Source of the DNA: Candidatus Uhrbacteria bacterium
GTDB lineage: Bacteria; Patescibacteriota; Patescibacteriia; UBA9934; GWF2-40-263
NCBI GenBank assembly: GCA_013204385.1
Contig: JABMNY010000031.1
Location: forward strand, 1,168-65,167
Length of the DNA: 64,000 nucleotides
Direction: 5' to 3'
In this document: positions 1-64,000 of the stretch, one piece after another
How positions within the stretch are numbered: the first letter of the stretch is position 1
Layout: each line of letters starts with the position of its first letter
Notes under the pieces: model-generated
The model's input: the letters and a program-made list of their open reading frames with translations, nothing else
What the model was told of the DNA's origin: nothing
Database searches by the model: none
Made by a program: the position numbers and the translations under genes

Positions 1-544
1 AACTGAATTGAATGAACAATACAGTCATGGTCAGATCTTAAATGGGAACTACTTCTCATCTAGGATCCAACCATGTACTGGAGTGGTTCGATGTTTGCCT
101 CATGACAAGGAGGAGATGTCATAAGTCTTACATCAAACCGCTTCAGAACACGGATCGGCTGTTCCAAAATTTGCGATCTTGGCTTTCATGGGCACCCAGT
201 CATCTCTTCAACGTCCGTTTTAGGACGTCTTCAGAGTTGCCAGCCCATTCAAGCCAACCTCATCAAATTTTGAAACACCCTAACTGGTATGCACAATGTA
301 GATTTCTCTATCACTGTGACGGAGTAATCTATCACAAATAACGAACTTTGTCAAGAGTCATTGGCAAACCCTTTGTTGTTATCCATTGACTCACATTGCA
401 GGTTTTGATACCCTTCTGCCAGTTAGAATGTAACAAAAAGAGCCCATTTTGAGGGCCCTCTTACAGCGCTCAACACGCCTCCTCCTCGTGTTGAATCGCC
501 AGTGAGAAGGTTCTCACAATGGGTTTTTTGATTGTTTATAAGGA

Positions 545-572
545 AAAACGGGCCATAAGCCCGTTTTTAAAA
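545..572. terminator. GC hairpin (aaacgggc-cataa-gcccgttt) flanked by A and T runs; bidirectional rho-independent terminator at the 3' end of the 567..1211 gene
   Basis: Inverted repeat read directly; a T-run follows on the minus strand. Confidence 0.55.
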
Positions 573-1211
573 GTCTTCATGCACAAGTTGATGTCTTCGA
601 CGAATCCTCTCTGTTTGTAATATTGTAAAGATAATCCCGACAAATGCCCCCAAAACGAACCCTGAAAGGATATTTACTAAAATGTTTGGTTTTACAGGCC
701 AATTCGAGTTCAACGGCTCATCCACAAGACGAACGGAAACATCTCCACCTGACGTATACTCCCCTACTCTATCTGTTAAAACGAAGGCAATCGCGCGAAC
801 AAGTTGTTCTGCTTGCTCAATATCCTGATGATATGTCGTGATACTTAGAAGCCCTGATCCTCTCGAAACAGTTGCTTTCACCGTCTTCCCCCAGACCTTT
901 CTTTGTCTAGACGCATCGTCTGGAAAGATTGATTCATCAATACTGAAACCCGCATCCATCACTTGATCAAAGAAGGTACTGGTATAAATGAGCGTAGAAA
1001 GATTATCTGCAATGCGTTCTTCTGAACGTGACGCGGTATATGCATCCACTCCTGAACCCACATCCTGCAAAATCAACATACGTGTCGTTGAAGAATACTT
1101 GAGTGGTTGAACAAATGAGATAATGAGTGCGAGGACAAGACCCAAAAGTCCAAACATCGCGACCCCATGCCAGTTGTTAAAAATATCGCGCAAGTAATTT
1201 GGTTGAGACAT
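567..1211 (-). CDS. Wzz-like polysaccharide chain-length determinant, N-terminal domain type; bitopic membrane protein with TM segments at both ends
   Basis: 214-aa ORF with an N-terminal TM (GLLGLVLALIISFV), a C-terminal TM (ILVNILSGFVLGAFVGIIF) and a soluble middle; architecture and composition match the Wzz/Cap chain-length regulator family. Confidence 0.4.
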   Translation of the reverse strand: MSQPNYLRDIFNNWHGVAMFGLLGLVLALIISFVQPLKYSSTTRMLILQDVGSGVDAYTASRSEERIADNLSTLIYTSTFFDQVMDAGFSIDESIFPDDASRQRKVWGKTVKATVSRGSGLLSITTYHQDIEQAEQLVRAIAFVLTDRVGEYTSGGDVSVRLVDEPLNSNWPVKPNILVNILSGFVLGAFVGIIFTILQTERIRRRHQLVHEDF

Positions 1212-1228
1212 AGTACGTATAGTATATC

Positions 1229-2314
1229 TTAAAGTGTCAGTTCGCCCAATGTCACCACCACCTCTTGTGTCGATCCACCTCGATCAATCTCGATTCGAAT
1301 CTGATCCCCTGCGCCATAGTACGCAATCAAATCATCAAGCGTCTTTGTTTTATTAACTGGAACTCCTTCCACAGAAAGCAGTATGTCTCCTTCTAACAAT
1401 CCTGCGTTACTTCCCGCTCCCCCACGCTCAACAGCACGTACTCCATACAACACAAATCCTGTGTGATGGCCTCGTGCAAGATCTTCGGAAACACCAATGG
1501 CATGCGCAAGATCAATTCCTCGTACACCAAGTGCGGGATACGTAATGACAGAGACAGCTTCAAGGACTTGTGTGAACGCTCCTGAGAAGTGTTCAAATGG
1601 AATCACCTCAGTCCCTTCAACAGAGACTCTCGTAATCCCGACAAGCTCTCCATACACATTAAACACCGCGGAACCAGAAACAACTGATTCAGTCTGAGCG
1701 AGAATGATCCGACGCGAAGGAAGATCACTTACGCGCACAGCTTCTCCAAATTCAACCGAGCGCACGCGTGTAAACAAAAGGTCAGACTGCGAATTGACCA
1801 CAAAGACCTGATCTCCCGCCTGCACACCGTACCCCCCAGCAATATCAATCACAGGAACATTTGATGTTGCACAGTGAATGAACTCAAATCCAAACATCGG
1901 TTCACTCATCACTTCATCTACTTCGCACGAAAGCCCATTCCAACTGACCACGTCCCCCACTCGACCGGCTGAAGAGAGTGCCCATCCGTCCGACGTAAGA
2001 GCGATCACAGGAGTCGACAGCGCAAAAACAGACACACCCGATTCAACAAGCAACGACTGTTTCACAAGTGATCCGATCGTTGGGAGTGCTCGTTCTTCAA
2101 TACGATCAAGCGCATCTGCATAATCTTTTGGAAGGGCTCGAGGTCGTTCTTGCGTTAAGCGCAACGGCTCCGTGAGATCATTGAGTTCAAGCGCGTACTC
2201 AGAAAGATACGACGTTGTCAGCGCCGTTGTAATCACTCCTGCCGCTCCCCCAATCAAACAGGAGAATAGAATAATGCGAATTGTGTGTGGCCAAGTTGAT
2301 TTCTTCATACCCAT
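1229..2314 (-). CDS. HtrA-like trypsin-fold protease with a C-terminal PDZ domain; the active-site motif looks degenerate
   Basis: N-terminal TM, a chymotrypsin-fold core and a clear PDZ (LLEGDILLSVEGVPV...). The canonical GNSGGP around the Ser is replaced by SGSAVF. Confidence 0.5.
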   Translation of the reverse strand: MGMKKSTWPHTIRIILFSCLIGGAAGVITTALTTSYLSEYALELNDLTEPLRLTQERPRALPKDYADALDRIEERALPTIGSLVKQSLLVESGVSVFALSTPVIALTSDGWALSSAGRVGDVVSWNGLSCEVDEVMSEPMFGFEFIHCATSNVPVIDIAGGYGVQAGDQVFVVNSQSDLLFTRVRSVEFGEAVRVSDLPSRRIILAQTESVVSGSAVFNVYGELVGITRVSVEGTEVIPFEHFSGAFTQVLEAVSVITYPALGVRGIDLAHAIGVSEDLARGHHTGFVLYGVRAVERGGAGSNAGLLEGDILLSVEGVPVNKTKTLDDLIAYYGAGDQIRIEIDRGGSTQEVVVTLGELTL

Positions 2315-3069
2315 TGAGACGTTAAAGTGATCACAAAAGTCAGGACGACGAATACACTGATGTAGCGTCGCAGTACCTCTTTAGAAAGTTTATGGAGCGC
2401 ATGTGCACGTGAAAGCCCGAGGAACACATAGACTCCAAGCGCTAAGAACGCTGCATTCGTATAGAAGCCCGTTGGAAGAAACGAGAGTGCGGCAAACAGT
2501 TCTGTTGTGAGAAGGGCCCCTGCAAATGCATACGGTCGTGCGCGTATTGGATCAACCTTTCCAACCCATAACGTTCCATACACGATGAAAAAGAGAATTA
2601 AGAAAAACAACAACGAAAGAAACCAGAGTGGCGTTTGAAGAAACAAGGAGAGTCCGAAGCCAAGAATCGAAACGAAGAAGACGGAAAGAATATGGAGAAG
2701 TTGTGAAAGATATTCGAGTGTAAATGGCTGATAGTTAATGGGAAGATGTGTGAAGCTAAAAACATGTTCTACAAAAAAGAACAGGAGACCTACAACAATT
2801 AATGAAAGCAAGATTTTTGAAAGATTATTCTCGAGCAAGAAGAATGGACCAAAACTAGAGACAAGAAATAACAACGGGGTTCCCAACAAATGCCAAAATT
2901 GAAATGTCTTTACATGCCACCCAAGCAGTCGACCCAAAATAAGACCGACACAAAGCACGGTCAGAACAATGGTTACATAGGGATGCACCCATCCCAGAAA
3001 AAAAGAGGCAAATCCTAATCCGGACAAGAGCGCAACGGCAAAAGAGGATAATCGATAAAATAGAATCAT
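2305..3069 (-). CDS. polytopic integral membrane protein of unknown function
   Basis: 254 aa and almost entirely hydrophobic helices; overlaps upstream and downstream genes by a few nt, consistent with an operon. Confidence 0.45.
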   Translation of the reverse strand: MILFYRLSSFAVALLSGLGFASFFLGWVHPYVTIVLTVLCVGLILGRLLGWHVKTFQFWHLLGTPLLFLVSSFGPFFLLENNLSKILLSLIVVGLLFFFVEHVFSFTHLPINYQPFTLEYLSQLLHILSVFFVSILGFGLSLFLQTPLWFLSLLFFLILFFIVYGTLWVGKVDPIRARPYAFAGALLTTELFAALSFLPTGFYTNAAFLALGVYVFLGLSRAHALHKLSKEVLRRYISVFVVLTFVITLTSQWV

Positions 3070-3077
3070 AAGAAACC

Positions 3078-3830
3078 TTATTGGCCCTCGATCTCAACCA
3101 CCAGTTCTCCATCCACAACCAGCTCACCTGAAAGAACTTCAATAGATGAAATCTTCGCATAGCCAACCATAACCGCATTCACTCTGGCAAGCTCTTGTTC
3201 AAAAAATGGAAGGAAGGTTCGAAGAAACAGATGAGGTATTTCTAGCGAGCCCACAAACACCTGTTCTGGAGTCAGAACGAGTAATCCGTCCTGACTTGTA
3301 GCAGAGAATTGAATCGTGACTGCGGTCTGCTGTTTGGATCCATCAAGTGGTGTAAAAATCTCTATTCCAACGACTGGATCAATGACCGCTTGCGCACGCG
3401 AGACATCAATCATTCCCGTACTGTGCCCTTCAATCCACGAACGCAGAGAGGTTGTAAGCGATGCTTCTGTGAGCGCAACTTGAATAGATCGATCATTGAG
3501 AACCCCTCCCCCCTCATATAAGCGACGTGTAAGTGTTGTGGTAAACGTTTCTTGCAAAATTGTCTCTGCAGAAACACCTGGTTCAACAACGCGTGTAGGG
3601 TAAGGGACCTCATACGCATACTTGCTGAGTACTGGCACAACGACGATACCCATTTTTGCGATATTCCAAGCACCAAATAAAAGAAGACTTAGGAAAATCG
3701 TTAATAGAAGAAGCCCGATCTTCATTCCTATAGAACTCGGATTCCTTCGACGTCGCACTTCCGCGACAACATCTCCTTTTACATCGCTCACTTGTTTTTC
3801 AAGTGCGGCATTTTTTTCAACACGAGCCAT
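3078..3830 (-). CDS. membrane-anchored hypothetical protein with a single N-terminal TM
   Basis: 250-aa ORF in the same minus-strand operon; TM at GLLLLTIFLSLLLFGAW. Confidence 0.45.
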   Translation of the reverse strand: MARVEKNAALEKQVSDVKGDVVAEVRRRRNPSSIGMKIGLLLLTIFLSLLLFGAWNIAKMGIVVVPVLSKYAYEVPYPTRVVEPGVSAETILQETFTTTLTRRLYEGGGVLNDRSIQVALTEASLTTSLRSWIEGHSTGMIDVSRAQAVIDPVVGIEIFTPLDGSKQQTAVTIQFSATSQDGLLVLTPEQVFVGSLEIPHLFLRTFLPFFEQELARVNAVMVGYAKISSIEVLSGELVVDGELVVEIEGQ

Positions 3831-3833
3831 ACC

Positions 3834-4253
3834 CTACTTTCCCAACCATGAATACTCGGTCTTCAGAGTCTCAATAGACTGAATCGGTCCTTGTGTATCC
3901 CGATCTTCTGCTTTTAATCCTGATTGAAGTTGATTGAACGCAACAGCCAATCCGATATGTAAATCTTTGTATTGAGTAGGAACTCGCAAGGACAATACTC
4001 CTGCCAATGCTGTCTCTGTCGCAATGAGTTTATCTAAATCATCTGTCGCCGCAAAAAATCTCTCCTCAAATGTCGCAAGGATTTTTGATAGGTCAGATTG
4101 ATACGCATCAGCGTCCACTGGCACTACTTCTTCCATCTGGATAGTTGAACTCGATGGTTCATTTTGAAGAGTTTGATACATAAACCCTGCCAACCCTAAT
4201 GACAGAAGAATAACCGCGATCGGAAAGAGTGAGTGACGATGATAGTAACGCAT
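3834..4253 (-). CDS. membrane-anchored hypothetical protein
   Basis: 139-aa ORF with an N-terminal TM (PIAVILLSLGLAGFMY). Confidence 0.4.
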   Translation of the reverse strand: MRYYHRHSLFPIAVILLSLGLAGFMYQTLQNEPSSSTIQMEEVVPVDADAYQSDLSKILATFEERFFAATDDLDKLIATETALAGVLSLRVPTQYKDLHIGLAVAFNQLQSGLKAEDRDTQGPIQSIETLKTEYSWLGK

Positions 4254-4255
4254 AA

Positions 4256-5344
4256 TTATTCGGTTATATCTCTAAAAAGATCTTCTAATAAAACAACACT
4301 CATCATGGCAAGCGGAATGGCGAGAATCGCTCCGGCAAGTCCACCTGCTTTCAATCCAACAAGCAGAGCAAGAATACTGATAATGGGATTGAGTCCCGTT
4401 ACCTTCTGCATAATTTTAGGAACCAGCACATTATTTTCAATCTGCTGAATAACTAAATACAGAGCCACAACGGCAAACCCAATGAATGGCGCTTGCGCAA
4501 AGCCAATGATAAGTGCTGGGATGAGAGAGATGATTGGACCGACATACGGCACGACCTCAAGCAATCCTGCGATCAACGCAAGAAGAAGCGCATACTTCAC
4601 TCCTAAAAATGACAATCCAATAAATACGGCAATTCCTACAACGAACCCAAGAATAATTTGTCCCCGTAACCATTCCCCCATCTTACGAGACATCTTACTC
4701 ATGAGATGTGCCACATAAGGTTGATATTCAACCGGTGCAAGATTACGAAAATACTTCCGCATGCTCTCTTCCTCAACGACCATATAAAACGCGAGCACAA
4801 GCACGATAAACGTTGCTACCACACCTGCAACAACCCCTTTCACTGTTGAAAACGCTGTCCCCACCGTTCCAAAACTTCCTTGAAACGACGTAAGATAAGA
4901 GATGACATCATTGAGAATATCCGCATCTCCTGTAAACGGCGCAATTTGCGAAATCGAATCGACAATTTGTGTGTAATAAGAAGAAGAGTTCTCAATCAAC
5001 TGTGCACTTTGCTCAGTGATGATTGGAACAAATAGAAAGAGAAAAATCGTCGATAACGAAATCAGACACGTGTAGACAATTAACACTGCCAACCCACGTG
5101 GAATCTTTCGCTGTGCGAACCAAGACGCAAATGGTTCGATAAGCGCAGCTAGAAGTAATGAAGCGACAAAGATTGCTACGATATCGCGGACAAACCAGAG
5201 AAACCAAAGTCCAAGTACAATAAGCACCGCTTTCAAGAATGTAGACGTTGAAATACTCACGGACTGTGGAGGTAACATAGTATAAAAATTATACCATAGA
5301 TGCATTGACAAAACCCCATTTTTCGCGTACCATCGCTCAGACAA
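4256..5344 (-). CDS. AI-2E family transporter (PerM/YhhT, UPF0118)
   Basis: 362 aa, about 8 TM segments, with the family-typical C-terminal GxxxGP-containing helices (LLEVVPYVGPIISLIP). Confidence 0.7.
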   Translation of the reverse strand: MSERWYAKNGVLSMHLWYNFYTMLPPQSVSISTSTFLKAVLIVLGLWFLWFVRDIVAIFVASLLLAALIEPFASWFAQRKIPRGLAVLIVYTCLISLSTIFLFLFVPIITEQSAQLIENSSSYYTQIVDSISQIAPFTGDADILNDVISYLTSFQGSFGTVGTAFSTVKGVVAGVVATFIVLVLAFYMVVEEESMRKYFRNLAPVEYQPYVAHLMSKMSRKMGEWLRGQIILGFVVGIAVFIGLSFLGVKYALLLALIAGLLEVVPYVGPIISLIPALIIGFAQAPFIGFAVVALYLVIQQIENNVLVPKIMQKVTGLNPIISILALLVGLKAGGLAGAILAIPLAMMSVVLLEDLFRDITE

Positions 5345-5476
5345 GGATGTTCCTTTCTCATCGAAGAATCTGTTTTACAGATTCCACGTGATTCCGAGTC
5401 CCCATTTGATAAAAATGGATGCCTGGCAAAAGCAGAACGCCAATTTCCTCCCGAGTCCCGCTTTGTTAAAATAGAT

Positions 5477-5506
5477 GCCCGGCGGAGCCGGGTCCGGCTC
5501 CGCCGG
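5477..5506. repeat. near-perfect 13-bp-arm GC hairpin (ccggcggagccgg / ccggctccgccgg); its first 20 nt duplicate an internal tmRNA segment at 5886-5905
   Basis: Exact 20-nt match (cccggcggagccgggtccgg) between 5478-5497 and 5886-5905, read directly. Confidence 0.6.
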
Positions 5507-5561
5507 AAGATACGAATGAGCTGTGAACCGAAGCTCGAACAGATCGCTATTTTTACAAAGT

Positions 5562-5982
5562 GGGGCTGATCGGTATCGACGGGAGATCCTTCCAACCTGA
5601 TCAAGCCGTGTGGGTACGACTGCACGTAAATAAACTCGTACAAGACGACAACTGCAAACAACGTCATGGCAATGATCAAGAACGCTTTCAGTGTTCCTTC
5701 ATTCGCCCCTGTTCTCGCCTAAGGGTAAGAGAACCATTCGCCTTAGCTCGTCTGGGTGTTAAGTGTCGGGTGTTATAAATCCAGACTGGAGTGTGAGGTC
5801 ATCGATCTCTCACATTCGAGATTTGCGATCGATCCCTTGTTACGTATTACGCTACGTCTTAAGCGTAACATTGTAATCAGATGTACCCGGCGGAGCCGGG
5901 TCCGGTTAGCCGGAGATGTGCTTGGAAACGTCATGTTGCAAAGCCTTACCGCACGGGAGTTCGATTCTCCCCAGCTCCACCA
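5562..5982 (+). ncRNA. ssrA: tmRNA (ssrA), about 421 nt; candidate tag reading frame 5654-5719 (ANNVMAMIKNAFSVPSFAPVLA) with TAA stop at 5720-5722
   Basis: The 5' end GGGGCTGATCGGTATCGACGGG matches the canonical tmRNA start (GGGGCUGAUUCUGGAUUCGACGGG). The 3' end GGGAGTTCGATTCTCCCCAGCTCCACCA is a T-arm plus acceptor stem plus CCA. The divergently adjacent gene is smpB. Confidence 0.85.
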
Positions 5983-6020
5983 AGAAACGGCCGTCATTCA
6001 AATGACGGCCGTTTCTTATT
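5983..6020 (+). terminator. rho-independent terminator of ssrA
   Basis: Hairpin aacggccgtcatt-caa-aatgacggccgtt followed by tcttatt. Confidence 0.6.
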
Positions 6021-6059
6021 GGACTTGTGGGGATGAGAACTCCCGTATGGAGTTCGATG

Positions 6060-6300
6060 CGTGAGAGAGTGAGGGAGTAAATAAAAAGTCACCTGTGTTT
6101 GTGACTCTTTATTTACTCCCGAGCGAACGAACGCAATATTGGATTTGAAAAATCCAATATTCTCCCCAGCTCCAACAAAAACACGCCACCAATAGGTGAC
6201 GTGTTTTTGAGTTGCTCAGTACCAGTGTACTGAGCCGTGATGCATCGCTTATCAGCGATACAGGTCAAGGTGATGACCTAATGACCATCACCTCGCGTGA
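6060..6300. repeat. array of at least five consecutive strong hairpins/palindromes; includes a 19/20-bp stem at 6073-6120 and a partial copy of the tmRNA 3' end (ttctccccagctccaaca, 6157-6174)
   Basis: Inverted repeats read directly: gggagtaaataaaaagtcac/gtgactctttatttactccc; aatattggattt/aaatccaatatt; aacacgccac/gtgacgtgtt plus T5; gctcagtac/gtactgagc; atcgct/agcgat; ggtgatg/catcacc. Confidence 0.5.
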
Positions 6301-6308
6301 GACCTTGC

Positions 6309-6575
6309 CTACTCGATACCGTCCGCACGACGCCGAGCAGACTCGACGGATTGAGGATCCCAGCCTTGGTCAGGACCATCAGGATCAGACATGGCTAAGA
6401 TGCGGTCGGACAGATTGGAGCATGCCCGCTTGTACGCATAGCCCCCAAAGACAATGAAGAAGAGGATGAGTGACCCAAGACTGATCAATTCGACCAAGAC
6501 TGGATGAGAGTAGCTCACCAGGCGCAAGACGAGAATCCAACTGAGTACAAAGATCACCAAGAACGCACGATTCAT
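6309..6575 (-). CDS. small high-GC membrane protein (possible); start taken at the internal Met MNRAFLVIFVL
   Basis: ORF with two hydrophobic helices, downstream of the smpB terminator; could equally be a spurious ORF in GC-rich DNA. Confidence 0.2.
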   Translation of the reverse strand: MNRAFLVIFVLSWILVLRLVSYSHPVLVELISLGSLILFFIVFGGYAYKRACSNLSDRILAMSDPDGPDQGWDPQSVESARRRADGIE

Positions 6576-6635
6576 GTGTACCTCCACTCGTTTGAACATG
6601 CAGGGATTGCACGAAACAAAGAGAGCTGATGCTAC

Positions 6636-6663
6636 CCTCCACACATAAAAAAATCAAGGGAAC
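6636..6663 (-). terminator. smpB terminator (hairpin gggaacctagttccc then a T-run on the minus strand)
   Basis: Read directly; immediately 3' of the smpB stop codon. Confidence 0.55.
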
Positions 6664-7110
6664 CTAGTTCCCTTTCATTCTTTCTCTCATCTCTCTTTGA
6701 ACATCACGCTTCTTTACGGACTCGCGCTTCTCGTACTGTTTCTTTCCGCGCGCGACGGAGAACTCCAGTTTGACGATTCCCCCCTTTGTGTACAGGGAGA
6801 GTGGAATGAGTGTCAGTCCGTCTACTTGGCGTTTACCCACAAGTCGATTCAACTCCCGTTTATGCACAAGGATCTTTCTATCTTGATACGGGTCATACCC
6901 GTCTTGTGTCCCAGCTGGTTTATACGGGGCAATGTACGCTCCTTTCAACCAAAGTTCTCCCTTGTGGATATGTAGAAATGCCCCTTTAAGTTGGACTTGC
7001 CCTGCTTTTGCGGACTTCACTTCAGCCCCGGACAACTTCAAACCACCCTCGAGTGTTTCAAGGATTTCGTAATCGAATCGGGCTTTTTTGTTTATCGCTA
7101 AGGATGACAT
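6664..7110 (-). CDS. smpB: SsrA-binding protein SmpB
   Basis: 148 aa; the N-terminal KKARFDYEILE motif and basic C-terminal tail are typical of SmpB; adjacent to the tmRNA. Confidence 0.9.
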   Translation of the reverse strand: MSSLAINKKARFDYEILETLEGGLKLSGAEVKSAKAGQVQLKGAFLHIHKGELWLKGAYIAPYKPAGTQDGYDPYQDRKILVHKRELNRLVGKRQVDGLTLIPLSLYTKGGIVKLEFSVARGKKQYEKRESVKKRDVQREMRERMKGN

Positions 7111-7172
7111 AACTTGTAGTATAGCTGATCACTTGATTTTTTCCAGCTTTTTAGCTAGACTGAGGCACATCT

Positions 7173-7724
7173 ATGCGTATTCATCGTCACAGAAGTCGAA
7201 AACCACGACTTGATATCCCAGTCTACAAAGTGAACGGCCGTATTAAATCTGAAGAAGTTCGGCTTTTTGGAGCTGAAGGAGAATCTTTAGGGGTCGTAAA
7301 AACAGAGGACGCCATTAAAATGGCGGAGTTAAAAGAACTCGATCTTGTAGAGGTCTCTCCAAAGGCTGTTCCTCCAGTCTGCAAGATCCTTGATTACGGT
7401 CAATTTAAGTATCAGAAAGAAAAGGAGGCAAAGAAACGTAAGGCTCAATCTGCAGAAGTTGAAATCAAAGGAATTCGACTCTCTGTCCGTATTGGTCCTG
7501 GAGACTTTGAAGTGCGAGTGAATCAAGCCCTTAAATTTCTTGAAAAAGGAAACAAGGTAAAGCCAGAGCTTCCACTCCGTGGACGTGAAAAAGCCCATAG
7601 GGAGGTCGCTCAAAAAGTCATGGTTCAGTTTCTTGAAAAAATCAAAGAAACCTACCCAATTCGTGTTGAACAAGAGATCAAATACCAAAGTGGGCGTCTC
7701 ACCATGATTCTCGCTCGATCCTAA
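7173..7724 (+). CDS. infC: translation initiation factor IF-3
   Basis: 183 aa with IF-3 N and C domains (EVRLFGAEGESLGVV...; KGIRLSVRIGPGDFEV); followed by rpmI-rplT as in most bacteria. Confidence 0.9.
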   Translation: MRIHRHRSRKPRLDIPVYKVNGRIKSEEVRLFGAEGESLGVVKTEDAIKMAELKELDLVEVSPKAVPPVCKILDYGQFKYQKEKEAKKRKAQSAEVEIKGIRLSVRIGPGDFEVRVNQALKFLEKGNKVKPELPLRGREKAHREVAQKVMVQFLEKIKETYPIRVEQEIKYQSGRLTMILARS

Positions 7725-7747
7725 GTCTTTGGGTGTATATCATTTTC

Positions 7748-7776
7748 TTGACATAAAACCCACTCATCGCTATACT
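7748..7776 (+). promoter_or_regulatory. sigma70-like promoter: TTGACA - 17 nt - TATACT, upstream of rpmI
   Basis: Hexamers read directly (ttgaca 7748-7753; tatact 7771-7776). Confidence 0.5.
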
Positions 7777-7797
7777 CAGCCCGAAATTAGACACTGT

Positions 7798-7995
7798 ATG
7801 CCTAAGCTAAAAACACACAAAGCCTTCTCTTCCCGAGTCACTGTCACTGGTTCCGGCAAGGTTCTCAAGCAGACCGCTGGTAAAGGACATTTCAATGGAC
7901 GAGAATCAGGAAAGACCACTCGCAACAAACGCCAAGACCAAACTATGTCAAAAGCGCACAAGCGAGCTGTTAAGACTCTAATGCCAAACCTCTAA
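7798..7995 (+). CDS. rpmI: 50S ribosomal protein L35
   Basis: MPKLKTHKAFSSRV... about 65 aa and basic; the ORF-track start at 7729 is an over-extension and the ATG is at 7798. Confidence 0.85.
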   Translation: MPKLKTHKAFSSRVTVTGSGKVLKQTAGKGHFNGRESGKTTRNKRQDQTMSKAHKRAVKTLMPNL

Positions 7996-7996
7996 T

Positions 7997-8341
7997 ATGC
8001 CTCGAGTAAAACGCGGGACGCAACACGTCAAACGACGTAAGAGTCTCTTGGAAAAAACAAAGGGGATGATGTGGGGACGCAAGTCAAAAATCCGTCTCGC
8101 ACGCCCTGCCATGCTCAAAGCCGGTGTAAACGCTTATCGCGATCGTCGCAATTACAAGCGTGCTATGCGCCGACTCTGGCAAATCCGATTAAACGCCGCT
8201 GTTCGTCCACTTGGACTCAACTACAGCCGTTTCATGGATGGTCTGAAAAAAGCAGGAATCGGATTGGACCGAAAAGTTCTCTCTGATATCGCAAAAGACC
8301 ACGAAGCCGTATTCAAAAACATTGTCGAAAAAACAAAGTAA
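7997..8341 (+). CDS. rplT: 50S ribosomal protein L20
   Basis: MPRVKRGTQHVKRRK...; 114 aa; conserved L20 N-terminus. Confidence 0.9.
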   Translation: MPRVKRGTQHVKRRKSLLEKTKGMMWGRKSKIRLARPAMLKAGVNAYRDRRNYKRAMRRLWQIRLNAAVRPLGLNYSRFMDGLKKAGIGLDRKVLSDIAKDHEAVFKNIVEKTK

Positions 8342-8342
8342 C

Positions 8343-8372
8343 AAAAAGAGCGCCGATCTGGCGTTCTTTTTG
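8343..8372 (+). terminator. rplT terminator (aaaagagcgcc-gatc-tggcgttcttttt)
   Basis: Hairpin plus T-run, read directly. Confidence 0.65.
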
Positions 8373-8378
8373 TTTGTA

Positions 8379-8406
8379 TTGACATTTCTTTAAAATTGGT
8401 TATAGT
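8379..8406 (+). promoter_or_regulatory. near-consensus promoter: TTGACA - 16 nt - TATAGT, upstream of the high-GC gene at 8462
   Basis: Read directly; the SD-like aggaaga sits 6 nt before the ATG at 8462. Confidence 0.45.
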
Positions 8407-8461
8407 TCTCCGTCGGAACACGTTCCGTCATCCGTAAACGAGAACAAGATTAGGAAGAGTC

Positions 8462-9217
8462 ATGACCTGCATGCATCATCCATATCCATATATTGTAGAG
8501 GATTTGGAAGCGCCAGATCCAGGAATGGCGCGTGGCGTATGGCCAATCATGCAGTCCTCAAAGACTGCAGGCGAACGTCCGGCAAGACCTTGGACCACAA
8601 CAACCACTCCTCTTCATGAGGGGCTTGGGGATATTCCTGAGCCCAAGCAAATTTCAGAAGACAACCCGCAACACGGAACACCGATGCCAACCAATGAACA
8701 AGACCCTCCTACTCCTCCCCAGCCTCCGGCAAACGAGGTGCTCGTGTCTGACGACGACTCCGAGGAGTCCAGCCTTCCAGAGAGATCTGGAAGGAGACTG
8801 CTGGTCATCGCACTCGGTGTGCTCAGCCCGATCCTCTTGATCGTCGGTTCCGTCTTCTTCCTTACACGGGACAGTCAACCTGCTGTGATGCCGTCGACGA
8901 CAGAATCTGCACCCGAGGGGATCGCACAGCCGGTGGAAGAATCACCACCTGTCGTCGAAGCTGATGCGGAGGCAGAAGAAGTCGCTGAAGCCTCAACGCC
9001 ATCGCCCGCACCCGAGACTCCTCCCTCTCCCCCCGTCGCGGAGGCCGCCCCCGCGACTTCGGACCCCACAAACTGCACGTTCGTGAACGGGTCCTGGCCC
9101 ATGGTGGGCGACAAGTACATCGTCAAGTGCGATGGCGATGAGCTCTTCACTGCCACGAAGGGAGAGTACCTGATGAGAGGGCGCTACGCCTTCTCGGACT
9201 TCACCTCCTACCCCTGA
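8462..9217 (+). CDS. high-GC, proline/acidic-rich membrane-anchored hypothetical protein
   Basis: 251 aa with a PTPPQPP-rich N-terminal half, a single TM (LLVIALGVLSPILLIVGSVFFL), an acidic APE-rich stretch and a small Cys-containing C-terminal domain; local GC is clearly above the backbone. Confidence 0.45.
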   Translation: MTCMHHPYPYIVEDLEAPDPGMARGVWPIMQSSKTAGERPARPWTTTTTPLHEGLGDIPEPKQISEDNPQHGTPMPTNEQDPPTPPQPPANEVLVSDDDSEESSLPERSGRRLLVIALGVLSPILLIVGSVFFLTRDSQPAVMPSTTESAPEGIAQPVEESPPVVEADAEAEEVAEASTPSPAPETPPSPPVAEAAPATSDPTNCTFVNGSWPMVGDKYIVKCDGDELFTATKGEYLMRGRYAFSDFTSYP

Positions 9218-9261
9218 CCTCCTCGAGGTCCTTGCTCTCGCTGGCATTGCTAGCGAGATTT

Positions 9262-9612
9262 TTAATTTGTTTTTTTGAAGTTCACTTTAAACACGGGATA
9301 CCAAGTTTGATCGTATTCGTCCTTAATCTCAACGGTCTCATTTTTGACATACATGTTCAATGCCATGTCTGCGAGAAGCTCCTGATCCGTTGCGATCTCA
9401 ATCTTGATTTCATCGAGATCCGACGCATCAGAATTACCTGCCCGCACGTTTTGCTCAATCCCCTTTTTCTCTTCACGCAAAGTCTGCATCTCCTCCACAA
9501 TCTCTTGATACCGGGAACTGTGCGTAAGTTCATCTTTAAGCATTTTGTTAATCTCTTTTCGGCGTTTTTTGTTCGCCTCTAACCTATGATAAATTTCTTC
9601 AAGTTTTGGCAT
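9262..9612 (-). CDS. hypothetical coiled-coil protein
   Basis: 116-aa charged K/E-rich ORF with no recognisable motif. Confidence 0.35.
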   Translation of the reverse strand: MPKLEEIYHRLEANKKRRKEINKMLKDELTHSSRYQEIVEEMQTLREEKKGIEQNVRAGNSDASDLDEIKIEIATDQELLADMALNMYVKNETVEIKDEYDQTWYPVFKVNFKKTN

Positions 9613-9632
9613 ACCCGGTAAGTCTACTTTGA

Positions 9633-9911
9633 TTACGAACGTCTGAAACGCACTAAGCGTTTGGCTAAAAACCGACGTCCAGCTGTTGATTTAAAATACT
9701 TCTCCCGTGCTCGTGCATCTCCTTCATCAAGACACGCTTCATAATACTCCAGATTAAATAGTCTTCGATATTTTGTAGAGATCACTCGACCATCTTGATG
9801 TTCCTGAAACCTTTTTTTTAAATCCCCAGTAAAACCGACATAGCGTAACCCATCCTTCTGACTTTTTAGGACGTACATATACCAAAAGGTCAAAGTAGTC
9901 TTACCGGGCAT
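9633..9911 (-). CDS. GIY-YIG nuclease-domain protein (YhbQ/UPF0213-like)
   Basis: YMYVLKSQKDGLRYVGFTGDLKKRFQEHQ ... REKYFKSTAGRRF is the GIY-YIG / URI-domain signature; start taken at MPGKTT. Confidence 0.65.
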   Translation of the reverse strand: MPGKTTLTFWYMYVLKSQKDGLRYVGFTGDLKKRFQEHQDGRVISTKYRRLFNLEYYEACLDEGDARAREKYFKSTAGRRFLAKRLVRFRRS

Positions 9912-10044
9912 AGAACAATATGATATCACAGCGAGCAGGATGGACCTGTTGACAAAATCGGGTTTTTTGCATACGATGGCGCGTCCGTCTCACAAACCAA
10001 CGGATTCTGGTCCTCTTGATCAGGAACACCCAAAGGAGTGCCTC

Positions 10045-10683
10045 ATGGCCCGTAATCTCAGTCACAGTGGGAACCGAGTAGGTTCCAAAATCGAAGTGAA
10101 GCTCACGCTCAACGGAGCCGACCTCGTCCCTGGCGAGAAGTGGAATGTGACCATCACTGGCCTCGCACTCAACGGTGGAGAGCAAGAAGTCCCTGCCGGA
10201 GCCACTGGTTCGCACGAGATGACTTGGACAAGCAGTGCACCGCTGACTGCCGGAGCCACCTCGATCCAGGTGAAGTTGTGGAAGGTGGGTCCGCCGGACA
10301 CCAACCTGGGAACCACCCAGATCGACATCCTTCCTGTGGCGAGCCCCCCAGCTCTCCCGTCGACCACCCCACCACCGGCGACGACTGCTCCCCCCGCAGG
10401 CTCCTCTGTGCCCCTGCAGGTGCAGGTGGTCGGTTCGCCCTCCAAGTTCCTCTCCTGGGCACCGATCCTCACTCTCATCGCCTCCATCATGGGAGTCTTT
10501 CTCTGTCTGGGATTCGTCTGCTACCTGCTCTGGCTGTTCGCCGGACAGGTCGCTGGGACTTCCGCAGGCGTGAGCGTCGACAAGAAGGACTCAGTCCACA
10601 TCTCGGTCGAGATGGACGTGAACAGCAACGACCCCGCAGTCCATGCTGAGGCTGTAAAAGCCGTAGGATCCATCACTCACTGA
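10045..10683 (+). CDS. high-GC Pro/Thr-rich surface protein with a C-terminal TM anchor; hypothetical
   Basis: Strong SD (aaggag) 6 nt before the ATG at 10045; the ORF track starts it at 9940. PSTTPPPATTAPP linker, TM at ILTLIASIMGVFLCLGFVCYLLWLF; GC well above backbone. Confidence 0.45.
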   Translation: MARNLSHSGNRVGSKIEVKLTLNGADLVPGEKWNVTITGLALNGGEQEVPAGATGSHEMTWTSSAPLTAGATSIQVKLWKVGPPDTNLGTTQIDILPVASPPALPSTTPPPATTAPPAGSSVPLQVQVVGSPSKFLSWAPILTLIASIMGVFLCLGFVCYLLWLFAGQVAGTSAGVSVDKKDSVHISVEMDVNSNDPAVHAEAVKAVGSITH

Positions 10684-10696
10684 ATTCACCCACGAC

Positions 10697-10766
10697 TGAC
10701 GCAAGTGATCCGATCGGATCACTTGCGTCACGCTTCTGCCTCACCTCGCAGAAGCGTTTTCATTTA
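10697..10766 (+). terminator. perfect 34-nt palindrome (10697-10730) followed by a second hairpin plus T-run (gcttctgc...gcagaagc gtttt); tandem terminators after the high-GC gene
   Basis: tgacgcaagtgatccgatcggatcacttgcgtca equals its own reverse complement. Confidence 0.55.
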
Positions 10767-10805
10767 CAGCATCTTCGGACTCCTATAAGCTACAAACTAC
10801 TTTCT

Positions 10806-11558
10806 ATGAATACCCCTGAACGCATCAACAAATACCTTTCTACCCATGGATACTGCTCCAGGCGCGAAGCAGATCGTTTGATTGAGCTTGGAAGAGTGTT
10901 TATTAATGGTGAGGAGGCACGTCTTGGAGATCAGGTTCAGCCTGATGATACCGTTCGCGTTGAGGGACGAGATAGAAAAGAGCGAAAAGAAAAAGTCTAT
11001 ATCCTCGTCAATAAGCCAAACGGCATCATCACCTCCCCTGACATCAATAAACGAAACAACATTACCTCCTTTGTCGATTACCCAGAACGGATTTATCCTG
11101 TAGGACATCTGGACCTCGAAGACTCAGGACTCGTCCTCCTGACAAACGACGAGATCTTGGCAAAGCGTCTCATTCATGAAGAGCATGCCCCCGACGAGGA
11201 ATATGTGGTCGAGCTGGATCAACCCCTTTCAAAACTAGATCTCGTCGCCATGCAAAACGGAATCGAACTTGAGCATGGCAAAACCCCAAAAACAAAAGTT
11301 CGTCTCATGAATCCAGACAGGTTTGCGATCATCATTCCAAACAACCGAGAGAATCACATTCGCGAAATGTGCGACTTCCTTGGATACGATGTTCCTTACC
11401 TTATTCGTACACGCATTGGAACGCTCAAAATCCCAACAAGCTATCCAGAAGGAAATATTCGCCACCTCACAGAAAAAGAAGTGCGAGACCTGAAAAAACT
11501 CGTCGGCCTCAAAGTCCGCCCCGCCCGACCAGAAAAAGCAAAGAAACAAAAAAGATAA
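10806..11558 (+). CDS. rRNA pseudouridine synthase (RsuA/RluB/RluF family) with an N-terminal S4 domain
   Basis: S4 motif RINKYLSTHGYCSRREADRLI; catalytic core ...VGHLDLEDSGLVLLTNDE (the conserved Asp in the HLD/RLD motif). Confidence 0.85.
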   Translation: MNTPERINKYLSTHGYCSRREADRLIELGRVFINGEEARLGDQVQPDDTVRVEGRDRKERKEKVYILVNKPNGIITSPDINKRNNITSFVDYPERIYPVGHLDLEDSGLVLLTNDEILAKRLIHEEHAPDEEYVVELDQPLSKLDLVAMQNGIELEHGKTPKTKVRLMNPDRFAIIIPNNRENHIREMCDFLGYDVPYLIRTRIGTLKIPTSYPEGNIRHLTEKEVRDLKKLVGLKVRPARPEKAKKQKR

Positions 11559-11594
11559 TCCGAATGGATTATCTTTTTTTATGCATCACATTGA

Positions 11595-12086
11595 TTGACA
11601 GGGAGGTCGTTGCGTGATATCTTCCTGCGTTCACCTTCTCGCAACCCAAAAACACCCCAGGAGCACTCAGTGGCGAAAAATTGGATTGATGCCATCTCGC
11701 ATTTCAACGACCAGACACTCGAAAAGGATGAGTGGACCCATGAAGCACATCTCGTCGTTGGGCTCTGGCATTTGCTGACGTATGAAGACGTCTACAAAGC
11801 GTTGTGCTTCCTGAAACCGAAAATCATCCTCCGTAACCACCGAGTCGGCGTAGAAAATACCGCTTCGCGCGGATATCACGAAACCATCACCCTCTTCTGG
11901 CTACAGGAGATCGATACGTTTGTCCGTTCACAGGCGGGCTCGAAGGACATCTTCACACTCATCGATGCACTCCTCCAGGAAAGAATCTTCCGGAGAAAAG
12001 ACTACATCTTTCAGTTCTACTCCAAAGATGAACTAATGAGTCCTCGTGCTCGAGCCATGTTCATCCCCCGCCCTCCCCAACTCTAG
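11595..12086 (+). CDS. hypothetical protein
   Basis: 163-aa ORF with no recognisable motif; real start possibly downstream. Confidence 0.35.
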   Translation: MTGRSLRDIFLRSPSRNPKTPQEHSVAKNWIDAISHFNDQTLEKDEWTHEAHLVVGLWHLLTYEDVYKALCFLKPKIILRNHRVGVENTASRGYHETITLFWLQEIDTFVRSQAGSKDIFTLIDALLQERIFRRKDYIFQFYSKDELMSPRARAMFIPRPPQL

Positions 12087-12141
12087 TCCTCCATCTCGCA
12101 CCCAACGCACGGGTGCTTTTATGTTTCAGGAACATGATTTT

Positions 12142-12606
12142 TTATTCTTCACTCTCAAGAACATCATGCCTTGGAACAAAATGATAGTTCCCGAATAAAA
12201 TCTCTTTGATGTCTTGCTCATGCGTTTTGTAATAGACAAACGAATGAGGTGAGACATTCAGCTTAAGGAGTTCTTCAAGCGTGAACCATCCAATCCTTTG
12301 CCCCTCATTTCCAAGACGAATTTGCGGAAATTCTTCTTCTGTTACGGGGACATAATATCGATGCACCAGACTCCCATCCGTGTACGTCGTTGTTCCAAGA
12401 TTGATCACGGAAGAAGGCGTCATACAAATTTCTTCTTGCAGTTCTCGCACTAACGCCTCTTCAGGCGATTCCCCTTCTTCAATTCCCCCACCAGGCGTAT
12501 TCCACGTATTTGGATACGCAATGGCTGGATTATCATCTCGAAGCACAAGCAGTATTTTATCTTGATACACAACAATCGCTTTTGCTCCTGGTTTTCTTAG
12601 GGTCAT
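12142..12606 (-). CDS. NUDIX hydrolase
   Basis: Nudix box GGGIEEGESPEEALVRELQEEI (Gx5Ex7REUxEExGU). Confidence 0.8.
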   Translation of the reverse strand: MTLRKPGAKAIVVYQDKILLVLRDDNPAIAYPNTWNTPGGGIEEGESPEEALVRELQEEICMTPSSVINLGTTTYTDGSLVHRYYVPVTEEEFPQIRLGNEGQRIGWFTLEELLKLNVSPHSFVYYKTHEQDIKEILFGNYHFVPRHDVLESEE

Positions 12607-12607
12607 A

Positions 12608-13201
12608 TTATTTCTGTAAGTCGCTTAGATTTTTCAATTCCTTATATCGAAAACAATCGACTGTATGGTCATTCACCATTCCGCAGGCTTGCATGTGCGC
12701 GTAGACGGTTGTGGGGCCGAGGAACTTGAACCCACGTTTTTTCAAATCTTTTGCGAACGCTGTTGACTCAGGAGTAATCGCAGGAATCTGACTCATGGAT
12801 TTCCATGCGTTCACTTTTGGTTTTCCGCCAACGAACTCCCATTGATACTGCGCGAATGAACCAAACTCTTTTTGGATTGCGAGAAATTGTTTTGCATTAT
12901 TGATCGCCGAATGAATTTTTGCACGATTTCGAATGATCCCTGCGTTCCCCAACAGCACCTCAACCTGTTTCTCTGTAAACCGTGAAACTTTTACGGCATC
13001 AAACTGTTTAAACGCTTTGCGATAATTTTCACGTTTTTTCAAAATCGTAAGCCAACTAAGCCCCGCCTGTGCACTTTCAAGAGTGAGGAACTCGAACAAC
13101 TTCCTATCATCATATAGCGGAACCCCCCATTCGGCGTCATGATACGCACTATATAATGGATCTGATTCAGACCATGTACAACGATGTTTCTGTTGAATCA
13201 T
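12608..13201 (-). CDS. tag: DNA-3-methyladenine glycosylase I
   Basis: 197 aa; the CTWSESDPLYSAYHDAEWGVP N-terminus plus an HhH and the C-terminal Cys/His zinc ligands are typical of Tag. Confidence 0.85.
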   Translation of the reverse strand: MIQQKHRCTWSESDPLYSAYHDAEWGVPLYDDRKLFEFLTLESAQAGLSWLTILKKRENYRKAFKQFDAVKVSRFTEKQVEVLLGNAGIIRNRAKIHSAINNAKQFLAIQKEFGSFAQYQWEFVGGKPKVNAWKSMSQIPAITPESTAFAKDLKKRGFKFLGPTTVYAHMQACGMVNDHTVDCFRYKELKNLSDLQK

Positions 13202-13302
13202 ATCGTTTATGCTAACACATAATGGTCACGCTCAAATAAGAGAACATTGACAACTCTCAACAAAATGAATAATCTCTTGGATCGACAACGTTCAACTGTC
13301 GA

Positions 13303-13767
13303 TTGGAGGAATCGTTGAAACTTCTTCTCATCATCTGTCTTGTTCTATTGGCAAGCGCTCTCATGAACATCCTGATGGAAAAACGCGCACGTGCGCAACA
13401 GCTCCACAAAGCTCCCACACTCCGACAATTGGCCTATTCGGCGGCACAACACGACTTCAAGAATGTCTCGATAGACGAACGCTGGCAAGATCAACCAGCC
13501 ACCTCGTTCCCAGAAGCTCCAACTGCCATGATGCAGTCCCCCTCCCTTCGGTGCTATATCTGGAAGTCGGACGACATGAAGGCGTTGACTCTGATCGCCT
13601 GGTGGACACAAAAACCACTCCCTTGGACGATCACGTTCACGGATGGACACCTGCTACTCGCTTCAGTAGGCAACGCACAAGGCCCGCGCTTCTCAAGAAG
13701 ACAACTCACAAAGGACGAGACCCGCTTCCTCGACCAACTCAGACAGAACATCTTGCGCAGGATGTAA
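13303..13767 (+). CDS. hypothetical secreted/membrane-anchored protein
   Basis: 154 aa with an N-terminal signal anchor (LLLIICLVLLASALM); moderately GC-rich. Confidence 0.35.
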   Translation: MEESLKLLLIICLVLLASALMNILMEKRARAQQLHKAPTLRQLAYSAAQHDFKNVSIDERWQDQPATSFPEAPTAMMQSPSLRCYIWKSDDMKALTLIAWWTQKPLPWTITFTDGHLLLASVGNAQGPRFSRRQLTKDETRFLDQLRQNILRRM

Positions 13768-13989
13768 GCCCACTTGCCGTATCCAATTGAAGCTACCCTT
13801 GGTCGCTTCAACTCACAGGATACGGTTTTTATTTTTTGATAGTTACTAAGGAAGAGATGTCTGAATGAAATCGAACCTCCGTAAAATGTGAAGGTTTTGT
13901 GGCGAGCGTCATAAAATAGGTAAGGACATACTGTTTAGTAACTATGAGTCAGATGGATTGACTTTTCAACATAAAATGAGTAACCTTTC

Positions 13990-14298
13990 ATGTCGACAGC
14001 CTCAGCCCTTTGTCGATTGGAGGAACTCGTGAAGATTGCCCGCATCACACTCATCCTTTTTGGTCTTATATTGGTTGTATTTGCCTTCTGGTCTGTGAAG
14101 ACTCCTGATGAGGAGACACTCAAGACTGTACCGAACGTTCAGCAGACTCCTTCCTGGACAGAGCTTCACAGGACCCCAACAGAGCCGCTCGCAAGCAGTA
14201 GCATCAACGGCGCCGTCTGGATGCCTAAAAGCTGCACTCACCCAGTCATGGAGATCATGATCAAGGACGGTACCGCTCGCATGGGGTCCAACTGTTAG
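13990..14298 (+). CDS. small high-GC membrane protein (possible)
   Basis: 102 aa with a TM (ITLILFGLILVVFAFW). A longer antisense ORF at 14002..14574 (-) has junk-like composition, so the plus strand is preferred. Confidence 0.3.
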   Translation: MSTASALCRLEELVKIARITLILFGLILVVFAFWSVKTPDEETLKTVPNVQQTPSWTELHRTPTEPLASSSINGAVWMPKSCTHPVMEIMIKDGTARMGSNC

Positions 14299-14340
14299 GA
14301 CGGTCAGGATATCCCTGAACAGTTCCGAAACGTCAAAAAC

Positions 14341-14682
14341 GTGGACACCTCTGTCGCAAGCATGGAGGACCGTGGACCATCGTTCGCCATGGTGATCGGC
14401 GAGCCTGATGTCGACAATGATGCCGTTGGAATGCCTCCGGAAAACAAGCAGAGTGTCATGGTGGAGGTGCCAATTGTGAACACCTGCACCCTCGCCGCGG
14501 TTGACGTCGATCTCAGCAACGTCAGCAAAACTACGGTCCGCTACGGCTGTCTCGACATGGGGAGCGCTCCTCACACGACAATCGATGTCAGTCTAAACAT
14601 CGTCACCGGACCGACTCTGAACAAGGATCGCAGTCCTATTGTGGCGATCACCTTCCGTCATCCTGATAAGATAAAGAACTGA
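14341..14682 (+). CDS. small high-GC hypothetical protein (possible), in tandem with the 13990 ORF
   Basis: 113 aa, co-directional and non-overlapping with the upstream ORF. Confidence 0.3.
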   Translation: MDTSVASMEDRGPSFAMVIGEPDVDNDAVGMPPENKQSVMVEVPIVNTCTLAAVDVDLSNVSKTTVRYGCLDMGSAPHTTIDVSLNIVTGPTLNKDRSPIVAITFRHPDKIKN

Positions 14683-15127
14683 CTTCTCAGCACCACGCCG
14701 CACCCACAGTTGATCGCCCTGTGCGCTTCAACACTCTCTGGTGCGGTTTTCTTTTTATTCAAAAAGTCAAAGTCGCTCATTTCCCCTTTTTTTGTTCGAA
14801 CAAAAAATCCTTACGTTTTGTAGGGATTTTTTGGCGGGATGTCGCGAAACAAGTCGGAACGTATTACATACTTGAAAAACAAAGCGAACCGATAAGTGTC
14901 GGATGATGTTGAGTCGTTCTCTTAGTGGGTCTTTTGAGAGAAATATGGCAAGTCTGTAAAACCCTAGGTGGGGGAGAAAAATGTGGGTGACTTATAATGC
15001 GTTATGAGTCTGACAAAATAAAAACGCCCACCAGAGATGAGCGGCCTGTACGGCGACTCTTGGTGGGCGGCAAGAGAGTTGATTTGGTAGACGAAGGTAA
15101 CTCTATCCGTACCCCAAAGATCTCGAT

Positions 15128-15895
15128 CTACCCACCAGTTCGAACAGAACCACGCGCAATCTCGATCATCGATGGACGAAGTGTCTCGAAAGTTCGACGA
15201 AGGTCACCTGCGTAGACATACCCGCAATAATCACCTCGTTTACCGCCGTTTGTTCCACGGACGTTCATACCGATCAGCCGAAGCTCGTCATCCCAGATTG
15301 GGCTACCTGAGAATCCTGGACGGGTATGCATGTGCATGTAGCCATGCTCGAGATACCCACGATCAAGGAGACCGGGGAGTTCGACCGTGTCAGTCTCTGG
15401 CAACATGTGTGCCATGTGAACATCGCTCAAACTGATCCAGGCACGATGAGTTGGATTCCTCGGTGGACCGATCGTCTGCTTCGCAACGAAGAGTTGTGTG
15501 TCTTCTTGATCTCCAATCGCGTTCCGACAGTTGTAGAGAATACCCCCGCCTTCTGCATGCCACTTGTCGAATGCTCGCGTATCAAAGGCCCGCAGTTTCT
15601 TCGCCTTGGTGACGCGGCGCGCGATGATGAACGCGATGTCGCGATCGTCCGGCGCATACAACGGAAGTGGATGCAGAGGAATGTACTGCTCTTCACGATT
15701 GAAGCCACCAAGAAGGATAAATTCCGAAAGATCGTTAACCTCAAGAAAGTGATGTCGACAGGTACAGATTACGACTTGTCCCAAAGGAAGAACCTCGTAA
15801 ACGAATCCCATAGCTCGAGAGAGAGCTCTGTCCTGACGCTGTCGTGTAATGGTCACCAATATGCTGTTACTGCGCAACCATTCGTTCATGTCCAC
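15128..15895 (-). CDS. stand-alone trypsin-fold (S1 family) serine peptidase
   Basis: Catalytic-triad-like motifs in order: TCRHH (His), DRDIAFI (Asp, like DIALL), GFSGSPIW (Ser, like GDSGGP). No signal peptide seen. GC-rich gene flanked by AT-rich DNA. Confidence 0.55.
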   Translation of the reverse strand: MDMNEWLRSNSILVTITRQRQDRALSRAMGFVYEVLPLGQVVICTCRHHFLEVNDLSEFILLGGFNREEQYIPLHPLPLYAPDDRDIAFIIARRVTKAKKLRAFDTRAFDKWHAEGGGILYNCRNAIGDQEDTQLFVAKQTIGPPRNPTHRAWISLSDVHMAHMLPETDTVELPGLLDRGYLEHGYMHMHTRPGFSGSPIWDDELRLIGMNVRGTNGGKRGDYCGYVYAGDLRRTFETLRPSMIEIARGSVRTGG

Positions 15896-16155
15896 AGTTG
15901 AATCAACCGAAGACCTATTCTTCTTTTTACCTAAGGAACACTCTCCTAGATAGGATTGTTGAGGACTTTTATCGCAATCAAGCGATGCTAAAGATTATAC
16001 TAAATAGTAAAAAAGTCAAGAGTTAGCTCATCTAATCGACTCATTTCTAAATCACCAACTTACAATCTATTACTGGATAGTGGATATCAACTTTCTTATC
16101 TCACAAATACTTATACCCACAACTCTTCAATGTCTCAGACAATTGAACCTTCATC

Positions 16156-16372
16156 TAGGCACGCCCCTTCCCTCCCTTTAGATATTTCTCACGACTCTTT
16201 GCCTCTTGTTCTGAAAGATACGCCTCGAAGTACATAAGTCTGAAAGGCAATCTATTTTTTGTCGCTGGAACGCTTCCAGTTTCATGTTGTGAAAATCTTT
16301 TATTACATCCTGAGAGTATCCAATATAAAGTTTTCTATCAAAAAGACTAAATAAAACGTATACGTAATACAT
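16156..16372 (-). pseudogene. frameshifted GIY-YIG (YhbQ-like) gene fragment
   Basis: Frame A gives MYYVYVLFSLFDRKLYIGYSQDVIKDFHN, the GIY-YIG N-terminus. After about HN the homologous C-terminus (KNRLPFRLMYFEAYLSEQEAKSREKYLKGGKGRA, compare SKRGPWKVIYYEAYLNQKDALGREKFLKSGSG of the 63477 copy) continues in the +2 frame to the stop at 16156. Confidence 0.6.
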
Positions 16373-16591
16373 AGATAATTAGCATAACAAAACAAGTCGC
16401 TTTCGCGACTTGTTTTGGCTACCGATATGAGCTCGGAACGAATGCTGTCGAGCTCAGCTCGACGACCTTCGCTTCTGTACTTGAGCGCGGATGATGTCGA
16501 GCATAGCGCGATCACCTTCGCTTCCATACTTCGGTTGAATCTCGGCAAAGCTGAGCTTTGCCTTCTGCACATTCAACCGAGCTCAGCTCGG

Positions 16592-16669
16592 TGGCGGACC
16601 GGAAGGGATTCGAACCCTCGATCTTCTCCGTGACAGGGAGACGTGTTAACCGGGCTACACCACCGGTCC
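16592..16669 (-). tRNA. tRNA-Asp (anticodon GTC), CCA encoded
   Basis: Manually folded: acceptor GGACCGG/CCGGTCC, D-stem GTGT/ACAC, anticodon stem TCTCC/GGAGA with loop CTGTCAC, T-arm GAGGG-TTCGAAT-CCCTT, discriminator G, CCA. Confidence 0.85.
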
Positions 16670-17164
16670 AGGTGGGAAATCATCCAAAATTGAATGCGTT
16701 CTTGTGCAGCGGGAAAACAATATCATATCGTTTAGATCCTCGCAAGACTTAAGATTATCATGCTAAAACCATTGACTTATTAATCAATCTCCTCTACGCT
16801 CATGAAGCTGTCCGGCTGTAATGGCTTTTGAGTGGTGGTATGTGGACGAGGAGTTACAGAAATTACCAGACTTTCTACCCTCCGGCTCCTTAATCGCCCA
16901 CAATGCTCTAACCAAGGGGTTTCTCATGCGCCCCCCGTTGTTCCCCAAGTATCTGGTACTTCCTCCAAGAAGTCGCTCGGGGAACATTCGCCATGACCAG
17001 GTAAAGCGAGCGCCTGTCGCGAATAGGTAATGAGGAATTGCCCTCATGCTCAGAATGGTGAACAACGTCATGTACTTCACCTCGGACTTCCCTTTCTCCC
17101 CGCATTGTCCTCCACGTGGACAGGCGGTTTTTTTATTAAAAAACTGGCTGAATAGTTCAACCAG

Positions 17165-17746
17165 TTAGAAACGTGCAATGTAGAGCACAGCATCTCCGCG
17201 CTCAAAATTGCAGATTGAGTCCCACCAAGTCTGCACCTGTCCATCTCGATTGATTGGCTGTTCACCGTAAAGGGGTCCGCCATAGAATCCCTTTTGAATC
17301 ACGTTCGTCATGCCAAGCGACACAGCGAGTTGTGCGCGAATCGACTCCGCTTGAGCGCTCTCATGACAACCCTCTGGGTTTGGAAGTACCTCGGACGCAA
17401 TCGCCCGGACCGATGACCACACGATTGGTGACTGCGTGCGCCCCGCAAACCAACTCAGGTCAGAGCGCGCGTTGAAGATCTCCTTTGTTGCCTGCGCTTT
17501 AATCCCATGCCCCTGATACGCAGGAAGCACGAGGGTTCCAGCAATGTAGAGCACGCCAGGAATCGGCAGTTTGCACAGCATGCATGCAACGAGCAGATCG
17601 TCGTCGTACACACTCAGACAGAAGTCTGTATCCTCCAAGTGGTTTTCCACATCAATCCTCAACTCAGGAGTGACCCGCTGACAAAATCCTTCTGAAGCCA
17701 GAAGGACCAATTCATCGAGAGTGGGATTCTTTTTCACATATCGCAT
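17165..17746 (-). CDS. putative GNAT-type acetyltransferase (weak)
   Basis: 193 aa; LPAYQGHGIKAQATKEI resembles GNAT motif A (Q/RxxGxG/A); no other evidence. Confidence 0.3.
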   Translation of the reverse strand: MRYVKKNPTLDELVLLASEGFCQRVTPELRIDVENHLEDTDFCLSVYDDDLLVACMLCKLPIPGVLYIAGTLVLPAYQGHGIKAQATKEIFNARSDLSWFAGRTQSPIVWSSVRAIASEVLPNPEGCHESAQAESIRAQLAVSLGMTNVIQKGFYGGPLYGEQPINRDGQVQTWWDSICNFERGDAVLYIARF

Positions 17747-17990
17747 AGATTCTCCCTGTCTAGACGTTATTGTCTAGGGAAGAGCGTGAAAGCCACCACC
17801 CAAAACAAAAACGACCCTGGAAGGCCATGGATCGTTTTTAAGAAAACAAACGTAGACCTTCCTAAGAGAGGTCGCGCCACCAAGTGGATTGAACGTTTGT
17901 ATCATTCATAGTACGTTCAGCGTATCTGGATCCCTCTCACCTGTCAATCACTTGATTCATCTACCCATATCTATGCTAAGCTTTACTCAT

Positions 17991-18407
17991 ATGAAATACA
18001 TTCTCGCTATTGTCCTTCTCCTGTTTATAGGAGTTCTCGGATACACTCTTTGGCCTCAGACTCCACCAGACGCTGTTTCTGGTACATGGGATGCGCAAAT
18101 GGAAATATTTCCATTTGAACGTGCTCCCACCACACAACTCACTCTTCATTGGAAGGCTCCGGAACAAAGCTATAATCACTTTGTTTTGAGTATCTCAGAC
18201 GAACAAGGTCAGCTCCTGAGAAAAGAGTCTGGTGAGCATGACCGTCTGAGTCTTGACCCAGATGCCCTCGAACCTAATACAACCTACCTATTTTCACTCC
18301 AGGCCTGTTTGGATCCAAACTGCACCACCTGGCTGGTTTCAAGCGAGGAAGTCAGAGGAACGACAGCTTCAACATCAGAAGAAGAAGTAGAAGCACGGCA
18401 AGAATAG
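17991..18407 (+). CDS. secreted hypothetical protein with a signal peptide
   Basis: Start taken at MKYILAIVLLLFIGVLG (track start 17889); a beta-rich domain with NxT sites, then an acidic tail. Confidence 0.4.
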   Translation: MKYILAIVLLLFIGVLGYTLWPQTPPDAVSGTWDAQMEIFPFERAPTTQLTLHWKAPEQSYNHFVLSISDEQGQLLRKESGEHDRLSLDPDALEPNTTYLFSLQACLDPNCTTWLVSSEEVRGTTASTSEEEVEARQE

Positions 18408-18425
18408 TAATTCTTGGAAAATAGT

Positions 18426-18455
18426 AAAAAAAGAGGCTCTGTGCCTCTTTTTTTA
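18426..18455. terminator. bidirectional terminator (A7-gaggctctgtgcctc-T8)
   Basis: Hairpin with flanking A and T runs, read directly. Confidence 0.6.
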
Positions 18456-18485
18456 TTGACAAATACCATCACTTTTAGGTAGTAT
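18456..18485 (+). promoter_or_regulatory. promoter-like TTGACA - 18 nt - TAGTAT, upstream of 18545
   Basis: Hexamers read directly. Confidence 0.35.
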
Positions 18486-18544
18486 CCAGCTATCTTGGCT
18501 AGAAAAAGAGGGCTGGCCAGATACTTCCTCCCACCCATACCCTC

Positions 18545-18985
18545 ATGTTGGAGCTGAACGTGCAGATTCTGTCCCCCCTCGCTGGCTTGGCCTCTGCCAC
18601 TGCCACCACCTCCTCACAGGCCTCCCCGGCCAATCTCGAACATCTCCCCCGTCTGCAGACCGCGGCTGATACGCGGTTCATCCAGGAGGACAGCCCTACC
18701 TGGAACACGACCCTTCTGGGCAGGCTCGTGGTCCTGGAGATCTACCCGATCGAATGGAACGATCCTGAAACCGAAGAACGCCTCGAGACGAACGTCGCAC
18801 AAATGCGCCACTGGCAGAAGTACGAGCTCGATGGCGTCGACATGGTCACCCTCGGTCGTGCCGCTCAGACCCTCGAGCGTAACAGCATCAACTGGCGCCA
18901 GGCCCGCGATCACGCACAGGTCCTCACCTGGGCCAACATGGTTGCTCCCGACAGCTCCACCCAGGTCAAGGAAGAAGTCCACTAG
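18545..18985 (+). CDS. high-GC hypothetical protein
   Basis: 146-aa ORF in a GC-rich islet; an antisense ORF of similar length exists, so coding-strand assignment is uncertain. Confidence 0.3.
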   Translation: MLELNVQILSPLAGLASATATTSSQASPANLEHLPRLQTAADTRFIQEDSPTWNTTLLGRLVVLEIYPIEWNDPETEERLETNVAQMRHWQKYELDGVDMVTLGRAAQTLERNSINWRQARDHAQVLTWANMVAPDSSTQVKEEVH

Positions 18986-19028
18986 TACCAGCTCTCCACA
19001 TCACAAACTTCAAACTGGTCTTGAACCA

Positions 19029-19049
19029 GAAAAACCAGCGTTCGCTGGT
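19029..19049 (-). terminator. pyk terminator (ccagcgttcgctgg hairpin with a T-run on the minus strand)
   Basis: Read directly. Confidence 0.45.
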
Positions 19050-19055
19050 CTCTCC

Positions 19056-19085
19056 CCCGCCTGAGTACGCTCGGCGGGTTTTATA
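19056..19085 (+). terminator. terminator for the 18545 gene (cccgcc-tgagtacgctc-ggcggg tttt)
   Basis: Read directly. Confidence 0.55.
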
Positions 19086-20484
19086 TTACATCTACAAGGT
19101 CAAACCCTTCTCCATGCTGTTCTCCCAAGACCACAGCAAGACGTGTTCCTTTTTTTACAAGACGTTCTTTCTTCAATTTTGCAAGTGCGGTGCGAACAAA
19201 TGTTCGCTCATTCTGCACCTTCATCACAAACGGCTCTGCTCCCCACCGAATAGACAATTGACGTGCCTGTCGATCTGAACCCACAGCAATGAACAATGGA
19301 AGTTCTGGGCGAGATTTTAAAATTGTTTCAGACCAAGGAGCAAGCTGATGTGCCACAAGGACTCCGCCAATGGATCCACGAAGAGCTAAGAGTTTCACCG
19401 CCAAAGAGGATGCGCTGACAAGGTCATGATCATGATCGAGCGTGAGTCGTACATCATCATACTTTGAAGCCTCTGCTTCCATGGCAATCTTTGTCATGAT
19501 CTTCACGGCCTGCAGCGGATACTTTCCACTTGCGGATTCTCCCGAGAGCATGACAGCGTCCGTGTGATCGAATACCGCGTTTGCGACATCCGAGACCTCT
19601 GCGCGTGTTGGTCGAGGATTACGAATCATTGAGTCAAGCATCTGAGTTGCAACCACCACAGGCTTTCCTGCTTGCCGACACAGTTCAATCAACTCCTTTT
19701 GTCGGACAGGAACCTCCTCGGCATTGATCTCAACCCCCAAATCACCACGCGCGATCATTACCGCATCGGTCACCGCAAGAATTTCATCAAACGCTTCTAT
19801 CGCCTCATGCTTTTCAATTTTCACAATAATACGAGCCGGAACCATTCCTTTTGGAGTATGCTTCTTAATCAGACGTTTCATTGTAAGAATTGGAGCGGGT
19901 CCCGTCACAAACGAAAGGGCAATCCACTCGACTCCTTCTTCTATCCCAAAAATGGCGTCCGCTGTATCTTTTGCTGTGATCGCAGAAACTTGAAGGTTTG
20001 AATCTGGAAAGTTCATTCCTTTGTGCGAAGAGACGATTCCTCCGTTTACCACTTTCGCTTGAATCACTCTTCCTGTAATCCCTGTGATCTTTAGTTCTAA
20101 AATACCATCATCAATAAGCATCCGGTCTCCCTTTTGAACATCTTTATGCAAGTTTTTATAGGTCACGGGTAAAATCCCAGGCTTATAGGTATCGGTTGCT
20201 GTTGTGAAGCACATCACCTCTCCTTGAGAAAGACGCACTCCTGCTTCGGGAAGCTCCCCTAATCGGATCTTAGGTCCTTGTAAATCTCCGATGATCGCAA
20301 CATGTTTCCCAGCTTTTTTTGACGCCGTACGAACAGACCGAATAAGTCGTTTGTGGTCAGCATGAGTTGCATGTGAAAAATTAAGACGAGCAACATCCAT
20401 TCCTGCTCGCATCATTTTTTCGAGCAGAACAGAACTTGAACTTGATGGACCTACTGTACAGACTATTTTCGTTCTCTTTTTCAT
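19081..20484 (-). CDS. pyk: pyruvate kinase
   Basis: MKKRTKIVCTVGPSS... through the C-terminal allosteric domain; start moved to the ATG at 20484 (the track's 20508 is a TTG extension). Confidence 0.9.
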   Translation of the reverse strand: MKKRTKIVCTVGPSSSSSVLLEKMMRAGMDVARLNFSHATHADHKRLIRSVRTASKKAGKHVAIIGDLQGPKIRLGELPEAGVRLSQGEVMCFTTATDTYKPGILPVTYKNLHKDVQKGDRMLIDDGILELKITGITGRVIQAKVVNGGIVSSHKGMNFPDSNLQVSAITAKDTADAIFGIEEGVEWIALSFVTGPAPILTMKRLIKKHTPKGMVPARIIVKIEKHEAIEAFDEILAVTDAVMIARGDLGVEINAEEVPVRQKELIELCRQAGKPVVVATQMLDSMIRNPRPTRAEVSDVANAVFDHTDAVMLSGESASGKYPLQAVKIMTKIAMEAEASKYDDVRLTLDHDHDLVSASSLAVKLLALRGSIGGVLVAHQLAPWSETILKSRPELPLFIAVGSDRQARQLSIRWGAEPFVMKVQNERTFVRTALAKLKKERLVKKGTRLAVVLGEQHGEGFDLVDVI

Positions 20485-20488
20485 AGGA

Positions 20489-21712
20489 CTAATCGCCGTA
20501 CTCGGCAAGGGTTACTTCAACATCGATTTTTTGATCCAGACGAAGAACTGTAAGACGAATGACTTCTCCAGGTCGATAGACAGAAATCAGTTCTGCAAGT
20601 GCGTGATCTTCTGAAAGAGGTAGTTCATTCACCGCAATAATAATATCATCCTCCTGAATTCCAGCGAGATCAGCTGGGGATCCTGAGAACACCCCAACTT
20701 CCCCTGGTTGATCTCCTGCCACGACAAGGGCACCAACTTCATACTCCTCTACTGAATTTTCATCCTGTGAAGGAGTAACGAGAACGTATCGCACCCCAAG
20801 CCACGGACGCACAATCCGTCCATAAAGTTGCACATCCTCTACCGCCCGTTTTGCCTCGTTAATCGGAATAGCGAATGCGACAGACTCTCCTTGAAAACTG
20901 ACGGCTGTATTAATTCCAATCACCTCTCCCAACAAATTGATCAATGGTCCTCCAGAGTTTCCAGGATTAATGGCTGCATCTGTCTGAATAGCCTGCTCAA
21001 TGACTTCCGCATCATAGGAGTCTCCTGCTGTGACGCGTCGATTGATTCCAGAAACGACTCCTTTTGTAACGGTATTACGAAACTCAGAAAGAGTGTTTCC
21101 AATCGCAATCACTGTTTGTCCAATGCGAATTGTGTCTGAGTCACTCAGTGTCACGATCGGAAAGTCTTCTCCCTCCACACGCAAAACAGCAATATCGCGG
21201 AGCGGATCAATATCAATCAATTCTGCTGGAAGTTCTTCTCCATCATTTGTCACGACAAAGAATGTCACCCCCTCCTCATCAACCACATGTCGATTTGTCA
21301 GCAGATACCCATCCTTCGTGACAAAAAACCCTGTTCCACTACTCACCTCAACGAGCTCATTCCTATTAGCTTCGGTGGAGGGTTCTGTGAAGTAAAATTG
21401 ATTTCCTAAAAAATAAGAGGACTCACTCTCAAGAACTCCTCGTTCTTTTTTTACAACGATACTTACAACCGCAGGAGTGACACGCTCAACAACAGCAATA
21501 CTCGCACTTTCATCTTCAATTAATTCAACTATTCTTGATTCAACGGCTGCGGGACTCATGGACGTAGAAGCATCTCCAAATAAATGCAAAGACCCAAATT
21601 GAGACGTGAGAAGAAGTGTGGTCGTCGCACCCGCAAGAGATCCAACGATCGAGGAGACCGCTACAATAATCACAATGAACGTTTGTGAGAAAGAAGGAGT
21701 TGTTTCATTCAT
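20489..21712 (-). CDS. htrA: HtrA/DegP-family serine protease with a PDZ domain
   Basis: Motifs TNRHVV (His), DIAVL (Asp), GNSGGPLIN (Ser) and a C-terminal PDZ; start taken at MNETT (ATG). Confidence 0.85.
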   Translation of the reverse strand: MNETTPSFSQTFIVIIVAVSSIVGSLAGATTTLLLTSQFGSLHLFGDASTSMSPAAVESRIVELIEDESASIAVVERVTPAVVSIVVKKERGVLESESSYFLGNQFYFTEPSTEANRNELVEVSSGTGFFVTKDGYLLTNRHVVDEEGVTFFVVTNDGEELPAELIDIDPLRDIAVLRVEGEDFPIVTLSDSDTIRIGQTVIAIGNTLSEFRNTVTKGVVSGINRRVTAGDSYDAEVIEQAIQTDAAINPGNSGGPLINLLGEVIGINTAVSFQGESVAFAIPINEAKRAVEDVQLYGRIVRPWLGVRYVLVTPSQDENSVEEYEVGALVVAGDQPGEVGVFSGSPADLAGIQEDDIIIAVNELPLSEDHALAELISVYRPGEVIRLTVLRLDQKIDVEVTLAEYGD

Positions 21713-21716
21713 AAGA

Positions 21717-22202
21717 TTATTTTTTTGCGCGCACACTCTTGAGAGGCATCTTACGACGTTTAAGTTTTTTTAACTCTGACTCAAATGTTTCTACATCCTC
21801 GAAAGACCGATACACAGAAGCAAAACGAATATACGCCACTTTATCAAACGTCTTGAGATGCTTCATTAAAATCTCTCCAAGCTCTTGCGTTGTCAGTTGA
21901 CCGCGTCGCTTTTTTTGTACATCCCGCTCAATCTTGTGAACAAGTTTCTGAAACGCTTGATCGGTAAACGGCCGTTTCTCAAGAGATCTTGCAAGCCCCT
22001 TCGTCATCTTCTCTCGTGAGTAGGCTTCTCGGCGACCATCTCGCTTTACAACAGTGAGATCTAATAACTCGACCTCCTCCAATGTAGAAAACCGGAACCC
22101 ACATTTCTCACATTCTCGTCGACGTCGAACACTCGCCCCATCTGTTGAAATGCGGGAATCAATCACTTTTGTGTCTTTATGATTACAAACGGCACAATAC
22201 AT
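21717..22202 (-). CDS. nrdR: transcriptional repressor NrdR
   Basis: MYCAVCNHKDTKVIDSR...CEKCGFRFST zinc ribbon plus an ATP-cone. Confidence 0.9.
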   Translation of the reverse strand: MYCAVCNHKDTKVIDSRISTDGASVRRRRECEKCGFRFSTLEEVELLDLTVVKRDGRREAYSREKMTKGLARSLEKRPFTDQAFQKLVHKIERDVQKKRRGQLTTQELGEILMKHLKTFDKVAYIRFASVYRSFEDVETFESELKKLKRRKMPLKSVRAKK

Positions 22203-22286
22203 ATACTCTATCGTCTAATTCGATAAATCGTTGCTTCTAGTATATCAAAAAATGGCCGATCATGGACCATTTTTTGGACAGACTCC

Positions 22287-23504
22287 TTACATCATCTTTT
22301 TGCGGATAAAGGCTGGAATCTCAATTTCATCTTCTTCTTTTTGTTGCTGAGGGACTTGATGCGAAATAACCGGTCTTGGCGCTTCAACCCTTGGAGGGGC
22401 AGGACGCTCTGGAATCGGTGCCTGGAAGTTTACGCGTGGCTTCTGTTGCGCAGGTTCATCTTCCCGCACACGCAAGAAATTATTTGCAGGGGGCGCCCAT
22501 GTTCCTTGTGCCTGGACTTCAACCGTTCCTGGGGCTTTTGTCCGACGCTCACGGGAGTCAAATCCCGTTGCCACAACCGTAATGCGAACCTCATCTCCCA
22601 TACTGTCGTCAATCGTGGCTCCAAAGATGACGCGCGCGTCTTCATCCGCTGAACTGGTAATAACTTTTGCGGCTTCCGCTACCTCATGCATTCCAAGATC
22701 CGATCCACCTGTAATGGTAAAGAGGATGCCTTTTGCCCCATCAATCGACAGTTCAAGAAGTGGGCTGGCAATCGCTTGCTTTGCAGATTCCACCGCACGG
22801 TTTTCACCACTTGCTCGACCGATTCCCATAAGGGCTGAACCCGAGCTTTCCATAATCGCTTTCACGTCGGCATAGTCGACGTTAATAAGCCCTGGAACGG
22901 TAATAAGCTCCGCAATCCCCTGCACACCTTGTCGAAGCACATCATCTACCACATTAAACGCATCCATGAGCGACGTCTTCTTATCAATGATTTGAAGTAC
23001 GCGATCGTTTGGAATCGTGATGATCGCATCAACATGTTGCAATAGTCGTTCGAACCCATCGTCTGCAATCCGACGTCGTTGAGCGCCCTCAAAGGTAAAT
23101 GGCTTTGTGACAACTGCCACTGTGAGTGCTCCAATATCTTTTGCAAGTTTTGCGACTTCTGGAATAGCTCCAGTTCCAGTTCCTCCTCCAAGCCCACAGG
23201 TCAAAAAGACCATATCTGCTCCTGAGAGTGCTTCACGAATCTCATTTTGATTTTCTTCTGCTGCACGAGACCCAATATCAGGATTCATCCCAGCTCCCAG
23301 TCCACGTGTGAGTGTTTTTCCAATTGGAATTTTTCGAGGAGCGAGGTTCTGATTCAATGCTTGTACATCCGTATTTACAACCATGAACTCCACCCCTTTG
23401 ATGTTGTCACTGATCATGCGATTTACGGCTGCACCACCGCCCCCACCAATACCAACAACTTTAATCTTGGCATAGGTTTCAATATCTGGTTTTACTTGGG
23501 CCAT
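22287..23504 (-). CDS. ftsZ: cell division protein FtsZ
   Basis: [17 protein letters not shown] and the GGGTGTG tubulin signature. Confidence 0.95.
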
Positions 23505-23620
23505 AAAGAGTGTTTGAACAAATTAGATCTTCACGAATAAGAGCCTCCTAGAGAGAAAGAACTTGCTTGAACAAATCATGTGCTCAAAAATCGCTACACT
23601 GAGCACTAAAATCACTCAAC

Positions 23621-23648
23621 ACTTTAACATCGACACTTCACCTGTCAA
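23621..23648 (-). promoter_or_regulatory. candidate ftsZ promoter (minus strand: TTGACA - 16 nt - TAAAGT with a TGn extension)
   Basis: Read from the reverse complement; lies between the ftsA terminator and ftsZ. Confidence 0.3.
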
Positions 23649-23650
23649 GA

Positions 23651-23686
23651 AAATAAAAAAAGAAGATGTGTATATCTTCTTTTTTC
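23651..23686 (-). terminator. ftsA terminator (agaagat-gtgtat-atcttct with A and T runs)
   Basis: Read directly. Confidence 0.55.
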
Positions 23687-23694
23687 TCTCTTGA

Positions 23695-24954
23695 CTATGG
23701 TTTGAGTGATTTGAATATTTTTTTGAATCCTGAGGTGATCTTATCCATATCTCCAAAGTGTGACATGAGGTTTCCAAACCCACCTTTTCCTCCTGTGCCA
23801 CGTATATGATGTCCCCATAGGACAAGCCCCATTGCCGTACTCATTGCTGGATCGTTTACTCGGTCAATCACACTCGTCACTCCAATCGGAGTCCCAAGCG
23901 ATACAGGAAGTCTAAACGCTGATTTTGCCGCTTCAAGAATTCCACTTAATTTTGCTCCCCCTCCTGTTAGAATAACTCCGGCAGGAAGCATTCCAGAACG
24001 ATCGATCTTTTTGAGTTCTCGATCGACGTGTTCAAAGATCTCCTGAACACGTGCCTCTGTAATATCTGCAACAAACCGTCTTCCGACAAACTCCTCTTCA
24101 GGCGCTCCTAATTCTCCTAAATTTATTTCGTCTTTCTTATTAACCTCATCAGGTAAACAAGTCGCATAATGCAACTTTACTTGCTCAGCAACATCTATAG
24201 AGGTTCTCAGTCCAATGGCGATATCTGAGGTCACGTGATCTGACCCAATAGGGAGAACAGCAGTATGCAACACATCTCCTTCCTCATACACCACTAAACT
24301 TGTGGTAGATGCTCCGATATTCACGACACAAACCCCCAGCTCCTTTTGTCGATCAGAAACCACTGCTTCTGCCGTTGCAAGAATTGAAAACACCAAATCC
24401 TCAATATCAAGCCCAGTACGATATACGGCCTTCGTGAGGTTTTTAATTTGGGACCCAAGCCCTTGAATAATGATTGCATCGACTTCTAATCGGATTCCAT
24501 TCATTCCAACAGGATCCTTTACTCCACGTTGACCATCAACCGTAAAACTTTTTGGAATGACATGAATAATTTCATAGTTTGTCGGTGTTGCCACAGTACG
24601 CGCAGCTTCAATTGAACGTTCAACATCCTCATCGCGAATCTCCCCATCGCTTCTTCCAACACCAATAACTCCACGAGATTCTTGAGAGATAATGTGGTTT
24701 CCATTAATCCCTACCCATGCTTTGCTCAATGGAACACCTGTAATACGCTCTGCTTGTTCAAGTGCTCTTGAAACTGACGACACGGCGTCTTCAAGGTTTG
24801 TGATGGTTCCTTTGCTTACCCCAGACGAAGGTACCTCAACAGCTCCAATAATATGGATCTGTTCTCCTCCTTCTGGTGAAGGCACAAGCTTTCCGACCGC
24901 AACACGGATCGCATAGGTGCCAACATCAAGCCCTGTAAATATCTCATCAGACAT
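23695..24954 (-). CDS. ftsA: cell division protein FtsA
   Basis: Actin-fold ATPase; N-terminus FTGLDVGTYAIRVAVG; immediately upstream of ftsZ. Confidence 0.9.
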   Translation of the reverse strand: MSDEIFTGLDVGTYAIRVAVGKLVPSPEGGEQIHIIGAVEVPSSGVSKGTITNLEDAVSSVSRALEQAERITGVPLSKAWVGINGNHIISQESRGVIGVGRSDGEIRDEDVERSIEAARTVATPTNYEIIHVIPKSFTVDGQRGVKDPVGMNGIRLEVDAIIIQGLGSQIKNLTKAVYRTGLDIEDLVFSILATAEAVVSDRQKELGVCVVNIGASTTSLVVYEEGDVLHTAVLPIGSDHVTSDIAIGLRTSIDVAEQVKLHYATCLPDEVNKKDEINLGELGAPEEEFVGRRFVADITEARVQEIFEHVDRELKKIDRSGMLPAGVILTGGGAKLSGILEAAKSAFRLPVSLGTPIGVTSVIDRVNDPAMSTAMGLVLWGHHIRGTGGKGGFGNLMSHFGDMDKITSGFKKIFKSLKP

Positions 24955-24973
24955 AACTTCTATCAGTATATCG

Positions 24974-25351
24974 TTAACCCACCGAGCTCACAAGCTCCTG
25001 CAGATAAGGATAGAAGATAACTATCCCCACAATCGCTGCAACAATTGAGGCAATGAGAACGGCCCCTGCCATAATATCTTTAATATCCTTAACGATTGGG
25101 TGAATTCTTGGCTTGAACGCATCGACAATCCGCTCAAAAATGCTGTTGATGAGCTCTAGAACAAGCACAGAGCCAATCAAGAGGATAAGAACGATCCATT
25201 GATATGCCTGAACTTGTACAAAGGCTCCTAGGAGAAGAACAGCAATACTGGCAAGTAGTTGAATACGGAAACTTTGCTCAGAGACAAACACGACACGAAT
25301 CCCCCCTATCGCATGCCTCATACTTTTCAAAAATCGTCCAAAATGAATCAT
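24974..25351 (-). CDS. dgkA: diacylglycerol kinase / undecaprenol kinase (DgkA family)
   Basis: 125 aa, three TM segments, FKSMRHAIGGIRVVF N-terminus. Confidence 0.8.
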   Translation of the reverse strand: MIHFGRFLKSMRHAIGGIRVVFVSEQSFRIQLLASIAVLLLGAFVQVQAYQWIVLILLIGSVLVLELINSIFERIVDAFKPRIHPIVKDIKDIMAGAVLIASIVAAIVGIVIFYPYLQELVSSVG

Positions 25352-25785
25352 AATCGACTATCAATATCTAAGGCGGTTAATATCTGCTCCTGAAGGAAAA
25401 ACATCTTTTGGGCGTCGGTCTTTTTTTCATGATCGTGCCCATACAAATGAAGCACTCCATGCACAATGAGAAAACAAATTTCATCTCGAACACGATGGTT
25501 CATTTCTTGTGCTTGCCGTTTTGCTTGAGCATAATTCAAGAGTACCTCCCCCTTCATCTGTGTCCCATCAAGCTGAAAAGAGAGGACGTCTGTTATGCGA
25601 TCTTTTCCTCTCCACTCACGATTTAGTCTCTTCATCTGCACTGAAGAGATAAATCCAATTGAGATAGACTCGCTCTTTCGAACGTTTAGTACACGAGAAC
25701 ACTCTTTAAGAACCTGTTGAAGCAATCTAAGAGGTACTCTCTGTCCTCCTCGCAAGAGAGACTGATTCAATTCAGCCACAATCAT
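25348..25785 (-). CDS. ybeY: rRNA maturation endoribonuclease YbeY
   Basis: HGVLHLYGHDHE metal-binding motif (HxxxHxxxxxH). Confidence 0.9.
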   Translation of the reverse strand: MIVAELNQSLLRGGQRVPLRLLQQVLKECSRVLNVRKSESISIGFISSVQMKRLNREWRGKDRITDVLSFQLDGTQMKGEVLLNYAQAKRQAQEMNHRVRDEICFLIVHGVLHLYGHDHEKKTDAQKMFFLQEQILTALDIDSRL

Positions 25786-26834
25786 AGTGCTTCTTCGCTT
25801 ACATCTATTTGCTCAGATACCTCTTCCACGCTCACAACTTGAACACTATTAATCATCATTTGAAATGTTTGAAGATAATCAACACGTGTCTTGATACCTG
25901 TATCGTATTCAAACACCATCACTTGGGAACCAAGATCAATATACGCACTTAATTGATCTTCACCTTGAATAAGATCGAGACCATTTTTTGTTGTTCCAAT
26001 AATAGAACGATCTAATGCCAGTTGGACATCTGCCCAGTCTGGTAAGGTTTGCGCTGGACTCTTTTTAATAAATGAAATACGAAATCCCTCTCCTGTCTGA
26101 GCATCTAACACAAGCTCTTCCTCTGTTTCATCTACATCCCAACCTTCTGGATAATAGAATTCATAGGTCACATCTGAAATCGTACTGCTCATTGCTTTGA
26201 CCAATCCTGATTCAAAAAGCGTCCCAAGCGCACCTGGGTTATAACGATGAAACACCTCATTCCCATCTAAAAATCCATCTGAGTCCGTATCTGGTAAACG
26301 TGGATCTGTCCCGTACACTAATTTTTCTTCTGTATCTGTTAACCCATCTGAATCAGAATCTGTTCCTGGAAGAACTTCCACTGGAAATACCTCTACGGCT
26401 TCTGTTGGTTTCTCTACAGGTTTTGTCGTTGACTCTTCTGGGTCCGTCGACGTCTCTGTTGTTGGTGCAGGTCGAGTTGTTGTTGTCACAACAGGAGTTT
26501 CAGAGACTTGTGGGTTCAAACGAATTAAAACGTAACCACCAATTCCTAAAGCCAATAACACCACCACACCGATCACCATGATTTTTTTTGTTGCGGATGA
26601 TTTCCGAAGAGTTGAAGCTGGAGCTTTTGGTGGCGCCTTTGGTGGAAGTGGAACCCCTGGAGTTTTTACTTCAACAGGAGGTTGTGAGCTTCTTTTGTCC
26701 TCAGGCTGGTGCATAACACCTTGCGCTCCATGACGATATCGTTCAGGCATCACAAACACACGAGCGTCCACGCCTGGCGAGGAACTCTGCGCAATAGGTG
26801 GCTGTTCAAGTGATTGTGTTGTTTCCTGAGACAT
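25782..26834 (-). CDS. bitopic membrane protein with thrombospondin-type-3-like (DxDxDG) Ca-binding repeats, paralog 3
   Basis: Pro-rich cytoplasmic N-terminus, TM (IMVIGVVVLLALGIGGYVLI), extracellular TDSDSDGLTDTEEKLVYGTDPRLPDTDSDGFLDGNEVFHRYNPG, then a C-terminal domain; the 4-nt overlap with ybeY implies cotranscription. Confidence 0.6.
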   Translation of the reverse strand: MSQETTQSLEQPPIAQSSSPGVDARVFVMPERYRHGAQGVMHQPEDKRSSQPPVEVKTPGVPLPPKAPPKAPASTLRKSSATKKIMVIGVVVLLALGIGGYVLIRLNPQVSETPVVTTTTRPAPTTETSTDPEESTTKPVEKPTEAVEVFPVEVLPGTDSDSDGLTDTEEKLVYGTDPRLPDTDSDGFLDGNEVFHRYNPGALGTLFESGLVKAMSSTISDVTYEFYYPEGWDVDETEEELVLDAQTGEGFRISFIKKSPAQTLPDWADVQLALDRSIIGTTKNGLDLIQGEDQLSAYIDLGSQVMVFEYDTGIKTRVDYLQTFQMMINSVQVVSVEEVSEQIDVSEEAL

Positions 26835-26845
26835 ACGAAAGCGGA

Positions 26846-27463
26846 TTAACTTGATTCAGAAGGGGCTTCGCGCAACAAACCATCTCCATTTGGATCATAT
26901 CCCCCCTTTACTTCAGCTCCATCTAAGTATCCATCTCCATCCGTATCAGGATTAAGCGGATCTGTTTCCCATGTATAGACTTCTTCACGATCAAAAAGCC
27001 CATCACCATCTGTATCAGCCGCACGGGAACTCGTTCCGAGCTCCTTTTCCTCTTCGTCTGTGAGACCATCCTTATCTGTATCTAACGCAACAGCAGGCTC
27101 TTCAGGAACTTCCTCAACAATATCTTCTTCTACCACCGTTGTTGAAGTATCCTCTTGCGTTTGCACAGCAGATGACGCAGGTGGCTCTGGTGTAAGGGTT
27201 GATTTTGATCCCAAAATCTTCATAGACAAGAAGAAGGAAGCGGTAACCGCTACAAGGATTCCAACAACAAGTACAATTATCTTCCAAGAAAATCCCCCTC
27301 CTCCAGAAGCACTTTGACTCATCATCTGCGCTGCTTTCATCGCAGGACCTGTTGTTGAAACAGGGGCTTGTTCAGGGAGATCTGTCGGAGCTGTAACTTG
27401 GGGAGCAACTTTATCCGTTTGCTCAAACATGTCTTCAGGGTCCTTTTTTACATCATCAAACAT
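26846..27463 (-). CDS. bitopic membrane protein with TSP3-like Ca-binding repeats, paralog 2
   Basis: TM (IIVLVVGILVAVTASFFL), then DTDKDGLTDEEEKELG...DTDGDGLFDREEV...TDPLNPDTDGDGYLDGAEVKGGYDPNGDGLL. Confidence 0.6.
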   Translation of the reverse strand: MFDDVKKDPEDMFEQTDKVAPQVTAPTDLPEQAPVSTTGPAMKAAQMMSQSASGGGGFSWKIIVLVVGILVAVTASFFLSMKILGSKSTLTPEPPASSAVQTQEDTSTTVVEEDIVEEVPEEPAVALDTDKDGLTDEEEKELGTSSRAADTDGDGLFDREEVYTWETDPLNPDTDGDGYLDGAEVKGGYDPNGDGLLREAPSESS

Positions 27464-27489
27464 AGATTCAATATTAGTTCGTCAATAGA

Positions 27490-28305
27490 TTATTCAAGAA
27501 GACCTGGACCGTTTGGATTATACCCCGAAGCAACTTCATCACCGTCAGAATAGCCATCTCCATCTGTATCTGGATTCAATGGATCCGTTCCGTACTGAGC
27601 CTCCTGTGCGGTCGTCAGACCATCCGCATCCTCATCGGCCTCCTCATTAACTGAAGAATCTTCTTCTGGAACAGCTTGATCTTGTTGAGAGAGAGCGCTT
27701 AACACTAATTCGAGACAGTTCCCTTGAGCTTGTTCATCTATCATTTGATCACAATAGGATCGATCAAGTGTTTCTAAAGCAAGTTGCTGTAAAGGATCTG
27801 TAACAGCATCATCGATAAATTGCATCTGACAACTTCTCTTACTTGAGGTGAGAGAAATTAAGTCGCAATAGGAATGATCTTGCTTGTTAACTGCCAAGAG
27901 TCCATACACATCATCTAAACAATCCCTCATCCATTCCTCATCAGCAATGACCTTACAGTACGTATCCTCTACAACTGTACGAGCTAATGCCCAATGACAA
28001 TTATCCTGTTCTGTTTGTGAATCAAGAAGTAGACAAAGTTCGGACGATGCATGTGAAACAGCAAGATCCAAGATCTTTCCATTCTGACACGATTCAACAT
28101 TTTCAACCCCCTCGCATGCGTTCGAGGCATTCGTTGTAAGCTGTGAGACAGTCTCTTCCATCAAGAAGAATGACTGCTGACGCCCGTAAAATACACGAAA
28201 TAAAACGAACACCAAGACGATGAGAACAAGAACAATCCCGACACCAATCGCAATAGGCTTCCAGGGAATACTCCGTTCTTGCTGGGGATAATCATTCAAA
28301 TCCAT
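27490..28305 (-). CDS. bitopic membrane protein with Cys-containing repeats and a C-terminal TSP3-like motif, paralog 1
   Basis: TM (IAIGVGIVLVLIVLVFVLF), about six periodic Cys motifs (SYCDxxxxxxC), C-terminus DEDADGLTTAQEAQYGTDPLNPDTDGDGYSDGDEVASGYNPNGPGLL. Confidence 0.6.
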   Translation of the reverse strand: MDLNDYPQQERSIPWKPIAIGVGIVLVLIVLVFVLFRVFYGRQQSFFLMEETVSQLTTNASNACEGVENVESCQNGKILDLAVSHASSELCLLLDSQTEQDNCHWALARTVVEDTYCKVIADEEWMRDCLDDVYGLLAVNKQDHSYCDLISLTSSKRSCQMQFIDDAVTDPLQQLALETLDRSYCDQMIDEQAQGNCLELVLSALSQQDQAVPEEDSSVNEEADEDADGLTTAQEAQYGTDPLNPDTDGDGYSDGDEVASGYNPNGPGLLE

Positions 28306-28311
28306 AACTCA

Positions 28312-31300
28312 TTATTCGTAAGGACAGTACGTTATATTGAAGTCGCTGAATTCCATTGTTCCAGTTCCATAAAATGCATTTCTGAGTGGAATCACCTGTT
28401 CCGTTGACTGACAGGCAAACGCTGTTGGAAATGGAAGTTCGACATTTGAACCTGATTGAACTTCACTTGTTGTAGTATAGGTTCCATCGTCATCCGTTGT
28501 CGTAAATGTTACCCGTGTCCCAAGAATGGAATCCACAATCGCGGCATACATCTCAGCAATTTCGTCTGAGCTGGATGCTGAAAACGCATAATCTCCCTCA
28601 CAATCTCCAGTGGACGTCACGCTACTCCACGCACATTCATTACTAGACATATGTGCCATATATCCCTTTAGATCACTGTCTGTTGTGACCGCTGCTGAGT
28701 AAATGAGGATGTCACTTCTTGGCACACCTTCCGTAGATCCATCAATAAGTACATCGGAGATCTCAGCTACACACGCAGGAACATCCGCATAATATGATGT
28801 CGATGGATAATTAGACCATGCATATCCAGAACATCCGGTAGACGAACCAACATTGAAAGTGCTATTGAGACCTGGATCTCCATCAGATAAGAGAACTACA
28901 ATTTTTACTTCGGCTGTAGATGCGCTCAGGATAGAAATAGCTTCACTCAATCCGTTATACGTAGGTGTTCCATTTACTACAGAATCGGCATAATCATCAA
29001 GGATACTCATCATGCTTGACTCCGACGAATATAAACTCAATCCAATATCAATTTCCGCTCCATCATCTACAGAACAATCTTCATCTTCACAATCAGCATT
29101 ATACTGACAGACATTGCCATCATCTGACCCCCCACTACAAAGTCCTGTTGATCCAGAGAAGGAGACGAGGGAAATCTGCATGGTCGCATCCAGTGAACCG
29201 TACGCATCAAAAAGATCTGAAACAGCATCTCGCGTTGCTTCAACCACATAGTCAATTCTTCGAATTCCAACAGGAGCTCCAGAAGCTTCACATGTCGACC
29301 CATCACATGATGAAGAACTTGTACACGCATCTCCGTCATTGGTTCCCCCATTACAATACTGATTCGTGTCCACATCCCAATCCATACTTCCTGAAAGATC
29401 CGTGACGAATACAATATCAACATCTGGATGCTCCACATCTTCATCATTAATATCTGCTGTAATCGATGTTGCAACACTGCAGGCTGGAATATAGAGCGCT
29501 GCATTATCAGGAGAATCGCCTTCATCATTCAGATAACTATAAAGCCTAATGGACTCTCCAGGAGTAGCTCCTAACGATTCACTCACAACAAATAATCCTG
29601 TCGTCTCATAAGATGTCGGACATGATGATCCGCAATTATCAGCGCAAATTGGTGCCACACAATCTCCTCCACTACAGGAATTGACGTCATTTCCTGATGT
29701 AAGCTCAGAAACCGTTCCACTACTTGCGTACGTTGTGTAGTTGAGTGTGCAATATTCTCCATTTTCCGTTCCCCCATTACAAACTCCAAGCCATCTACAG
29801 GTATAGCCATCTGAATCTGTTGTGTCATATTCCTCTGAAGCACAGGAGCCCGTTATGCTTCCTGATGTTGAATCATAATTCTTAAACGCGGTTGAATACG
29901 TTCCGTCACACACTTCAGAACCATTCACAACCCCATCTCCACAATAGGCTCCAGAGGTCGTCTTATACTGACAGATTGTGTTGCAATAATTACATGTACT
30001 GCCATAGTCGGCTTCACATAGCACTCCATTTCCTCCATGACTATCAACTTCCCCATCATCACAAGACTCGACGCCAACATAGACATAATCATCTCCACAG
30101 ACGTTTTCTTCACAGGTATTCAAACACGAATCATTGTTTGAGGAGTTTCCATCGTCGCACGCTTCATCTCCTTCCACTGTTCCGTTTCCACAAGTCTGAT
30201 CTCCTCCAACAGGACCCGTCCAAGTTGTTGGCCATTCACAAGATGAAGAGCAGGTTCGATAGCGATAAAGGTCGTATGTATTTGTAGAACATGCTCCACC
30301 ATTATCTTCACAATCTTCATTTGTATCTGTTGAATCACACGTATCTCCCGCATCATCCCCACCAATACAAATCGTTCCTGAACCCGCTGCTTCATATCCT
30401 GTCCCACCACAGGTATCCGTTCCATCACAATCACTGGTGGTCGTACAAGTTGTCACTCCATCAGAACAGAGTTTTCCTTCCCAGGATTCATAATCCCCGT
30501 CACAAGATTCACTTCCATTTACAATTCCATCTCCGCAAGAGAGCCCAGGAAGCGTGCAATTATACGCACAGTTATCTCCACCCGCATCATACTGTCCGTT
30601 TGAAGTTGCGCACCATGGAGAAGCAGTTGTTCCTGTTGCATCTGGACCTATTGTTGCCCAACTACTTGATTCTAAAATCACACTTGCATACGTGCTCGTT
30701 GTTCCACAATCACATTGCTCAGAACCAGCTAAATATCCATCTCCACAGGAGAATGAACCTGTGGCAGTACAAGTGTCTCCACAATGTCCGTAGGTTCCGT
30801 TCAATGAGCCATCATCACAATCCTCACCTGTTTCCACGACACCATTTCCACAATCATAAGGGATGCATTCTGCTCCTGCAAATTCTGCTTCTGTTTGATC
30901 TTGAAAATCTGAACAATCTGATAAACAGGAAACGGCAATCACTCCACCAGAAGCAGTGCAAGCAATGGTCATTGTATCTCCAATCTCACAACCTTCTAAC
31001 GCTCCTTGTGTTCCATCTCCACATAACGCTGAGTCTCCCCAAGTGCTTCCATCACAGAAGACCGGTGTCAATGAAAATCCGCTCATGACAGAACTTGGCG
31101 CGTTTCCTGTTGGATACTCAACTGTAATCGTTCCCTCGTCTGTAGAATCCGCATCTATATCTTCGGTCCATTCATATTCTCCAGAAAGTTCAAGGGTTGC
31201 ATAAAGTTTGTACGCCTCGCCTCCGACACTCTGATAGCCATACACATGTGAATTCTCTGGACACATAAACGTTCCAGATTCTCCGTTCCAACAAGAAGCA

Positions 31301-34300
31301 GAATCGTATCCGTCTTCTGAGCAGTTAAAAAATTCGTTTATTGGATCCGTTGGAAGTGTCGTTCCAAGTTCATTTGCAAGTGAGGCATTCCAAGAGCTCC
31401 AGATAGAGTTTGAGATTGCAGGAATAAACGTCCCAGATTGCACATCAGGAAACCCTACAACACAGACCTCTGTTCCAGGACAATCCTCATCTGCGTCACA
31501 AGATTGACCTTGTGTTACGGCACAATGTCCATTCTCCTCTCCGTAGGAATCGAGTGATGAAGCAAGGGCAGTCACGTCAATAAGTCGTTGCATGTCGCGT
31601 GTCAATTTTGCTTTTTGTCCATCACAGACAATAGTCTCTTCCTCAAACTCTTCATAACAATCCCCATCCCATTCACAGCTCACATACTCCTCATCCTCAT
31701 TCAGCGCATACGTTCCATCAGATTCATCCTGACACAAATTGATATTTGTCACTTCAAGATTATTCGCGTTAAACCGCCAATTCGTAAGCAATTGAGAGAA
31801 GATCTCCTCTGATTCTGCACTCGCATTGTCGTTATAGGAAACAACATACATGTTTGGATAGATATCTCCTGACGATTCAATAAGGTTTGCAGCTGCAGCA
31901 TACAGCGTATTTCCAGACTCAACCGCTGAATAGGAATCAAGTTCCGTCTGTGTAAATGCTCCCGTAAACTGTTGTTCCTCCACCCAATCAGCAGGTGAGA
32001 GATAACTTGCATTTGGAAGGACACGTACTCCAATCGCATCACTTGATCCTTCAACTTTAAAGATAATTTCTTGTCGAATCACCGATGAATCAAATGATGT
32101 GACATCGATTGGATCACCGAGCGCAGGAAGATCATCTTCTGTTCCATCTTCTCCTGCATCGCGACAGTAATAAAATGAGAAATAACTTGGGAGTACATCC
32201 TCCACGTATGGAAAACTTAAGGTTTCTGAAGCAAGGGAAGGCCATGGATTCTCACACAAAAGAGCTCTCACTTCTAGCGTTCCGGAAACAGTTCTTGCAG
32301 GAGATGATTCATCTGCATCCGTAGTTTCATCGTCTTCAATCTCAGCAGTAGATGGGTCAAACAACTCATCATCTGTAATGGTTGCAATCGCAAGCACGAT
32401 TTCACTTCCGTCATTTCCACTTGCGGTAAAACTACGAGTTGTGTCTTCTGGCTCCTCTGTCTCTGGGGTTATAACATTTGTTGAAGCAGAGTCTGTAATC
32501 GAAGATGCCCAAGACCAATCCCAATCATAGAGTCCTTCAATTGGAGAGATTTCTTGATATCCTCCAGCGCGATATGTTTGTGGTGTCGCGACAAACGCAT
32601 GCTCTTCTCCTGTTGTACTGAAATACTGAATACTCAAAGATTCATACTCTTCTGCATCCACATCCCCTGTATCCTCAAGAAGCACGCGATCAAGATCACA
32701 AATCTCTTCACCGATCGCAAATTTTTGACTGAAATATTCATCTTCGCAATCATCATCAATACAGAGAGTTACATCGTTTTGACTCAAGACACCTGTCTTT
32801 TCACTATCTGTTGGAGTCTCGTCGCCCACAACAACCAACTTATAGATTGCATTTTCTTGTAATAATTCACTGAAACGAAGATACACACGGGAGGTTCCAT
32901 CACCATTTTGCACGATCGAATAACTCGTGACCGGCACGTAACAGGAAAAAGTACTTGACGCCTGAACCTCACGACCAAACAACCCAAGAACAACTGATTT
33001 TATAAAATGCCAAATCTTTCCTCCGAAGCTCACAGACTCTGAACCAAGAGAACCAATGTACCCGGACGGACAATCTGCAATGTCGCTCACCGTCTCTTGA
33101 GCTCCGTCTCCATCTGAGTCAACGGAAACAAGATCAATGTAGAGATTTGAATCAAATTCATCCTCTTGAATTGTTCCATCCCCATCTAAATCCTCGGACG
33201 TTCCAAAGGTTGTCTCATCCATCGATTCTGAAAATTCAATCCATACAGCACTATTTCGACAGAACCCCTCATCCGTTCCTGCAAGAAATGCCACAGAGTT
33301 ATCTGCGGGAGAAAGTTCTCCAATTGTTGGACGTTCATAACAACAGTTACTTTCCCCACATCCCAAACCAGCCGCTCCACACGAATTATCTGTGGTACAA
33401 GCACACTGTAATCGAAGCGTTGCCTCTCCTTCCACATCCTCATCCACAACAACAGAAATGGTCGAGATAGCGTATCCTGTGTCTTCGTTTACTTCCGTTG
33501 GAGCACCTGTTGCAACTTGCGCAACACCATAATCTCCTGCTGAGAACGAGGCTGTTGAAAGGGCGTCACAATCCTCTGCGGTTCCAACAATGCCGTCGCC
33601 ACAAAAAGATGGTGTCGCATACTCGTACGACGACCCAAGCCAGAGACAACTGCTTGAACATCCCTCGTCTCCGTCACATGCTTCTCCGGTGTCTACATCT
33701 CCATTTCCACAACAGTTTGCTGAATCACTGGTTGGACACACACTGCTTCCTTCGTACAAACACTCAGAAGAACATCCATCGTCTTCCGCAGAATAATCAC
33801 CTGGGTCACAGTCTTCTCCTTCGTCAATGGTGCCGTCTCCACAAATGGCATAGACATCGTCTTCTGAAGCAGATCCTTCTAAGAGGCAATTCCTTGAACA
33901 ACCATCACCACTTGATGTGTTTCCATCATCGCAATCCTCACCTCCAGTATTTACCACCCAATCCTGTGTTCCATCTCCGCAGACTGAACCGATCGACCGA
34001 GCTCCCTCATTTTTACATGAAGAGGAGCATCCATCACCACTCGTAATGTTTCCATCGTCACAATCTTCTCCTCCCGCAGAGGCTGACCAATCTCGTACTC
34101 CATTTCCACAACAACCTGAACCTGAACGTTCACAGCTATCGCCAGAGTAATAAACACACTCACTACTTGCGCCAGAACAAACACCTCCTGAGAGAGAACA
34201 AGCTCCTACACAAGAACCTGAATCACAGACCCCGTCGTTGGAACACGATGTGTCTGCGTCCTCAAAATCTTCACACAAACCAGCTTCCGAACAGCTTCTG

Positions 34301-37300
34301 CTTTCACATCCTTCGTCTCCTACACAGGCATTACCCACATCTGAAGCAGATGTGCACATAGCGCTTGCACACGTCTCATTACAGGATGCGTCGTTTGTAC
34401 ACTCCGCTCCTGAGGAACTACATGTTGCATCACACTGTACTGATCCTTCATTTAAACACACAGCAGAACATCCATCTCCAGCCTCTGTCCCGCCATCATC
34501 ACATTCTTCGGAATCTTCTACTGATCCATTTCCACAAACTCCGTCAGCGATCGTGACAGGAGCCCCCGCATTCAAGCACGCTGCTGTACAGTAACTTGCA
34601 ATATCAGATGTCAGCTCGATCGCTCCATTTGAAATCATGTAGGAAACGACCTCATCTGAATCCGTGGTACTGGTACTCACTCCATTTTGATTTTGCGCGT
34701 CAGTCGAAACCCATGCATCCCAAAGGTAAGATCCTGACTGAAGCGTTTGACCCTGATCTGAACAATCATCAGGGGCTCCTAATGCAAATGCATCAAACTC
34801 TGCGCGATCTCCCACATAGTAGAGCGTTGCGACAGATGGATCGAGTGTAAGCGAATCAACCGCACAACTCACCGCATCATTTTTTGTTCGAAACACCCAT
34901 GAGAACGCATCTTCAAAATACCGGTTATCATCCGTTCCGTAATTGGAACCTGAGTCAGAAAGAGCAACTCCCGTACAAGAATAAATTTCTGTCGCATCAA
35001 CAACTACGCGATACCAGGTATTGGGCTCTAAGGTCTCTCCATCATTAAAATTAATATAGAACTTCTGGGTTGAATCTTCTTCTGTCTCACAGGTATCGCC
35101 TGAAAAACTCACTGAGGCAACTTCTGCAAACTCCGTCAGTTCTGATGTTTCACACAATGAGTTGTCACATTCATATAATGTGACAGCGCCTGCTCCAATC
35201 GTTCCTCCATCCATCTTTGTATTAAATTCAGCCCAAGGCAACGCGTTCACACACGCGGTTGTACATTGTGGAAAGTAATCTTCAATTTCTGGATCGAGAA
35301 AATTAATCGTCAACTCCCCCTCACCCGATGGATCTCCTTCTGCGTCTGTAACGGTTGCGGTAATAATGGCTGGATCATCTGAAGTCGTTTCAGATTGTGC
35401 ATACACTTCATTCACACACACACCAGACCATTCAGATGTTGGAATTAACACATCGTCTGAAACAGAATCCCAATACAAGGTATATCCAGCACAACTCAAC
35501 GCAACACAACTATCGTTTTGTGCGGTCAGCTGAGCTGTGTAGTCAACGTATGCTTGTTCTGTTTGCGTATATTCCCCTGGACGCACATTCACGTCTCCCA
35601 CCTCACATAATTCCGTAGAGCTACTTGTTGTAAACTCCCAATCAAAATCTTCCGCGAGATATCCTCCATCTGCACTTTGGATTTGATCTCCTCCCTGAAG
35701 AGAGACCTGGTAATGTGTCCCCGCTTCAAACAACCCAGACGTAGGTTGCCAGGAAAATCCTGTTTCGTCTGGAGTAGGCATTGTGCCTTCGACAACCTCC
35801 CAAGTCTTACACTCTCCTTCACTTGCCAAGACACAAGACTCGTCCTCGTCTTCACAATCTCCAACATCGTCACACGCATCTCCTGAAAACGAGCAATAGC
35901 GGTCTTCTGCGGTTTCTTCTTCAAGGGTAAATTCTGAACTACAAGAACGAACAATAACCGTCGATGTCGTAAGTGTATCGCCGTTCATCGCCATATTAAA
36001 CTCAGCTTGCACACTTGCATTCAAACAAATATCGTCTGGGTCGCTCCATCCATCCCACGGAGATGGAGAAGTTCCATCTTCATCACAGGCAAGAATGACA
36101 CGCGGGGTATTTGGTGTAATCCCTGTCGTAATTTTAAATGCATAATGTGCTGACACTTCTTCTGTCTCGTCACAGGTTTCTGAACACGAACCATTAGAGC
36201 AACAACTCTCCCCCTCAGAACACAGGTCTGCATCCTCGCGACAATCTCCTACACTAAATGTCACAGAATTAGATGAATACCCACTTTCAGACTCTTCAAT
36301 ATAAACAGGTCCAGTTGCGGCTTCATCTGGAACGATCACAGATGAAATTTCATCATTTGCCCAAACCCCAAAAGTGGTCTCTTGTGTGGAATAAAAGACA
36401 ACCGTTCCATCATCAGACCCAAGATTCTCTCCGTAGAGCGTAATTTCAGATTCCGCTGGTCCAGCAGAAGGATCGATATTACAGATCGATGGTCCGGGCA
36501 CCTCATCAAGAACAACAAAATCCTCTGCTCCTGATGTATTTCCATCCGCGCGCTCAACAGTCAATGCGTGCGTGATTGCCTCAATCGCATCCTCATCTTC
36601 TGTAAGATACGTCTCAGGGACCTTCATGGTAATAGAGGTGTCATGCCAAAAATCTTCACCACAGACATCAGGAAAATCTGTATCTCCTAATGCAGTATAC
36701 CCAAGCGATTCGTTATCAAAGAAAACAGATCCAGTAGACGTTCCAAATCCCGTTCCATAAATCGTAATGTACTGACCTGCTGGCCCCCAATTGTCGGCAT
36801 CATCACATGTGGCCCCTTCACTACAATCATCATCAGATCCACAATGGGTATTATCATCTGAACATGCCTGCCAACCTGAATCAATAAAAGAAATGATTGG
36901 ACTAGAAGAACTTGAAGAGTCAGCTACGGTAAATGTAACTTTATTTGATCCAACACGGACTGATTCACAAGACCCTCCATCATCTCCACAATCGTCGTCA
37001 TCTCCACAGTACTCAAGTGTTTCAGAGCACCAAGACGCAGCACAACTCTCACCTGCATCTGTGTCACAATCTTCATCGTCTGTACAAGTATCTCCTGTAG
37101 CTACGTTATCTGTATCAACACACAGATAGTCCCCCGTAAACACTTGTCCACTATATCTTCCGGAATTCACATTTGGAACGGAAAGATTCAAGAGTGTGTC
37201 GGACCATGAAACATAGGTACTTGCTTCGTAGTTTGTAAAATAAAACGTAGAAGATCCTTGTGAATCTCCAAAACTGTTTCCGTACACTTCGATGGTAGAT

Positions 37301-38976
37301 CCATAGGTGTCTGAATCTGGATCAAGGAGACAAATTCCAGGTCGCGCAATCGCATTTACATCAAAGTCTGAAATGGATGGACCATAATCATCATCTGTTC
37401 GTTCTGTTTCGTCATCACTTGTCACAACAGAGATCGGTCCATCAATTGCCCCAGAAGGGACTTGGACAATAATCTCAGAATCTGACCATTGAATCTCAGA
37501 ATTACATTCGTAGGCAGATGCAGAGGTCTCGTCACTATTTTCTGTTCCCAAGAAATAGAGAACACCTTCCTCATCTCCAAACCCTTCTCCAGAGATTGTA
37601 ATCAGATTTCCTTCAGCTCCATCTCCTGCAGAAACACTCTCAATTTTTGGAATGGTAACGCATTGTCCGTCGACACATTGTCCGCTTGCACAATCGGAAT
37701 CTTCAGAACATGAATCTCCATCGCAAGACCCACAGTAGTAAGCACTTGAAGAATCTCCTCCGCAATCCACTTCTGTTTCACCCAAATCTTCATCGAGCAC
37801 TTCGTTATTACAATTTGCTGCACGCAACACAATTGAAACACGAGATGCCGTATCAGAATTACCGGCACAATCGTATCCTTTTGCCCAAATGTTATACGTT
37901 TCATTTGTGGTATATCCTTCTGTGTCCCATTCCTCAGCTGTATCACTAAAGAATGCATTTTCAACATTTCCTCCTAGCAGTTCACCTGCATTTGAATAAT
38001 CAACTCCTGAGGAATAGATCGCTTCCTCATCATCAATGACATAAAAATCAACGGTTGAAACACCACTATCATCTGATGTCAGAGCTTGTAAAAGTTCAAT
38101 AGAACCCGCATAAAAACTCTCACCGTTTTCAGGAGCATCGATCTCAACGGTTGGATCTGCGATATCCACCTCTGATCCTGTTGTAAAACTAAAGGAGCAT
38201 GGATACGAACTTGAACAGGTCAGCGATGAACCAGCTGATGAATCGATTACCGTTGAATCGAGATCAATCGTATAACTACTGAGGGGATCAAAACAGGACT
38301 CATCTTCATATGGACTGTCACATGCTTGCGAAGGGGTAAACGTTACTGTACGACTCGAAACAATGAACGTTCCCTCAACAGCATCTCCTCCAGCATCTCG
38401 AATAAGGATACCTTCTTCCACAGTGTCCCCATCAATTTTCTTTGAGAAAACAAACTGGAGCTGAAGATTCTGCAATGCCTCTGCGCACTCTGTGTTCACA
38501 GAACTCAAATAAAATGTGGAGCTTCCACTTCCGTCTGTATAGGAACCTGACGAGGACGAGCTTCCAGAAATATCACCACTCGTCGCCCCCACAAGCGCAT
38601 TTAAAATAAACTGTGCGATCGCAAAACTTGAAAATACCAGTATGAGTCCGATCACCGAATTAATGATGATCTTCTTAGCCTTTGCAATCCTCTCAGGACT
38701 TCCTCCTGCCGTCATGTACACAAACCCTCCGTAGAGTATGAACACGACCGTCACAACTCCCACGAGCGTAATTGCCGTTCGAATGAGACGTGCAATGATC
38801 ACAGTGATGCTTGCTGTGGTGGAGAACCCAGCAGTCTCTGCGAATGACTCAAGATTCACATCTTGAGCAAATACTGGCGCGGCAACGAAAATCCCAACAC
38901 ATAATATTAGTGCAAGGAAAACGCCTAAGTAAGTTGCCCGAGTGAATCTACGCATGTCGTTAAAGTTCAGTTTCAC
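28312..38976 (-). CDS. giant (3554 aa) cysteine-rich secreted surface protein: signal peptide, VirB2/TrbC-like two-helix membrane module, Ig-like domains, four IPT/TIG domains, two clusters of Myxococcus-type Cys-rich repeats and a C-terminal vWA domain; putative adhesin
   Basis: One uninterrupted 10.6-kb ORF. N-terminus: signal peptide ending FAQ, then IIARLIRTAITLVGVVTVVFILYGGFVYM...AKAKKIIINSVIGLILVFSSFAIAQFIL. IPT/TIG-like blocks (e.g. PKIESVSAGDGAEGNLITISGEGFG...). Many CGDG/CGNG-x5-8-E-x-CDDGN units. MIDAS motif DIVFVTDLSGSM. Plus-strand His-rich ORFs across this span are antisense artefacts. Confidence 0.85.
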   Translation of the reverse strand: MKLNFNDMRRFTRATYLGVFLALILCVGIFVAAPVFAQDVNLESFAETAGFSTTASITVIIARLIRTAITLVGVVTVVFILYGGFVYMTAGGSPERIAKAKKIIINSVIGLILVFSSFAIAQFILNALVGATSGDISGSSSSSGSYTDGSGSSTFYLSSVNTECAEALQNLQLQFVFSKKIDGDTVEEGILIRDAGGDAVEGTFIVSSRTVTFTPSQACDSPYEDESCFDPLSSYTIDLDSTVIDSSAGSSLTCSSSYPCSFSFTTGSEVDIADPTVEIDAPENGESFYAGSIELLQALTSDDSGVSTVDFYVIDDEEAIYSSGVDYSNAGELLGGNVENAFFSDTAEEWDTEGYTTNETYNIWAKGYDCAGNSDTASRVSIVLRAANCNNEVLDEDLGETEVDCGGDSSSAYYCGSCDGDSCSEDSDCASGQCVDGQCVTIPKIESVSAGDGAEGNLITISGEGFGDEEGVLYFLGTENSDETSASAYECNSEIQWSDSEIIVQVPSGAIDGPISVVTSDDETERTDDDYGPSISDFDVNAIARPGICLLDPDSDTYGSTIEVYGNSFGDSQGSSTFYFTNYEASTYVSWSDTLLNLSVPNVNSGRYSGQVFTGDYLCVDTDNVATGDTCTDDEDCDTDAGESCAASWCSETLEYCGDDDDCGDDGGSCESVRVGSNKVTFTVADSSSSSSPIISFIDSGWQACSDDNTHCGSDDDCSEGATCDDADNWGPAGQYITIYGTGFGTSTGSVFFDNESLGYTALGDTDFPDVCGEDFWHDTSITMKVPETYLTEDEDAIEAITHALTVERADGNTSGAEDFVVLDEVPGPSICNIDPSAGPAESEITLYGENLGSDDGTVVFYSTQETTFGVWANDEISSVIVPDEAATGPVYIEESESGYSSNSVTFSVGDCREDADLCSEGESCCSNGSCSETCDETEEVSAHYAFKITTGITPNTPRVILACDEDGTSPSPWDGWSDPDDICLNASVQAEFNMAMNGDTLTTSTVIVRSCSSEFTLEEETAEDRYCSFSGDACDDVGDCEDEDESCVLASEGECKTWEVVEGTMPTPDETGFSWQPTSGLFEAGTHYQVSLQGGDQIQSADGGYLAEDFDWEFTTSSSTELCEVGDVNVRPGEYTQTEQAYVDYTAQLTAQNDSCVALSCAGYTLYWDSVSDDVLIPTSEWSGVCVNEVYAQSETTSDDPAIITATVTDAEGDPSGEGELTINFLDPEIEDYFPQCTTACVNALPWAEFNTKMDGGTIGAGAVTLYECDNSLCETSELTEFAEVASVSFSGDTCETEEDSTQKFYINFNDGETLEPNTWYRVVVDATEIYSCTGVALSDSGSNYGTDDNRYFEDAFSWVFRTKNDAVSCAVDSLTLDPSVATLYYVGDRAEFDAFALGAPDDCSDQGQTLQSGSYLWDAWVSTDAQNQNGVSTSTTDSDEVVSYMISNGAIELTSDIASYCTAACLNAGAPVTIADGVCGNGSVEDSEECDDGGTEAGDGCSAVCLNEGSVQCDATCSSSGAECTNDASCNETCASAMCTSASDVGNACVGDEGCESRSCSEAGLCEDFEDADTSCSNDGVCDSGSCVGACSLSGGVCSGASSECVYYSGDSCERSGSGCCGNGVRDWSASAGGEDCDDGNITSGDGCSSSCKNEGARSIGSVCGDGTQDWVVNTGGEDCDDGNTSSGDGCSRNCLLEGSASEDDVYAICGDGTIDEGEDCDPGDYSAEDDGCSSECLYEGSSVCPTSDSANCCGNGDVDTGEACDGDEGCSSSCLWLGSSYEYATPSFCGDGIVGTAEDCDALSTASFSAGDYGVAQVATGAPTEVNEDTGYAISTISVVVDEDVEGEATLRLQCACTTDNSCGAAGLGCGESNCCYERPTIGELSPADNSVAFLAGTDEGFCRNSAVWIEFSESMDETTFGTSEDLDGDGTIQEDEFDSNLYIDLVSVDSDGDGAQETVSDIADCPSGYIGSLGSESVSFGGKIWHFIKSVVLGLFGREVQASSTFSCYVPVTSYSIVQNGDGTSRVYLRFSELLQENAIYKLVVVGDETPTDSEKTGVLSQNDVTLCIDDDCEDEYFSQKFAIGEEICDLDRVLLEDTGDVDAEEYESLSIQYFSTTGEEHAFVATPQTYRAGGYQEISPIEGLYDWDWSWASSITDSASTNVITPETEEPEDTTRSFTASGNDGSEIVLAIATITDDELFDPSTAEIEDDETTDADESSPARTVSGTLEVRALLCENPWPSLASETLSFPYVEDVLPSYFSFYYCRDAGEDGTEDDLPALGDPIDVTSFDSSVIRQEIIFKVEGSSDAIGVRVLPNASYLSPADWVEEQQFTGAFTQTELDSYSAVESGNTLYAAAANLIESSGDIYPNMYVVSYNDNASAESEEIFSQLLTNWRFNANNLEVTNINLCQDESDGTYALNEDEEYVSCEWDGDCYEEFEEETIVCDGQKAKLTRDMQRLIDVTALASSLDSYGEENGHCAVTQGQSCDADEDCPGTEVCVVGFPDVQSGTFIPAISNSIWSSWNASLANELGTTLPTDPINEFFNCSEDGYDSASCWNGESGTFMCPENSHVYGYQSVGGEAYKLYATLELSGEYEWTEDIDADSTDEGTITVEYPTGNAPSSVMSGFSLTPVFCDGSTWGDSALCGDGTQGALEGCEIGDTMTIACTASGGVIAVSCLSDCSDFQDQTEAEFAGAECIPYDCGNGVVETGEDCDDGSLNGTYGHCGDTCTATGSFSCGDGYLAGSEQCDCGTTSTYASVILESSSWATIGPDATGTTASPWCATSNGQYDAGGDNCAYNCTLPGLSCGDGIVNGSESCDGDYESWEGKLCSDGVTTCTTTSDCDGTDTCGGTGYEAAGSGTICIGGDDAGDTCDSTDTNEDCEDNGGACSTNTYDLYRYRTCSSSCEWPTTWTGPVGGDQTCGNGTVEGDEACDDGNSSNNDSCLNTCEENVCGDDYVYVGVESCDDGEVDSHGGNGVLCEADYGSTCNYCNTICQYKTTSGAYCGDGVVNGSEVCDGTYSTAFKNYDSTSGSITGSCASEEYDTTDSDGYTCRWLGVCNGGTENGEYCTLNYTTYASSGTVSELTSGNDVNSCSGGDCVAPICADNCGSSCPTSYETTGLFVVSESLGATPGESIRLYSYLNDEGDSPDNAALYIPACSVATSITADINDEDVEHPDVDIVFVTDLSGSMDWDVDTNQYCNGGTNDGDACTSSSSCDGSTCEASGAPVGIRRIDYVVEATRDAVSDLFDAYGSLDATMQISLVSFSGSTGLCSGGSDDGNVCQYNADCEDEDCSVDDGAEIDIGLSLYSSESSMMSILDDYADSVVNGTPTYNGLSEAISILSASTAEVKIVVLLSDGDPGLNSTFNVGSSTGCSGYAWSNYPSTSYYADVPACVAEISDVLIDGSTEGVPRSDILIYSAAVTTDSDLKGYMAHMSSNECAWSSVTSTGDCEGDYAFSASSSDEIAEMYAAIVDSILGTRVTFTTTDDDGTYTTTSEVQSGSNVELPFPTAFACQSTEQVIPLRNAFYGTGTMEFSDFNITYCPYE
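28777..29439 (-). other. von Willebrand factor type A domain of the giant protein (about aa 3180-3400)
   Basis: DIVFVTDLSGSM MIDAS motif (DxSxS) followed by the alternating beta/alpha pattern (...IVVLLSDGDPG...). Confidence 0.6.
29887..31029 (-). other. Cys-rich repeat cluster 2 of the giant protein (about aa 2650-3030)
   Basis: CGNGVVETGEDCDDGSLNG; CGDGIVNGSESCDGD; CGNGTVEGDEACDDGNSSNNDSCLNTCEEN; CGDGVVNGSEVCDG. Confidence 0.5.
33577..34545 (-). other. Cys-rich repeat cluster 1 of the giant protein (about aa 1478-1800)
   Basis: Units such as CGNGSVEDSEECDDGGTEAGDGCSAVCLNEG and CGNGVRDWSASAGGEDCDDGNITSGDGCSSSCKNEG resemble the Myxococcus cysteine-rich repeat (established family, recalled from memory). 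Confidence 0.5.
36247..37650 (-). other. region encoding four IPT/TIG-like domains of the giant protein (about aa 443-910)
   Basis: Positions derived by counting residues; motif pattern P.I.S..P..G..GT.ITI.G.GFG......V.F...... repeated four times. Confidence 0.5.
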
Positions 38977-40840
38977 TATTATTTGGAAGAACGTAATCGC
39001 TAGGAGCTGGACTCACGCTTTGTTCTGCTTCAACCGTTTCCTGCCACCCTGTCTGACATGCAGATCGAGATGCAATCCCGTTACAACAATAAGGTTTTTC
39101 TTCATCTCTTCCCTCCGTACACGTTGATCCAGGTCCTATGGCTGGATACATACAGATCTGGTAGGCACTCTTAATGTCATTTGTAAGAACAGGCCAGTAG
39201 TCCCATCCTCCCTCATCTGTACTTACAAAGCTTGGATGTTCAATAAGCACGGTCGTTCGTTCGGTTTCATCATTATTTTCCTTCCGAACAGCAAACCACG
39301 ATTCATAATACGGATCGGGCCACAATGACACACTATGCGTTTTGACTGTTGAAGACTTGAGGTACGTATTAAACGTGATTTCCACATCGTTTGTCTGACT
39401 AATCTCATCTTCTTCAACTCCAGGATCTAATCCTTCTTCTATAATCTGTGGAACTGTGTCTTCAATTTCATCGGTTGTTGTAAAATTCCATTCCTTATTA
39501 TCCGTCTCATCCCCGTCAGAGCACTCAATCGTATCAGAGGCGGAACCACAGGCTTCTCCATCATGATCCCCATCTAATGAGTTTGCAGCGGCGTCAACCA
39601 GACCATCAAACGTAAACCCGGTGGACTCTGCTTGAGGCGCTTCATCTTCATTGATGGTAGCAGCCTTAGCAACCACATCAACAAGTTGATTTGAAGGAAG
39701 ACAGTAAATTGTGTCTCCACAAGGATCTTCTCCACACGCATCCGTTGTCGTGAAACTGAGTGTGCGATAAGCATTACTAATCTCGAAGGTTCCCTCTACC
39801 ACCTCACCAGCCTCGTTATAGACTAAAATATTTGTAAACAAATCCTCATCCCCAATATACGATCCTGTACTTGCCACAGGATCCATCGCCTCAGAGAAGT
39901 TAATTTCAATGGTGATATTTCGAGGTTCTTGTGCATCTTGCTGAGGAACAACAGATGTCACATATGGAGGGGTCAAATCAATTTCTGTTGAAACTTCAAA
40001 TGTCCAACTATATCCACTCGCATATGCTCCAGAAAATGCAGATGAGCCTGATTCTTTTTCAATATTCGTCGTCAGCGTAACCGTATAATTCGTATCCTCT
40101 TCTGCTGAACCAAGATACTCAACAGGATCAAAGACGAACACTTCAAGATCTTCATCATACGTCACGACCACAGCCTCTGACTCCAATGCTTCACCTGCTC
40201 CCTGTTCTGTTGGATAGATGATAATACTATCCGCATTCAAATAATCATCTGTTGAATCGTCCCCATCATAATTACTCACAATTGATTCTGGATTGATTGC
40301 TTCTTTGAAACTGACAAAAATCCGTGTATTTCGAGCAATGTCCCGCGCATCACGCTCAGGATAATGGTCATCTAAGACACCTCCTCCTAAGGAACCAGAC
40401 AAAGGTTCAGAATACGCGTCAGCGACCGCTGAGGCTGTCCCTGTGAATGCCGCCTCAAGCAAACGACTTAAAATGAATGAAGCGATGCTATAGGCAGAAA
40501 AAATAATGAAGAGCCCAATGATAGACTGCTGAAGAACCTTCTTAGCTTTTTTAATTGGTTCTACTTCCCCACGAGCAAGGAGATAGAGAAATCCAGCATA
40601 AATAACCAGGCAAACAAAGATGATTCCAACAACCGTCAACGCGACACGAATGACGCGCGCAATAATAATCGCAATGTTGTCTGTCGGAAGCGTTGAAGCT
40701 GTTCCGAATTGTTCAAATGCCGTTTGCTGAGCAAACGTCGGATGAACATTCACAAGAAAAAATAAAACAGAAAACGCTACGACTCCAAGAAGGAGCGCGC
40801 GCAATGTGGGTGCTTCAAATTTCATAAAGGGACGGTCCAT
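38960..40840 (-). CDS. 626-aa secreted protein with the same VirB2/TrbC-like two-helix N-terminal module followed by Ig-like (Big_5/SbsA-type) domains; partner of the giant protein
   Basis: Signal peptide ending FAQ; IIIARVIRVALTVVGIIFVCLVIYAGFLYLL...KKAKKVLQQSIIGLFIIFSAYSIASFIL aligns with the giant's N-terminus; TPPYVTSVVPQQ...INFSEAMD Ig-like block; 17-nt overlap with the giant gene. Confidence 0.7.
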   Translation of the reverse strand: MDRPFMKFEAPTLRALLLGVVAFSVLFFLVNVHPTFAQQTAFEQFGTASTLPTDNIAIIIARVIRVALTVVGIIFVCLVIYAGFLYLLARGEVEPIKKAKKVLQQSIIGLFIIFSAYSIASFILSRLLEAAFTGTASAVADAYSEPLSGSLGGGVLDDHYPERDARDIARNTRIFVSFKEAINPESIVSNYDGDDSTDDYLNADSIIIYPTEQGAGEALESEAVVVTYDEDLEVFVFDPVEYLGSAEEDTNYTVTLTTNIEKESGSSAFSGAYASGYSWTFEVSTEIDLTPPYVTSVVPQQDAQEPRNITIEINFSEAMDPVASTGSYIGDEDLFTNILVYNEAGEVVEGTFEISNAYRTLSFTTTDACGEDPCGDTIYCLPSNQLVDVVAKAATINEDEAPQAESTGFTFDGLVDAAANSLDGDHDGEACGSASDTIECSDGDETDNKEWNFTTTDEIEDTVPQIIEEGLDPGVEEDEISQTNDVEITFNTYLKSSTVKTHSVSLWPDPYYESWFAVRKENNDETERTTVLIEHPSFVSTDEGGWDYWPVLTNDIKSAYQICMYPAIGPGSTCTEGRDEEKPYCCNGIASRSACQTGWQETVEAEQSVSPAPSDYVLPNNSETEL

Positions 40841-40937
40841 GGCGATTACTTCAGGATCAATTGGATACCATTGATCATGTGTAAATCTATTGTATCTTAT
40901 TTAGACCGTTCTGACAGATAAAGATTGTGGATAGAAA

Positions 40938-40967
40938 CAAAAAAACGGGCAAGCCCCGTTTTTTTGT
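40938..40967. terminator. bidirectional terminator (A7-acgggcaagccccgt-T7) between the yqeY fusion and the 626-aa gene
   Basis: Read directly. Confidence 0.55.
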
Positions 40968-40987
40968 TTGATGAACTGTTGTAGATG

Positions 40988-41752
40988 TTAACTTATTTGT
41001 TGTAAGGCAATCGTACAAAATGCAAAAAGCGCCGCAACAATCATGGTAGAAAAAACACCGATGGTAATTTTACTAATGGCTCCATCATGTTCTTTATCTC
41101 GATAAGAAGCCGTCATGTATTGGAAACCCCCATTCAAGATAAGTGTGATTGCCACGATCCCTAACCAGAGAGTGAGCACTCGGAACATCCGTAAAAGGAA
41201 TTCTGTGTACGACACTCCATTTGCAAAGTTTTCAACTAACGGAATTGCCGCCTGCGCCTCATGAGCAACAAGACTCATCGCAAACATGACTGGAATAAAT
41301 GCTCCAAGGAGTGTCCCAACAATCTGCTTCACACGAGTACCGTCTGCGCGTCCTGCCACCGCCTTCATGGCGACACCCATCGCGCGTCCCATCTCCTCCT
41401 TACTTGTCACCCCACTTGCTTCAATCGCCTCTTTTACAATGACCATCAATTCCTCGTCAGGCATCTGTGCAGGAAGATACTGTTCAAGCACAACGACTTC
41501 CACCTGTGAACTCACTGCCATATCTTCACGTCCACCTGTCACAAAAGATTCAATAGAATCTTTTAATTGTTTGACCTGCGACTTAATAACATCTTGAACT
41601 TCTGCATCTGAAAGTTCATGCTGAAGATCTATTTGTTTATTCTTAATCGCAGATAGCAACAAACGCAACGTAGATAACGTTGCGTTGTCTTTGGCTTTCA
41701 TGGCCAATTTCATGTTCTGTGTAATCGTCTCTATCAAAGACATACGACTCAA
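40988..41752 (-). CDS. yqeY: GatB/YqeY-domain protein fused to a C-terminal VirB2/TrbC-like two-helix membrane module
   Basis: N-terminal 150 aa (TQNMKLAMKAKDNATLSTLRLLLSAIKNKQIDLQ...) is a typical YqeY. The C-terminal 100 aa (FLLRMFRVLTLWLGIVAITLILNGGFQYM...AISKITIGVFSTMIVAALFAF) has the same architecture as the N-termini of the two downstream surface proteins. Directly follows rpsU as in Firmicutes. Confidence 0.7.
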   Translation of the reverse strand: MSRMSLIETITQNMKLAMKAKDNATLSTLRLLLSAIKNKQIDLQHELSDAEVQDVIKSQVKQLKDSIESFVTGGREDMAVSSQVEVVVLEQYLPAQMPDEELMVIVKEAIEASGVTSKEEMGRAMGVAMKAVAGRADGTRVKQIVGTLLGAFIPVMFAMSLVAHEAQAAIPLVENFANGVSYTEFLLRMFRVLTLWLGIVAITLILNGGFQYMTASYRDKEHDGAISKITIGVFSTMIVAALFAFCTIALQQIS

Positions 41753-41754
41753 TT

Positions 41755-42003
41755 TTATCGACCTCTTCGGTTTGTTCCTCGAGTTGTTTCATCGAGTTGT
41801 CCAATACGAATGAGATATTGTCGTTTTGCTCCGGTGATAATTCGACGAAGGGCACTTTTCTTCATCTTGGCTTTATTCGGCTTGTCTTCGCGAAAGCGGA
41901 TCTTTCTTGTCTGAAGCATGTTTCCACTTTGCTGAACACGACGACTAAAACGTCGATAGATTCCTTCAAAACTCTCACCTTTACGGCGTTTTACGTTAAC
42001 CAC
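41755..42003 (-). CDS. rpsU: 30S ribosomal protein S21
   Basis: MVNVKRRKGESFEGIYRRFSRRVQQSGNMLQTRKIRFREDKPNKAKMKKSALRR; basic, S21-like. Confidence 0.75.
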   Translation of the reverse strand: MVNVKRRKGESFEGIYRRFSRRVQQSGNMLQTRKIRFREDKPNKAKMKKSALRRIITGAKRQYLIRIGQLDETTRGTNRRGR

Positions 42004-42043
42004 ACGTTTTTCCTTTACTTAGCGAATTATTAAATACCCAGAG

Positions 42044-42072
42044 ATTATGCAAAAAAACCCCTCTTTTGTCAA
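42044..42072 (-). promoter_or_regulatory. promoter upstream of rpsU (minus strand: TTGACA - 17 nt - CATAAT)
   Basis: Hexamers read from the reverse complement. Confidence 0.45.
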
Positions 42073-42080
42073 GCCTTCTA

Positions 42081-43499
42081 TTAAGCAGTTTCAACAGGAG
42101 ACTGCATAATAGGATCGACCCCCTCTTCATGACGAAGTTTCTTTTTCACAAGTCCCACAACTTTCTTTACATCAACAATTTCCTGAGCTCCTGATTCCAT
42201 GTCACGAATAATAATCGTTTCATCAAGAACCTCCTTTTGACCTAGGATCAAAGTAAACTGAACCCCAAGCTTATTAGCAACATCCAACTGTGCCTTTAAT
42301 GAGTTTTTTCCAAACGCTTCAGCAATAGGCACACCCGCATTTCGGAAATCCTCAAACAACTTTAACCCTACACGTCGAGAAGCATCACCGAGTTGTGCAA
42401 AAAAGACATGTGGTTTCGGTCTCTCAAGTGGATTAATTCCTTTTGCTTCAAGAGCTCGAGAAATGCGTTCCATTCCAAGCGCAAATCCACAGGCGGGAGT
42501 TGGGCGTCCTCCAAGGAGTTCAACGAGCCCATCGTAGCGACCTCCCCCTCCAAGAGCAGATTGCGCCTTTGTTCCCTCATCATCTGCAAGAACGAACTCA
42601 AAGACGGTGTGCGTGTAATAATCTAATCCGCGCACAAGATAGGGATTAAGAACGAACGGAACCTCGACTTCCTCCAAAAACTCAAGCACCTTCATGAAAT
42701 GTTCTTTTGACTTATCATCAAGCCAGTCAAGGATCTGAGGAGCTCCATCAAGAAGTTCTCGCGTGACTTCCTCTTTACTATCCAAAATGCGAAGCGGATT
42801 CTTTTGCAGTCGACGCTTATCATCATCTGAAAGTTTACTTCGGTGTTGACGAAAATAGGCAACAAGCTCAGCAAGATACGCCTGTCGACATTCGGTTGTT
42901 CCGATGGAATTGATTTGAACTTTTACATCCAATCCAAGATCTTTGAAAATTTTATATCCAATCACGATCAATTGCGCATCAACGATCGGCTCATCGACAC
43001 CAAAACTTTCAAAGCCCACCTGATAAAACTGACGGTATCGTCCGGCTTGCGGTCGATCGTGTCGAAACATTGGCCCTGTGTACCACATCTTTACAGGTTG
43101 CGGACGGTCAAGCATCCCATGACCAATATAGGCTCGTGCTGCGCTCGCAGTTGCTTCAGGACGCATTGCAACAGAACGGTTAGATGGATCTGTAAACGTA
43201 TACATCTCCTTATCGATAATATCTGTTCCTTTTCCAATCGTTCGATTAAACAATTCTGAACGTTCTAGAATAGGAAGGTCAACACGATCGAAACTGTACG
43301 CCTCTGCAATAGATCGCACCGTATCGCGAATCAAATTCCATCGGCCTTGATCTTCAGAAAGAATATCACGAAATCCTCGCAAAAGATCATAGGACTTAGA
43401 TAATTTTGGTTCGTCGCTCTCATCTTTTTTTACTTCTACAGGCTTTGACGGAGGTTTAGAAACGACCGCCTTTGGAGCCACCTTCTTTTTTCCAGGCAT
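42081..43499 (-). CDS. hisS: histidine--tRNA ligase with a Lys-rich N-terminal extension of about 35 aa
   Basis: Class II aaRS motifs (RPEATASAARAYI; YTGPMFRHDRPQAGRYRQFYQVG) and an anticodon-binding domain; the extension is MPGKKKVAPKAVVSKPPSKPVEVKKDESDEPK. Confidence 0.9.
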   Translation of the reverse strand: MPGKKKVAPKAVVSKPPSKPVEVKKDESDEPKLSKSYDLLRGFRDILSEDQGRWNLIRDTVRSIAEAYSFDRVDLPILERSELFNRTIGKGTDIIDKEMYTFTDPSNRSVAMRPEATASAARAYIGHGMLDRPQPVKMWYTGPMFRHDRPQAGRYRQFYQVGFESFGVDEPIVDAQLIVIGYKIFKDLGLDVKVQINSIGTTECRQAYLAELVAYFRQHRSKLSDDDKRRLQKNPLRILDSKEEVTRELLDGAPQILDWLDDKSKEHFMKVLEFLEEVEVPFVLNPYLVRGLDYYTHTVFEFVLADDEGTKAQSALGGGGRYDGLVELLGGRPTPACGFALGMERISRALEAKGINPLERPKPHVFFAQLGDASRRVGLKLFEDFRNAGVPIAEAFGKNSLKAQLDVANKLGVQFTLILGQKEVLDETIIIRDMESGAQEIVDVKKVVGLVKKKLRHEEGVDPIMQSPVETA

Positions 43500-43520
43500 A
43501 GAGTTATAGATAATCAGGTA

Positions 43521-44129
43521 TTAAAGGTTGTATTCAGGAACATCAAACGTTCCGATGCGTGAGAGTGGAAGCCCCCGTACCCACACCCGGCCAATCACAT
43601 CATCTCGATGAATTGGGCCAAAACTTCTTGAATCGAGTGAGGCGTCTCTATTGTCACCAAACACATAGTATTCATCTTCGCCGAGGGTCACTCTTACTTT
43701 TCCAGTCGTTTGTTCTCCCCCAAGGTACGTTTCCTCTAGGACAAATCCGTTTGGATGCTCTGTATTGTAAACAGTAATGTTTCCTCCTGTTACCTCGATC
43801 GTCTCCCCGGGAAGGCCGATAATGCGCTTGATAAAAAACTGACTCGGATCACGTGGATATCGGAAGACGAGAATTTCTCCACGGAATGGATCACGAAATC
43901 GATAGGAAAGCTCATCAATAATAAGGTATTCGTGATCATAGAAATTTGGTTCCATGGATGCCCCCTTTACATAAAAAGGTTGAATCAAAAAATACCGAAT
44001 CGGAATAATAATGGCACTTGAAATCAAAACGATTTGAACCACTTCAAACAAAAATGAAGCAACAGATCCCCCTACTGGCCCAAAACGTTGATAAAATTTC
44101 TCTTCAATAGATGGAAGTCGAATGTGCAT
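43521..44129 (-). CDS. lepB: signal peptidase I
   Basis: VKGASMEPNF (Ser box), ...FIKRIIGLPGETIEV (Lys box), and a GDNRDAS box. Confidence 0.9.
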   Translation of the reverse strand: MHIRLPSIEEKFYQRFGPVGGSVASFLFEVVQIVLISSAIIIPIRYFLIQPFYVKGASMEPNFYDHEYLIIDELSYRFRDPFRGEILVFRYPRDPSQFFIKRIIGLPGETIEVTGGNITVYNTEHPNGFVLEETYLGGEQTTGKVRVTLGEDEYYVFGDNRDASLDSRSFGPIHRDDVIGRVWVRGLPLSRIGTFDVPEYNL

Positions 44130-44234
44130 AAAGTTACAGGCGGGACAGTAAAATCGTTACAACCCTATCAAAAAAATGGGGTCAAAGCAAGGGAGTACCC
44201 TTCCATGACTCTTTTATGAACTCAGTCGCTTGAA

Positions 44235-45914
44235 GTGTTTAGAAAAAATCGCTACACTAGGACGCGAGGAGTTATGGAAAAACATAAAGTTGACCTACTT
44301 CAAGATCATCCCCGCCAGCGTGTGCCAAAGCGATCGCCGGTTCTTTTTTTTGGACGTACGCTTGTAGTCCTTTTAATCATGCTTGCCACGGCCGGAGCTG
44401 TCTTTTCCTATCAAGTCAATTCAACTTCTGAAAGTACTGGGACGTTTCCTTCAATCTCATTTTTTTCCACATTAAAACATCTCGTCTCATCAGACGACAA
44501 AGCACTGGAAGGAGAAGAACTTGATCGAGTAAATTTCCTTCTCATGGGAATTGGAGGAGAAGGTCATGATGGTCCACAGCTTACAGACACGATCATTTTT
44601 ACAAGTTACAAACCCTCAGACGGATCCGTTGCCATGATGTCGCTTCCGCGTGACATGACCGTACCTATTCCGGGATATGGCTATCGAAAAGTAAACCACG
44701 CGAACGCATACGGAGAAATGGATGAAACAGGCACAGGACCGCTCCTTGCTTCACAAGTCATTGGAGAAGTTCTTGATGAAGACATTCAATACTATTTGCG
44801 AGTTGATTTCGATGGATTTGCAGAATTTATTGATGCGATCGGTGGAGTGGATGTGTATGTAGATAATGCCTTCACAGATGCAAGTTACCCAAGTCATGGA
44901 AAAGAGTACGCAACATGTGGATATGCCACACAAGTAGAAGAACCAGAAGTTGTAGATGAAGAACCAAGTGAACTTGCCTTGATACTCGCAATTGATACAG
45001 AAGAACAAGGAATCCTAGAAGAGGCTGTCCTTGAACAAAATACTCCAGAGGTGGTTCCAAACTATTCTTGTCGCTACGAAACGCTCACCTTCTACGAAGG
45101 ATGGACACACATGGATGGACAGACTGCACTCAAGTTTGCACGATCACGCCACGGAAATAACGGAGAGGGTTCAGACTTCGCTCGATCAGAACGTCAACAG
45201 AAGATCATCCTTGCCGCAAAGGACAAAGTCCTTTCTGCCTCTACCTTCTTGAATCCTTCTCGCATCACCAAAATGCTTGATGCACTCAAAGATAACATCG
45301 CAACAAACTTAGACGTTTGGGAGATTGTCCGATTGGCAAAAGAGTTAAAAGACGTGAACGCAAGCGAGATCACGCATCATGTCATCGATGCATCCAATGA
45401 ATCTCCTCTCTACGCCACAGTACTCAATGGAGCCTATGTCCTTCTTCCAAAAAATGATGATTGGTCTCCCCTTCAAAACATTGCTGAAAATATCTTTACT
45501 CCAGACGAAGAACTCAGCACAATCTTTGCAGAAGCTCCAGAACAAAAACCAAAGTTTGTCCGTGTAGAAATCCAAAATGGGACAAACATCAGCGGACTTG
45601 CCTTTACTGCCTCTCAATTATTGGATGGTCAAGGATTTGATGTGATCAAAATTGGAAACGCAGAAACAAGAGGCTACGAGCATACTGTGATCTACGATCT
45701 TACCAACGGCCAACGATCAGAAGAACTGAAAGCGTTGAGAGATTTTCTACAGGCAGACGTCACCCTCTCAGCCACAGGATGGCTCATTAGTGGGGATATT
45801 GTGCCAAAAGAGATCACATTTACCTCTGAGGACTCAGAAAAACTAACAACACAAGACGACGTTGATTTCCTCATTATTCTTGGAGAGAGTGCCTCAACCC
45901 TTGCCAGAAACTAA
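44235..45914 (+). CDS. LytR-CpsA-Psr (LCP) family protein with a C-terminal LytR_C-like extension
   Basis: TM anchor, then VNFLLMGIGGEGHDGPQLTDTIIFTSY...SLPRDMTVPIPGYGYRKVNHANAYGE (LCP core). Confidence 0.8.
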   Translation: MFRKNRYTRTRGVMEKHKVDLLQDHPRQRVPKRSPVLFFGRTLVVLLIMLATAGAVFSYQVNSTSESTGTFPSISFFSTLKHLVSSDDKALEGEELDRVNFLLMGIGGEGHDGPQLTDTIIFTSYKPSDGSVAMMSLPRDMTVPIPGYGYRKVNHANAYGEMDETGTGPLLASQVIGEVLDEDIQYYLRVDFDGFAEFIDAIGGVDVYVDNAFTDASYPSHGKEYATCGYATQVEEPEVVDEEPSELALILAIDTEEQGILEEAVLEQNTPEVVPNYSCRYETLTFYEGWTHMDGQTALKFARSRHGNNGEGSDFARSERQQKIILAAKDKVLSASTFLNPSRITKMLDALKDNIATNLDVWEIVRLAKELKDVNASEITHHVIDASNESPLYATVLNGAYVLLPKNDDWSPLQNIAENIFTPDEELSTIFAEAPEQKPKFVRVEIQNGTNISGLAFTASQLLDGQGFDVIKIGNAETRGYEHTVIYDLTNGQRSEELKALRDFLQADVTLSATGWLISGDIVPKEITFTSEDSEKLTTQDDVDFLIILGESASTLARN

Positions 45915-45924
45915 AAAATAGCCC

Positions 45925-45950
45925 AGAATCCCGGCACAGAGTCGGGTTTT
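45925..45950 (+). terminator. terminator after the LCP gene (cccggcacagagtcggg tttttt)
   Basis: Read directly. Confidence 0.5.
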
Positions 45951-45961
45951 TTGTCTGAAAG

Positions 45962-47350
45962 ATGAAACCCCTTTACAATACCTCTATGGCTCAACACCCT
46001 CCCGTGGTCGCCTTGATAGGACGAACCAACGTTGGAAAATCTACAATCTTCAACCGACTTCTGGAAACACAGAAGGCGCTTGTTTCTGATGTTGCTGGAA
46101 CAACTCGTGACCGCAACGAAGGAGACTGTCTTTGGAGAGGACGTATCATTCGCCTTGTTGATACAGGTGGGATGGACGTCGACATGAAAAACGAGATGGA
46201 AGTAAGCATCTTGAAGCAGTCCCAATTTGCGATTGATCGTGCAGACATCCTTTTATTTGTTGTCGATGCAAAGTCTGGTGCCATGCCACAAGAACGTGCA
46301 CTTGCGGACCATATTCGAGAATCAGGAAAGCCTGTCATTGTTGTTGCAAACAAAGCGGAAAAAGTAGCAGAGCGATTAAGTGTCTCAAATGCAGAGTGGC
46401 AATTTCCAGGTCTTACGGAACCTCTCCCTATTTCGGCTGCGCGTGGAAACGGTCTTGGTGATTTGTTAGACCAAGTCTATGACAAACTGGAAGAAATCGG
46501 AAAACCCGCTGTTGACCCTTTTGAAACGGATGCGATTAAAGTTGCGGTGATCGGAAAACCAAACGTTGGAAAATCGACGCTCCTCAACGCAATTCTTGGA
46601 GAAGAACGTTTCATCACTTCACCTATCTCGCACACAACCCGCGAACCAAATGACATGCTCATCACCCTTGATGACAAGCGGTACCTATTTATCGACACCG
46701 CAGGAATGCGCAAACAAGGAAAAGTTCGTAAAGCAGGAGGCTTAGAAGAAGCCGCTGTTCGACGTAACGAACATATTGTTAAAATGGCAGACGTCACCAT
46801 TCTCGTCATGGATGCAAGTCAGCCGATCGGAAATCAAGAAAAAACACTTGCTGGATTTTTGAAAAACTCTGGATCAGCTGTGATTATTGTGGCAAATAAA
46901 TGGGATCTTGTAGAAGATAAAAACACCACAACCATGAACCGCTTCCGCGAATACTTTTCTGGAATGCTTCCATTTCTCAACTGGGCCCCTGTGATGTTTC
47001 TTTCTGCGCTTACGAAGCAACGGGTCAATACATTGTTTCAACAAATTGATCTTGTCTACAAGAATCGTGCGATCGAAATTTCAAATAAGGACTTGGCTGA
47101 ATTTCTCAAAGAAGTTCAAACTCGACATAAACCAATGATCGGGAAAGGGAAAACTGTGCCAAAACTTCTTGGATTCAAACAGATGAAAAATGAACCTCCT
47201 CGTTTTGATCTGATTCTCAAAGCAAGACGAACAGACGCGCTTTCTGTCGCGTATGTCCGATTTTTAGAAAATCGACTCCGAGAAAAATTTAATCTAACTG
47301 GAACACCTCTGAGAATCAATATCCGTATTGCACGAGCTGTCTCAAAATAG
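45962..47350 (+). CDS. der: ribosome biogenesis GTPase Der (EngA)
   Basis: Two tandem GTPase domains (GRTNVGKST; GKPNVGKST) plus a KH-like C-terminus. Confidence 0.9.
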   Translation: MKPLYNTSMAQHPPVVALIGRTNVGKSTIFNRLLETQKALVSDVAGTTRDRNEGDCLWRGRIIRLVDTGGMDVDMKNEMEVSILKQSQFAIDRADILLFVVDAKSGAMPQERALADHIRESGKPVIVVANKAEKVAERLSVSNAEWQFPGLTEPLPISAARGNGLGDLLDQVYDKLEEIGKPAVDPFETDAIKVAVIGKPNVGKSTLLNAILGEERFITSPISHTTREPNDMLITLDDKRYLFIDTAGMRKQGKVRKAGGLEEAAVRRNEHIVKMADVTILVMDASQPIGNQEKTLAGFLKNSGSAVIIVANKWDLVEDKNTTTMNRFREYFSGMLPFLNWAPVMFLSALTKQRVNTLFQQIDLVYKNRAIEISNKDLAEFLKEVQTRHKPMIGKGKTVPKLLGFKQMKNEPPRFDLILKARRTDALSVAYVRFLENRLREKFNLTGTPLRINIRIARAVSK

Positions 47351-47356
47351 TTCACT

Positions 47357-47896
47357 ATGATCGTACTTTTAGGACTTGGAAACCCTGGATCAGAATATGA
47401 ACGCACGCGTCATAATGTGGGATTTCTTGTATTAGAACATCTCGCACATGCGCAAGAAAGTTCATTTACGTCAAAACGATCTCTGGAAGCAGAGATTACG
47501 GAAATTGAATGGGAAAAAGAACGTATTCTCCTTGCAAAACCGCAGACGTTTATGAACGCAAGTGGACGAACACTCTCTGCGATTCTTTCAAAGTATCCTG
47601 TCACTCCAGAGCAGGTCTGTGTGATCTACGACGACGCAGATCTTCCATTTGGAGATGTGCGTTTGCGAATCAGTGGAGGAAGTGCAGGACACAGAGGCAT
47701 GGAATCTCTTCTCGCTTCCCTCCCGAAAGGAACCTCTCTCACACGTATCCGTGTAGGAATTGGAAGACCCCCTCATGCAGATATCCCTTTAGATGCCTTT
47801 GTCTTAGGGAGATGGACCCAAGCAGAAGAAGCCCAACTTCCAGATATTTTTGCATCAATCACAAAACTCATTAAAGAACACATTCAGACCGTATGA
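47357..47896 (+). CDS. pth: peptidyl-tRNA hydrolase
   Basis: MIVLLGLGNPGSEYERTRHNVGF. Confidence 0.9.
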   Translation: MIVLLGLGNPGSEYERTRHNVGFLVLEHLAHAQESSFTSKRSLEAEITEIEWEKERILLAKPQTFMNASGRTLSAILSKYPVTPEQVCVIYDDADLPFGDVRLRISGGSAGHRGMESLLASLPKGTSLTRIRVGIGRPPHADIPLDAFVLGRWTQAEEAQLPDIFASITKLIKEHIQTV

Positions 47897-48975
47897 TGGA
47901 GCAAGACCATCTTTTTTGGGTGGCTCTTACCGCCTTTCGCCCTTTTGGACCTGTACGACTTTCACGTCTTGCAAAACGGTTTCCAACAATGGAGCGTGCA
48001 TTCAATGCAAGCGCACTGGAATTGACTGAAGCTGGAATCGAACCACATGTTGCGAGTCGTTTTCTCCAAGAGCGTATCCATATCGACCCAGAAGCACTCA
48101 TGCGAGAATGTTCTGTTCAGGGAGTGCAGGTTGTCACTATCAAAGACGAGATCTATCCGACACTTCTGAAAGAGATTTATGACCCTCCTGCAGTCCTCTT
48201 TATCCGAGGAACCCTTCCAGATCCCAGTCGTAAACATCTGGCCGTTGTAGGAAGTCGCAAGGCCAGCCAATATGGATTGCGGGTGACAGAACGCCTCATC
48301 GAACCTGCAGCGCGAGCAGGTGTGGTCATTGTGAGTGGTCTGGCATACGGAATTGATGCACACGCCCACGATGCTGCGCTACGCGCTCAGGGCTGTACAA
48401 TCGCCGTGCTCGGGTCGGGAGTCGATCAACAAAGTATTTACCCAAGTGCCCATCGCGCCCTCGCCTCGCGCATTTTAGCCGAAGGCGGTGCCCTTATTTC
48501 TGAGTTCCCTCTTGGAACACCTCCTCTCAAACAAAACTTCCCGTTTCGCAATCGCATCATCGCAGGACTGTGCCACGGAACACTGGTCATCGAAGCCACC
48601 GTCAAATCAGGAACACTCATCACTGCACGAAGTGCCACAGACAGTAATCGAGAGGTCTATGCCGTTCCCGGCCCCATTGACTCTCCCCTTTCAGAGGGAC
48701 CAAACGAACTGATCAAAAACGGAGCTACTCCTGTCACAGATGTACGAGATCTTTTCGGAATCGAGTCTGTGCCAGAACCGACTCCAACCTATCAACCAAC
48801 CAATGCGGAAGAGACGCTCATCTATTCCCGTCTCTCACACATCCCCACCCATCTTGATGAACTTGTCCGATCGACCCAGTTGCCGACTCCGGCCGTAATG
48901 AGTACTCTTACCCTCATGGAAATGAAGGGGGCAATCAAAAATGAAGGCGGACAATTTTATACCCGTCACACTTGA
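47893..48975 (+). CDS. dprA: DNA processing protein DprA (Smf)
   Basis: Rossmann-like core VSGLAYGIDAHAHDAAL...GTLVIEA; 4-nt overlap with pth; followed by topA. Confidence 0.85.
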   Translation: MMEQDHLFWVALTAFRPFGPVRLSRLAKRFPTMERAFNASALELTEAGIEPHVASRFLQERIHIDPEALMRECSVQGVQVVTIKDEIYPTLLKEIYDPPAVLFIRGTLPDPSRKHLAVVGSRKASQYGLRVTERLIEPAARAGVVIVSGLAYGIDAHAHDAALRAQGCTIAVLGSGVDQQSIYPSAHRALASRILAEGGALISEFPLGTPPLKQNFPFRNRIIAGLCHGTLVIEATVKSGTLITARSATDSNREVYAVPGPIDSPLSEGPNELIKNGATPVTDVRDLFGIESVPEPTPTYQPTNAEETLIYSRLSHIPTHLDELVRSTQLPTPAVMSTLTLMEMKGAIKNEGGQFYTRHT

Positions 48976-49008
48976 CGAATCAATTCAATTCTTTCGTAAT
49001 ACTCAAAC

Positions 49009-51348
49009 ATGTCTAAACTTCTTATCGTCGAGTCACCGACGAAGGCGAAAACAATTTCAAAATATTTAGGGAAAGACTACATCGTTCTTTCCTCTTTTGG
49101 TCATATTCGAGACTTACCAAAAAGTCAGCTTGGAGTCGATCTCGAACATGATTTTGCGCCGACCTACACCGTTCCCACAAAAAGCAAAAAGGCGGTTGCA
49201 GAACTCAAGCGTGCCGCAAAAATTGCAGACACGATTTACCTGGCGACCGACGAAGATCGTGAAGGAGAAGCCATTGCCTGGCATGTGGCGGAAGCCTTGA
49301 ACCTCGACGCATCAAAACGCAAGCGGATTACCTTTCACGAAATTACAAAAGCCGCGGTCGAAGAAGCCGTAAAGGAACCTCGAGAAATTGATTTGAATCT
49401 TGTGAACGCGCAACAAGCGCGTCGTATTCTTGACCGTCTCGTTGGATACGAACTTTCTCCATTTCTTTGGCAGAAGATTCGCTACGGGCTTTCTGCTGGA
49501 CGTGTCCAGTCTGTCGCGACACGACTCATTGTGGATCGTGAACGTGAACGACGTGCATTTGACGTTGAAGAATTCTGGACCATTGATGCAGAGTTTAAAA
49601 AAGATGAGCTCAACTTTCCTGCAAAACTCACGACAATCCAGGGCAAGAAAGTTGATAAGCTCGACATCAAAACAGAAGAAGACGCACAAAAAATTGTACA
49701 AGATCTTGCGGGAGCAGAGGCTCGTGTTGAAACCGTAGAGAAAAAACTTGTTAAAAAGACCCCTCCTACCCCATACGCCACTTCCACTCTTCAAATTGAT
49801 GCAAATACAAAGCTTGGATTCAGCGCCAAGCAAACGATGCGTCTTGCGCAAGAACTCTATGAGACAGGTCGCATTACCTACATGCGAACAGACTCCATGA
49901 ACATGGCTGAAAAGTTTCTCGATGAAGCTCAAGTGTTTATCAAAGCAACCTACGGAGAACGATACGCAGAAGGGGCAAAGCGTTATAAGACAAAAAAGAA
50001 AGGAGCTCAAGAAGCCCATGAAGCCATTCGTCCAACAGATGCTTCTGTTACCCCAGAGTCGCTCCAAGGAACACTTGAACCTAGAACCGTTAAACTCTAC
50101 AAACTCATTTGGAGTCGCACCATTGCTTCTCAACTTCCTTCTGCGGAACTCAACCGCACAAGCGTCGACATTACCGTTAAGGATTACCGCTTCCGCGCAA
50201 ATGGCTCTTCTGTTGCATTTGATGGATTCATGAAGGTCTATCAATCTGCAAAAGAAAAACTTCTTCCTGATCTCACAGAGGGAACCATCCTTGAGACAAC
50301 ATCCATTCTTCCCACACAACACTTCACAGAACCTCCTGCGCGTTTTTCAGACGCAAGCCTTGTGAAGGTACTTGAAGAGCACGGGATTGGTCGTCCGTCT
50401 ACCTATGCACCTACCATCAGCACCATTATTGATCGAGGCTACGTAGAACGGGATGATCACAAAAAACTTGCACCAACAGACATTGCTCTGATTGTCAGCG
50501 ATATGCTCGTAGAGCATTTTCCCCAGATCGTTGATTACGAGTTTACTGCCACAATGGAAAATACACTCGACGAAGTGGCCGAAGGAAAGGTTGAATGGGT
50601 CCCGATGATGGAGGCGTTCTATGGTCCATTCCATCAAAACCTCATGGCAAAAACGAAGGAACTTGTTCGAGAAGACATCATGCCTGATCGCCTATTAGGC
50701 AACGATCCAGAATCGGGTCTGCCTGTGATTGTGAAGACAGGACGCTTCGGCGGTTTTGTCCAGGTTGGAGAATATACCAAAGAAGACAAAGAAGAAGGAA
50801 AACCAAAACCAAAAAGTGCATCTCTCTTGAAAGGGATGTACATGGAGTCTGTAACGCTTGAACAAGCGCTCGACTGTCTATCTCTTCCACGTGAAGTTGG
50901 GAAAACAGAGGAAGGAGACGTCATCATGGCAGCTGTTGGACGCTTTGGACCGTATCTCAAAGCTGGAGAGGTTACATCAAGCCTGAAAGAGCCACATGAA
51001 CCACTCACGATTGATGAGGCAACTGCACGGATCATCTTAAAAGAATCAGCGGAGCTGAAAAAGAAGATGGCTACACCGATTGCTGAGTACGGAGAAGATC
51101 CAACAACGAAAGGTCAAATCCTTTTGAAGCATGGGCGATTCGGACCGTATCTCACAGACGGAGAGACAAATGCTTCACTTGGAAAAACACGAGACCCCGC
51201 AGACATCACGCGCGAAATTGCCATTGAGATTTTGGTGAAGAAACGTGCCCAAGGCCCAAGCAGGTTTGGAAAAGGAAAAACAGCAACGAAGAAACCTCCT
51301 GCAAAAAAGAAACCAAAACCAAAGACAAAGAAACCAAAGGAATCATAA
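49009..51348 (+). CDS. topA: DNA topoisomerase I with a Lys-rich C-terminal tail
   Basis: Toprim (LIVESPTKAKTI; LATDEDREGEAIAWH), catalytic Tyr region (GRITYMRTDS), C-terminal basic repeats. Confidence 0.95.
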   Translation: MSKLLIVESPTKAKTISKYLGKDYIVLSSFGHIRDLPKSQLGVDLEHDFAPTYTVPTKSKKAVAELKRAAKIADTIYLATDEDREGEAIAWHVAEALNLDASKRKRITFHEITKAAVEEAVKEPREIDLNLVNAQQARRILDRLVGYELSPFLWQKIRYGLSAGRVQSVATRLIVDRERERRAFDVEEFWTIDAEFKKDELNFPAKLTTIQGKKVDKLDIKTEEDAQKIVQDLAGAEARVETVEKKLVKKTPPTPYATSTLQIDANTKLGFSAKQTMRLAQELYETGRITYMRTDSMNMAEKFLDEAQVFIKATYGERYAEGAKRYKTKKKGAQEAHEAIRPTDASVTPESLQGTLEPRTVKLYKLIWSRTIASQLPSAELNRTSVDITVKDYRFRANGSSVAFDGFMKVYQSAKEKLLPDLTEGTILETTSILPTQHFTEPPARFSDASLVKVLEEHGIGRPSTYAPTISTIIDRGYVERDDHKKLAPTDIALIVSDMLVEHFPQIVDYEFTATMENTLDEVAEGKVEWVPMMEAFYGPFHQNLMAKTKELVREDIMPDRLLGNDPESGLPVIVKTGRFGGFVQVGEYTKEDKEEGKPKPKSASLLKGMYMESVTLEQALDCLSLPREVGKTEEGDVIMAAVGRFGPYLKAGEVTSSLKEPHEPLTIDEATARIILKESAELKKKMATPIAEYGEDPTTKGQILLKHGRFGPYLTDGETNASLGKTRDPADITREIAIEILVKKRAQGPSRFGKGKTATKKPPAKKKPKPKTKKPKES

Positions 51349-51370
51349 AACGGGCATCTGCCCGTTTTAT
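51345..51370. terminator. bidirectional terminator (aaaacgggc-atct-gcccgtttt)
   Basis: Read directly; lies between convergent topA and the 51382 gene. Confidence 0.6.
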
Positions 51371-51381
51371 CATTATCTTTT

Positions 51382-52188
51382 TTATGCAGCCGCAGCCGTA
51401 GGTTCTGCAGGTGCAGCAGGTTCATCCTTCTTTGCCGCATCATCAAGCTCTTCTCCAAGGAGCTTTGCGACATCATCTCCAAACTTTTCTTTAAGCACGG
51501 TTTGACGCTTTGTTTTCTTCGCAGCCGCATCAAGGCCCTTATAATACTTTTTCTCATTCGCTAAAAATTCTTTGTGCAATTTATCGACTAATTTTTTCCG
51601 CGCTTCCTTATTTGCTTTGATGTATTGATACAGAGACTTATCAAGCCCTAGAAATTTCGCAGATGAATCTAAGAGCGATACAAGTGGATTCAGGACATAT
51701 TTGAGGAGAGGAATGTTTTTATCAATCAATTTATTCCCAATCTTATCTAATCCTCGACCAAGCCAATCCATTCCGTACAAGATGCTTCTTACTCCAAATC
51801 CAACTGTCTTTGCTCCCACGTACGTAAGCGCCGCCGCTGATCCAACTGCGACACTCACACCAGTCTTTCCTTTTTCCGCTGAATAAGAACCAGCTCTTTT
51901 TGCGTAGTCCTTCAAAAAGATAAGCTTCCCTTCTGGAGCATCAGCCAGATCGACTATTGAAATCTCCGTAAGTTCTCCGGATTCTGTGCCAGAAGCTTCT
52001 GCACTCATACGTGCCTGTTCTCGCGCCGCAGCAATTGCCGCGGCATCCATAGCCGTATCTGGTGTACGCGTGGGACGGACAACATCTGGAATCTTTGGAC
52101 CTGTGTCTCTTGTTCTCGAGCCTGGTGCAGAACCTTCACGCGAAGTATCAGGTTGACGTCTTAAAGACTCACGACGGTTTGTTGCCAT
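51382..52188 (-). CDS. hypothetical protein, Lys/Ala-rich
   Basis: Start set at MATNRRESL (ATG 52188). The track's 52293 start would overlap the divergent relA start. No recognisable domain. Confidence 0.4.
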   Translation of the reverse strand: MATNRRESLRRQPDTSREGSAPGSRTRDTGPKIPDVVRPTRTPDTAMDAAAIAAAREQARMSAEASGTESGELTEISIVDLADAPEGKLIFLKDYAKRAGSYSAEKGKTGVSVAVGSAAALTYVGAKTVGFGVRSILYGMDWLGRGLDKIGNKLIDKNIPLLKYVLNPLVSLLDSSAKFLGLDKSLYQYIKANKEARKKLVDKLHKEFLANEKKYYKGLDAAAKKTKRQTVLKEKFGDDVAKLLGEELDDAAKKDEPAAPAEPTAAAA

Positions 52189-52287
52189 AGGTTGATATTT
52201 AATTGTCCTTAATATAGCACAAAAACGCAGTTTTGTCAACGGAACTCTGTCTTTACGGAAGCTTCTGCTCCATGTATCGTACAAGGT

Positions 52288-53787
52288 ATGCATGAGACGA
52301 TTCGCATCTATGACGACCTGGAACGGCTCGTCAAAAAAACATACGCAGCACCGGACTTAGAAACACTCCGGCGCGCTTTTGCGCTCGCAGATTCTGCCCA
52401 CGCGGGAGAAGTACGTCTCACAGGACATCCTGTCATCTCGCATCCCATCGCTGTTGCCTATCGTTTGGCCGAAATGGGGCTTCATCTTAATGTGATTGTT
52501 GCAGGACTTCTTCACGATGTTGTTGAGGATTCAGATGTAACTATCGAAGACTTAAAAACGCAGTTTGGGGACGATGTCGCATCTTTGGTGGAAAGCGTCA
52601 CAAAACTCAAGCACGGCATTAAATACCGAGGAACAGAACGTTACGCTGAAAACATGCGTAAGATGTTTCTTGCGATGGCAAGTGATGTCCGCGTCGTCTT
52701 CATGAAATTTGCCGACCGTCTTCATAATCTTGAGACGCTTTACGGTCAACCAAAAAACAAACAAGAACGCATTGCACGTGAGTCTCTTGAGATCTATGCA
52801 CCAATCGCGGGACGACTCGGGATGAGTGAGTTTAAGGGAGAACTTGAAGACGGATCGTTTGCCTACCTCCAACCAAAGGAATACGAGCGGATGAAAAATA
52901 TCATGGACATTAAGGTTCGTGAGAAAGGAGCGTACGTGAGTCGTATTATCGATCAAGTAGAAAAACTTCTTGGCTCTACAAGCGTCACAGATTTTCAAGT
53001 TCATGGACGCATCAAGCGTCTCTTTAGCCTCTCTAAGAAGTTAAAGAAGTACCAGGGAGATTTAAGTAAGATTTATGACCTTATCGCTATTCGGATTATT
53101 GTGAGTGATGTCGAAGAGTGCTACATGGCGCTGGGACTCCTCCATCAAAAGTGGCGACCGGTACCGGGACGCATTAAGGACTACATTGCCCAACCAAAGC
53201 CAAATGGCTATCAATCCCTTCACACAACCGTTTTTACAGAAAATGGAGAGATCATCGAGTTTCAAATTCGAACCCTCGAGATGCATGAACTTGCTGAATA
53301 CGGAGTCGCCGCTCACTGGCGCTATAAAGAGGGTTCACGCAAGGCAGTAAAGAATACCCGCTGGATGGAAGAGCTTGCGCAAATTCAGAAAGAACTCCAA
53401 ACAAAAAAAGACTTCATGGAGCAGTTAGAAGTCATGAAGATCGATGTTTTTCGAGATCGTATATTCGTCTTTACTCCTCAAGGAGACGTGATAGATCTTC
53501 CAGAAGGCGCCACTCCGATTGATTTTGCCTACGCCATCCACACAGAAGTAGGAAACAAGTGTACGGCGTCGCGCATTAATGAAGTCATGCGAAACCTTGA
53601 TACCCCTCTAAAGTCAGGAGACATTGTGGAAGTCATTACAGACAAGAACCGTCGTGGTCCAAATCCAGACTGGCTCAAATTCGCTAAAACGCGCCACGCC
53701 CGAACAAAAATTAAAGACTCAACAAAAAGCACGGTCAAAGGCTGGTTCGCAGAAGTACTCAAAGGACGCGAGCGAGCAAAGAAATAG
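52288..53787 (+). CDS. short bifunctional (p)ppGpp synthetase/hydrolase (RelA/SpoT homolog; HD + synthetase + TGS, no ACT/RRM region)
   Basis: HD motif (HPIAVA...LLHDVVED), synthetase motif (DLIAIRIIV...YQSLHTTV), TGS (VFTPQGDVIDLPEGATPIDFAYAIHTEVG); ends about 230 aa earlier than long Rel proteins. Confidence 0.85.
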   Translation: MHETIRIYDDLERLVKKTYAAPDLETLRRAFALADSAHAGEVRLTGHPVISHPIAVAYRLAEMGLHLNVIVAGLLHDVVEDSDVTIEDLKTQFGDDVASLVESVTKLKHGIKYRGTERYAENMRKMFLAMASDVRVVFMKFADRLHNLETLYGQPKNKQERIARESLEIYAPIAGRLGMSEFKGELEDGSFAYLQPKEYERMKNIMDIKVREKGAYVSRIIDQVEKLLGSTSVTDFQVHGRIKRLFSLSKKLKKYQGDLSKIYDLIAIRIIVSDVEECYMALGLLHQKWRPVPGRIKDYIAQPKPNGYQSLHTTVFTENGEIIEFQIRTLEMHELAEYGVAAHWRYKEGSRKAVKNTRWMEELAQIQKELQTKKDFMEQLEVMKIDVFRDRIFVFTPQGDVIDLPEGATPIDFAYAIHTEVGNKCTASRINEVMRNLDTPLKSGDIVEVITDKNRRGPNPDWLKFAKTRHARTKIKDSTKSTVKGWFAEVLKGRERAKK

Positions 53788-53852
53788 TGTATATTTGTCT
53801 ACACCCCCGAAAAAAGATATATTATATTTGTTATTACTAAGTATTACTCATT

Positions 53853-54089
53853 ATGGCGAGACAAACAAAAATACTTTCTATTTCTCTTCCTGTTGGACTC
53901 ACAAAAGCCATGGATATTCTTTCAAAACAGACCGAGCAAACACGGAGTGAACTCGTTCGAAGCGCATTGCACGAATACATCATGGATACAGCAGAGGATC
54001 GGGAAAGATTTTTAGAAGCGTACAAAACCACTCGAGAAGAAAAGACTATCTCTATGGAAGCATTAAGAAAGAAATACGATCTTGTTTAA
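53853..54089 (+). CDS. ribbon-helix-helix antitoxin (type II TA)
   Basis: 78 aa; the N-terminal beta-strand then two helices is RHH-like; 8-nt overlap with the downstream toxin; direct repeat tattact-N4-attact just upstream (53832-53849). Confidence 0.6.
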   Translation: MARQTKILSISLPVGLTKAMDILSKQTEQTRSELVRSALHEYIMDTAEDRERFLEAYKTTREEKTISMEALRKKYDLV

Positions 54090-54363
54090 TATGTACAAGA
54101 TCGTTTTTACTTCTCGCTTTGAACGAACGTTTAAAAAGCTCGACAAAAAAACACAACGCCTACTTCTTGAGGCAATTGAACAGCTCGCTCAAGATCCTTT
54201 TAACCAGCCTCATATCAGAAAAATCATTGGAATTAAACAAAACGGTTTCCGTTTACGAGTTGGACGTTGGAGAATTCTGTATATTCTCTTGACCAAAGAG
54301 GAGGTCTTAGAGGTTATCGATTTATTCATGCGAAAAGAACAAGGAGATTATCGACGAATGTAG
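54082..54363 (+). CDS. RelE/ParE-family toxin (type II TA)
   Basis: 93 aa; KIVFTSRFERTFKKLDKKTQRLL...GFRLRVGRWRILYIL..EVLEVIDLFMRKE matches the RelE/ParE fold pattern. Confidence 0.7.
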   Translation: MFNMYKIVFTSRFERTFKKLDKKTQRLLLEAIEQLAQDPFNQPHIRKIIGIKQNGFRLRVGRWRILYILLTKEEVLEVIDLFMRKEQGDYRRM

Positions 54364-54409
54364 AATTTTGTGAAAGTTTGAGTTTAGGCGAAGTGGACGA
54401 TTCATTTTT

Positions 54410-54462
54410 AAAAAAACACCCCACCGACAGCAAGCCACCGGAAGGGTGAATCTTGCTGAGGG
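54410..54462 (-). terminator. compound hairpin terminator of the high-GC cassette (T-run on the minus strand)
   Basis: cagcaag...cttgctg with inner cacc/ggtg; A7 on the plus strand immediately 5'. Confidence 0.45.
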
Positions 54463-54467
54463 CGGGG

Positions 54468-54704
54468 TCAGTTACGTCTCGTGTCTTCGTATTCGAGAGT
54501 GATGAAGGCCTTGTAGAGCATCAGACCGAAGGGAACTACGATGCTAATCATGCTCAACAGGCCAATGAACCAGTCGGGCGAACCCTTCTCGTACCAGTCA
54601 AGGCCGAAGATCAGCAGACCCAGGACGCCCATCGACCAGATGACGAGACATGCAAGTGCGTCCCCTTGACCGAATACGTGTGGTTCTGGTAGTTGGAGTT
54701 TCAT
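54468..54704 (-). CDS. small two-TM membrane protein (high-GC cassette, gene 3)
   Basis: 78 aa; ATGA overlap with the upstream gene. Confidence 0.5.
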   Translation of the reverse strand: MKLQLPEPHVFGQGDALACLVIWSMGVLGLLIFGLDWYEKGSPDWFIGLLSMISIVVPFGLMLYKAFITLEYEDTRRN

Positions 54705-55030
54705 GGAGTGCTCCTATCAGTTGGGAAAGGTGTAGGTTTCGATCGCATCTTCCTGCCCAGCCAGCTACCGACCATACTGGCGCTCACTATGATCGTTCCT
54801 GGAATGGCGAGGAATAGAGCGAACATCTGTGGCATGGTGTGAACCTCCAGCTTCATCATCAAAAGGCAGGTGCCTCCACCAAGACTGCACACCGAGATAA
54901 TGCTGATGATGTTCATCATCCCTCGCTGTAGGGCAGTAGTGTCAGACCAGCGATTGCCGTAAAGCCAGCAACAATACACCAGGAGCAGTAGGGTACCCAC
55001 AGTTAAGAGGAGAGCGATGTAAAGAGTCAT
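54701..55030 (-). CDS. three-TM membrane protein (high-GC cassette, gene 2)
   Basis: 109 aa, hydrophobic. Confidence 0.5.
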   Translation of the reverse strand: MTLYIALLLTVGTLLLLVYCCWLYGNRWSDTTALQRGMMNIISIISVCSLGGGTCLLMMKLEVHTMPQMFALFLAIPGTIIVSASMVGSWLGRKMRSKPTPFPTDRSTP

Positions 55031-55041
55031 GGTTTTCTCCG

Positions 55042-55647
55042 TTAAACGAAGCGGTCAGTGGGGGGGTTGGTGGGTAGAGTGGTCGAAGATACATCGTCGA
55101 TGGTCTGTGGTGTTTCCTTTTTGAAGGTCTTTGAGGCACTTAAGACCTCGAGGACCACATGGACACCAGTCACTCCGGGGAGGCCCTTCTTGGCCAGCGA
55201 AGCTCCGAGAGCCTCAAGGTAGCGCTGGTAGGCGTAGACCTGCTGACGTCGAAGATTGCGCGTCCCGGGGTAGATCGAGAACCAATAGCGTGGTGCGCTG
55301 TTGGGCATCCCGTTCTGTGGGATCGGATCGCCGTGGATGTAGAAGATGCTGTCCGCGTTGGCATCCGGGTGCAGGTGGTCATCGACCCAGGGTTGCTGTG
55401 CATCGACCTCGAGGATTGCTACCCGAAGGAAGTCGATGTCCTCGATGCCGTATGCGTGGAAGACGACTTGACCACGAATGGTGTAGGGACGATCCTTCGA
55501 CCATTGAAGCATCGACAGGAGCGCCTCGCCCCATCTTTCTATGAGGGTACTCATCGAGATACCTCTTTCTTTGAAGCTTCGCCAACGGGGCGATGACCGG
55601 TCACATACCTTTGCAGTAACGGGAAAGAGTACCTTTTTTTCAATCAT
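55042..55647 (-). CDS. hypothetical soluble protein (high-GC cassette, gene 1)
   Basis: 201 aa with no recognised motif; strong SD (ggaggagg) before the ATG at 55647; an alternative start is the ATG at 55554. Confidence 0.5.
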   Translation of the reverse strand: MIEKKVLFPVTAKVCDRSSPRWRSFKERGISMSTLIERWGEALLSMLQWSKDRPYTIRGQVVFHAYGIEDIDFLRVAILEVDAQQPWVDDHLHPDANADSIFYIHGDPIPQNGMPNSAPRYWFSIYPGTRNLRRQQVYAYQRYLEALGASLAKKGLPGVTGVHVVLEVLSASKTFKKETPQTIDDVSSTTLPTNPPTDRFV

Positions 55648-55687
55648 TTGTCAATCGTTCCTCCTCCAAAATTAAACACACACAATC

Positions 55688-55718
55688 AAAAACACTCCTG
55701 TTTTGCGGGGGTGTTTTG
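55688..55718 (-). terminator. parB terminator
   Basis: Hairpin acactcc...ggggtgt then a T-run on the minus strand. Confidence 0.4.
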
Positions 55719-55728
55719 TATGACTGTT

Positions 55729-56592
55729 TTAAAATCCTGAGAGTCGGTCGAGTAAATCTATAAGTTCTTCTCGGGAGTAAAAGGCGATGGAGATGGCTCC
55801 CTTTCCTGCAGACTCCTTGATATCTACTTTCGTTCCGAGAATCTCTCGAAGACGTTTTTCATGCGCGAGCAGGTTTGGATCTTTGCGCGACGTTCCTTTT
55901 GAGGATGTGCTCCGTGACGTTCCACCCACACGAGCTTCTGCTTCACGGACACTCACTCCCCCACCTAACATCGCTTCAAAAAGGTCTGTACGCTTCACTG
56001 CGTCGGGTTCCGCAAGAAGGGTGCGCGCGTGCGACTTTGAGATCTTTCCTTCGCGTAGAGCCATGAGCATCGCCTCGGGAAGCTCAAGAAGTCTGAGTGT
56101 GTTTGCGACGTTCGAACGACTCTTTCCAACACGTTTTCCAACTTCTTCTTGTGTGAGATTAAACTCATCCACAAGTGCCTTGTACGCAATTGCTTCTTCA
56201 AACGCATTCAAATCCTGACGTTGAATATTTTCAATAAGCGCCAGTTCAAGTTTCAATTGTTCAGATGCTTCGCGCACAATCACAGGAACGGTCTTCAGTC
56301 CCAGTGCCCTGGACGCACGCAAACGTCGCTCTCCTGCGATCAACTCATACCCCTTCTGGGCGCGAGTAGCGACAAGAGGCTGGAGAATGCCGTGTTCTTT
56401 AATGGACGCAATAAGGTCTTCAAGGTCTGAGGGGGAAAAATGATGACGAGGTTGGTGTGGATTCTCGACAATCTCATCAACCGAAACTTCCAAGACAATT
56501 GTTTTTGCCTCTGGGAGAATCTGTTCTGTGATCGTTTGTTTTTGAGGAATCAAGGAACCAAGTCCTCTTCCTAATGCAGATTTTGTACTCAT
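55729..56592 (-). CDS. parB: chromosome partitioning protein ParB
   Basis: LGRGLGSLIP N-terminus, ParB box, HTH. Confidence 0.9.
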   Translation of the reverse strand: MSTKSALGRGLGSLIPQKQTITEQILPEAKTIVLEVSVDEIVENPHQPRHHFSPSDLEDLIASIKEHGILQPLVATRAQKGYELIAGERRLRASRALGLKTVPVIVREASEQLKLELALIENIQRQDLNAFEEAIAYKALVDEFNLTQEEVGKRVGKSRSNVANTLRLLELPEAMLMALREGKISKSHARTLLAEPDAVKRTDLFEAMLGGGVSVREAEARVGGTSRSTSSKGTSRKDPNLLAHEKRLREILGTKVDIKESAGKGAISIAFYSREELIDLLDRLSGF

Positions 56593-56595
56593 AGG

Positions 56596-57369
56596 CTAAA
56601 GTCGACCTTCTTCACGTAACATAAATTCTCGAGCAAGACGTTCGTAGGCTTTCGCTGCTTTTGACGTAGGATCATACCCGAGAATCGTCTTCCCAAATGA
56701 CGGAGCCTCAGCGAGGCGAATCGAACGAGGAATGACACTGCGAAAAATCTTATCTGGAAAATAACGATACAACTCTTCTAATACCTCTTTTGAGAGTCGT
56801 GTACGACCGTCGTACATCGTAATGACAGCCCCCATGACATCAAGGCTGGGCTTAATGTTCTCTCGCACAAGATTTACGGTATTCAGAAGCTGTGTAAGCC
56901 CTTCAAGCGCGTAATACTCTGCTTGCACGGGGATAAGAACGGAATCTGCTGCCACAAGCCCATTGAGCGTCAGCATTCCGAGTGAAGGAGGATTGTCGAT
57001 GAAAATATAGTCGTAATCATTTCGAACTTCTAAAAGTGCCTTACGCAGAAAGTGCTCGCGCTCGTCCGCATTCACAAGTTCTACACTCGCTCCTGCCAAT
57101 GCTTGCGTTGCAGGGAGAATACTGAGCCCTTGATGCGCTGTCGCGTGAATGAGATTGCGCACAGAATGCGATCCGATAAGGCCTTCATACACACCTGCTG
57201 GGAGATTTTTATGATCTATCCCTACTCCTGAGGTGGCATTCGCCTGAGGATCTAAATCAACTAAAAGCACGAACTTTCCTGCATCAGCCAAATACGCAGC
57301 CAAATTTAACGTGGTGGTTGTCTTCCCCACCCCTCCCTTTTGATTCACGACCGAAATTATATGTGCCAT
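56596..57369 (-). CDS. parA: chromosome partitioning ATPase ParA (Soj)
   Basis: MAHIISVVNQKGGVGKTTTT deviant Walker A; the track ORF is over-extended to 57597, and the ATG at 57369 gives a 258-aa ParA. Confidence 0.9.
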   Translation of the reverse strand: MAHIISVVNQKGGVGKTTTTLNLAAYLADAGKFVLLVDLDPQANATSGVGIDHKNLPAGVYEGLIGSHSVRNLIHATAHQGLSILPATQALAGASVELVNADEREHFLRKALLEVRNDYDYIFIDNPPSLGMLTLNGLVAADSVLIPVQAEYYALEGLTQLLNTVNLVRENIKPSLDVMGAVITMYDGRTRLSKEVLEELYRYFPDKIFRSVIPRSIRLAEAPSFGKTILGYDPTSKAAKAYERLAREFMLREEGRL

Positions 57370-57447
57370 AACAGTAGCGCAATTATACCTAAATTTGGGT
57401 TCAAGCGAAAGTTGACGTATGATGAATCTATAAACGTAAACAATCAT

Positions 57448-57678
57448 ATGCCAAAACAGGAAAATGATTTTCTCAATATGCTTCGTGACGCCGTCGGTGG
57501 AGCGGTTGCAGGACTGATCACAGGACTCGTCTTGGGGATCGCGATCCAGTTCATCAGTTATATCGTGCTTCCAATAGAGTTTCGTGATGGACCTCAAGTC
57601 ATTGCTCCATTCCTAGGAATGGGATTCGGAACCCTCGTAGGAGCTATTTTAGGAGGAATGGTGAGTTTAAAGAAATAG
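57448..57678 (+). CDS. small two-TM glycine-zipper membrane protein
   Basis: MPKQENDFLNMLRDAVGGAVAGLITGLVLGIAIQF...GMGFGTLVGAILGG. Confidence 0.4.
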   Translation: MPKQENDFLNMLRDAVGGAVAGLITGLVLGIAIQFISYIVLPIEFRDGPQVIAPFLGMGFGTLVGAILGGMVSLKK

Positions 57679-57688
57679 AATCCCTCAC

Positions 57689-57722
57689 AAAAAAGACTCC
57701 AGTTTCCTGGAGTCTTTTTTGT
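57689..57722. terminator. bidirectional terminator (A5-agactccag-tttc-ctggagtct-T6)
   Basis: Read directly. Confidence 0.6.
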
Positions 57723-57746
57723 TTGAAATACCTGCTTTCAGAAAAC

Positions 57747-58415
57747 CTATACCATTGAAGCAGGTGAAACTGATTGAGGAGGACTGTTCTTCATCGGTGA
57801 AAGGTGTCGGTACAATCCCATAACTGCAATCATTGCAACTGGAATCGACACAACCACTCCAACGAAGAACACAAGATATCCAATTATGACAACCGTTCCG
57901 ATTACCTGTTGGAATCCCAAAAGGTCCCATTTAAGTCCATCTGTCATGAGCGCACTCGCACGCATGGCATCCATCGGCTTCATCCCCCCATCAAGAACAA
58001 GCATCGGAGCAAACAGATACTTCAATGACCAAATCACACCAGGAATAATGAAGAGACATAAACCAACCATCACAACGAACGCGTACAAAATGCAGACAAG
58101 CGCATAAGGAAACGCTCGCTTCCACTCTGAAAAAAGAATACCTACAGAAACTTCTTTTCCATCAATCGCATTTAAAAATAGTCTCATAGACCCTGCCCCC
58201 ATGACGGCACCCATGACCAAATAGGAGATGAACGCTAGAAACAGAAAAAATTCGATTTGCCCTATTCCTCCTCCAATCACCATTAAAATGCTTGCTGGAA
58301 CAAATACAGCTAACCCCGAAACAAACAGTGCGGCAATGTACGTTCCAATATGTTCCTTTGCTTTTACCCACCCCATGCGCACAAGTGCTCCGTCACTAAA
58401 TAGTCTATCCGTCAT
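57747..58415 (-). CDS. polytopic membrane protein (DUF975-like)
   Basis: 222 aa, about 6 TM segments. Confidence 0.45.
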   Translation of the reverse strand: MTDRLFSDGALVRMGWVKAKEHIGTYIAALFVSGLAVFVPASILMVIGGGIGQIEFFLFLAFISYLVMGAVMGAGSMRLFLNAIDGKEVSVGILFSEWKRAFPYALVCILYAFVVMVGLCLFIIPGVIWSLKYLFAPMLVLDGGMKPMDAMRASALMTDGLKWDLLGFQQVIGTVVIIGYLVFFVGVVVSIPVAMIAVMGLYRHLSPMKNSPPQSVSPASMV

Positions 58416-58492
58416 AAAAAAGAATTATCTATATTATCAATCTAGTATGATTTAAGCATGCTCATGTTGTCTATACGAGACGTGGATAACAC

Positions 58493-58545
58493 ACAAAAAA
58501 ACACCCAAGCTTTGCTTGGGTGTTTTTGGTGCCGCGGGCGGGAAT
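58493..58545. repeat. 52-nt direct repeat copy A: a duplicate of the tRNA-Leu 3' end (18 nt) plus its downstream terminator hairpin; copy B is at 58681-58732
   Basis: aaaaaacacccaagctttgcttgggtgtttttggtgccgcgggcgggaat occurs twice (one A-run differs by 1 nt); the copies are about 135 bp apart. Confidence 0.8.
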
Positions 58546-58714
58546 ATGGGATTTTAACAAATCCCATATTGCACTCGTTCGTTCGGTACAAAAAATAAGG
58601 TTATAAATATTACTTATTTTTTGCACACTCACTCTCTCCTGCATCGAACCCGGGTGCGGATTCTCATCCTGCACCGCGGAACAAAAAACACCCAAGCTTT
58701 GCTTGGGTGTTTTT

Positions 58715-58800
58715 GGTGCCGCGGGCGGGAATCGAACCCGCACATGGTTACCCATACAGGATTTTGAGTCCTGCGCGTCTACCGGTTCCGCCACCGCGGC
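58715..58800 (-). tRNA. tRNA-Leu (anticodon CAA), class II with a long variable arm, CCA encoded
   Basis: Manually folded: acceptor GCCGCGG/CCGCGGC, anticodon stem CAGGA/TCCTG with loop CTCAAAA, T-arm GCGGG-TTCGATT-CCCGC, discriminator A. Confidence 0.8.
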
Positions 58801-58811
58801 ATTGTTCGCAC

Positions 58812-58937
58812 AAGCTGTCTTTAAAAAAGATGAGATACGCCGTGCTGGAAGGCGGAAAGCTCGTGAAATGTAGGTAATCCTACATTGAGCGAGTTTCCAA
58901 CTGAAGCACAAATAGATCGCTTTTTTAAAGACAGCTT
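58812..58937 (-). repeat. 125-nt inter-tRNA element bounded by a perfect 18-bp inverted repeat (aagctgtctttaaaaaag / cttttttaaagacagctt)
   Basis: Arms at 58812-58829 and 58920-58937, read directly; the second arm abuts the tRNA-Met 3' end. Confidence 0.6.
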
Positions 58938-59013
58938 GGTAGCTGGAGGGGGATTCGAACCCCCGACCTCGGGCTTATGAGTCCCACGCTCTAACCAACT
59001 GAGCTATCCAGCT
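58937..59013 (-). tRNA. tRNA with anticodon CAT (Met; initiator or elongator, or a tRNA-Ile2 lysidine precursor), CCA encoded
   Basis: Acceptor AGCTGGA/TCCAGCT, D-arm TAGCTCAGTTGGTTAGAGC, anticodon loop CTCATAA, T-arm GGGGG-TTCGAAT-CCCCC. One A-G mismatch closes the anticodon stem. Confidence 0.8.
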
Positions 59014-59074
59014 ATAAGGCACAGAGAATATAACGAATCAAAACTCTTTTGACAAGTGTCGCTCTGAAAATTTA

Positions 59075-62000
59075 TCACAAAAGAACAAGATCTAAACGCC
59101 TTTTTAAGATAGTTTTATCAACCTGATCTGAAGGTAAGAAGGTTTCTCCGCTACTAAATCTACCCATCAATGTTGGAGGAAGATCTATCACATACTCAGC
59201 CCAACTCCCCCCATAAAGAGTTTGAGCCATATCTTCAGATGAAATCCATCTCAATAATTGTCGATTTTCATCCTCCTCATCAGCCTCCACTGCGTATACA
59301 CGTGGATCGCTTTGAATCTTTACAAGCACAACTCCTGGTTTTGGAAGCATGGGTGCTCCTAACGTAAGTGCACTCAAAGTTGCATCCGACACCGTCCTTA
59401 CAGCTGAAAAATCATCTTGCCATGTAAAGAAAATTGTATGATTTTGAAATGGACGACGGGTTCCTGTGGAGGAGATTTGATAGACCACAGGATATGAAAC
59501 ACCTCGAATGTAATCTCCGACAAAAACAGCATCGATAGGTTCGATTTCACCATTGAACGGAGAACGTCCTGATTGTGTTCCATCTAATACAACAGATGAT
59601 GATTCTTCTGTGAGATCTGCGTCCTGCACACCTTCCGTTTCTGTTGTGGTATTCTCTTCAGTTGAGACTGAAGATGTTTTTATTGTGAAAACTTTGTTCG
59701 ATGTGTCTGAAACAGTATACGTGCTCTCTGAACGAGTAATCTTCACAAGACCGTTTGTTGTTTCGACTGCAGGAACCGTCCAACTATATTCTGACGTTCC
59801 TCCATTATAGTAGTCCTTTATCAAGGTATAAGAAGTTCCTCCATCGAAGGAATAGTAGATCTGTGTACGAGCTCCATTAGTTCCACTTGTCCATGTCCAG
59901 TCAATAACAATAGTAGCACCTATCGTTAGCATCTCTCCCCCATTTGGAGAAAGTACTTGAACAGTTCCTAAGACCTCACCAGAATACCCGCCTCCAAATC
60001 CCCAGTTAAGATTATTACCAAGATCTTCAGATCGAGATGAAGAAACATCATGTGTAACGGCACTTCCACTACTAGCATCTGAATCTTGGACAGATACGTA
60101 ATCCACAGAGATTGTTCCAGATAATTGGAGATTCCAAGCCGTGTCCGCGCTTGTGCTTGTAAGACTTATAAGCTGACCTGAAGCACCTGTCATCGTAAAA
60201 ATATTCGTGACGGTTTGCGTCGTCCCAGCGGTAAACTGAATTGCTTTTGACGCTGTTGTAGAAGAAAGATTATAGAACGTTGTGGAACCGGAAACAGTAG
60301 AGGTTGTTCCAGAGGTATCAAATGTCACGGTTCCAGATCGAGGAGTAAATGTCCCCCCCCCTTCCCCAGTCTCCACCAACCGTTATGGCATAATTTGATG
60401 CGCTTACATCTAACGTTCCGCTTGAAATTGTAACATCATCATCTACTTCTAGATTTGCCCCAAGCGTGACTACCCCTGCAGAATTGACGATAAAATCATT
60501 AAACGCTTCGTTCGCATTCACGGTTCCTGTTCCATCGAAGGTGACAGTTCCTGCTTGCTCAGCGAAGATTCCTGCCCCGGTGTCGGTCCAAGATCCGGCA
60601 ACAGTCATACCAAAGTTAGAGCCAGAAACATCGAGTGTTCCAGCAGTGAGGATGATGTTTCCGTTTATATCGAGTGCTCCATCCAACACATAGGTACTTC
60701 CAGATGAATTCACTGTGAGATTGTTGTATGGAGAGAGTGCTGAAAGAACCTCTTGTGAAATTGTCGTAGCTGCTTTGTAGATAATCGTTCCCCCAGAATT
60801 CGTCCATGTTCCGGCATTTTTGATGATGTCAACGGTTGGATCGTCCGATTCAATTTCTAAACTTCCATTTGAAATAGTCACTGTATCCGGAGCTCCATCC
60901 CCAAATGTATTTGTATTCGTCCCCGTTTTCATGATTCCTCCATTAATGGAAGAATTTCCAGCAATCGTCATGGTCTGATCATTCACATCAAACACTCCTG
61001 TTGTAAGCGTAAGATTCCCCACAATACTTTCAGCGACTCCCAAATTGAATGTGCCACCAGGACCATTAAACGTTAGGTGATGGTAGGAATAATCTTTCAC
61101 TGTATAGGGCCCCGATGTTCCATCATAGGTCACAGTTGAACCTGAGTTGAGTGTCGGTGTCGTAATAGTTTCTCCTCCCTGTAATCGAAAGGTTCCTCCG
61201 TCCTCAACCACAAATACTGAACCCGACCCATTCACCGTAAGCGCATAGCTACTTACGTCAAAACTTCCTTCTGTGATTGTGAGATCCTGATTTGTCGCGT
61301 TTAACGTCAACGCAGAACCTAATTCCACAGATCCTGAACTTTTATTAATCACAATATCTCCATCACAAGATGCCTCAACTCCAGTCAAGGTAAACGTCTG
61401 TGTTCCCGTTCCATTAAATGTTATTGGAACTGAACCACAACTCGTTGCGACTGTCATGTTTCCTCCAACCTGTACCACCGCTCCTCCTCCAGCTGTATTA
61501 AAATTACTACCCGACCCCGGGGAAAAATTCAGATCACTTTCAATAATAATGACATCACCTGACGATACTGAGAGTGCCCAGCCACCTGTTTTTGCAAAAG
61601 AAAAATTATAAAAAGTCTCTGACGTATTTACATCAAGAGTCCCCGCGAAACTACTTCCAAATTCAACCAATCCATTATTATGCACGAATGTACCACCTGC
61701 GGTATGGGTCCAATTTTTTGCAATTGCCATTGTTTCAGAAGTTGCATTGAATGTCCCCCCACTTTGAACAAAATAATATAAATTCACTGAACCAGAACCA
61801 CCAATAAAGGTTCCACCAGACTGAGTAAACAGCGCCGTTCCATTATTATTGATAGTCAATCCAAAACCATTCAAGTCAACCGTTCCGTTCGTAAGTGTAA
61901 AATCTTGATTTGAAACGTTCATTATTATTGAAGAAAGAAACTGGAGTGTTCCAGAAGATTTATTAACCGTGAGATCACCATCAAATTCACCTTCAATACC

Positions 62001-62798
62001 TGTTAAATCCCAGGTTTGAGTCCCAGTCCCATTGATCCTCATTGGGACGTTTGAAAAAGCCGTTGTTGCACTGATATTTCCTCCAACTATTATGAGTGCA
62101 GAAATTCCATTTAATACACTTCCTGCTCCAGATGTAGAGATAAGATCGTTGAGAACAACCATTGTGTCTCCGGACGTAATTGTAAGATCCCATCCACCTG
62201 TCTTTGAAAAGAGGACATTATAAAATGTCTCTGTGACATTAATATTCATCACTGCCCCCGCATTCGCATCAAAATTCACTGTGCCGTTATTATGTGCGAA
62301 TGTCCCACCGGAATTCGTAAAGTTTGTAGAAATAGTCATGGTTCCTGACGTGGCTGTAAATGTTCCACCTACAAGAGTCATTGATCCGTTCAAATCTATC
62401 GTCGAACTTCCTCCATTAAAAGAACCAACGTCTTGAACGAAATTTCCATTTCCAATTGTCAGTGTTGATCGAGTAACACTTATCGCTGAGGTATACCCAA
62501 TGTTAATATCAATCCCAGAAACAGCTCCTCCAAAACTTCCACCTGCATCAATATTTGATGCAGTATCCGATGTTCCATCGAATGTCGCCACATCCCCAGA
62601 ACCAGGACAGACGTCTCCACTCCAGTTTGTGCAAGTACTCCATAACCCGTCCCCTCCTTCACCATCCCATGTGCGAACAGCTGCATGAACCTGGTCTACA
62701 GACAAAAAAAGACTGATGCAGACAAAACCAAAGACACACCCGAATGTTACGGCTTTTCTAAACACGTACTCCATCATAAAATCGATCAATAAAAACAC
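59075..62798 (-). CDS. large repetitive beta-helix-like secreted surface protein (about 1255 aa if contiguous), split into 826-aa and 434-aa ORFs by a frameshift at a G9 homopolymer
   Basis: Signal peptide, then tandem repeat units of about 170 aa (SGGTFxHNNGxVxF...ETFYNxxFxKTGGW...NGTGTQTxxLTG...NKSSGxL...). The repeat pattern continues unbroken across the junction, and deleting one G fuses the frames. Confidence 0.7.
60353..60361 (-). repeat. homopolymeric tract (C9 on plus, G9 on the coding strand) at the frameshift point
   Basis: Read directly (gt ccccccccc tt cccc). Confidence 0.9.
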
Positions 62799-63004
62799 AT
62801 CAATTATAGCACATTTTCAATTCTGCGAACGAACAAAAACACTCCGTCTGAAGACGAAGTGTTTTTGGTTGCCCAAGCAGAACGGTTTTGGAACGGTTCT
62901 GGGAAATTGATTGGCAGGAACTGTTTCCTGAACCATCTATCACCTTAGCCAAATTTGGCTTTCTAACAATCTAAATTTCTACTTACTGCAAAAATAGAGC
63001 AGAA

Positions 63005-63376
63005 CTATTTCAAAAACTTGAAACTCGAAACAAGATCGTTAAAATATGGGATGTCAAAATTTTCCCAAGATCGAAAGATAACCTCATTATTTTTTACACC
63101 AATAGTCATGTCTGGTACTGGCTGCGGATTATCGTCTGTTGGAGAAATTAACATACAATCATCACTATTAACTCCACATGACACTCTCACGGTATCTGGG
63201 ACAATAAGTGAAAATGCTCCATCAGAACTTACAAAAGTTTGTGTACCAGGTTCTGCCTGAACAACTGATGAATCAGACACTTCACTTACGTCCGTCATGT
63301 TTAGGAAAAAAATTACACCACAAACACCAATGAGTACCCCAACCAGAAAAACGATTATTAATCTAGTTTGTTTCAT
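63005..63376 (-). CDS. small secreted/membrane-anchored hypothetical protein
   Basis: Start taken at MKQTRLIIVFLVGVLIGVCGVIFF (ATG 63376). Confidence 0.4.
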   Translation of the reverse strand: MKQTRLIIVFLVGVLIGVCGVIFFLNMTDVSEVSDSSVVQAEPGTQTFVSSDGAFSLIVPDTVRVSCGVNSDDCMLISPTDDNPQPVPDMTIGVKNNEVIFRSWENFDIPYFNDLVSSFKFLK

Positions 63377-63476
63377 ATATTTTAACAAGTTACTTACATT
63401 TTCAGATTTAATTAACCTATCAATCAATTAATTCAATTAAAACATTTAGATCAAAGAACACAAAATCCTAGGAAAC

Positions 63477-63743
63477 TCAAGTGTTTAATTGTTTTTGTAA
63501 ATAATGCCTCACCTGTTTTTTTAAGTATCTCCAACCTGATCCACTTTTTAAAAACTTCTCGCGACCAAGAGCGTCTTTTTGATTAAGGTACGCTTCATAA
63601 TAGATTACTTTCCAAGGTCCTCGTTTTGATGTTGAAGTGTTTCCATCTCGATTATGTTTAGCAACACGTTCTTTAAGATCAGCAGAATATCCAATATACC
63701 ATTTTCCACTCGACATACTTTCAATGACATATACATAGTACAT
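63477..63743 (-). CDS. GIY-YIG nuclease-domain protein (YhbQ/UPF0213-like), second intact copy
   Basis: MYYVYVIESMSSGKWYIGYSADLKERVAKHN...REKFLKSGSGWRY; start taken at the ATG at 63743. Confidence 0.65.
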   Translation of the reverse strand: MYYVYVIESMSSGKWYIGYSADLKERVAKHNRDGNTSTSKRGPWKVIYYEAYLNQKDALGREKFLKSGSGWRYLKKQVRHYLQKQLNT

Positions 63744-63766
63744 ATATTTTACATAGTAACGAATTT

Positions 63767-63874
63767 GGCTTGCCACGTGAATAGATAGTATCTACGGGGC
63801 TTGCCACGTGAACACCTACGTTGAATATGATACAGCCACGTAAAATCGACATACAAACGTTGTCGATCACGTGG
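63767..63874. repeat. 15-nt direct repeat ggcttgccacgtgaa (63767-63781 and 63798-63812) and four CACGTG palindromic hexamers upstream of the GIY-YIG gene
   Basis: Read directly. Confidence 0.6.
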
Positions 63875-63876
63875 CA

Positions 63877-63910
63877 CGTAAAAACACCAACCGAAGTTGG
63901 TGTTTTTACG
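63877..63910 (-). terminator. perfect 34-nt palindrome (cgtaaaaacaccaaccgaagttggtgtttttacg) abutting the tRNA 3' end; tRNA terminator
   Basis: The sequence equals its own reverse complement; T5 run on the minus strand. Confidence 0.6.
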
Positions 63911-63987
63911 TGGTTGCGGGGATCGGATTTGAACCGATGACCTCTTGGTTATGAGCCAAGCGAGCTGCCAGGCTGCTCTACCCCGCA
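63911..63987 (-). tRNA. second tRNA with anticodon CAT (Met/fMet/Ile2), CCA encoded
   Basis: Acceptor TGCGGGG/CCCCGCA, D-arm GAGC-AGCCTGGCA-GCTC, anticodon stem CTTGG/CCAAG with loop CTCATAA, T-arm ATCGG-TTCAAAT-CCGAT. Confidence 0.8.
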
Positions 63988-64000
63988 GGCCAGTTATATA

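Follow-up and report, generated by a model that had tools for sequence, protein, structure and literature searches.

Why does YqeY, a cytosolic housekeeping protein, end in one clade of ultra-small Candidatus Uhrbacteria (CPR/Patescibacteria, class ABY1) in a membrane hairpin of the kind that begins two neighbouring surface proteins? The question is raised by a 64-kb stretch of DNA, referred to here as the window. The best reading is that the protein represents a new architecture of a known family. It is probably a membrane-tethered, cleaved YqeY-propilin, set next to pilin-anchored surface proteins in a chromosomal cluster, and we give this reading as a whole a probability of roughly 0.6.

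A pilin-family module in three adjacent genes

An earlier note on this DNA had proposed that one two-helix module recurs in three proteins, C-terminal in the YqeY protein and N-terminal in those of 626 and 3554 aa. Exactly three ORFs in the window carry the module, all on the minus strand; they are the ones proposed, each scoring above decoys. The interval given for them, 38960-41752, takes in two modules, while the third, at ~38587-38955, lies just outside. The genes and their parts are as follows.

40988..41743, minus: YqeY-pilin-module fusion CDS, 251 aa from the likely ATG at 41743 (the mechanical ORF, 40988-41752, starts at TTG 41752)
41306..41743, minus: YqeY domain, residues 1-146, predicted cytoplasmic (PF09424, 148.7 bits, E 1.5e-43)
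41249..41323, minus: residues ~141-165, a hydrophobic helix resembling an internal signal-anchor, with a conserved AxA at its end (from hydropathy and site statistics)
40991..41248, minus: divergent PF18895-type hairpin, residues 166-251 (from hhalign, HMM cross-matches and AF2)
38960..40840, minus: 626-aa surface protein, whose signal peptide and pilin module precede Big_5 Ig-like domains; its C-terminus is Cys-rich
40460..40840, minus: signal peptide and PF18895 hairpin of the 626-aa protein, residues 1-127, with predicted cleavage TFA37↓Q
28312..38976, minus: 3554-aa giant surface protein, probable ATG at 38955
38587..38955, minus: signal peptide (VFA↓Q) and PF18895 hairpin of the giant protein (PF18895 39.0 bits, GA 26.6)

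The fusion protein is 100% identical to an NCBI entry named 'GatB/YqeY domain-containing protein [Candidatus Uhrbacteria bacterium]'. After its YqeY domain come a hydrophobic segment, which ends ...HEAQA↓AIPL, and two long hydrophobic helices. In the AF2 model the YqeY domain has a pLDDT of ~93-96, its last helix runs on into the first membrane helix (H135-159), and the tail forms a confident hairpin (pLDDT 87-97). This hairpin consists of a variable ecto-linker, helix 1 (~176-211), a predicted cytoplasmic loop with its own RD..H signature (R215, D216), and helix 2 (~217-250). The FAQ ending ascribed to the signal peptides of all three copies is present in the two N-terminal ones but not in the YqeY copy, which reads AQA↓A.

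Among 835 window ORFs, an HMM made solely from the C-termini of 120 fusion homologues recovers the N-terminal parts of the 3554-aa protein (34.1 bits, E 1.1e-9) and the 626-aa protein (32.2 bits, E 4.3e-9), the next best ORF scoring 10.8 bits. A profile of stand-alone PF18895 pilins matches exactly three window ORFs and none other at E<=1, with 92.7 bits for the 626-aa protein and 24.7 bits (E 1e-6) for the YqeY tail; reversed decoys (n=7,963) top out at 9.2 bits. Alignment of the tail with the stand-alone pilins by hhalign gives 98.3% (E 2.2e-14, 95 columns) and places the motifs GGF.YMTA and A..K....G in register. Searched against 1.8 billion representatives, the tail profile ranks YqeY fusions first and bona fide PF18895 proteins next. 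Among the top library matches the fused-tail subfamily occurs only as YqeY fusions or their fragments, and a similar loop is seen in one short protein of weaker score (P0200). In a single-sequence PF18895 scan 9 of 45 YqeY tails match and the window's own does not, and the 626-aa protein falls 0.1 bit short (26.5 bits, GA 26.6). On this sequence evidence the module is Pfam PF18895 (T4SS_pilin), a VirB2-like pilin family of Patescibacteria, and the YqeY copy is a divergent member recognised at profile level only.

The proposed membership of the VirB2/TrbC pilins stands in part. PF18895 is present in every stand-alone relative, and 13 of the 38 show a PF04956 (TrbC/VirB2) match as well, with a best E of 2.9e-6. 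No window protein reaches the PF04956 threshold of 27.9 bits, the best being the 626-aa protein with 16.2 bits. Sequence searches matched no solved conjugative pilin, and fold searches returned generic long alpha-hairpins only, again with no solved conjugative pilin.

Origin of the fusion

The best 120 of 617 homologues (E<=1e-3) align with the fusion over 87-100% of the query at 47-78% identity. They come from NCBI, JGI, ENA and Logan assemblies. An artefact is very improbable, whether yqeY and a small pilin gene were run together by a frameshift or mis-assembly or the resemblance is one of transmembrane composition alone. The assembly is of metagenome type and hydrophobic helices can give spurious similarity, but independent assemblies from different projects yield the same unbroken ORF in more than 100 protein clusters (~35 species-level genomes), which effectively refutes a frameshift or assembly error. 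The profile scores far exceed those of reversed decoys, the motifs are in register, and the tail subfamily's occurrence only as YqeY fusions or fragments among the top matches likewise speaks against an artefact. The fusion is real and conserved, as had been supposed, and is apparently undescribed, no description of it having been found in the literature searched.

The same fusion was sought in related genomes, and the fused forms are monophyletic on the YqeY-domain tree, making up one Uhrbacteria clade. Sister lineages have an unfused YqeY that ends exactly where the first membrane helix starts (...RVKxIVxxLL*), followed by the same ~640-aa and giant pilin proteins. This order is kept in more than 45 loci, fused or not. 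As sister lineages with unfused YqeY retain it, the neighbourhood predates the fusion, which contradicts the proposal that insertion of the locus gave rise to it. Together these data establish the homology of the module, the conserved synteny, and the reality, age and single origin of the fusion. Once, in a single Uhrbacteria sub-clade, a third and divergent module copy became an in-frame extension of the last helix of YqeY, which is encoded upstream.

Predicted cleavage and tethering, and genomic context

Mean pairwise identity among the fusions is 64% in YqeY, 52% in helix 1 and 22% in the linker. In the fused tails R188, G195 and G229 are invariant and GGF and RD nearly so, and the fusion is under purifying selection. 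The surrounding stretch varies, yet Ala occupies position -1 in 119 of the best 120 of 617 homologues, position -3 is a small residue in 117 (A 76, V 37, T 4), and position -4 is mostly P, D or E. The fused copy thus has a conserved motif of the signal peptidase I type, with cleavage predicted from sequence between A165 and A166. A signal peptidase is encoded three genes upstream of the fusion, and we infer it to be the candidate enzyme for the three AxA sites. This gene and other features of the neighbourhood are listed below.

43521..44129, minus: LepB, signal peptidase I (PF10502, 137 bits)
42044..42072, minus: sigma-70-like promoter TTGACA-17-CATAAT upstream of rpsU (11/12 matches, a consensus match only)
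41755..42003, minus: rpsU (ribosomal protein bS21), directly upstream of yqeY (PF01165, E 6.7e-5; 23 bits, under the gathering score of 27)
40935..40969, minus: 15-bp hairpin flanked by A- and U-runs, directly past the fusion stop codon (dG -19.3 kcal/mol)
40889..40917, minus: promoter-like CTGTCA-17-TACAAT ahead of the 626-aa gene (9/12 matches)
25782..28305, minus: immediately downstream of the giant gene, three genes for single-pass membrane proteins whose TSP3 Ca-binding repeats are extracellular

In the topology that we favour, YqeY would stay cytoplasmic, residues ~141-165 would span the membrane as an internal signal-anchor, and signal peptidase I would cut after Ala165 on the outer face. 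This would yield YqeY anchored by its tail, and a pilin-like hairpin of 86 residues that carries the distinctive RD..H loop on the cytoplasmic side. This model assumes that a signal sequence can be cleaved behind a folded 140-residue domain. In the neighbouring proteins, the PF18895 'T4SS pilin' module consists of a Sec signal peptide and a two-helix hairpin, whose short loop would lie on the cytoplasmic side, and would hold the two Ig-domain proteins in the membrane by their N-termini. Most likely the fusion would retain YqeY at the membrane and provide, beside the pilin-anchored surface proteins, a specialised hairpin subunit that may associate with their modules. That the fused module does not nest among those of its neighbours counts against this reading.

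Orthologues of the 626-aa protein (Big_5, 54.5 bits) are ~600-750 aa long and follow yqeY in more than 45 loci. The giant gene, which starts 5 nt past the 626-aa gene stop by our reading of the sequence, encodes a pilin module with Big_5, Big_7, TIG and Cys-rich acidic repeats after it, and also has TIGR02232 repeats; the three TSP3-repeat proteins may belong to the same surface cluster. The hairpin at 40935..40969 (z -6.3; none of 200 shuffles folds as well) is likely the intrinsic terminator of the rpsU-yqeY unit, and because it separates the fusion gene from the 626-aa gene, co-expression of the fusion with its neighbours is not implied. Promoter-like sites in the region do not exceed shuffle expectation, which makes the site at 40889..40917 weak evidence.

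Transcription of the fusion with rpsU and a terminator behind it would also suit a plain anchor, in which pilin function has been lost and an uncleaved three-helix segment merely tethers YqeY. Further points in this direction are the replacement of the loop GGNEEkvaKAKK by S.RD..H, the distance of the tail from canonical pilins, the window's own tail lying under the Pfam threshold, and the position of the fused tails as a separate long-branch clade. However, a plain anchor needs neither an Ala fixed at -1, with a small -3 residue, on the outer face, nor invariant Gly and Arg residues or 52% identity in helix 1, and its two extra helices would be superfluous. We consider it improbable, even more so than the pilus discussed next.

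An unlikely alternative is a pilus of a type IV secretion system (T4SS): a VirB4-driven machine with its genes elsewhere would assemble all three modules as genuine VirB2-type pilins. In that case the 626-aa and giant proteins would serve as tip or minor pilins with adhesin domains, and the YqeY-derived hairpin as a specialised pilin with YqeY as its leader. Long leaders removed by signal peptidase are usual for the conjugative propilins TraA, TrbC and VirB2. The family name, the sub-threshold ties to TrbC/VirB2 and to a pilin-like protein of Mycoplasma ICEs, and the essential arrays of VirB2-like pilins documented in Patescibacteria T4SS loci (PMC12102498, PMC12857230, PMC10633639) are consistent with this proposal. 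Against it, no VirB4, VirB6, VirD4 or PrgI-like gene was found within the 64-kb window, and the cluster lies among housekeeping genes and is kept independently of T4SS genes. A published survey reports VirB4 as present in one fused-clade genome and absent from three of four (~1 Mb; MAGs that may be incomplete), as well as from half of 36 Uhrbacteria genomes, which makes a T4SS pilus role doubtful. Nor could a helical pilus easily accommodate a 3554-aa subunit anywhere but at its tip. Any pilus or T4SS role of the modules is accordingly putative.

Comparison with known systems

The closest parallels to the tethered YqeY-propilin are the PF18895 T4SS_pilins of Patescibacteria (PMC12102498), such as the Southlakia epibionticum array (PMC10633639), which belong to the same phylum. 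They share with the Uhrbacteria modules the layout of signal peptide, two hydrophobic helices and short cytoplasmic loop, the motifs GGF.(W/Y)MTA and AK..I...(V/I)IGL, and the encoding of several paralogues side by side. Described members are small (~110-170 aa), stand-alone and often beside virB4, whereas the Uhrbacteria module anchors proteins of 626 and 3554 aa by their N-termini and is appended to the C-terminus of a cytosolic protein, in a housekeeping locus without T4SS genes, and its YqeY copy has the RD..H loop in place of the basic pilin loop.

The TrbC/VirB2/TraA propilins (PF04956) of diderm T4SS have an unusually long leader cut by signal peptidase I. In common with the predicted modules described here, they form a two-helix hydrophobic hairpin whose ends both lie outside, and the HMM matches, although weak, recur among the relatives. 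Unlike these systems the locus has no adjacent VirB3 or VirB4 and no match to solved pilins, and a folded protein domain of 165 residues would take the place of the leader. NF045849 (Mbov_0395 family), a ~80-aa monoderm conjugation component of Mycoplasma ICEs, aligns over 7-79 of its 80 positions with both N-terminal modules, which fits the reported MPF-FATA ancestry of Patescibacteria T4SS (PMC12102498). Its scores (giant 29.2 bits, E 5.5e-7; 626-aa 22 bits) nevertheless fall short of the 40-bit cut-off, it has no match in the YqeY tail, and the locus is not part of an ICE.

In type IV pili and type II secretion, TcpB, CofB and GspK are minor or tip pilins with large extra domains. The analogy, a small pilin-type module carrying a bulky extracellular domain, is one of concept, as fold and biogenesis are unrelated: the Uhrbacteria modules are two-helix hairpins with a type I signal peptide, and the proteins that carry them show no class III prepilin signal or N_methyl match.

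Ordinary YqeY is a soluble, GatB-tail-like protein of ~147 aa, whereas the Uhrbacteria form is joined to three membrane helices. It nevertheless keeps a full-length, well-conserved YqeY domain (PF09424) with rpsU directly upstream, the usual bacterial arrangement (PMC13374519). That YqeY can work as a fused module is known from the GlnRS-YqeY chimera of Deinococcus (PMC1865053); there the partner is a cytosolic tRNA synthetase, and in Uhrbacteria it is a set of membrane helices.

A VirB2-like hairpin in three neighbouring genes

The YqeY fusion belongs to what appears to be a cluster of surface proteins, encoded on the chromosome, whose anchors are VirB2-like hairpins of PF18895; in one clade of Uhrbacteria a specialised hairpin has become joined to YqeY. 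The fusion protein of the window shows 100% identity with an NCBI protein of a Candidatus Uhrbacteria bacterium, so that the window falls within the CPR/Patescibacteria. A published dataset assigns Uhrbacteria to GTDB class ABY1. The genes concerned are as follows.

43521-44129, minus strand: lepB
42081-43499, minus strand: hisS
41755-42003, minus strand: rpsU, an S21-like 82-aa ORF
40988-41752, minus strand: ORF of the YqeY protein
38960-40840, minus strand: 626-aa protein
28312-38976, minus strand: 3554-aa protein (the giant)
25782-28305, minus strand: three single-pass membrane proteins with TSP3 calcium-binding repeats
Beyond the TSP3 genes, minus strand: ybeY-like and dgkA-like ORFs, assigned by reading their translations, then ftsA and ftsZ

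The S21-like ORF ends 11 nt upstream; for the YqeY ORF the most plausible start, ATG 41743, gives a protein of 251 aa. Its YqeY domain (residues 1-146) is complete, matching PF09424 at 148.7 bits over profile positions 2-142 of 143, so that both a full-length family match and rpsU adjacency are present. Beyond the domain come a hydrophobic stretch with the ending HEAQA↓AIPL, a linker of ~15 residues that is poorly conserved, and two long hydrophobic helices joined by the loop TASYRDKEHDG. In the 626-aa and 3554-aa proteins an ordinary signal peptide, …TFA↓Q and …VFA↓Q respectively, leads into the same hairpin, here with the loop (A/G)…AKAKK.

Profile searches in both directions link the three copies. 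A tail HMM derived solely from the last 112 residues of 120 YqeY-fusion homologues, searched against all 835 window ORFs of at least 40 aa, matches just two other ORFs, each at its N-terminus and along almost the full length of the model: the giant (34.1 bits, E 1.1e-9) and the 626-aa protein (32.2 bits, E 4.3e-9). The next ORF in the ranking reaches 10.8 bits. Conversely, a profile of stand-alone pilins matches exactly these three ORFs, among them the 626-aa protein (92.7 bits) and, at 24.7 bits (E 1e-6), the YqeY tail; with either profile, 7,963 reversed decoy ORFs stay at or below 9.2 bits. The three copies proposed in the earlier note thus stand; the third lies at ~38587-38955, just outside the interval assigned to them.

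The family is PF18895. The giant scores 39.0 bits against a gathering score of 26.6, and the 626-aa protein, at 26.5 bits, falls 0.1 below it. Scanned as a single sequence the window's own YqeY tail has no PF18895 match, and nine of 45 homologous tails do (best E 4.4e-5); the tail is too divergent for single-sequence detection, yet homology at the profile level is clear. Alignment of 45 tails with 38 pilins by hhalign gives 98.3% probability (E 2.2e-14, 95 columns), with the GGF.(Y/W)MTA and A..K....G motifs in register. A database search with the giant N-terminus returned 50 proteins, all with PF18895 and mostly stand-alone proteins of 117-216 aa; when this N-terminus and 37 of its matches were scanned singly, PF18895 was found in 38/38 and PF04956 (TrbC/VirB2) in 13 (best E 2.9e-6). 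The feature described earlier is real and its family largely right; the PF04956 gathering score of 27.9 is reached by none of the three proteins (626-aa protein 16.2 bits, E 0.012; no match for the YqeY protein or the giant). Both N-terminal copies also align with positions 7-79 of 80 of NF045849, the Mbov_0395 family pilin-like conjugal transfer protein of Mycoplasma ICEs, at 29.2 and 22 bits and so below its cut-off of 40.

The layout is that of PF18895 proteins: a type I signal peptide and its AxA site are present, as are the pair of hydrophobic helices and the short charged loop between them, and both mature termini are predicted to lie outside. The class III signal peptide, the prepilin-peptidase motif (G↓F/M-T/S-L-x-E) and the single N-terminal helix of type IV pilins are absent, with no match to PF07963 (N_methyl) at E<=1. 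Type IV pilin identity, for which a check had been proposed, is rejected on this lack of an N_methyl match together with the AxA sites and two-helix hairpin. Assignment as an HdeD-like or DUF6097 membrane protein was also considered and rejected. Sequence searches of the PDB gave no match with the tail profile and, with the pilin profile, only 'Pizza' designer proteins, which we dismissed as spurious.

Several other features of the window were recorded. The TSP3 repeats encoded directly downstream of the giant gene are acidic and of bacterial type, and the three membrane proteins that carry them may be members of the same surface cluster. The giant contains five copies of Cys-rich acidic myxo_disulf_rpt repeats (TIGR02232; residues ~1470-1510 and ~2930-2955) as well as TIG and Big_5 domains, with DUF4215 (weak) and Big_7 below threshold. 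Elsewhere the window holds housekeeping or surface-protein genes (IF3, pyk, htrA-like, der, pth, dprA, topA, relA, parAB, tmRNA, tRNAs). The tmRNA gene lies at 5562-5982 on the plus strand, with the tag ANNVMAMIKNAFSVPSFAPVLA, and the partition genes parA/parB, at 55729-57597 on the minus strand, may indicate that the window is near the replication origin. At 59075-62798 on the minus strand, ORFs of 826 aa and 434 aa without Pfam match overlap by 62 nt on the same strand. Both are rich in Gly, Thr, Ser and Asn and beta-helix-like in appearance, with a signal peptide on the first, and might represent a single gene for a surface protein, interrupted by a frameshift.

Age and origin of the YqeY fusion

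The fusion is genuine, old and under selection. A frameshift joining two genes was considered as an artefact, and we reject it because the same protein recurs across independent assemblies: the best 120 homologues cover 87-100% of the query with identities of 47-78%. Their sources are NCBI, JGI, ENA and Logan assemblies, and some of them occur on as many as 16 contigs. Their precomputed Pfam annotation reads YqeY/GatB_YqeY only. The full fusion occurs in about 35 loci, counting one genome per species, which answers the earlier call to look for it in related genomes. Literature searches on YqeY with Patescibacteria or pilins, and on PF18895/T4SS_pilin, found no prior account, in agreement with the earlier view. 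The architecture thus appears undescribed; it extends a known family with a new variant and does not amount to a system of a new kind.

In a neighbour-joining tree of the YqeY domain the fused forms make up one clade, including one cut by a contig end (L034), and their sister is the unfused Uhrbacteria-type YqeY. Unfused orthologues end …RVKxIVxxLL before the stop codon, which is exactly where the first membrane helix of the fused form starts, and AF2 models a single continuous helix over the fusion junction (H135-159). Over 100 full-length fusions, pairwise identity averages 64% for YqeY, 38% for the signal-like helix, 22% for the linker, 52% for helix 1, 43% for the loop and 39% for helix 2. 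Within the tail R188, G195 and G229 are invariant, and GGF and R215-D216 nearly so. A neighbour-joining tree of the modules points to no donor: the fused copies sit on a long branch of their own and do not fall among the modules of the neighbouring genes.

Candidate intermediates and distant fusions were examined and discarded. Apparent proteins of YqeY plus a single helix (tblastn matches to residues 1-155 or 1-177) stop at ~146 aa on translation, the additional match being the signal peptide of the neighbouring gene in another frame. Two loci that resembled distant fusions (L047 and L049; 35% identity over residues 10-244) hold an unfused YqeY followed by the next gene. Uhrbacteria-type fusions were also seen on contigs labelled 'uncultured Gammaproteobacteria' (TPA MAGs) or 'Lentisphaerae bacterium GWF2_44_16' (loci L004, L006-L008, L017, L019, L024, L025, L027, L029, L033), with the same gene order where downstream DNA is present; these labels probably reflect mislabelling or bin contamination.

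The earlier suggestion that the fusion arose when the locus inserted is contradicted by gene order. The arrangement yqeY, then a protein of ~600-750 aa (in loci labelled Magasanikbacteria up to ~1,100 aa), then a giant, the last two each with a pilin module at the N-terminus, is found in >45 loci, among them genomes labelled Magasanikbacteria, Nomurabacteria and other Uhrbacteria in which YqeY is unfused. The neighbourhood is older than the fusion. From this conserved order, YqeY and the proteins with a pilin module may plausibly be linked in function, although operon inertia alone might also account for it. A fusion of YqeY with a PF18895 pilin that is clade-wide and selected, combined with adjacency of the genes in lineages where the two are unfused, is classical evidence for a functional link. 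In loci L041, L043, L054, L055 and L070 extra stand-alone pilin genes (~125-200 aa) lie between the ~650-aa gene and the giant gene, and the pilin copy number of the cluster therefore varies.

Type IV secretion and versatility of the module

In the literature this family appears as the VirB2-like pilins of Patescibacteria, reported from 1,948 assemblies. Arrays of 2-11 genes are frequent, 1,135 assemblies have the pilins near virB4, and the array of Southlakia epibionticum is essential (PMC12102498, PMC12857230, PMC10633639). The co-encoding with VirB3, VirB4, VirB6 and T4CP that is typical of VirB2 is absent within the 64-kb window. A Pfam scan of the rpsU ORF (82 aa) and of 43 window ORFs with a length of 150 aa or more found none of the T4SS ATPase or channel families, and a Walker-A motif check of nine window ORFs, eight of them without Pfam match, found no T4SS ATPase. 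The relevant entries of Table S1 of PMC12102498 give VirB4 as 'No' for three genomes of the fused clade, CG10_big_fil_rev_8_21_14_0_10_48_16 (L002, the window's nearest relative), RIFOXYB12_FULL_58_10 (L028) and RIFCSPLOWO2_01_FULL_47_17 (L035), all surveyed genomes being MAGs, in which the absence of VirB4 is no proof. The same entries give 'Yes' for one genome of the fused clade, CG_4_9_14_3_um_filter_50_9, and for 18/36 Uhrbacteria. Our data lean against a T4SS-dependent pilus for this locus.

An hmmsearch with the tail profile over 1.84 billion representatives returned 1,935 proteins at E<=1e-3. YqeY fusions and their fragments head the list, and the remainder comprises small PF18895 pilins, multi-module 'poly-pilins', giants with an N-terminal module and a PG_binding_1-pilin protein. 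The poly-pilins P0177, P0194, P0195, P0208, P0190 and P0196 carry PF18895 modules in tandem within one polypeptide, six in the 552-aa P0177 (236 bits) and 2-5 in the others. A further unusual architecture is that of P0277, with a peptidoglycan-binding domain (PG_binding_1) ahead of the module. The 'T4SS pilin' module is thus a versatile building block that anchors surface proteins of 600-3500 aa, occurs in tandem in single chains and is present where VirB4 is undetected. Given this versatility and these genomes, labelling every PF18895 match a T4SS component may be wrong.

Topology, processing and possible function of the fusion

The YqeY fusion has hydrophobic segments at ~141-160, 182-208 and 222-250. 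Hydropathy and AF2 hairpins give the two-helix layout that the earlier note had proposed to check by topology prediction, and the flanking charges fit a predicted orientation with YqeY inside, linker outside, loop inside and C-terminus outside. Such an out-in-out hairpin would explain both how the module can carry huge extracellular C-terminal domains (Big_5, TIG, Cys-rich repeats) and why it can occur in tandem.

Just ahead of the linker lies a predicted textbook signal peptidase I site, with a hydrophobic core, a helix breaker and small residues at -3 and -1. Among the best 120 homologues the -1 residue is Ala in 119/120. At -3, Ala (76), Val (37) and Thr (4) together account for 117/120; the residue at -2 varies and is bulky, and -4 is P, D or E in 83/120. 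Conservation of AxA inside an otherwise variable region would be needless for a simple anchor and so favours cleavage after Ala165. Signal peptidase I, possibly the LepB encoded three genes upstream, would then release an 86-residue hairpin and leave a tail-anchored YqeY. The outcome of the fusion is thus probably a membrane-tethered YqeY and a small cleaved pilin-like subunit.

A sigma-70-like promoter (11/12 match) lies upstream of rpsU, and the stop codon of the fusion gene is followed by a 15-bp hairpin flanked by A and U runs (40935-40969, minus strand; dG -19.3 kcal/mol, z -6.3). This hairpin, between the fusion gene and the 626-aa gene, was missed by a simple terminator scan and resembles an intrinsic terminator that works in both directions. 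Ahead of the 626-aa gene is a weak promoter-like site, and the 626-aa and giant genes are almost contiguous. Taken together, these signals suggest that the fusion is probably co-expressed with bS21 and separately from the two surface-protein genes.

The function of the fusion, and any pilus or T4SS involvement, we infer. YqeY is widespread, usually co-operonic with bS21 and still without an assigned function. In a cultivated patescibacterium, few envelope components have been shown to be essential, and PF18895 pilins belong to them. Read as a 'Rosetta stone', the fusion would imply that YqeY, which is GatB-tail-like and presumably binds tRNA or RNA, acts on the cytoplasmic side of an envelope structure built from pilins, in bacteria that live as episymbionts and have little biosynthetic capacity. 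For example, it might pass nucleic acid, or cargo that bears nucleotides, into or out of a VirB2-like conduit, or it might couple translation to assembly of the giant surface proteins. We regard this as a long shot; if true, it would provide the first functional context for both YqeY and the T4SS-independent PF18895 modules. The fusion yields testable predictions in membrane localisation, cleavage between A165 and A166, and interaction partners. Conjugative propilins have long leaders that are removed by signal peptidase I, and the processing proposed here would differ from theirs in that the 'leader' would be a whole protein.

Follow-up and report, generated by a model that had tools for sequence, protein, structure and literature searches.

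The window analysed here is a 64,000-nt stretch of DNA from a Candidatus Uhrbacteria bacterium, in which the space between the convergent genes parB and relA is filled by additional genes. The following features were identified at this locus:

53788-55728, no strand assigned: filling of the convergent parB-relA spacer, defined by synteny; 1,941 nt, compared with about 20-60 nt in most relatives.
53853-54363, plus strand: RHH antitoxin (53853-54089) and ParE/RelE-family toxin (54091-54363), assigned by Pfam; in the same insertion, convergent with the operon.
54410-54468, minus strand: intrinsic terminator of the operon; long GC-rich hairpin (54418-54468), then seven T (54410-54416).
54468-54704, minus strand: gene 3 (ORF78, NCBI HQ487_03905), with two predicted transmembrane (TM) segments; its ATG overlaps the gene 2 stop codon (ATGA).
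54701-55030, minus strand: gene 2 (ORF109), with three predicted TM segments; GGAG 6 nt before its ATG, which lies 11 nt past the gene 1 stop codon.
55042-55554, minus strand: gene 1 (ORF170, NCBI HQ487_03910), encoding a soluble protein of 170 aa that belongs to an undescribed family whose members are about 150 aa long.
55546-55563, minus strand: start hairpin GGUAUCUC-GAU-GAGUACC, enclosing the last Shine-Dalgarno (SD) bases and the AUG; hallmark motif of the family.
55555-55667, minus strand: noncoding 5' leader of gene 1, holding an in-frame ATG (55647) and GGAGGAGG (55660-55667).
55688-55717, minus strand: parB terminator, ACACCCC...GGAGUGU followed by a T run; upstream edge of the insert.

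As the preliminary description of this DNA had stated, three ORFs lie on the minus strand (55647/55554 to 55042, 55030 to 54701, and 54704 to 54468), between a toxin-antitoxin pair, identified as RHH and ParE by Pfam matches, and parB/parA. The operon had a GC content of 0.52-0.57 and a GC3 of 0.61-0.69, compared with 0.33-0.46 in the neighboring genes and a median GC3 of 0.40 in the window. The reported GC excess over the backbone is thus real, but it is not unique to the operon, as about ten further ORFs in the window had GC3 values of 0.53-0.78. High-GC orphan genes were also present elsewhere in the window. Translational coupling had been proposed for all three genes; ORF109 and ORF78 share the ATGA overlap and each carry GGAG six nt 5' of the ATG, and gene 1 and ORF109 are separated by 11 nt with no overlap. 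Similarly, one of the terminators attributed to the operon is its own and is strong (hairpin of about -30 kcal/mol or better; the minus-strand fold of 54360-54480 gave -35.9 kcal/mol), but the upstream one (55688-55717) belongs to parB.

The start of gene 1 was placed at 55554 (MST...), in agreement with the NCBI call HQ487_03910. All of the more than 60 homologues begin at the equivalent position (MRT...), and the conserved family start motif at 55546-55563 lies on this start. On this evidence, the earlier length of 201 aa has to be corrected to 170 aa; the longer reading arises from an upstream in-frame stretch without a stop codon, and the strong SD previously assigned to gene 1, GGAGGAGG (55660-55667), does not serve as its ribosome-binding site. 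The product was correctly described as soluble, with no hydrophobic segments, and it ends in a C-terminal tail of about 25 aa that is atypical of the family. In the minus-strand frame, dN/dS within the gene 1 family was 0.09-0.24, showing that the family is under purifying selection. Additionally, 7 of the 10 SNPs in a population variant of gene 1 were synonymous in this frame, and these synonymous SNPs coincide with the first position of codons in the antisense ORF. Targeting by a diversity-generating retroelement was considered as the source of the SNP cluster and rejected, because the SNPs were mostly synonymous and not adenine-specific.

The description of the other two products as 3-TM and 2-TM proteins was confirmed by three hydrophobic segments in ORF109 and two in ORF78. 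ORF109 had a GC3 of 0.61, and the GC content of ORF78 by codon position was 0.56/0.35/0.66. Gene calls varied, with JGI giving ORF109 as 109 or 72 aa and PGAP annotating ORF78 and skipping ORF109. The only database match of ORF109 was itself, and ORF78 formed a singleton cluster with no phage match. The coding support for both ORFs consists of codon-position GC, ribosome-binding sites, coupling, and the TM pattern; since they have no homologues, their reality rests on these indirect signals. Genes 2 and 3 are accordingly presented as predicted, lineage-specific orphan membrane proteins.

The synteny comparison revealed that the stop codons of parB and relA lie 20-60 nt apart in more than 25 relatives, versus 1,941 nt here. 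The closest relatives compared at this locus (ParB 74-84% identical) retain parA-parB facing convergent relA-orf303-topA, and none of the three operon genes was found within 6 kb of the locus in these genomes. The adjacency of parB and relA in relatives, the absence of the operon genes there, and their foreign composition show that the operon is inserted DNA and strongly support its horizontal acquisition, as had been proposed. Other relatives carry alternative cargo at the same spot, namely a CAAX-like protein, a methyltransferase, an HTH protein, or a diversity-generating retroelement. In holding different cargo across relatives, this spacer resembles the cargo hotspots of chromosomes that lie between conserved genes in convergent orientation; unlike the accessory and defence islands known from such hotspots, it shows just terminator-like inverted arms, whose meaning is uncertain. 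These arms form a 14-nt inverted repeat that flanks the filling, ACACCCCCGAAAAA (53801-53814) and TTTTGCGGGGGTGT (55701-55714), and three copies of GGGGTGTTTT were counted in the window, where 0.11 were expected. A split ancestral terminator was rejected as a general insertion mechanism, as it was absent from other cargo-bearing relatives, and it stands as an unexplained local observation only. We saw no integrase, no tRNA target, and no direct repeats at the insertion.

The filling is composed of the low-GC RHH/ParE pair and the high-GC three-gene operon. Both members of the pair matched Pfam above the cut-off (RHH_1, E 1.8e-5; ParE_toxin, E 6.4e-9). Their genes are 1 nt apart with the RHH gene directly upstream, which identifies the pair, not the operon, as a type II ParE/RelE-RHH system. 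With a GC content of 0.37-0.39, the compositional bias of the pair is opposite to that of the operon, and for this reason it looks like a separate acquisition rather than a functional partner. The pair and the operon thus look like two independent acquisitions. The sole match in the PADLOC search, of the ParE toxin to GajB (E 0.011), was at chance level.

An exhaustive HMMER search identified 69 cluster representatives of the gene 1 family at E<1e-3, whereas ORF170 and ORF109 matched only themselves in a word-indexed homologue search. The family clusters are tiny, and the family is undescribed and rare. Both named hosts are Patescibacteria; together with gene content, these two hosts suggest that the family may be restricted to this group. 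A family alignment (A1) was built from the HMMER homologues, and profile scans covered 63 members. No consistent match to Pfam, NCBIfam, PHROG, or PADLOC was found among the three proteins and these 63 members, in line with the first impression that the proteins have no recognizable motif; in the Pfam scan, no family was matched by more than one member at E<=0.1. The C-terminal extension of one member was examined as a candidate RNA polymerase alpha C-terminal domain and was not significant (E 0.97). The PADLOC-DB 2.0 defence profiles gave no match to the three window proteins or the 63 members, and the window proteins had no PHROG match below E 0.01. Likewise, we found no match by tblastn against 50,697 phage records, no plasmid match, and no viral contig with the family by protein pattern or start motif. 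The window holds a single copy, and extra paralogues were absent from the window and from the parB loci of relatives.

At 12 family loci, the homologue gene was solitary with changing neighbors. Homologues were located after rplL, yceG, or rpsI, before dnaX, beside rpsF-ssb, or beside pth; one follows a coupling-protein-like ATPase and a Replic_Relax gene, and another shares an island with genes for a Shedu-like protein, a methyltransferase, and a serine recombinase. The only recurring neighbor was a PaaX_M/Cas2-like gene (2 of the 12 loci). These unrelated contexts indicate that the homologues are not syntenic housekeeping genes, a possibility that the preliminary description had named as contrary to acquisition. 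Small membrane ORFs were not found downstream of gene 1 homologues, and the operon is therefore not a conserved three-component system. In 11 of the 12 loci the gene was GC-richer than its host, and the flanks differed between loci except for the start motif.

This 18-nt start motif occurred once in the window against 0 expected, and in the fetched loci it was found solely at family gene starts. All seven hairpin pairs were kept, and one pair varied among UA, UG, CG, and AU; since the other six are invariant, covariation rests on this one pair. In a shuffle control, 23 of 500 shuffles attained the observed score, which is thus not extreme, and RNAalifold independently predicted a 9-bp consensus hairpin. 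The individual folds agree, with free energies at 37 °C in the range of about -7 to -10 kcal/mol. For the hairpin we take a value near -8 kcal/mol at this temperature, which becomes about -13 kcal/mol at 15 °C. The copy in the window is slightly degenerate, and its minimum-energy fold favors an alternative structure. Synonymous sites elsewhere in the family genes were saturated. These results show that the hairpin is conserved at the nucleotide level with one covarying pair, and the conservation at the start site far exceeds what the protein sequence needs. In Rfam, nothing reached the gathering score, and at E<=1 only chance-level matches were obtained (window region, L004).

The leader of gene 1 contains a further small hairpin, CGCC-CCGUU-GGCG, at 55580-55592. 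A candidate -35 element, TTGACA (55649-55654), and a weak -10 element, TACTCT (55626-55631), were read by eye and are not reported by the promoter scan; the promoter of the window copy is weak or uncertain. In homologue leaders, a near-consensus TATAAT is followed by a 5' stem-loop and then by the SD hairpin. Hairpins that bury the ribosome-binding site (RBS) are known from dosage-sensitive or mobile genes, including IS200 tnpA, the IS10 transposase, the T4 I-TevI and seg genes, and type I toxin mRNAs, and RNA thermometers include the ROSE and fourU elements. The gene 1 family likewise pairs the SD and start codon, in a mobile self-contained unit with a 5' stem-loop; it differs from known RBS hairpins in its family-specific motif, AGGAGGUYUCUCGAUGAGRACCUU, which has no Rfam match. 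The hairpin probably represses translation.

Remote-homology searches and structure prediction had been recommended for gene 1. A PDB sequence search with the family profile returned chance-level matches only, and AlphaFold2 (AF2) with alignment A1 predicted a ferredoxin-like alpha+beta fold at pLDDT 86. A single-sequence model (pLDDT 42) was set aside for the alignment-based one. The predicted elements (E24-34, H41-53, E72-76, E89-95, H103-123, and E128-139) follow a beta-alpha-beta-beta-alpha-beta order. The best PDB matches in Foldseek were dimeric alpha/beta-barrel (Dabb) proteins (E 8e-4 to 1e-2, probability ~1.0), with TM-scores of 0.47-0.59 when target-normalized and a weak 0.3-0.4 when query-normalized. 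The model therefore resembles Dabb proteins most within the ferredoxin-like class, a class of folds that is ubiquitous. Compared with 8s4e, Populus SP1 (1si9), At3g17210 (1q4r), and Passiflora hydroxynitrile lyase (5xzq), gene 1 has a similar core size and ferredoxin-like sandwich, with modest TM-scores for these Dabb matches (0.47-0.54 target-normalized, 0.37 query-normalized). However, the family has no sequence similarity to Dabb proteins (PF07876) and no Pfam Dabb match in 63 members, and it adds an N-terminal helix and an insert of about 35 residues bearing a conserved FPWxD motif. The conserved polar residues are R22, Y24, D51, W56, D58, S69, R102, Q105, Y109, E110, and Y112, with invariant Tyr109 sharing one helix with Gln105 and Tyr112; alignment A1 contains no conserved His.

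Taken together, we regard the operon of about 1.25 kb as laterally acquired cargo in a recombination-prone spacer of the Candidatus Uhrbacteria chromosome, and assign a probability of roughly 0.6 to this explanation as a whole. At all other loci, the gene forms a self-contained unit on its own, with promoter, 5' stem-loop, SD/AUG hairpin, ORF, and terminator. Once the mRNA is made, the SD/AUG hairpin would throttle ribosome loading; opening of the hairpin would allow gene 1 to be translated, and genes 2 and 3 would follow, each from its own GGAG and through the overlap at ATGA. Tentatively, and with more doubt than confidence, gene 1 could be a dosage-sensitive accessory factor, either a small-ligand binder or an enzyme, acting in stress or genetic conflict and here perhaps at the membrane via its two small partners. 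A bolder version, which we consider unlikely, would place the ORF170 family in a new class of conflict genes of Patescibacteria that are laterally mobile and latched at translation. Its product could be an anti-defence enzyme or an abortive-infection toxin acting alone, with R22, Y24, D51, W56, D58, Q105, and Y109 forming a novel active site. The SD/AUG hairpin would then be a new cis-regulatory RNA operator that is under autoregulation by the protein or responds to temperature or infection, and the membrane ORFs would be a lineage-specific effector or immunity add-on.

A role in defence or abortive infection, or as a small toxin-immunity system, had also been suggested for the three genes; in such an anti-phage module or toxin-immunity set, the soluble protein would be the sensor or toxin and the small membrane proteins the effectors or immunity proteins. 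The operon is acquired cargo in a variable spot adjoining a toxin-antitoxin pair, one homologue shares its island with the Shedu-like gene, the methyltransferase, and the serine recombinase, and a toxic product would suit tight translational gating. However, the suggestion found no support in the tests run: PADLOC matches were absent from the 63 members and the membrane ORFs, phage and plasmid matches were lacking, the solitary homologues never have membrane partners, their contexts are mostly plain housekeeping neighborhoods, and the adjoining toxin-antitoxin pair differs in composition. The operon is not a demonstrated defence system, and this role also appears unlikely. A phage lysis cassette or holin pair was rejected on the same phage searches (no PHROG match below E 0.01, no tblastn match in the 50,697 records, and no viral contig). 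Improbable, too, is a Dabb-type stress protein whose SD/AUG hairpin serves as an RNA thermometer or similar stress gate. The best fold matches do include the stress-responsive SP1 and At3g17210, and the hairpin has a bulge, G-U pairs, and a strongly temperature-dependent stability; nevertheless, none of the 63 members matched the Pfam Dabb family, Rfam gave no thermometer match, and such rarity, mobility, and GC deviance would be unexpected of a stress protein.

Like the IS200/IS605 TnpA proteins, members of the gene 1 family are about 150 aa long, have a ferredoxin-like core and a helix bearing Tyr and Gln (here Tyr109, Gln105, and Tyr112), and are encoded by a single-gene unit. Gene 1 could therefore be read as a self-moving selfish gene, either a divergent IS200-like Y1 transposase or a free-standing homing-endonuclease-like gene, particularly as hairpins that bury the RBS are also known from the tnpA gene of IS200 and from homing genes of phage T4, as the family lies between conserved housekeeping genes with deviant GC, and as terminator-like inverted arms flank the insert. 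This is quite improbable, since the family has no His-hydrophobic-His (HUH) motif or other conserved metal ligands on strands, no Pfam match to Y1_Tnp or to a nuclease among the 63 members, and no transposase among the best 50 PDB fold matches listed. The single window copy, tiny clusters, lack of conserved element ends, and unconserved flanks beyond the start motif also argue against it. An HUH transposase in particular was rejected, with no HUH motif, no profile match, and a single copy. Very improbable is a SAM-lyase-like anti-restriction enzyme of mobile elements, although phage SAM lyases (T3 SAMase 7ock and Svi3-3) and the SAM-AMP lyase 9gad are likewise small ferredoxin-like proteins of mobile elements and of similar size, gave weak Foldseek matches over 135-142 columns, and find an echo in the one homologue that adjoins conjugation-type genes. 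The TM-scores were low (0.30-0.37), phage matches were absent, and hhalign of A1 against the T3 SAM lyase (7ock) gave a probability of 0.3%, which ruled out this lead at the profile level. Moreover, conservation among SAM lyases is limited to a few residues, Gly56, Tyr58, Glu69, and Gln104 (PMC7877911), and these have no evident counterpart in the gene 1 family. Finally, it is barely credible that the three genes belong to the native housekeeping set or that the ORFs are artefacts lying antisense to a plus-strand gene. High-GC DNA does give spurious long ORFs on both strands, and plus-strand ORFs of 137 and 145 aa occur here, but the genes are missing at the locus in all relatives, and conservation extends to the ribosome-binding site and the start motif. 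For gene 1 this reading is refuted, with the artefact excluded by the dN/dS values and the synonymous SNPs in the minus-strand frame.

Patescibacteria combine tiny genomes with an unusually high proportion of genes without a known function, and to our knowledge there is almost no information on how accessory genes are exchanged and controlled in this group. The operon is a modest curiosity, and the locus does not overturn current ideas. If the family has no role in conflict, the operon is an ordinary acquired set of orphan genes. The parB-relA cargo hotspot can be compared across many Uhrbacteria, and the short RNA hairpin at the start site is open to direct testing with reporter fusions. An undescribed and clearly selected protein family moves between genomes as a one-gene unit; should it prove to take part in conflict with phages or plasmids, it would be among the first such factors specific to the Patescibacteria radiation.

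The host of the contig is a Candidatus Uhrbacteria (Patescibacteria), and its spacer between the convergent genes parB and relA spans 1,941 nt (53788-55728) and is filled by two modules. The first is a toxin-antitoxin pair, its antitoxin an RHH protein (Pfam E 1.8e-5) and its toxin of the ParE/RelE family (E 6.4e-9); the second, between this pair and parAB as previously described, is a three-gene operon with the following features:

55647/55554..55042, minus strand: gene 1, ORF without a hydrophobic segment
55030..54701, minus strand: gene 2 (ORF109), three hydrophobic segments
54704..54468, minus strand: gene 3 (ORF78), two hydrophobic segments
54410-54468, minus strand: operon terminator, in which seven T follow a long GC-rich hairpin
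55688-55717, minus strand: terminator of parB, not of the operon, a hairpin with a T run

The preliminary description of three minus-strand ORFs, two of them small proteins with three and two membrane segments, was essentially right, but the start and Shine-Dalgarno (SD) sequence of gene 1 had to be corrected, and of the terminators given to the operon only that at 54410-54468 ends it. Translational coupling holds for ORF109 and ORF78, which overlap by ATGA and whose ATGs are each preceded six nt upstream by GGAG, whereas the gene 1 stop lies 11 nt from the ORF109 start. An exhaustive HMMER search (E<1e-3) yielded 69 cluster representatives of gene 1, nearly all of 140-160 aa and starting MRT..., which align from Met32 of the 201-aa reading onward. 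The NCBI gene call is the 170-aa form (product identical to NQV90523.1 / HQ487_03910), and the extra 31 codons of the rejected 201-aa form are an open stretch across the leader. A few homologues show the same over-extension, reading K-E-G-(I/F)-S, the translated SD region. The supposed strong SD, GGAGGAGG (55660-55667), does not serve as the ribosome-binding site; a possible -35 TTGACA lies downstream of it.

With ParB as query, 80 related loci were retrieved. The closest relatives (ParB 66-84%, ParA about 90%, RelA 72-90% identical) have the gene order parA-parB followed by convergent relA-orf303-topA, with about 20-60 nt between the stop codons of parB and relA in L011, L013, L015, L018, L020, L024, L025 and other such loci. 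Neither the toxin-antitoxin pair nor the operon was found within 6 kb of the locus in any relative compared, and the horizontal acquisition proposed earlier is therefore well supported. The spacer carries other cargo in L012 (a 226-aa polytopic membrane protein), L014 (a methyltransferase), L019 (an HTH protein), and L022 and L023 (a complete diversity-generating retroelement), and is a cargo hotspot in Uhrbacteria. The retroelement, at L022:1763-4487 and L023:2106-4960, encodes a reverse transcriptase (330-334 aa) and an Avd-like protein (114-123 aa), and its target gene contains a repeated template/variable segment. In GC content the two modules depart from the 0.45 backbone in opposite directions, the toxin-antitoxin pair being poor (0.37-0.39) and the operon rich (0.52-0.57); we therefore infer two separate acquisitions rather than a single functional unit.

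A 14-nt inverted repeat, ACACCCCCGAAAAA (53801-53814) and TTTTGCGGGGGTGT (55701-55714), flanks the whole insert (13/14 complementary), and a related 10-mer flanks the operon alone (10/10 complementary). GGGGTGTTTT has 3 copies in the window, where 0.11 would be expected, and terminator-like ACACCCC arms lie at 53801-53814, 54413-54422, and 55701-55717. In form the arms resemble halves of a terminator; where relatives carry other cargo, the parB terminator is intact and such arms are absent. They may derive from a split ancestral relA terminator or represent microhomology that served the insertion.

Nearby, orf303 (51382-52293, minus strand), kept in synteny between topA and relA, is a fast-evolving protein without Pfam assignment, only 30-38% identical across relatives versus 70-92% for its neighbours. 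The mechanical ParA ORF (56596-57597, 333 aa) is too long at its start: resemblance to ParA-type ATPases sets in only at about residue 78, which puts the probable true start near Met77 (about 57369).

The operon genes had GC3 of 0.61-0.69, compared with 0.33-0.46 in parB, parA, relA, topA, and the toxin-antitoxin genes, confirming the reported excess. However, values of 0.53-0.78 were also found in about ten other window ORFs, mostly at 8.4-19 kb; the excess, though real, is not confined to the operon, and GC-rich orphan cargo characterises this genome as a whole. The high-GC3 ORFs of window:8400-19000 have no obvious function (e.g., 18545-18985, GC3 0.78; 9940-10683, GC3 0.68; 8462-9217; 13303-13767) and alternate with low-GC housekeeping genes (smpB, infC, rplT, a pseudouridine synthase, NUDIX, and tag), directly downstream of a tmRNA gene (5562-5982).

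ORF109 and ORF78 are orphans. A search across 5.8 billion clusters returned only ORF109 itself, the clusters of both contain only copies from this organism, and neither matched phage records; for ORF78, this status comes from cluster membership and the phage search. ORF109 is absent from the PGAP annotation. GC3, ribosome-binding sites, coupling, and the transmembrane pattern argue that both are true genes that arrived with gene 1.

The gene 1 homologue was solitary in 11 further distinct loci, and its positions were:

L001: after rplJ-rplL
L004: after yceG
L008 (Giovannonibacteria): after rplM-rpsI
L009 and L092: before dnaX
L010: near a CYTH gene
L095: beside an MFS transporter
L096: in an island with a Shedu-like SduA_C protein, a methyltransferase, and a large serine recombinase
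L098: divergent from rpsF-ssb
L099: after a coupling-protein-like ATPase and a Replic_Relax gene
L100: beside pth

No small membrane ORFs followed the homologues in loci with listed downstream ORFs. GC of the family gene exceeded its surroundings by 0.04-0.18 in 11/12 loci, and phage, plasmid, and viral collections yielded no member. The sole recurring neighbour was a PaaX_M/Cas2-like gene, at two loci. Its 188-222-aa proteins (L004:6723-7289 and L008:6557-7225; 37% mutual identity) adjoin the family gene in otherwise unrelated neighbourhoods and are missing from the other loci. The picture is of a rare, laterally moving, self-contained gene.

Around the family start, 24 nt (AGGAGG-U-Y-U-CUC-GAU-GAG-R-ACC-UU) are almost invariant, despite saturated synonymous sites in these genes. 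They fold into a 7-9-bp hairpin that contains a bulged U and in which the SD pairs with codons 3-4 and the AUG lies in loop and stem. The pairs are kept in every sequence, the single variable one being U-A (4), U-G (4), C-G (2), or A-U (1, the window). RNAalifold independently predicted the same helix, and individual folds agree. Because G-U pairs are tolerated on the sense strand only, the conservation points to an RNA rather than a DNA feature. The window contains the 18-nt core once (0 expected), and all its occurrences in the fetched loci are at family starts. Covariation amounts to one pair, and the shuffle control was moderate (observed score reached by 23/500 shuffles); the window copy is slightly degenerate, with a competing fold. 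Homologues also carry, upstream of this hairpin, a near-consensus -10 box and a 5' stem-loop whose sequence varies.

None of the 63 family members scanned had a consistent match in Pfam, PHROGs, or PADLOC, and the family profile matched no PDB sequence. The AF2 model built with the family alignment (pLDDT 86) predicts an N-terminal helix, then beta-alpha-(35-residue insert)-beta-beta-alpha-beta. Its best Foldseek PDB matches were dimeric alpha/beta-barrel (Dabb) proteins (8s4e, SP1, hydroxynitrile lyase, At3g17210; E 8e-4 to 1e-2, target-normalised TM about 0.5), a result that places gene 1 in a fold class rather than a family. The polar residues conserved are R22, Y24, D51, P55-W56, D58, S69, R102, Q105, E110, and Y112; Y109 is invariant, and family pI is near neutral. 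The family is under purifying selection, with dN/dS of 0.09-0.24 where dS is unsaturated. In one homologue (P0051, 259 aa), a C-terminal extension (residues about 138-205) weakly resembles the RNA polymerase alpha C-terminal domain (7l7b_A residues 240-307; E 0.97, not significant), the family's only hint of domain fusion.

A population variant contig differed from the window by 10 SNPs, all in gene 1 codons 16-55. They are confined to 118 nt (window:55390-55507), with 0 in the remaining 1,158 aligned nt (contigs L101 and L102), and both segment edges are break points of two independent assemblies; this suggests strain-level recombination or co-existing alleles. As 7/10 are synonymous, an antisense ORF is ruled out for gene 1. 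Native housekeeping genes or antisense artefacts are the least credible account of the operon.

Beyond the demonstrated acquisition, family, fold class, selection, and hairpin conservation, our favoured reading, at a probability of roughly 20-25%, is that gene 1 encodes a Dabb-like accessory factor, dosage-sensitive and either ligand-binding or enzymatic, with a part in stress or genetic conflict. The leader hairpin would restrict ribosome loading, so that the protein might be made only at a low level or under a helix-opening condition, and translation of genes 2 and 3 would then follow from their own ribosome-binding sites and the ATGA overlap. The module for defence or toxin-immunity that the preliminary description tentatively proposed was unsupported and is unlikely. 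Slightly less probable again is a thermo-regulated stress protein; the temperature dependence of the hairpin, whose stability goes from about -8 kcal/mol at 37 C to -13 at 15 C, speaks for it, but neither hairpin nor leader matched an Rfam family. A selfish transposase-like or homing-type gene is quite improbable; the HUH-transposase idea failed, with no Pfam match and no His conserved across the family alignment. Ferredoxin-like proteins ranking below Dabb include PII-like proteins, ribosomal S6, and SAM lyases, and a SAM-lyase-like anti-restriction enzyme is highly improbable, having failed a profile comparison with T3 SAM lyase (probability 0.3%).

The locus falls within known kinds, namely an acquired orphan operon, a ferredoxin-like protein, and translational gating by SD sequestration. 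What stands out beyond the original claim is a roving, hitherto undescribed protein family, with its start-site hairpin conserved at the nucleotide level, together with the parB|relA hotspot.

Follow-up and report, generated by a model that had tools for sequence, protein, structure and literature searches.

A likely family of small, protein-free structured elements installed behind tRNA and tmRNA genes of Patescibacteria

Background

Directly behind a tRNA-Leu(CAA) gene in a 64-kb stretch of bacterial DNA (64,000 nucleotides, here called the window), the 3' end of the tRNA and the terminator that follows it occur twice, separated by a short piece of DNA. What is this intervening DNA, and how did the duplication arise? 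The initial annotation of the locus interpreted the two copies as the attL and attR of a tyrosine integrase and the DNA between them as the footprint of an imprecisely lost element or as an empty, still functional attachment site.

Relatives of its parA gene assign the window to Candidatus Uhrbacteria (Patescibacteria, or CPR), and its gene content is that of an ordinary chromosome, with smpB near the tmRNA gene, infC, ftsZ/ftsA, pyk, hisS, dprA, topA, der, pth and parAB. It also holds a 3554-aa ORF (28312-38976, minus strand) whose flanking ORFs have TSP3-repeat, Big_5 and pilin-like Pfam matches, probably a giant surface protein locus.

Results

The direct repeat and the DNA between its copies

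The host gene, tRNA-Leu(CAA), is intact and lies on the minus strand at 58714-58800 (ARAGORN and the Rfam tRNA model, 61.5 bits). A repeat search returned an exact direct repeat of 50 nt, 58496-58545 and 58683-58732, with a start-to-start distance of 187 nt; an exact repeat of this length within 2.3 kb far exceeds what chance would produce. The repeat itself had thus been correctly recognised, and only its limits had to be changed, from 52 nearly identical nucleotides (58493-58545 and 58681-58732) to the exact 50, as the extra bases mismatch. Each copy consists of 19 nt of the tRNA 3' end, from A58 of the T-loop to the CCA, and a 31-nt terminator made of an A-tract, a hairpin and a T-tract. 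Since ARAGORN and Rfam place the gene at 58714-58800, the repeat contains the last 19 nt of the tRNA (58714-58732) and not the last 18. In the proximal copy, A58-A76 are found at 58732-58714 and the hairpin of the first terminator (T1) at 58713-58683; in the distal copy, delimited by the repeat, a terminator scan and the junctions, A58-A76 are at 58545-58527 and the second terminator (T2) is at 58526-58496. A duplicated tRNA 3' part that starts at A58 and includes the CCA is what is seen at integration sites in tRNA genes, where such repeats begin in the anticodon loop, in the T-loop or at the 3' end.

Between the copies there are 137 nt (58546-58682), two more than previously counted, and they are free of ORFs, in agreement with the earlier statement that no genes are present. 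The palindrome that had been described as the only feature of this gap, aatatgggattt/aaatcccatatt, is real (arms 58543-58554 and 58559-58570, 12 of 12 positions matched). It is accompanied by a 14-bp hairpin (58586-58626) and by a stretch at the 5' end of the gap that can pair with the 3' end of the tRNA (inverted repeat I2, 24 nt, 92%). Read along the minus strand, the locus starts with a promoter-like site (59055-59027, promoter scan), followed by tRNA-Met (58937-59013, same orientation as tRNA-Leu), a 128-nt hairpin spacer, tRNA-Leu, T1 and the 137 nt; then come the 19-nt copy of the tRNA 3' end, T2, a gene for a UPF0259 membrane protein, parA and parB.

The possibility of an assembly artefact, raised initially, does not hold. 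The arrangement recurs, about 12% diverged, in a related species that was assembled independently (L006), a separate record (L118) likewise has the arrangement of L006, and about 20 further loci share the layout.

Two other features of this region deserve mention. The spacer between tRNA-Met and tRNA-Leu (58811-58938) is a long hairpin of 128 nt with 19-bp perfect inverted ends and a predicted energy of -54.8 kcal/mol, for which Rfam gave no match. Its relatives are found near tRNAs in L006/L118 (two, in opposite orientations), L128, L009, L005, L004 and L023 (three), as well as in the non-syntenic L094 and L087. Furthermore, the cluster of two tRNA-Met genes and tRNA-Leu(CAA) by parA is conserved in the Uhrbacteria parA loci L004 to L063; hardly any two genomes agree in the order and orientation of its genes, and the cluster is a rearrangement hot spot.

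A second copy behind the tmRNA gene

Two motifs from the 137 nt recur, loosely matched, directly behind the tmRNA gene of the same window and behind a tRNA-Met gene in L026. The former is a second member of the family, situated on the plus strand at 5983-6209, directly 3' of the tmRNA gene (5562-5982), and it is recovered by motif search, nhmmer (E = 4.6e-41) and a covariance model (CM, 62.5 bits), with a fold z-score of -9.74. It is composed of a terminator (5983-6017), a 5' segment (6018-6049), a core (6050-6158), a copy of the tmRNA 3' end in which CCA is mutated to ACA (6159-6177), and a different terminator (6178-6209), all on the plus strand. Two of the five tRNA/tmRNA genes of the window are occupied by the family, the tmRNA copy on the plus and the Leu copy on the minus strand of a window with monotonic GC skew (n = 2). 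The tmRNA itself has a predicted tag peptide of an unusual 22 residues, ANNVMAMIKNAFSVPSFAPVLA (ARAGORN); smpB (6664-7110) is encoded on the opposite strand.

Members, targets and shared anatomy

For a scan of metagenomes we used as query a 21-nt core motif, CCGARCGAACGANNNCAATAT, that is free of tRNA sequence, and obtained 50 loci. Across all collected sequences, a profile HMM (nhmmer) and then a covariance model recognised 23 confident units, 20 of which are located on the same strand as, and directly 3' of, a tRNA or tmRNA gene. The targets comprise seven amino-acid identities and tmRNA: Leu(CAA) in the window, in L006 (= L118) and in L128; tmRNA in the window; Met in L026 and L104; Glu in L131 (three in tandem), L130 and L114 (two); His in L105 and L087; Gly in L125 (two), L094 and L085; Trp in L090; and Cys in L093. 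Arrays of two to three units thus occur in L131, L125 and L114, and decayed or truncated units in L087, L085 and L114. The three remaining units are L096 and L025, both of them cores without tRNA parts, and L103, in which an intact tRNA-Ile is preceded by a duplicated 5' half with the core at its anticodon loop. The 137-nt gap behind tRNA-Leu is hence one member of a previously uncatalogued family of small, protein-free structured elements; neither the literature searched nor Rfam yielded a description of it. The range of the family is likely to be the tRNA and tmRNA genes of Patescibacteria.

A unit measures about 140-190 nt, of which 85-140 nt are core. On the tRNA strand the order is: intact tRNA, T1, a reverse-complement segment, R1 (GGTTCGAT), core, R2 and, usually though not always, T2. 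The 5' segment corresponds to the tRNA 3' part in reverse complement, degenerate to a varying degree, and continues the terminator palindrome without a break. Perfect complements of the tRNA 3' end including the CCA are found in L026 (TGGTAGCTGGAGTGG) and L105 (TGGGGCGGCTAAC), and a recurrent GGATGAGAACC in this segment matches a T-arm (GGAATCGAACC) in reverse complement except for three substitutions, which lie opposite positions 57-59. R1 is a forward mimic of the 5' half of the T-arm and reads GTTCGA(T/C)G in the 20 tRNA/tmRNA-linked units. The core follows the formula GCnn, (GAGn)x3, a variable hairpin P3, (CGAr)x3, nnGC, AATAT, a short hairpin P4, AT.

All these parts can be assigned in the tRNA-Leu unit, on the minus strand. 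Its 5' segment (58652-58682; from I2, RNAfold and the comparison of 20 units) reads ttgttCCGCGG.. followed by GGATGAGAAT, which is similar to the T-arm reverse complement; it prolongs the terminator palindrome and, in the predicted fold, pairs with the distal 3'-end copy (helix P1) and with R1 (helix P2'). R1 is GGGTTCGAT at 58643-58651, corresponding to tRNA positions ~51-59. The 5' strand of a purine zipper, GAGAGAGTGAG or (GAGn)x3, occupies 58628-58638, its n covarying with the r of the 3' strand. The long hairpin P3 (58586-58626) is supported by inverted repeat I7, by covariation and by compensatory changes relative to L006; its pairing is maintained in every unit while its sequence is free. 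The 3' strand of the zipper, CGAACGAACGA or (CGAr)x3, and the following GTGCAATAT (58566-58585) were identified by motif search and metagenome scan, and P5 covariation indicates that GTGCAATAT holds the 3' strand of P5 and the beginning of P4. P4 (58543-58570) is the palindrome mentioned above (inverted repeat I9, 12/12); it covaries, shows a compensatory change from G-C to U-A relative to L006, and its 3' strand overlaps A58-T60 of the distal tRNA 3'-end copy.

R2 is the second copy of the tRNA 3' end; of 19 junctions, 17 have A58 of the T-loop as its first base. Because T1 differs from T2, the identity between the two 3'-end copies ends no more than one base from the CCA in 11 of the 19; terminators that flank a unit are mostly unlike each other. 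The repeat behind tRNA-Leu spans the whole terminator and is therefore atypical among the units, with L026 (55 nt) and L006 (~52 nt, two mismatches) resembling it in extent; overall, the duplications range from 14 to 93 nt. Since the direct repeat is a target duplication, the tRNA gene stays intact. Distal copies decay (ACA for CCA behind tmRNA, a T-stem change in L128, loss of the CCA in L105 and L094), as displaced and unused ends would be expected to do.

Note that among the 193 tRNA genes scanned in the collected loci there are many further 3'-end duplications of the same layout with different cores. In L019, L022, L027, L048, L062, L042, L066 (three tandem units of 85 nt) and at the second tRNA-Met of L104, the order is tRNA, terminator, reverse-complement T-arm, a different core and a duplicated 3' end. 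There are mirror cases too (L055, L056, L042, L131 and L090), in which it is the tRNA 5' half that is duplicated; the duplicate precedes an intact tRNA and has a GC-rich hairpin in its D-loop. Still another small tRNA-linked repeat family is represented 3' of tRNA-Asp in the window (16400-16591) by hairpin repeats gagctgagctcg .. cagaaggcaaagctcagctttgcc, with related copies behind tRNA-Met in L011 and behind tRNA-Leu in L058.

Fold and covariation

In the CM alignment of the 23 units, standard pairs fill 89.9% of the cells, compared with 68% in shuffles, and 19 of 23 pairs show a compensatory change (covariation 0.568 vs 0.184). None of 500 shuffles equalled the observed values, and controls with slid partners were 31-47% paired. 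Because a CM alignment is fitted to its model, we also counted pairs in a MAFFT alignment of nine units that was made without regard to structure, with P5 added. Here 85.9% of cells are paired and 15 of 28 pairs are compensatory, again with 0 of 500 shuffles reaching these values and with slid controls at 33-40%. P5 covaries cleanly (UGCUG/CAGCA, UGCGU/ACGCA, UGUGU/ACACA, UGCAU/AUGCA, UGCUC/GAGCA). The zipper consists of opposed purine-rich strands with three repeats of G-C, A.G, G.A, n-r, where the n-r positions are C-G (7), U-G (4), U-A (3) and otherwise A.A.

G.U and U.G pairs together (18) exceed A.C and C.A (6), and the purine motifs are on one strand; it is therefore the tRNA-sense strand that folds. 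In 18 of 20 units the minimum-energy fold is a four-way junction. Its arms are P1, formed by the 5' segment and R2; P2', formed by the T-loop complement and R1; P5-zipper-P3; and P4. The z-score of the Leu copy is -6.75. Set beside a tRNA-like RNA, whose acceptor-type helix ends in a free NCCA, P1 uses the authentic tRNA 3' strand in 18 of 20 predicted folds, and its 5' strand frequently pairs with the discriminator base and the CCA as well, the distal copies of L105 and L094 being without CCA. In the predicted structure it is thus the duplicated 3' end that closes the four-way junction.

Polymorphism, exchange and age

The related Uhrbacteria species represented by L006 has a parA that is 90% identical, the same gene order and the same arrangement behind tRNA-Leu, with the copies 190 nt apart. 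L007, L008 and L011 lack the element, and only a terminator stands between the orthologous tRNA-Leu and parA; altogether, only 3 of ~80 Uhrbacteria/Patescibacteria parA loci contain the core. The elements of the window and of L006 are about 88% identical, and changes in the P3 and P4 stems are compensated while the adjoining intergenic DNA is scrambled. Within each of these two genomes both terminator copies share lineage-specific changes, so the two 50-nt repeats evolve in concert. As it is shared with L006, the Leu copy of the window is old, and possibly it is no longer moving.

In the array of L131 the order is T1-unit-T2-unit-T1-unit-T3, which fits successive insertions of a segment composed of A58..CCA, terminator, reverse-complement segment, R1 and core at position 57/58. 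Within one sample, a near-identical core interior of 94 nt is found behind tRNA-Glu (L131) and behind tRNA-Gly (L125), where the flanks derived from the tRNA differ; both loci, like L006 and L118, come from Crystal Geyser samples. In L104, L019 and L022, a single tRNA-Met sequence is combined with two terminator types, in either order, and with three different cores, which implies an exchange of modules by recombination.

A metagenome contig of the same species (L001, 1-50; JGI 3300033275) begins at the first base of the repeat (attcccgcc..). This exact start at the repeat boundary indicates that assemblers break there; the remaining contigs of the species are too short, or are broken inside or just past the repeat.

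Gene and database searches

No integrase, reverse transcriptase or transposase domain was found among the 40 ORFs of the 64-kb window that were scanned, and no integrase Pfam match within 5 kb of the element. Searches of Rfam 15 gave no match to the element apart from chance-level ones at E <= 1 and E <= 10 (two loci), and blastn of the 137 nt against phage and plasmid collections gave none. The exact 32-nt core of the repeat was not found in the viral and metagenome collections, and the core motif had a single chance match among viral contigs, in coding-like sequence at a locus where no tRNA was called. With the neighbouring UPF0259 protein as query, the genome collection returned no relatives.

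Shared neighbour "proteins" around 18 sites were rejected as spurious ORFs that read through the element. The only recurrent neighbours are small GIY-YIG proteins, loosely linked to 3 of the 18 sites at distances of ~0.1-4 kb. ORFs with nothing but this domain (PF01541) are located in the window at 9636-9911, 63510-63725 and 16161-16378 (all on the minus strand; the last was detected by tblastn only, in two pieces) and in L090 at 2348-2593. Two of these small ORFs lie ~200 nt 3' of tRNA-Met and tRNA-Asp, and the one in L090 is placed between pieces of a pseudo-tRNA-Trp and the intact, element-bearing tRNA-Trp. They may be homing-type genes linked to tRNAs.

Several other readings of parts of the unit were tried and discarded. 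The segment GGATGAGAA is a mutated T-arm reverse complement rather than a hammerhead or box C/D motif. A degenerate tandem tRNA-Leu pseudogene would have its 5' part forward, and it is in reverse complement; a group IIC intron remnant after a terminator lacks a hairpin resembling domain V; integron attC-like or Helitron/IS91-like ends misfit in consensus and junction offsets; and an AAV-type (GAGC)n Rep-binding site disagrees with the two purine strands, which here oppose each other as non-Watson-Crick pairs.

Discussion

What the element is likely to be

We consider it likely that the region represents one of many related small elements, structured and without a protein, which insert behind the tRNA and tmRNA genes of Patescibacteria and are mobile and non-autonomous. 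Mobility is suggested by the empty orthologous sites, by the near-identical core interior behind two different tRNAs and by the differing terminators around the units, and the tRNA-derived segments presumably serve recognition. Enzymes of the host or acting in trans would recognise the folded sense strand, and a unit would effectively enter at T-loop position 57/58, bringing with it a replacement 3' end and a terminator. The recognised form of the folded sense strand is most likely RNA, produced by read-through from the tRNA promoter, as the strand-specific pairing suggests; against this, G.T and sheared G.A pairs form in single-stranded DNA too, and read-through may be low, since T1 resembles a competent terminator in the terminator scan. 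One observation also fits something other than mobility, namely that the concerted 50-nt repeats are compatible with a maintained local structure.

Alternative explanations

The tyrosine-integrase reading has in its favour that a direct repeat of a tRNA 3' end starting in the T-loop is the classical signature of such integration, and the signature stands in kind, as the duplication is of the target type, starts at A58 and the site is polymorphic. The enzyme itself finds no support. Against the view that the 137 bp are junk left by a lost island or an empty att site, they are conserved, covarying and repeated with the same boundaries at eight kinds of target; in no unit is there cargo between the core halves, no integrase was found within 5 kb or among the 40 ORFs scanned, the viral, phage and plasmid collections are without a match, and the reverse-complement segment and the separation of R1 from R2 are left unexplained. 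The relative L006 shows the same tandem arrangement, an observation that the initial annotation had itself set against the att reading. The gap is a complete member of a conserved structured family, and we regard its interpretation as a lost or empty integrase site as very improbable. Another form of recombination, in which a mini integrative or hairpin element (an attP-like or REP/PATE-like cassette, without functional RNA) is moved as double- or single-stranded DNA by a T-loop-class integrase, HUH enzyme or bridge-RNA-type recombinase encoded elsewhere, would turn the folds into DNA hairpins or cruciforms. The precise T-loop junctions, tandem arrays and replacement 3' end are outcomes of integrase-type insertion, and by folding, the strand reconstitutes the target as a duplex, in the manner of single-stranded attP sites; the CTX phage and integron attC are known single-stranded folded recombination sites of this sort. 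However, a circle of ~190 bp is very small for double-stranded recombination, the two units of the window differ in orientation relative to replication (tmRNA +, Leu -; n = 2), the conserved single-strand purine motifs resemble an RNA motif, and P3 and P4 cannot be sequence-specific transposase sites because their sequence varies freely. Such DNA-level movement appears unlikely to us.

Homing by gene conversion would require a nuclease, for which the small tRNA-adjacent GIY-YIG proteins are candidates, that cuts the T-arm of a tRNA gene, after which repair copies the element allele by way of homology in the tRNA body and in the distal copy of the 3' end, with natural transformation as the route between cells. 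This accounts for the donor-like proximal 3' end and T1 next to a native-like distal copy and T2 (L128, L131, tmRNA) and for the terminator modules shuffled among L104, L019 and L022, and it agrees with the presence of dprA in the window and of GIY-YIG ORFs near tRNAs. We nevertheless judge it improbable: the right-hand homology is just 19 nt, neither the reverse-complement segment nor the acquisition of new tRNA identities is explained, and the GIY-YIG genes, near only 3 of 18 sites, encode proteins without a DNA-binding domain. Finally, the units could be immobile, vertically inherited trailers whose RNA or structure acts in 3' processing, termination or as a decoy. The conservation between the window and L006, the compensatory changes, the concerted terminators and the constant co-orientation with the tRNA all agree with a trailer of this kind. 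It is at odds with the sporadic occurrence (3 of ~80 parA loci), the empty sites in close relatives, the tandem arrays, the same core behind different tRNAs and the decayed or truncated units, which make it quite improbable.

Comparison with known elements

An attP core in the T-loop of tRNA-Ala is known from mycobacteriophage Ms6 (PMC1762012). As in T-loop integrative elements generally, the identity block of our units extends from the T-loop to the tRNA 3' end, the displaced end forms a direct repeat, the element supplies a replacement 3' end that keeps the gene intact, and repeated insertion gives tandem fragments. Unlike them, the units have no integrase or cargo and a total size of about 140-190 nt, they carry a reverse-complement copy of the target and covarying, sequence-free helices, and one core family serves at least eight targets. 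In contrast to an attR, the mimic GGTTCGAT and the displaced 3' half are kept apart in every unit by the 85-140-nt core. In MITEs the terminal inverted repeats are conserved throughout a family and the target duplications are short and of fixed length; cis-mobilisable, att-flanked elements are non-autonomous derivatives of streptococcal ICEs. Our elements are similar to both in being short, non-coding, repeated and presumably moved in trans. They differ from MITEs, since the inverted segments copy each local tRNA and change with the target, and the duplication is not fixed (19-55 nt; at the widest 14-93 nt); they differ from palindromic elements derived from IS200/IS605, whose transposase recognises conserved subterminal hairpins, in that P3 and P4 conserve pairing and not sequence.

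Retro-elements that use tRNA 3' ends include LTR elements with their 18-nt primer-binding site, the Mauriceville retroplasmid of Neurospora, with its tRNA-like CCA end and tRNA capture, and tRNA-derived SINEs. Common to these and the present family are a segment complementary to the tRNA 3' end including the CCA (TGGTAGCTGGAGTGG in L026), a copied tRNA 3' fragment bounded at position 58 and an acceptor-like closing helix; here, on the other hand, the host is bacterial, no reverse transcriptase is linked, and reverse transcription is hypothetical. With retron ncRNAs the units share inverted flanks and a variable hairpin, but UPF0259, parA and parB are what follows downstream of the Leu copy, and no RT. 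Group I introns are known from the T-loop of tmRNA genes (PMC11915505), and the target, the T-loop of tRNA-like genes including tmRNA, is the same. Those introns, however, interrupt a functional gene, splice out, measure at least ~200-400 nt and fit the group I model, whereas our core of 85-140 nt has no match to RF00028 and sits in a non-functional duplicate behind an intact gene. In archaea, integrating elements leave scattered fragments of tRNA genes (PMC3293823; bioRxiv 10.1101/2022.07.05.498093), which likewise are partial tRNA copies by intact genes, made by mobile DNA; they border kilobase elements that encode recombinases, unlike the units described here. The features that define these classes, namely an integrase, conserved terminal repeats, a group I core and a linked reverse transcriptase, are missing from the family. 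As a class, it belongs with non-autonomous elements that target tRNA genes, and there is a real chance that its mechanism is new.

A speculative mechanism

A precise and universal T-loop target, guide-like segments derived from the target and the lack of a protein make the family a candidate for RNA-directed insertion. The most coherent model that we were able to build, speculative and drawn from the architecture of the units, is target-primed copying of the tRNA-trailer RNA, to which we assign a rather low probability. According to it, a nick in the antisense strand at 57/58 would prime copying of the element RNA on its R2 segment; the first colonisation would duplicate the region from A58 to the end of the terminator, and a snap-back at the terminator hairpin would make the reverse-complement segment. 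Target priming would yield the exact junction between core and A58, a duplication that ends at the CCA, and arrays with the newest unit first. The model by itself does not explain L103, with its core at an anticodon loop and its 5' duplication, nor the orphan cores of L096 and L025.

Seen more generally, the family could be a bacterial, protein-free element of the retro type, a doubtful proposition at present, in which the trailer (terminator, anti-tRNA segment, core and 3'-end copy) would be a cloverleaf-like RNA that is recopied into tRNA genes. Copying would take place into the same or another tRNA gene, with the segments derived from the tRNA providing both the guide and the primer-binding site.

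Conclusions

Units of this family have practical consequences, as they fragment metagenome assemblies at tRNA genes, and the pseudo-tRNA fragments they leave can mislead tRNA annotation and those island finders that use repeats of tRNA fragments. The genomes of CPR bacteria are tiny and streamlined, yet they harbour several families of small structured insertions at tRNA loci. At the minimum, the present one adds a non-coding RNA motif that is new, covaries strongly and contains a triple G.A zipper of an unusual kind. If the retro-type reading is true, CPR bacteria would harbour a new class of mobile element that is guided by RNA and specific for tRNA genes.
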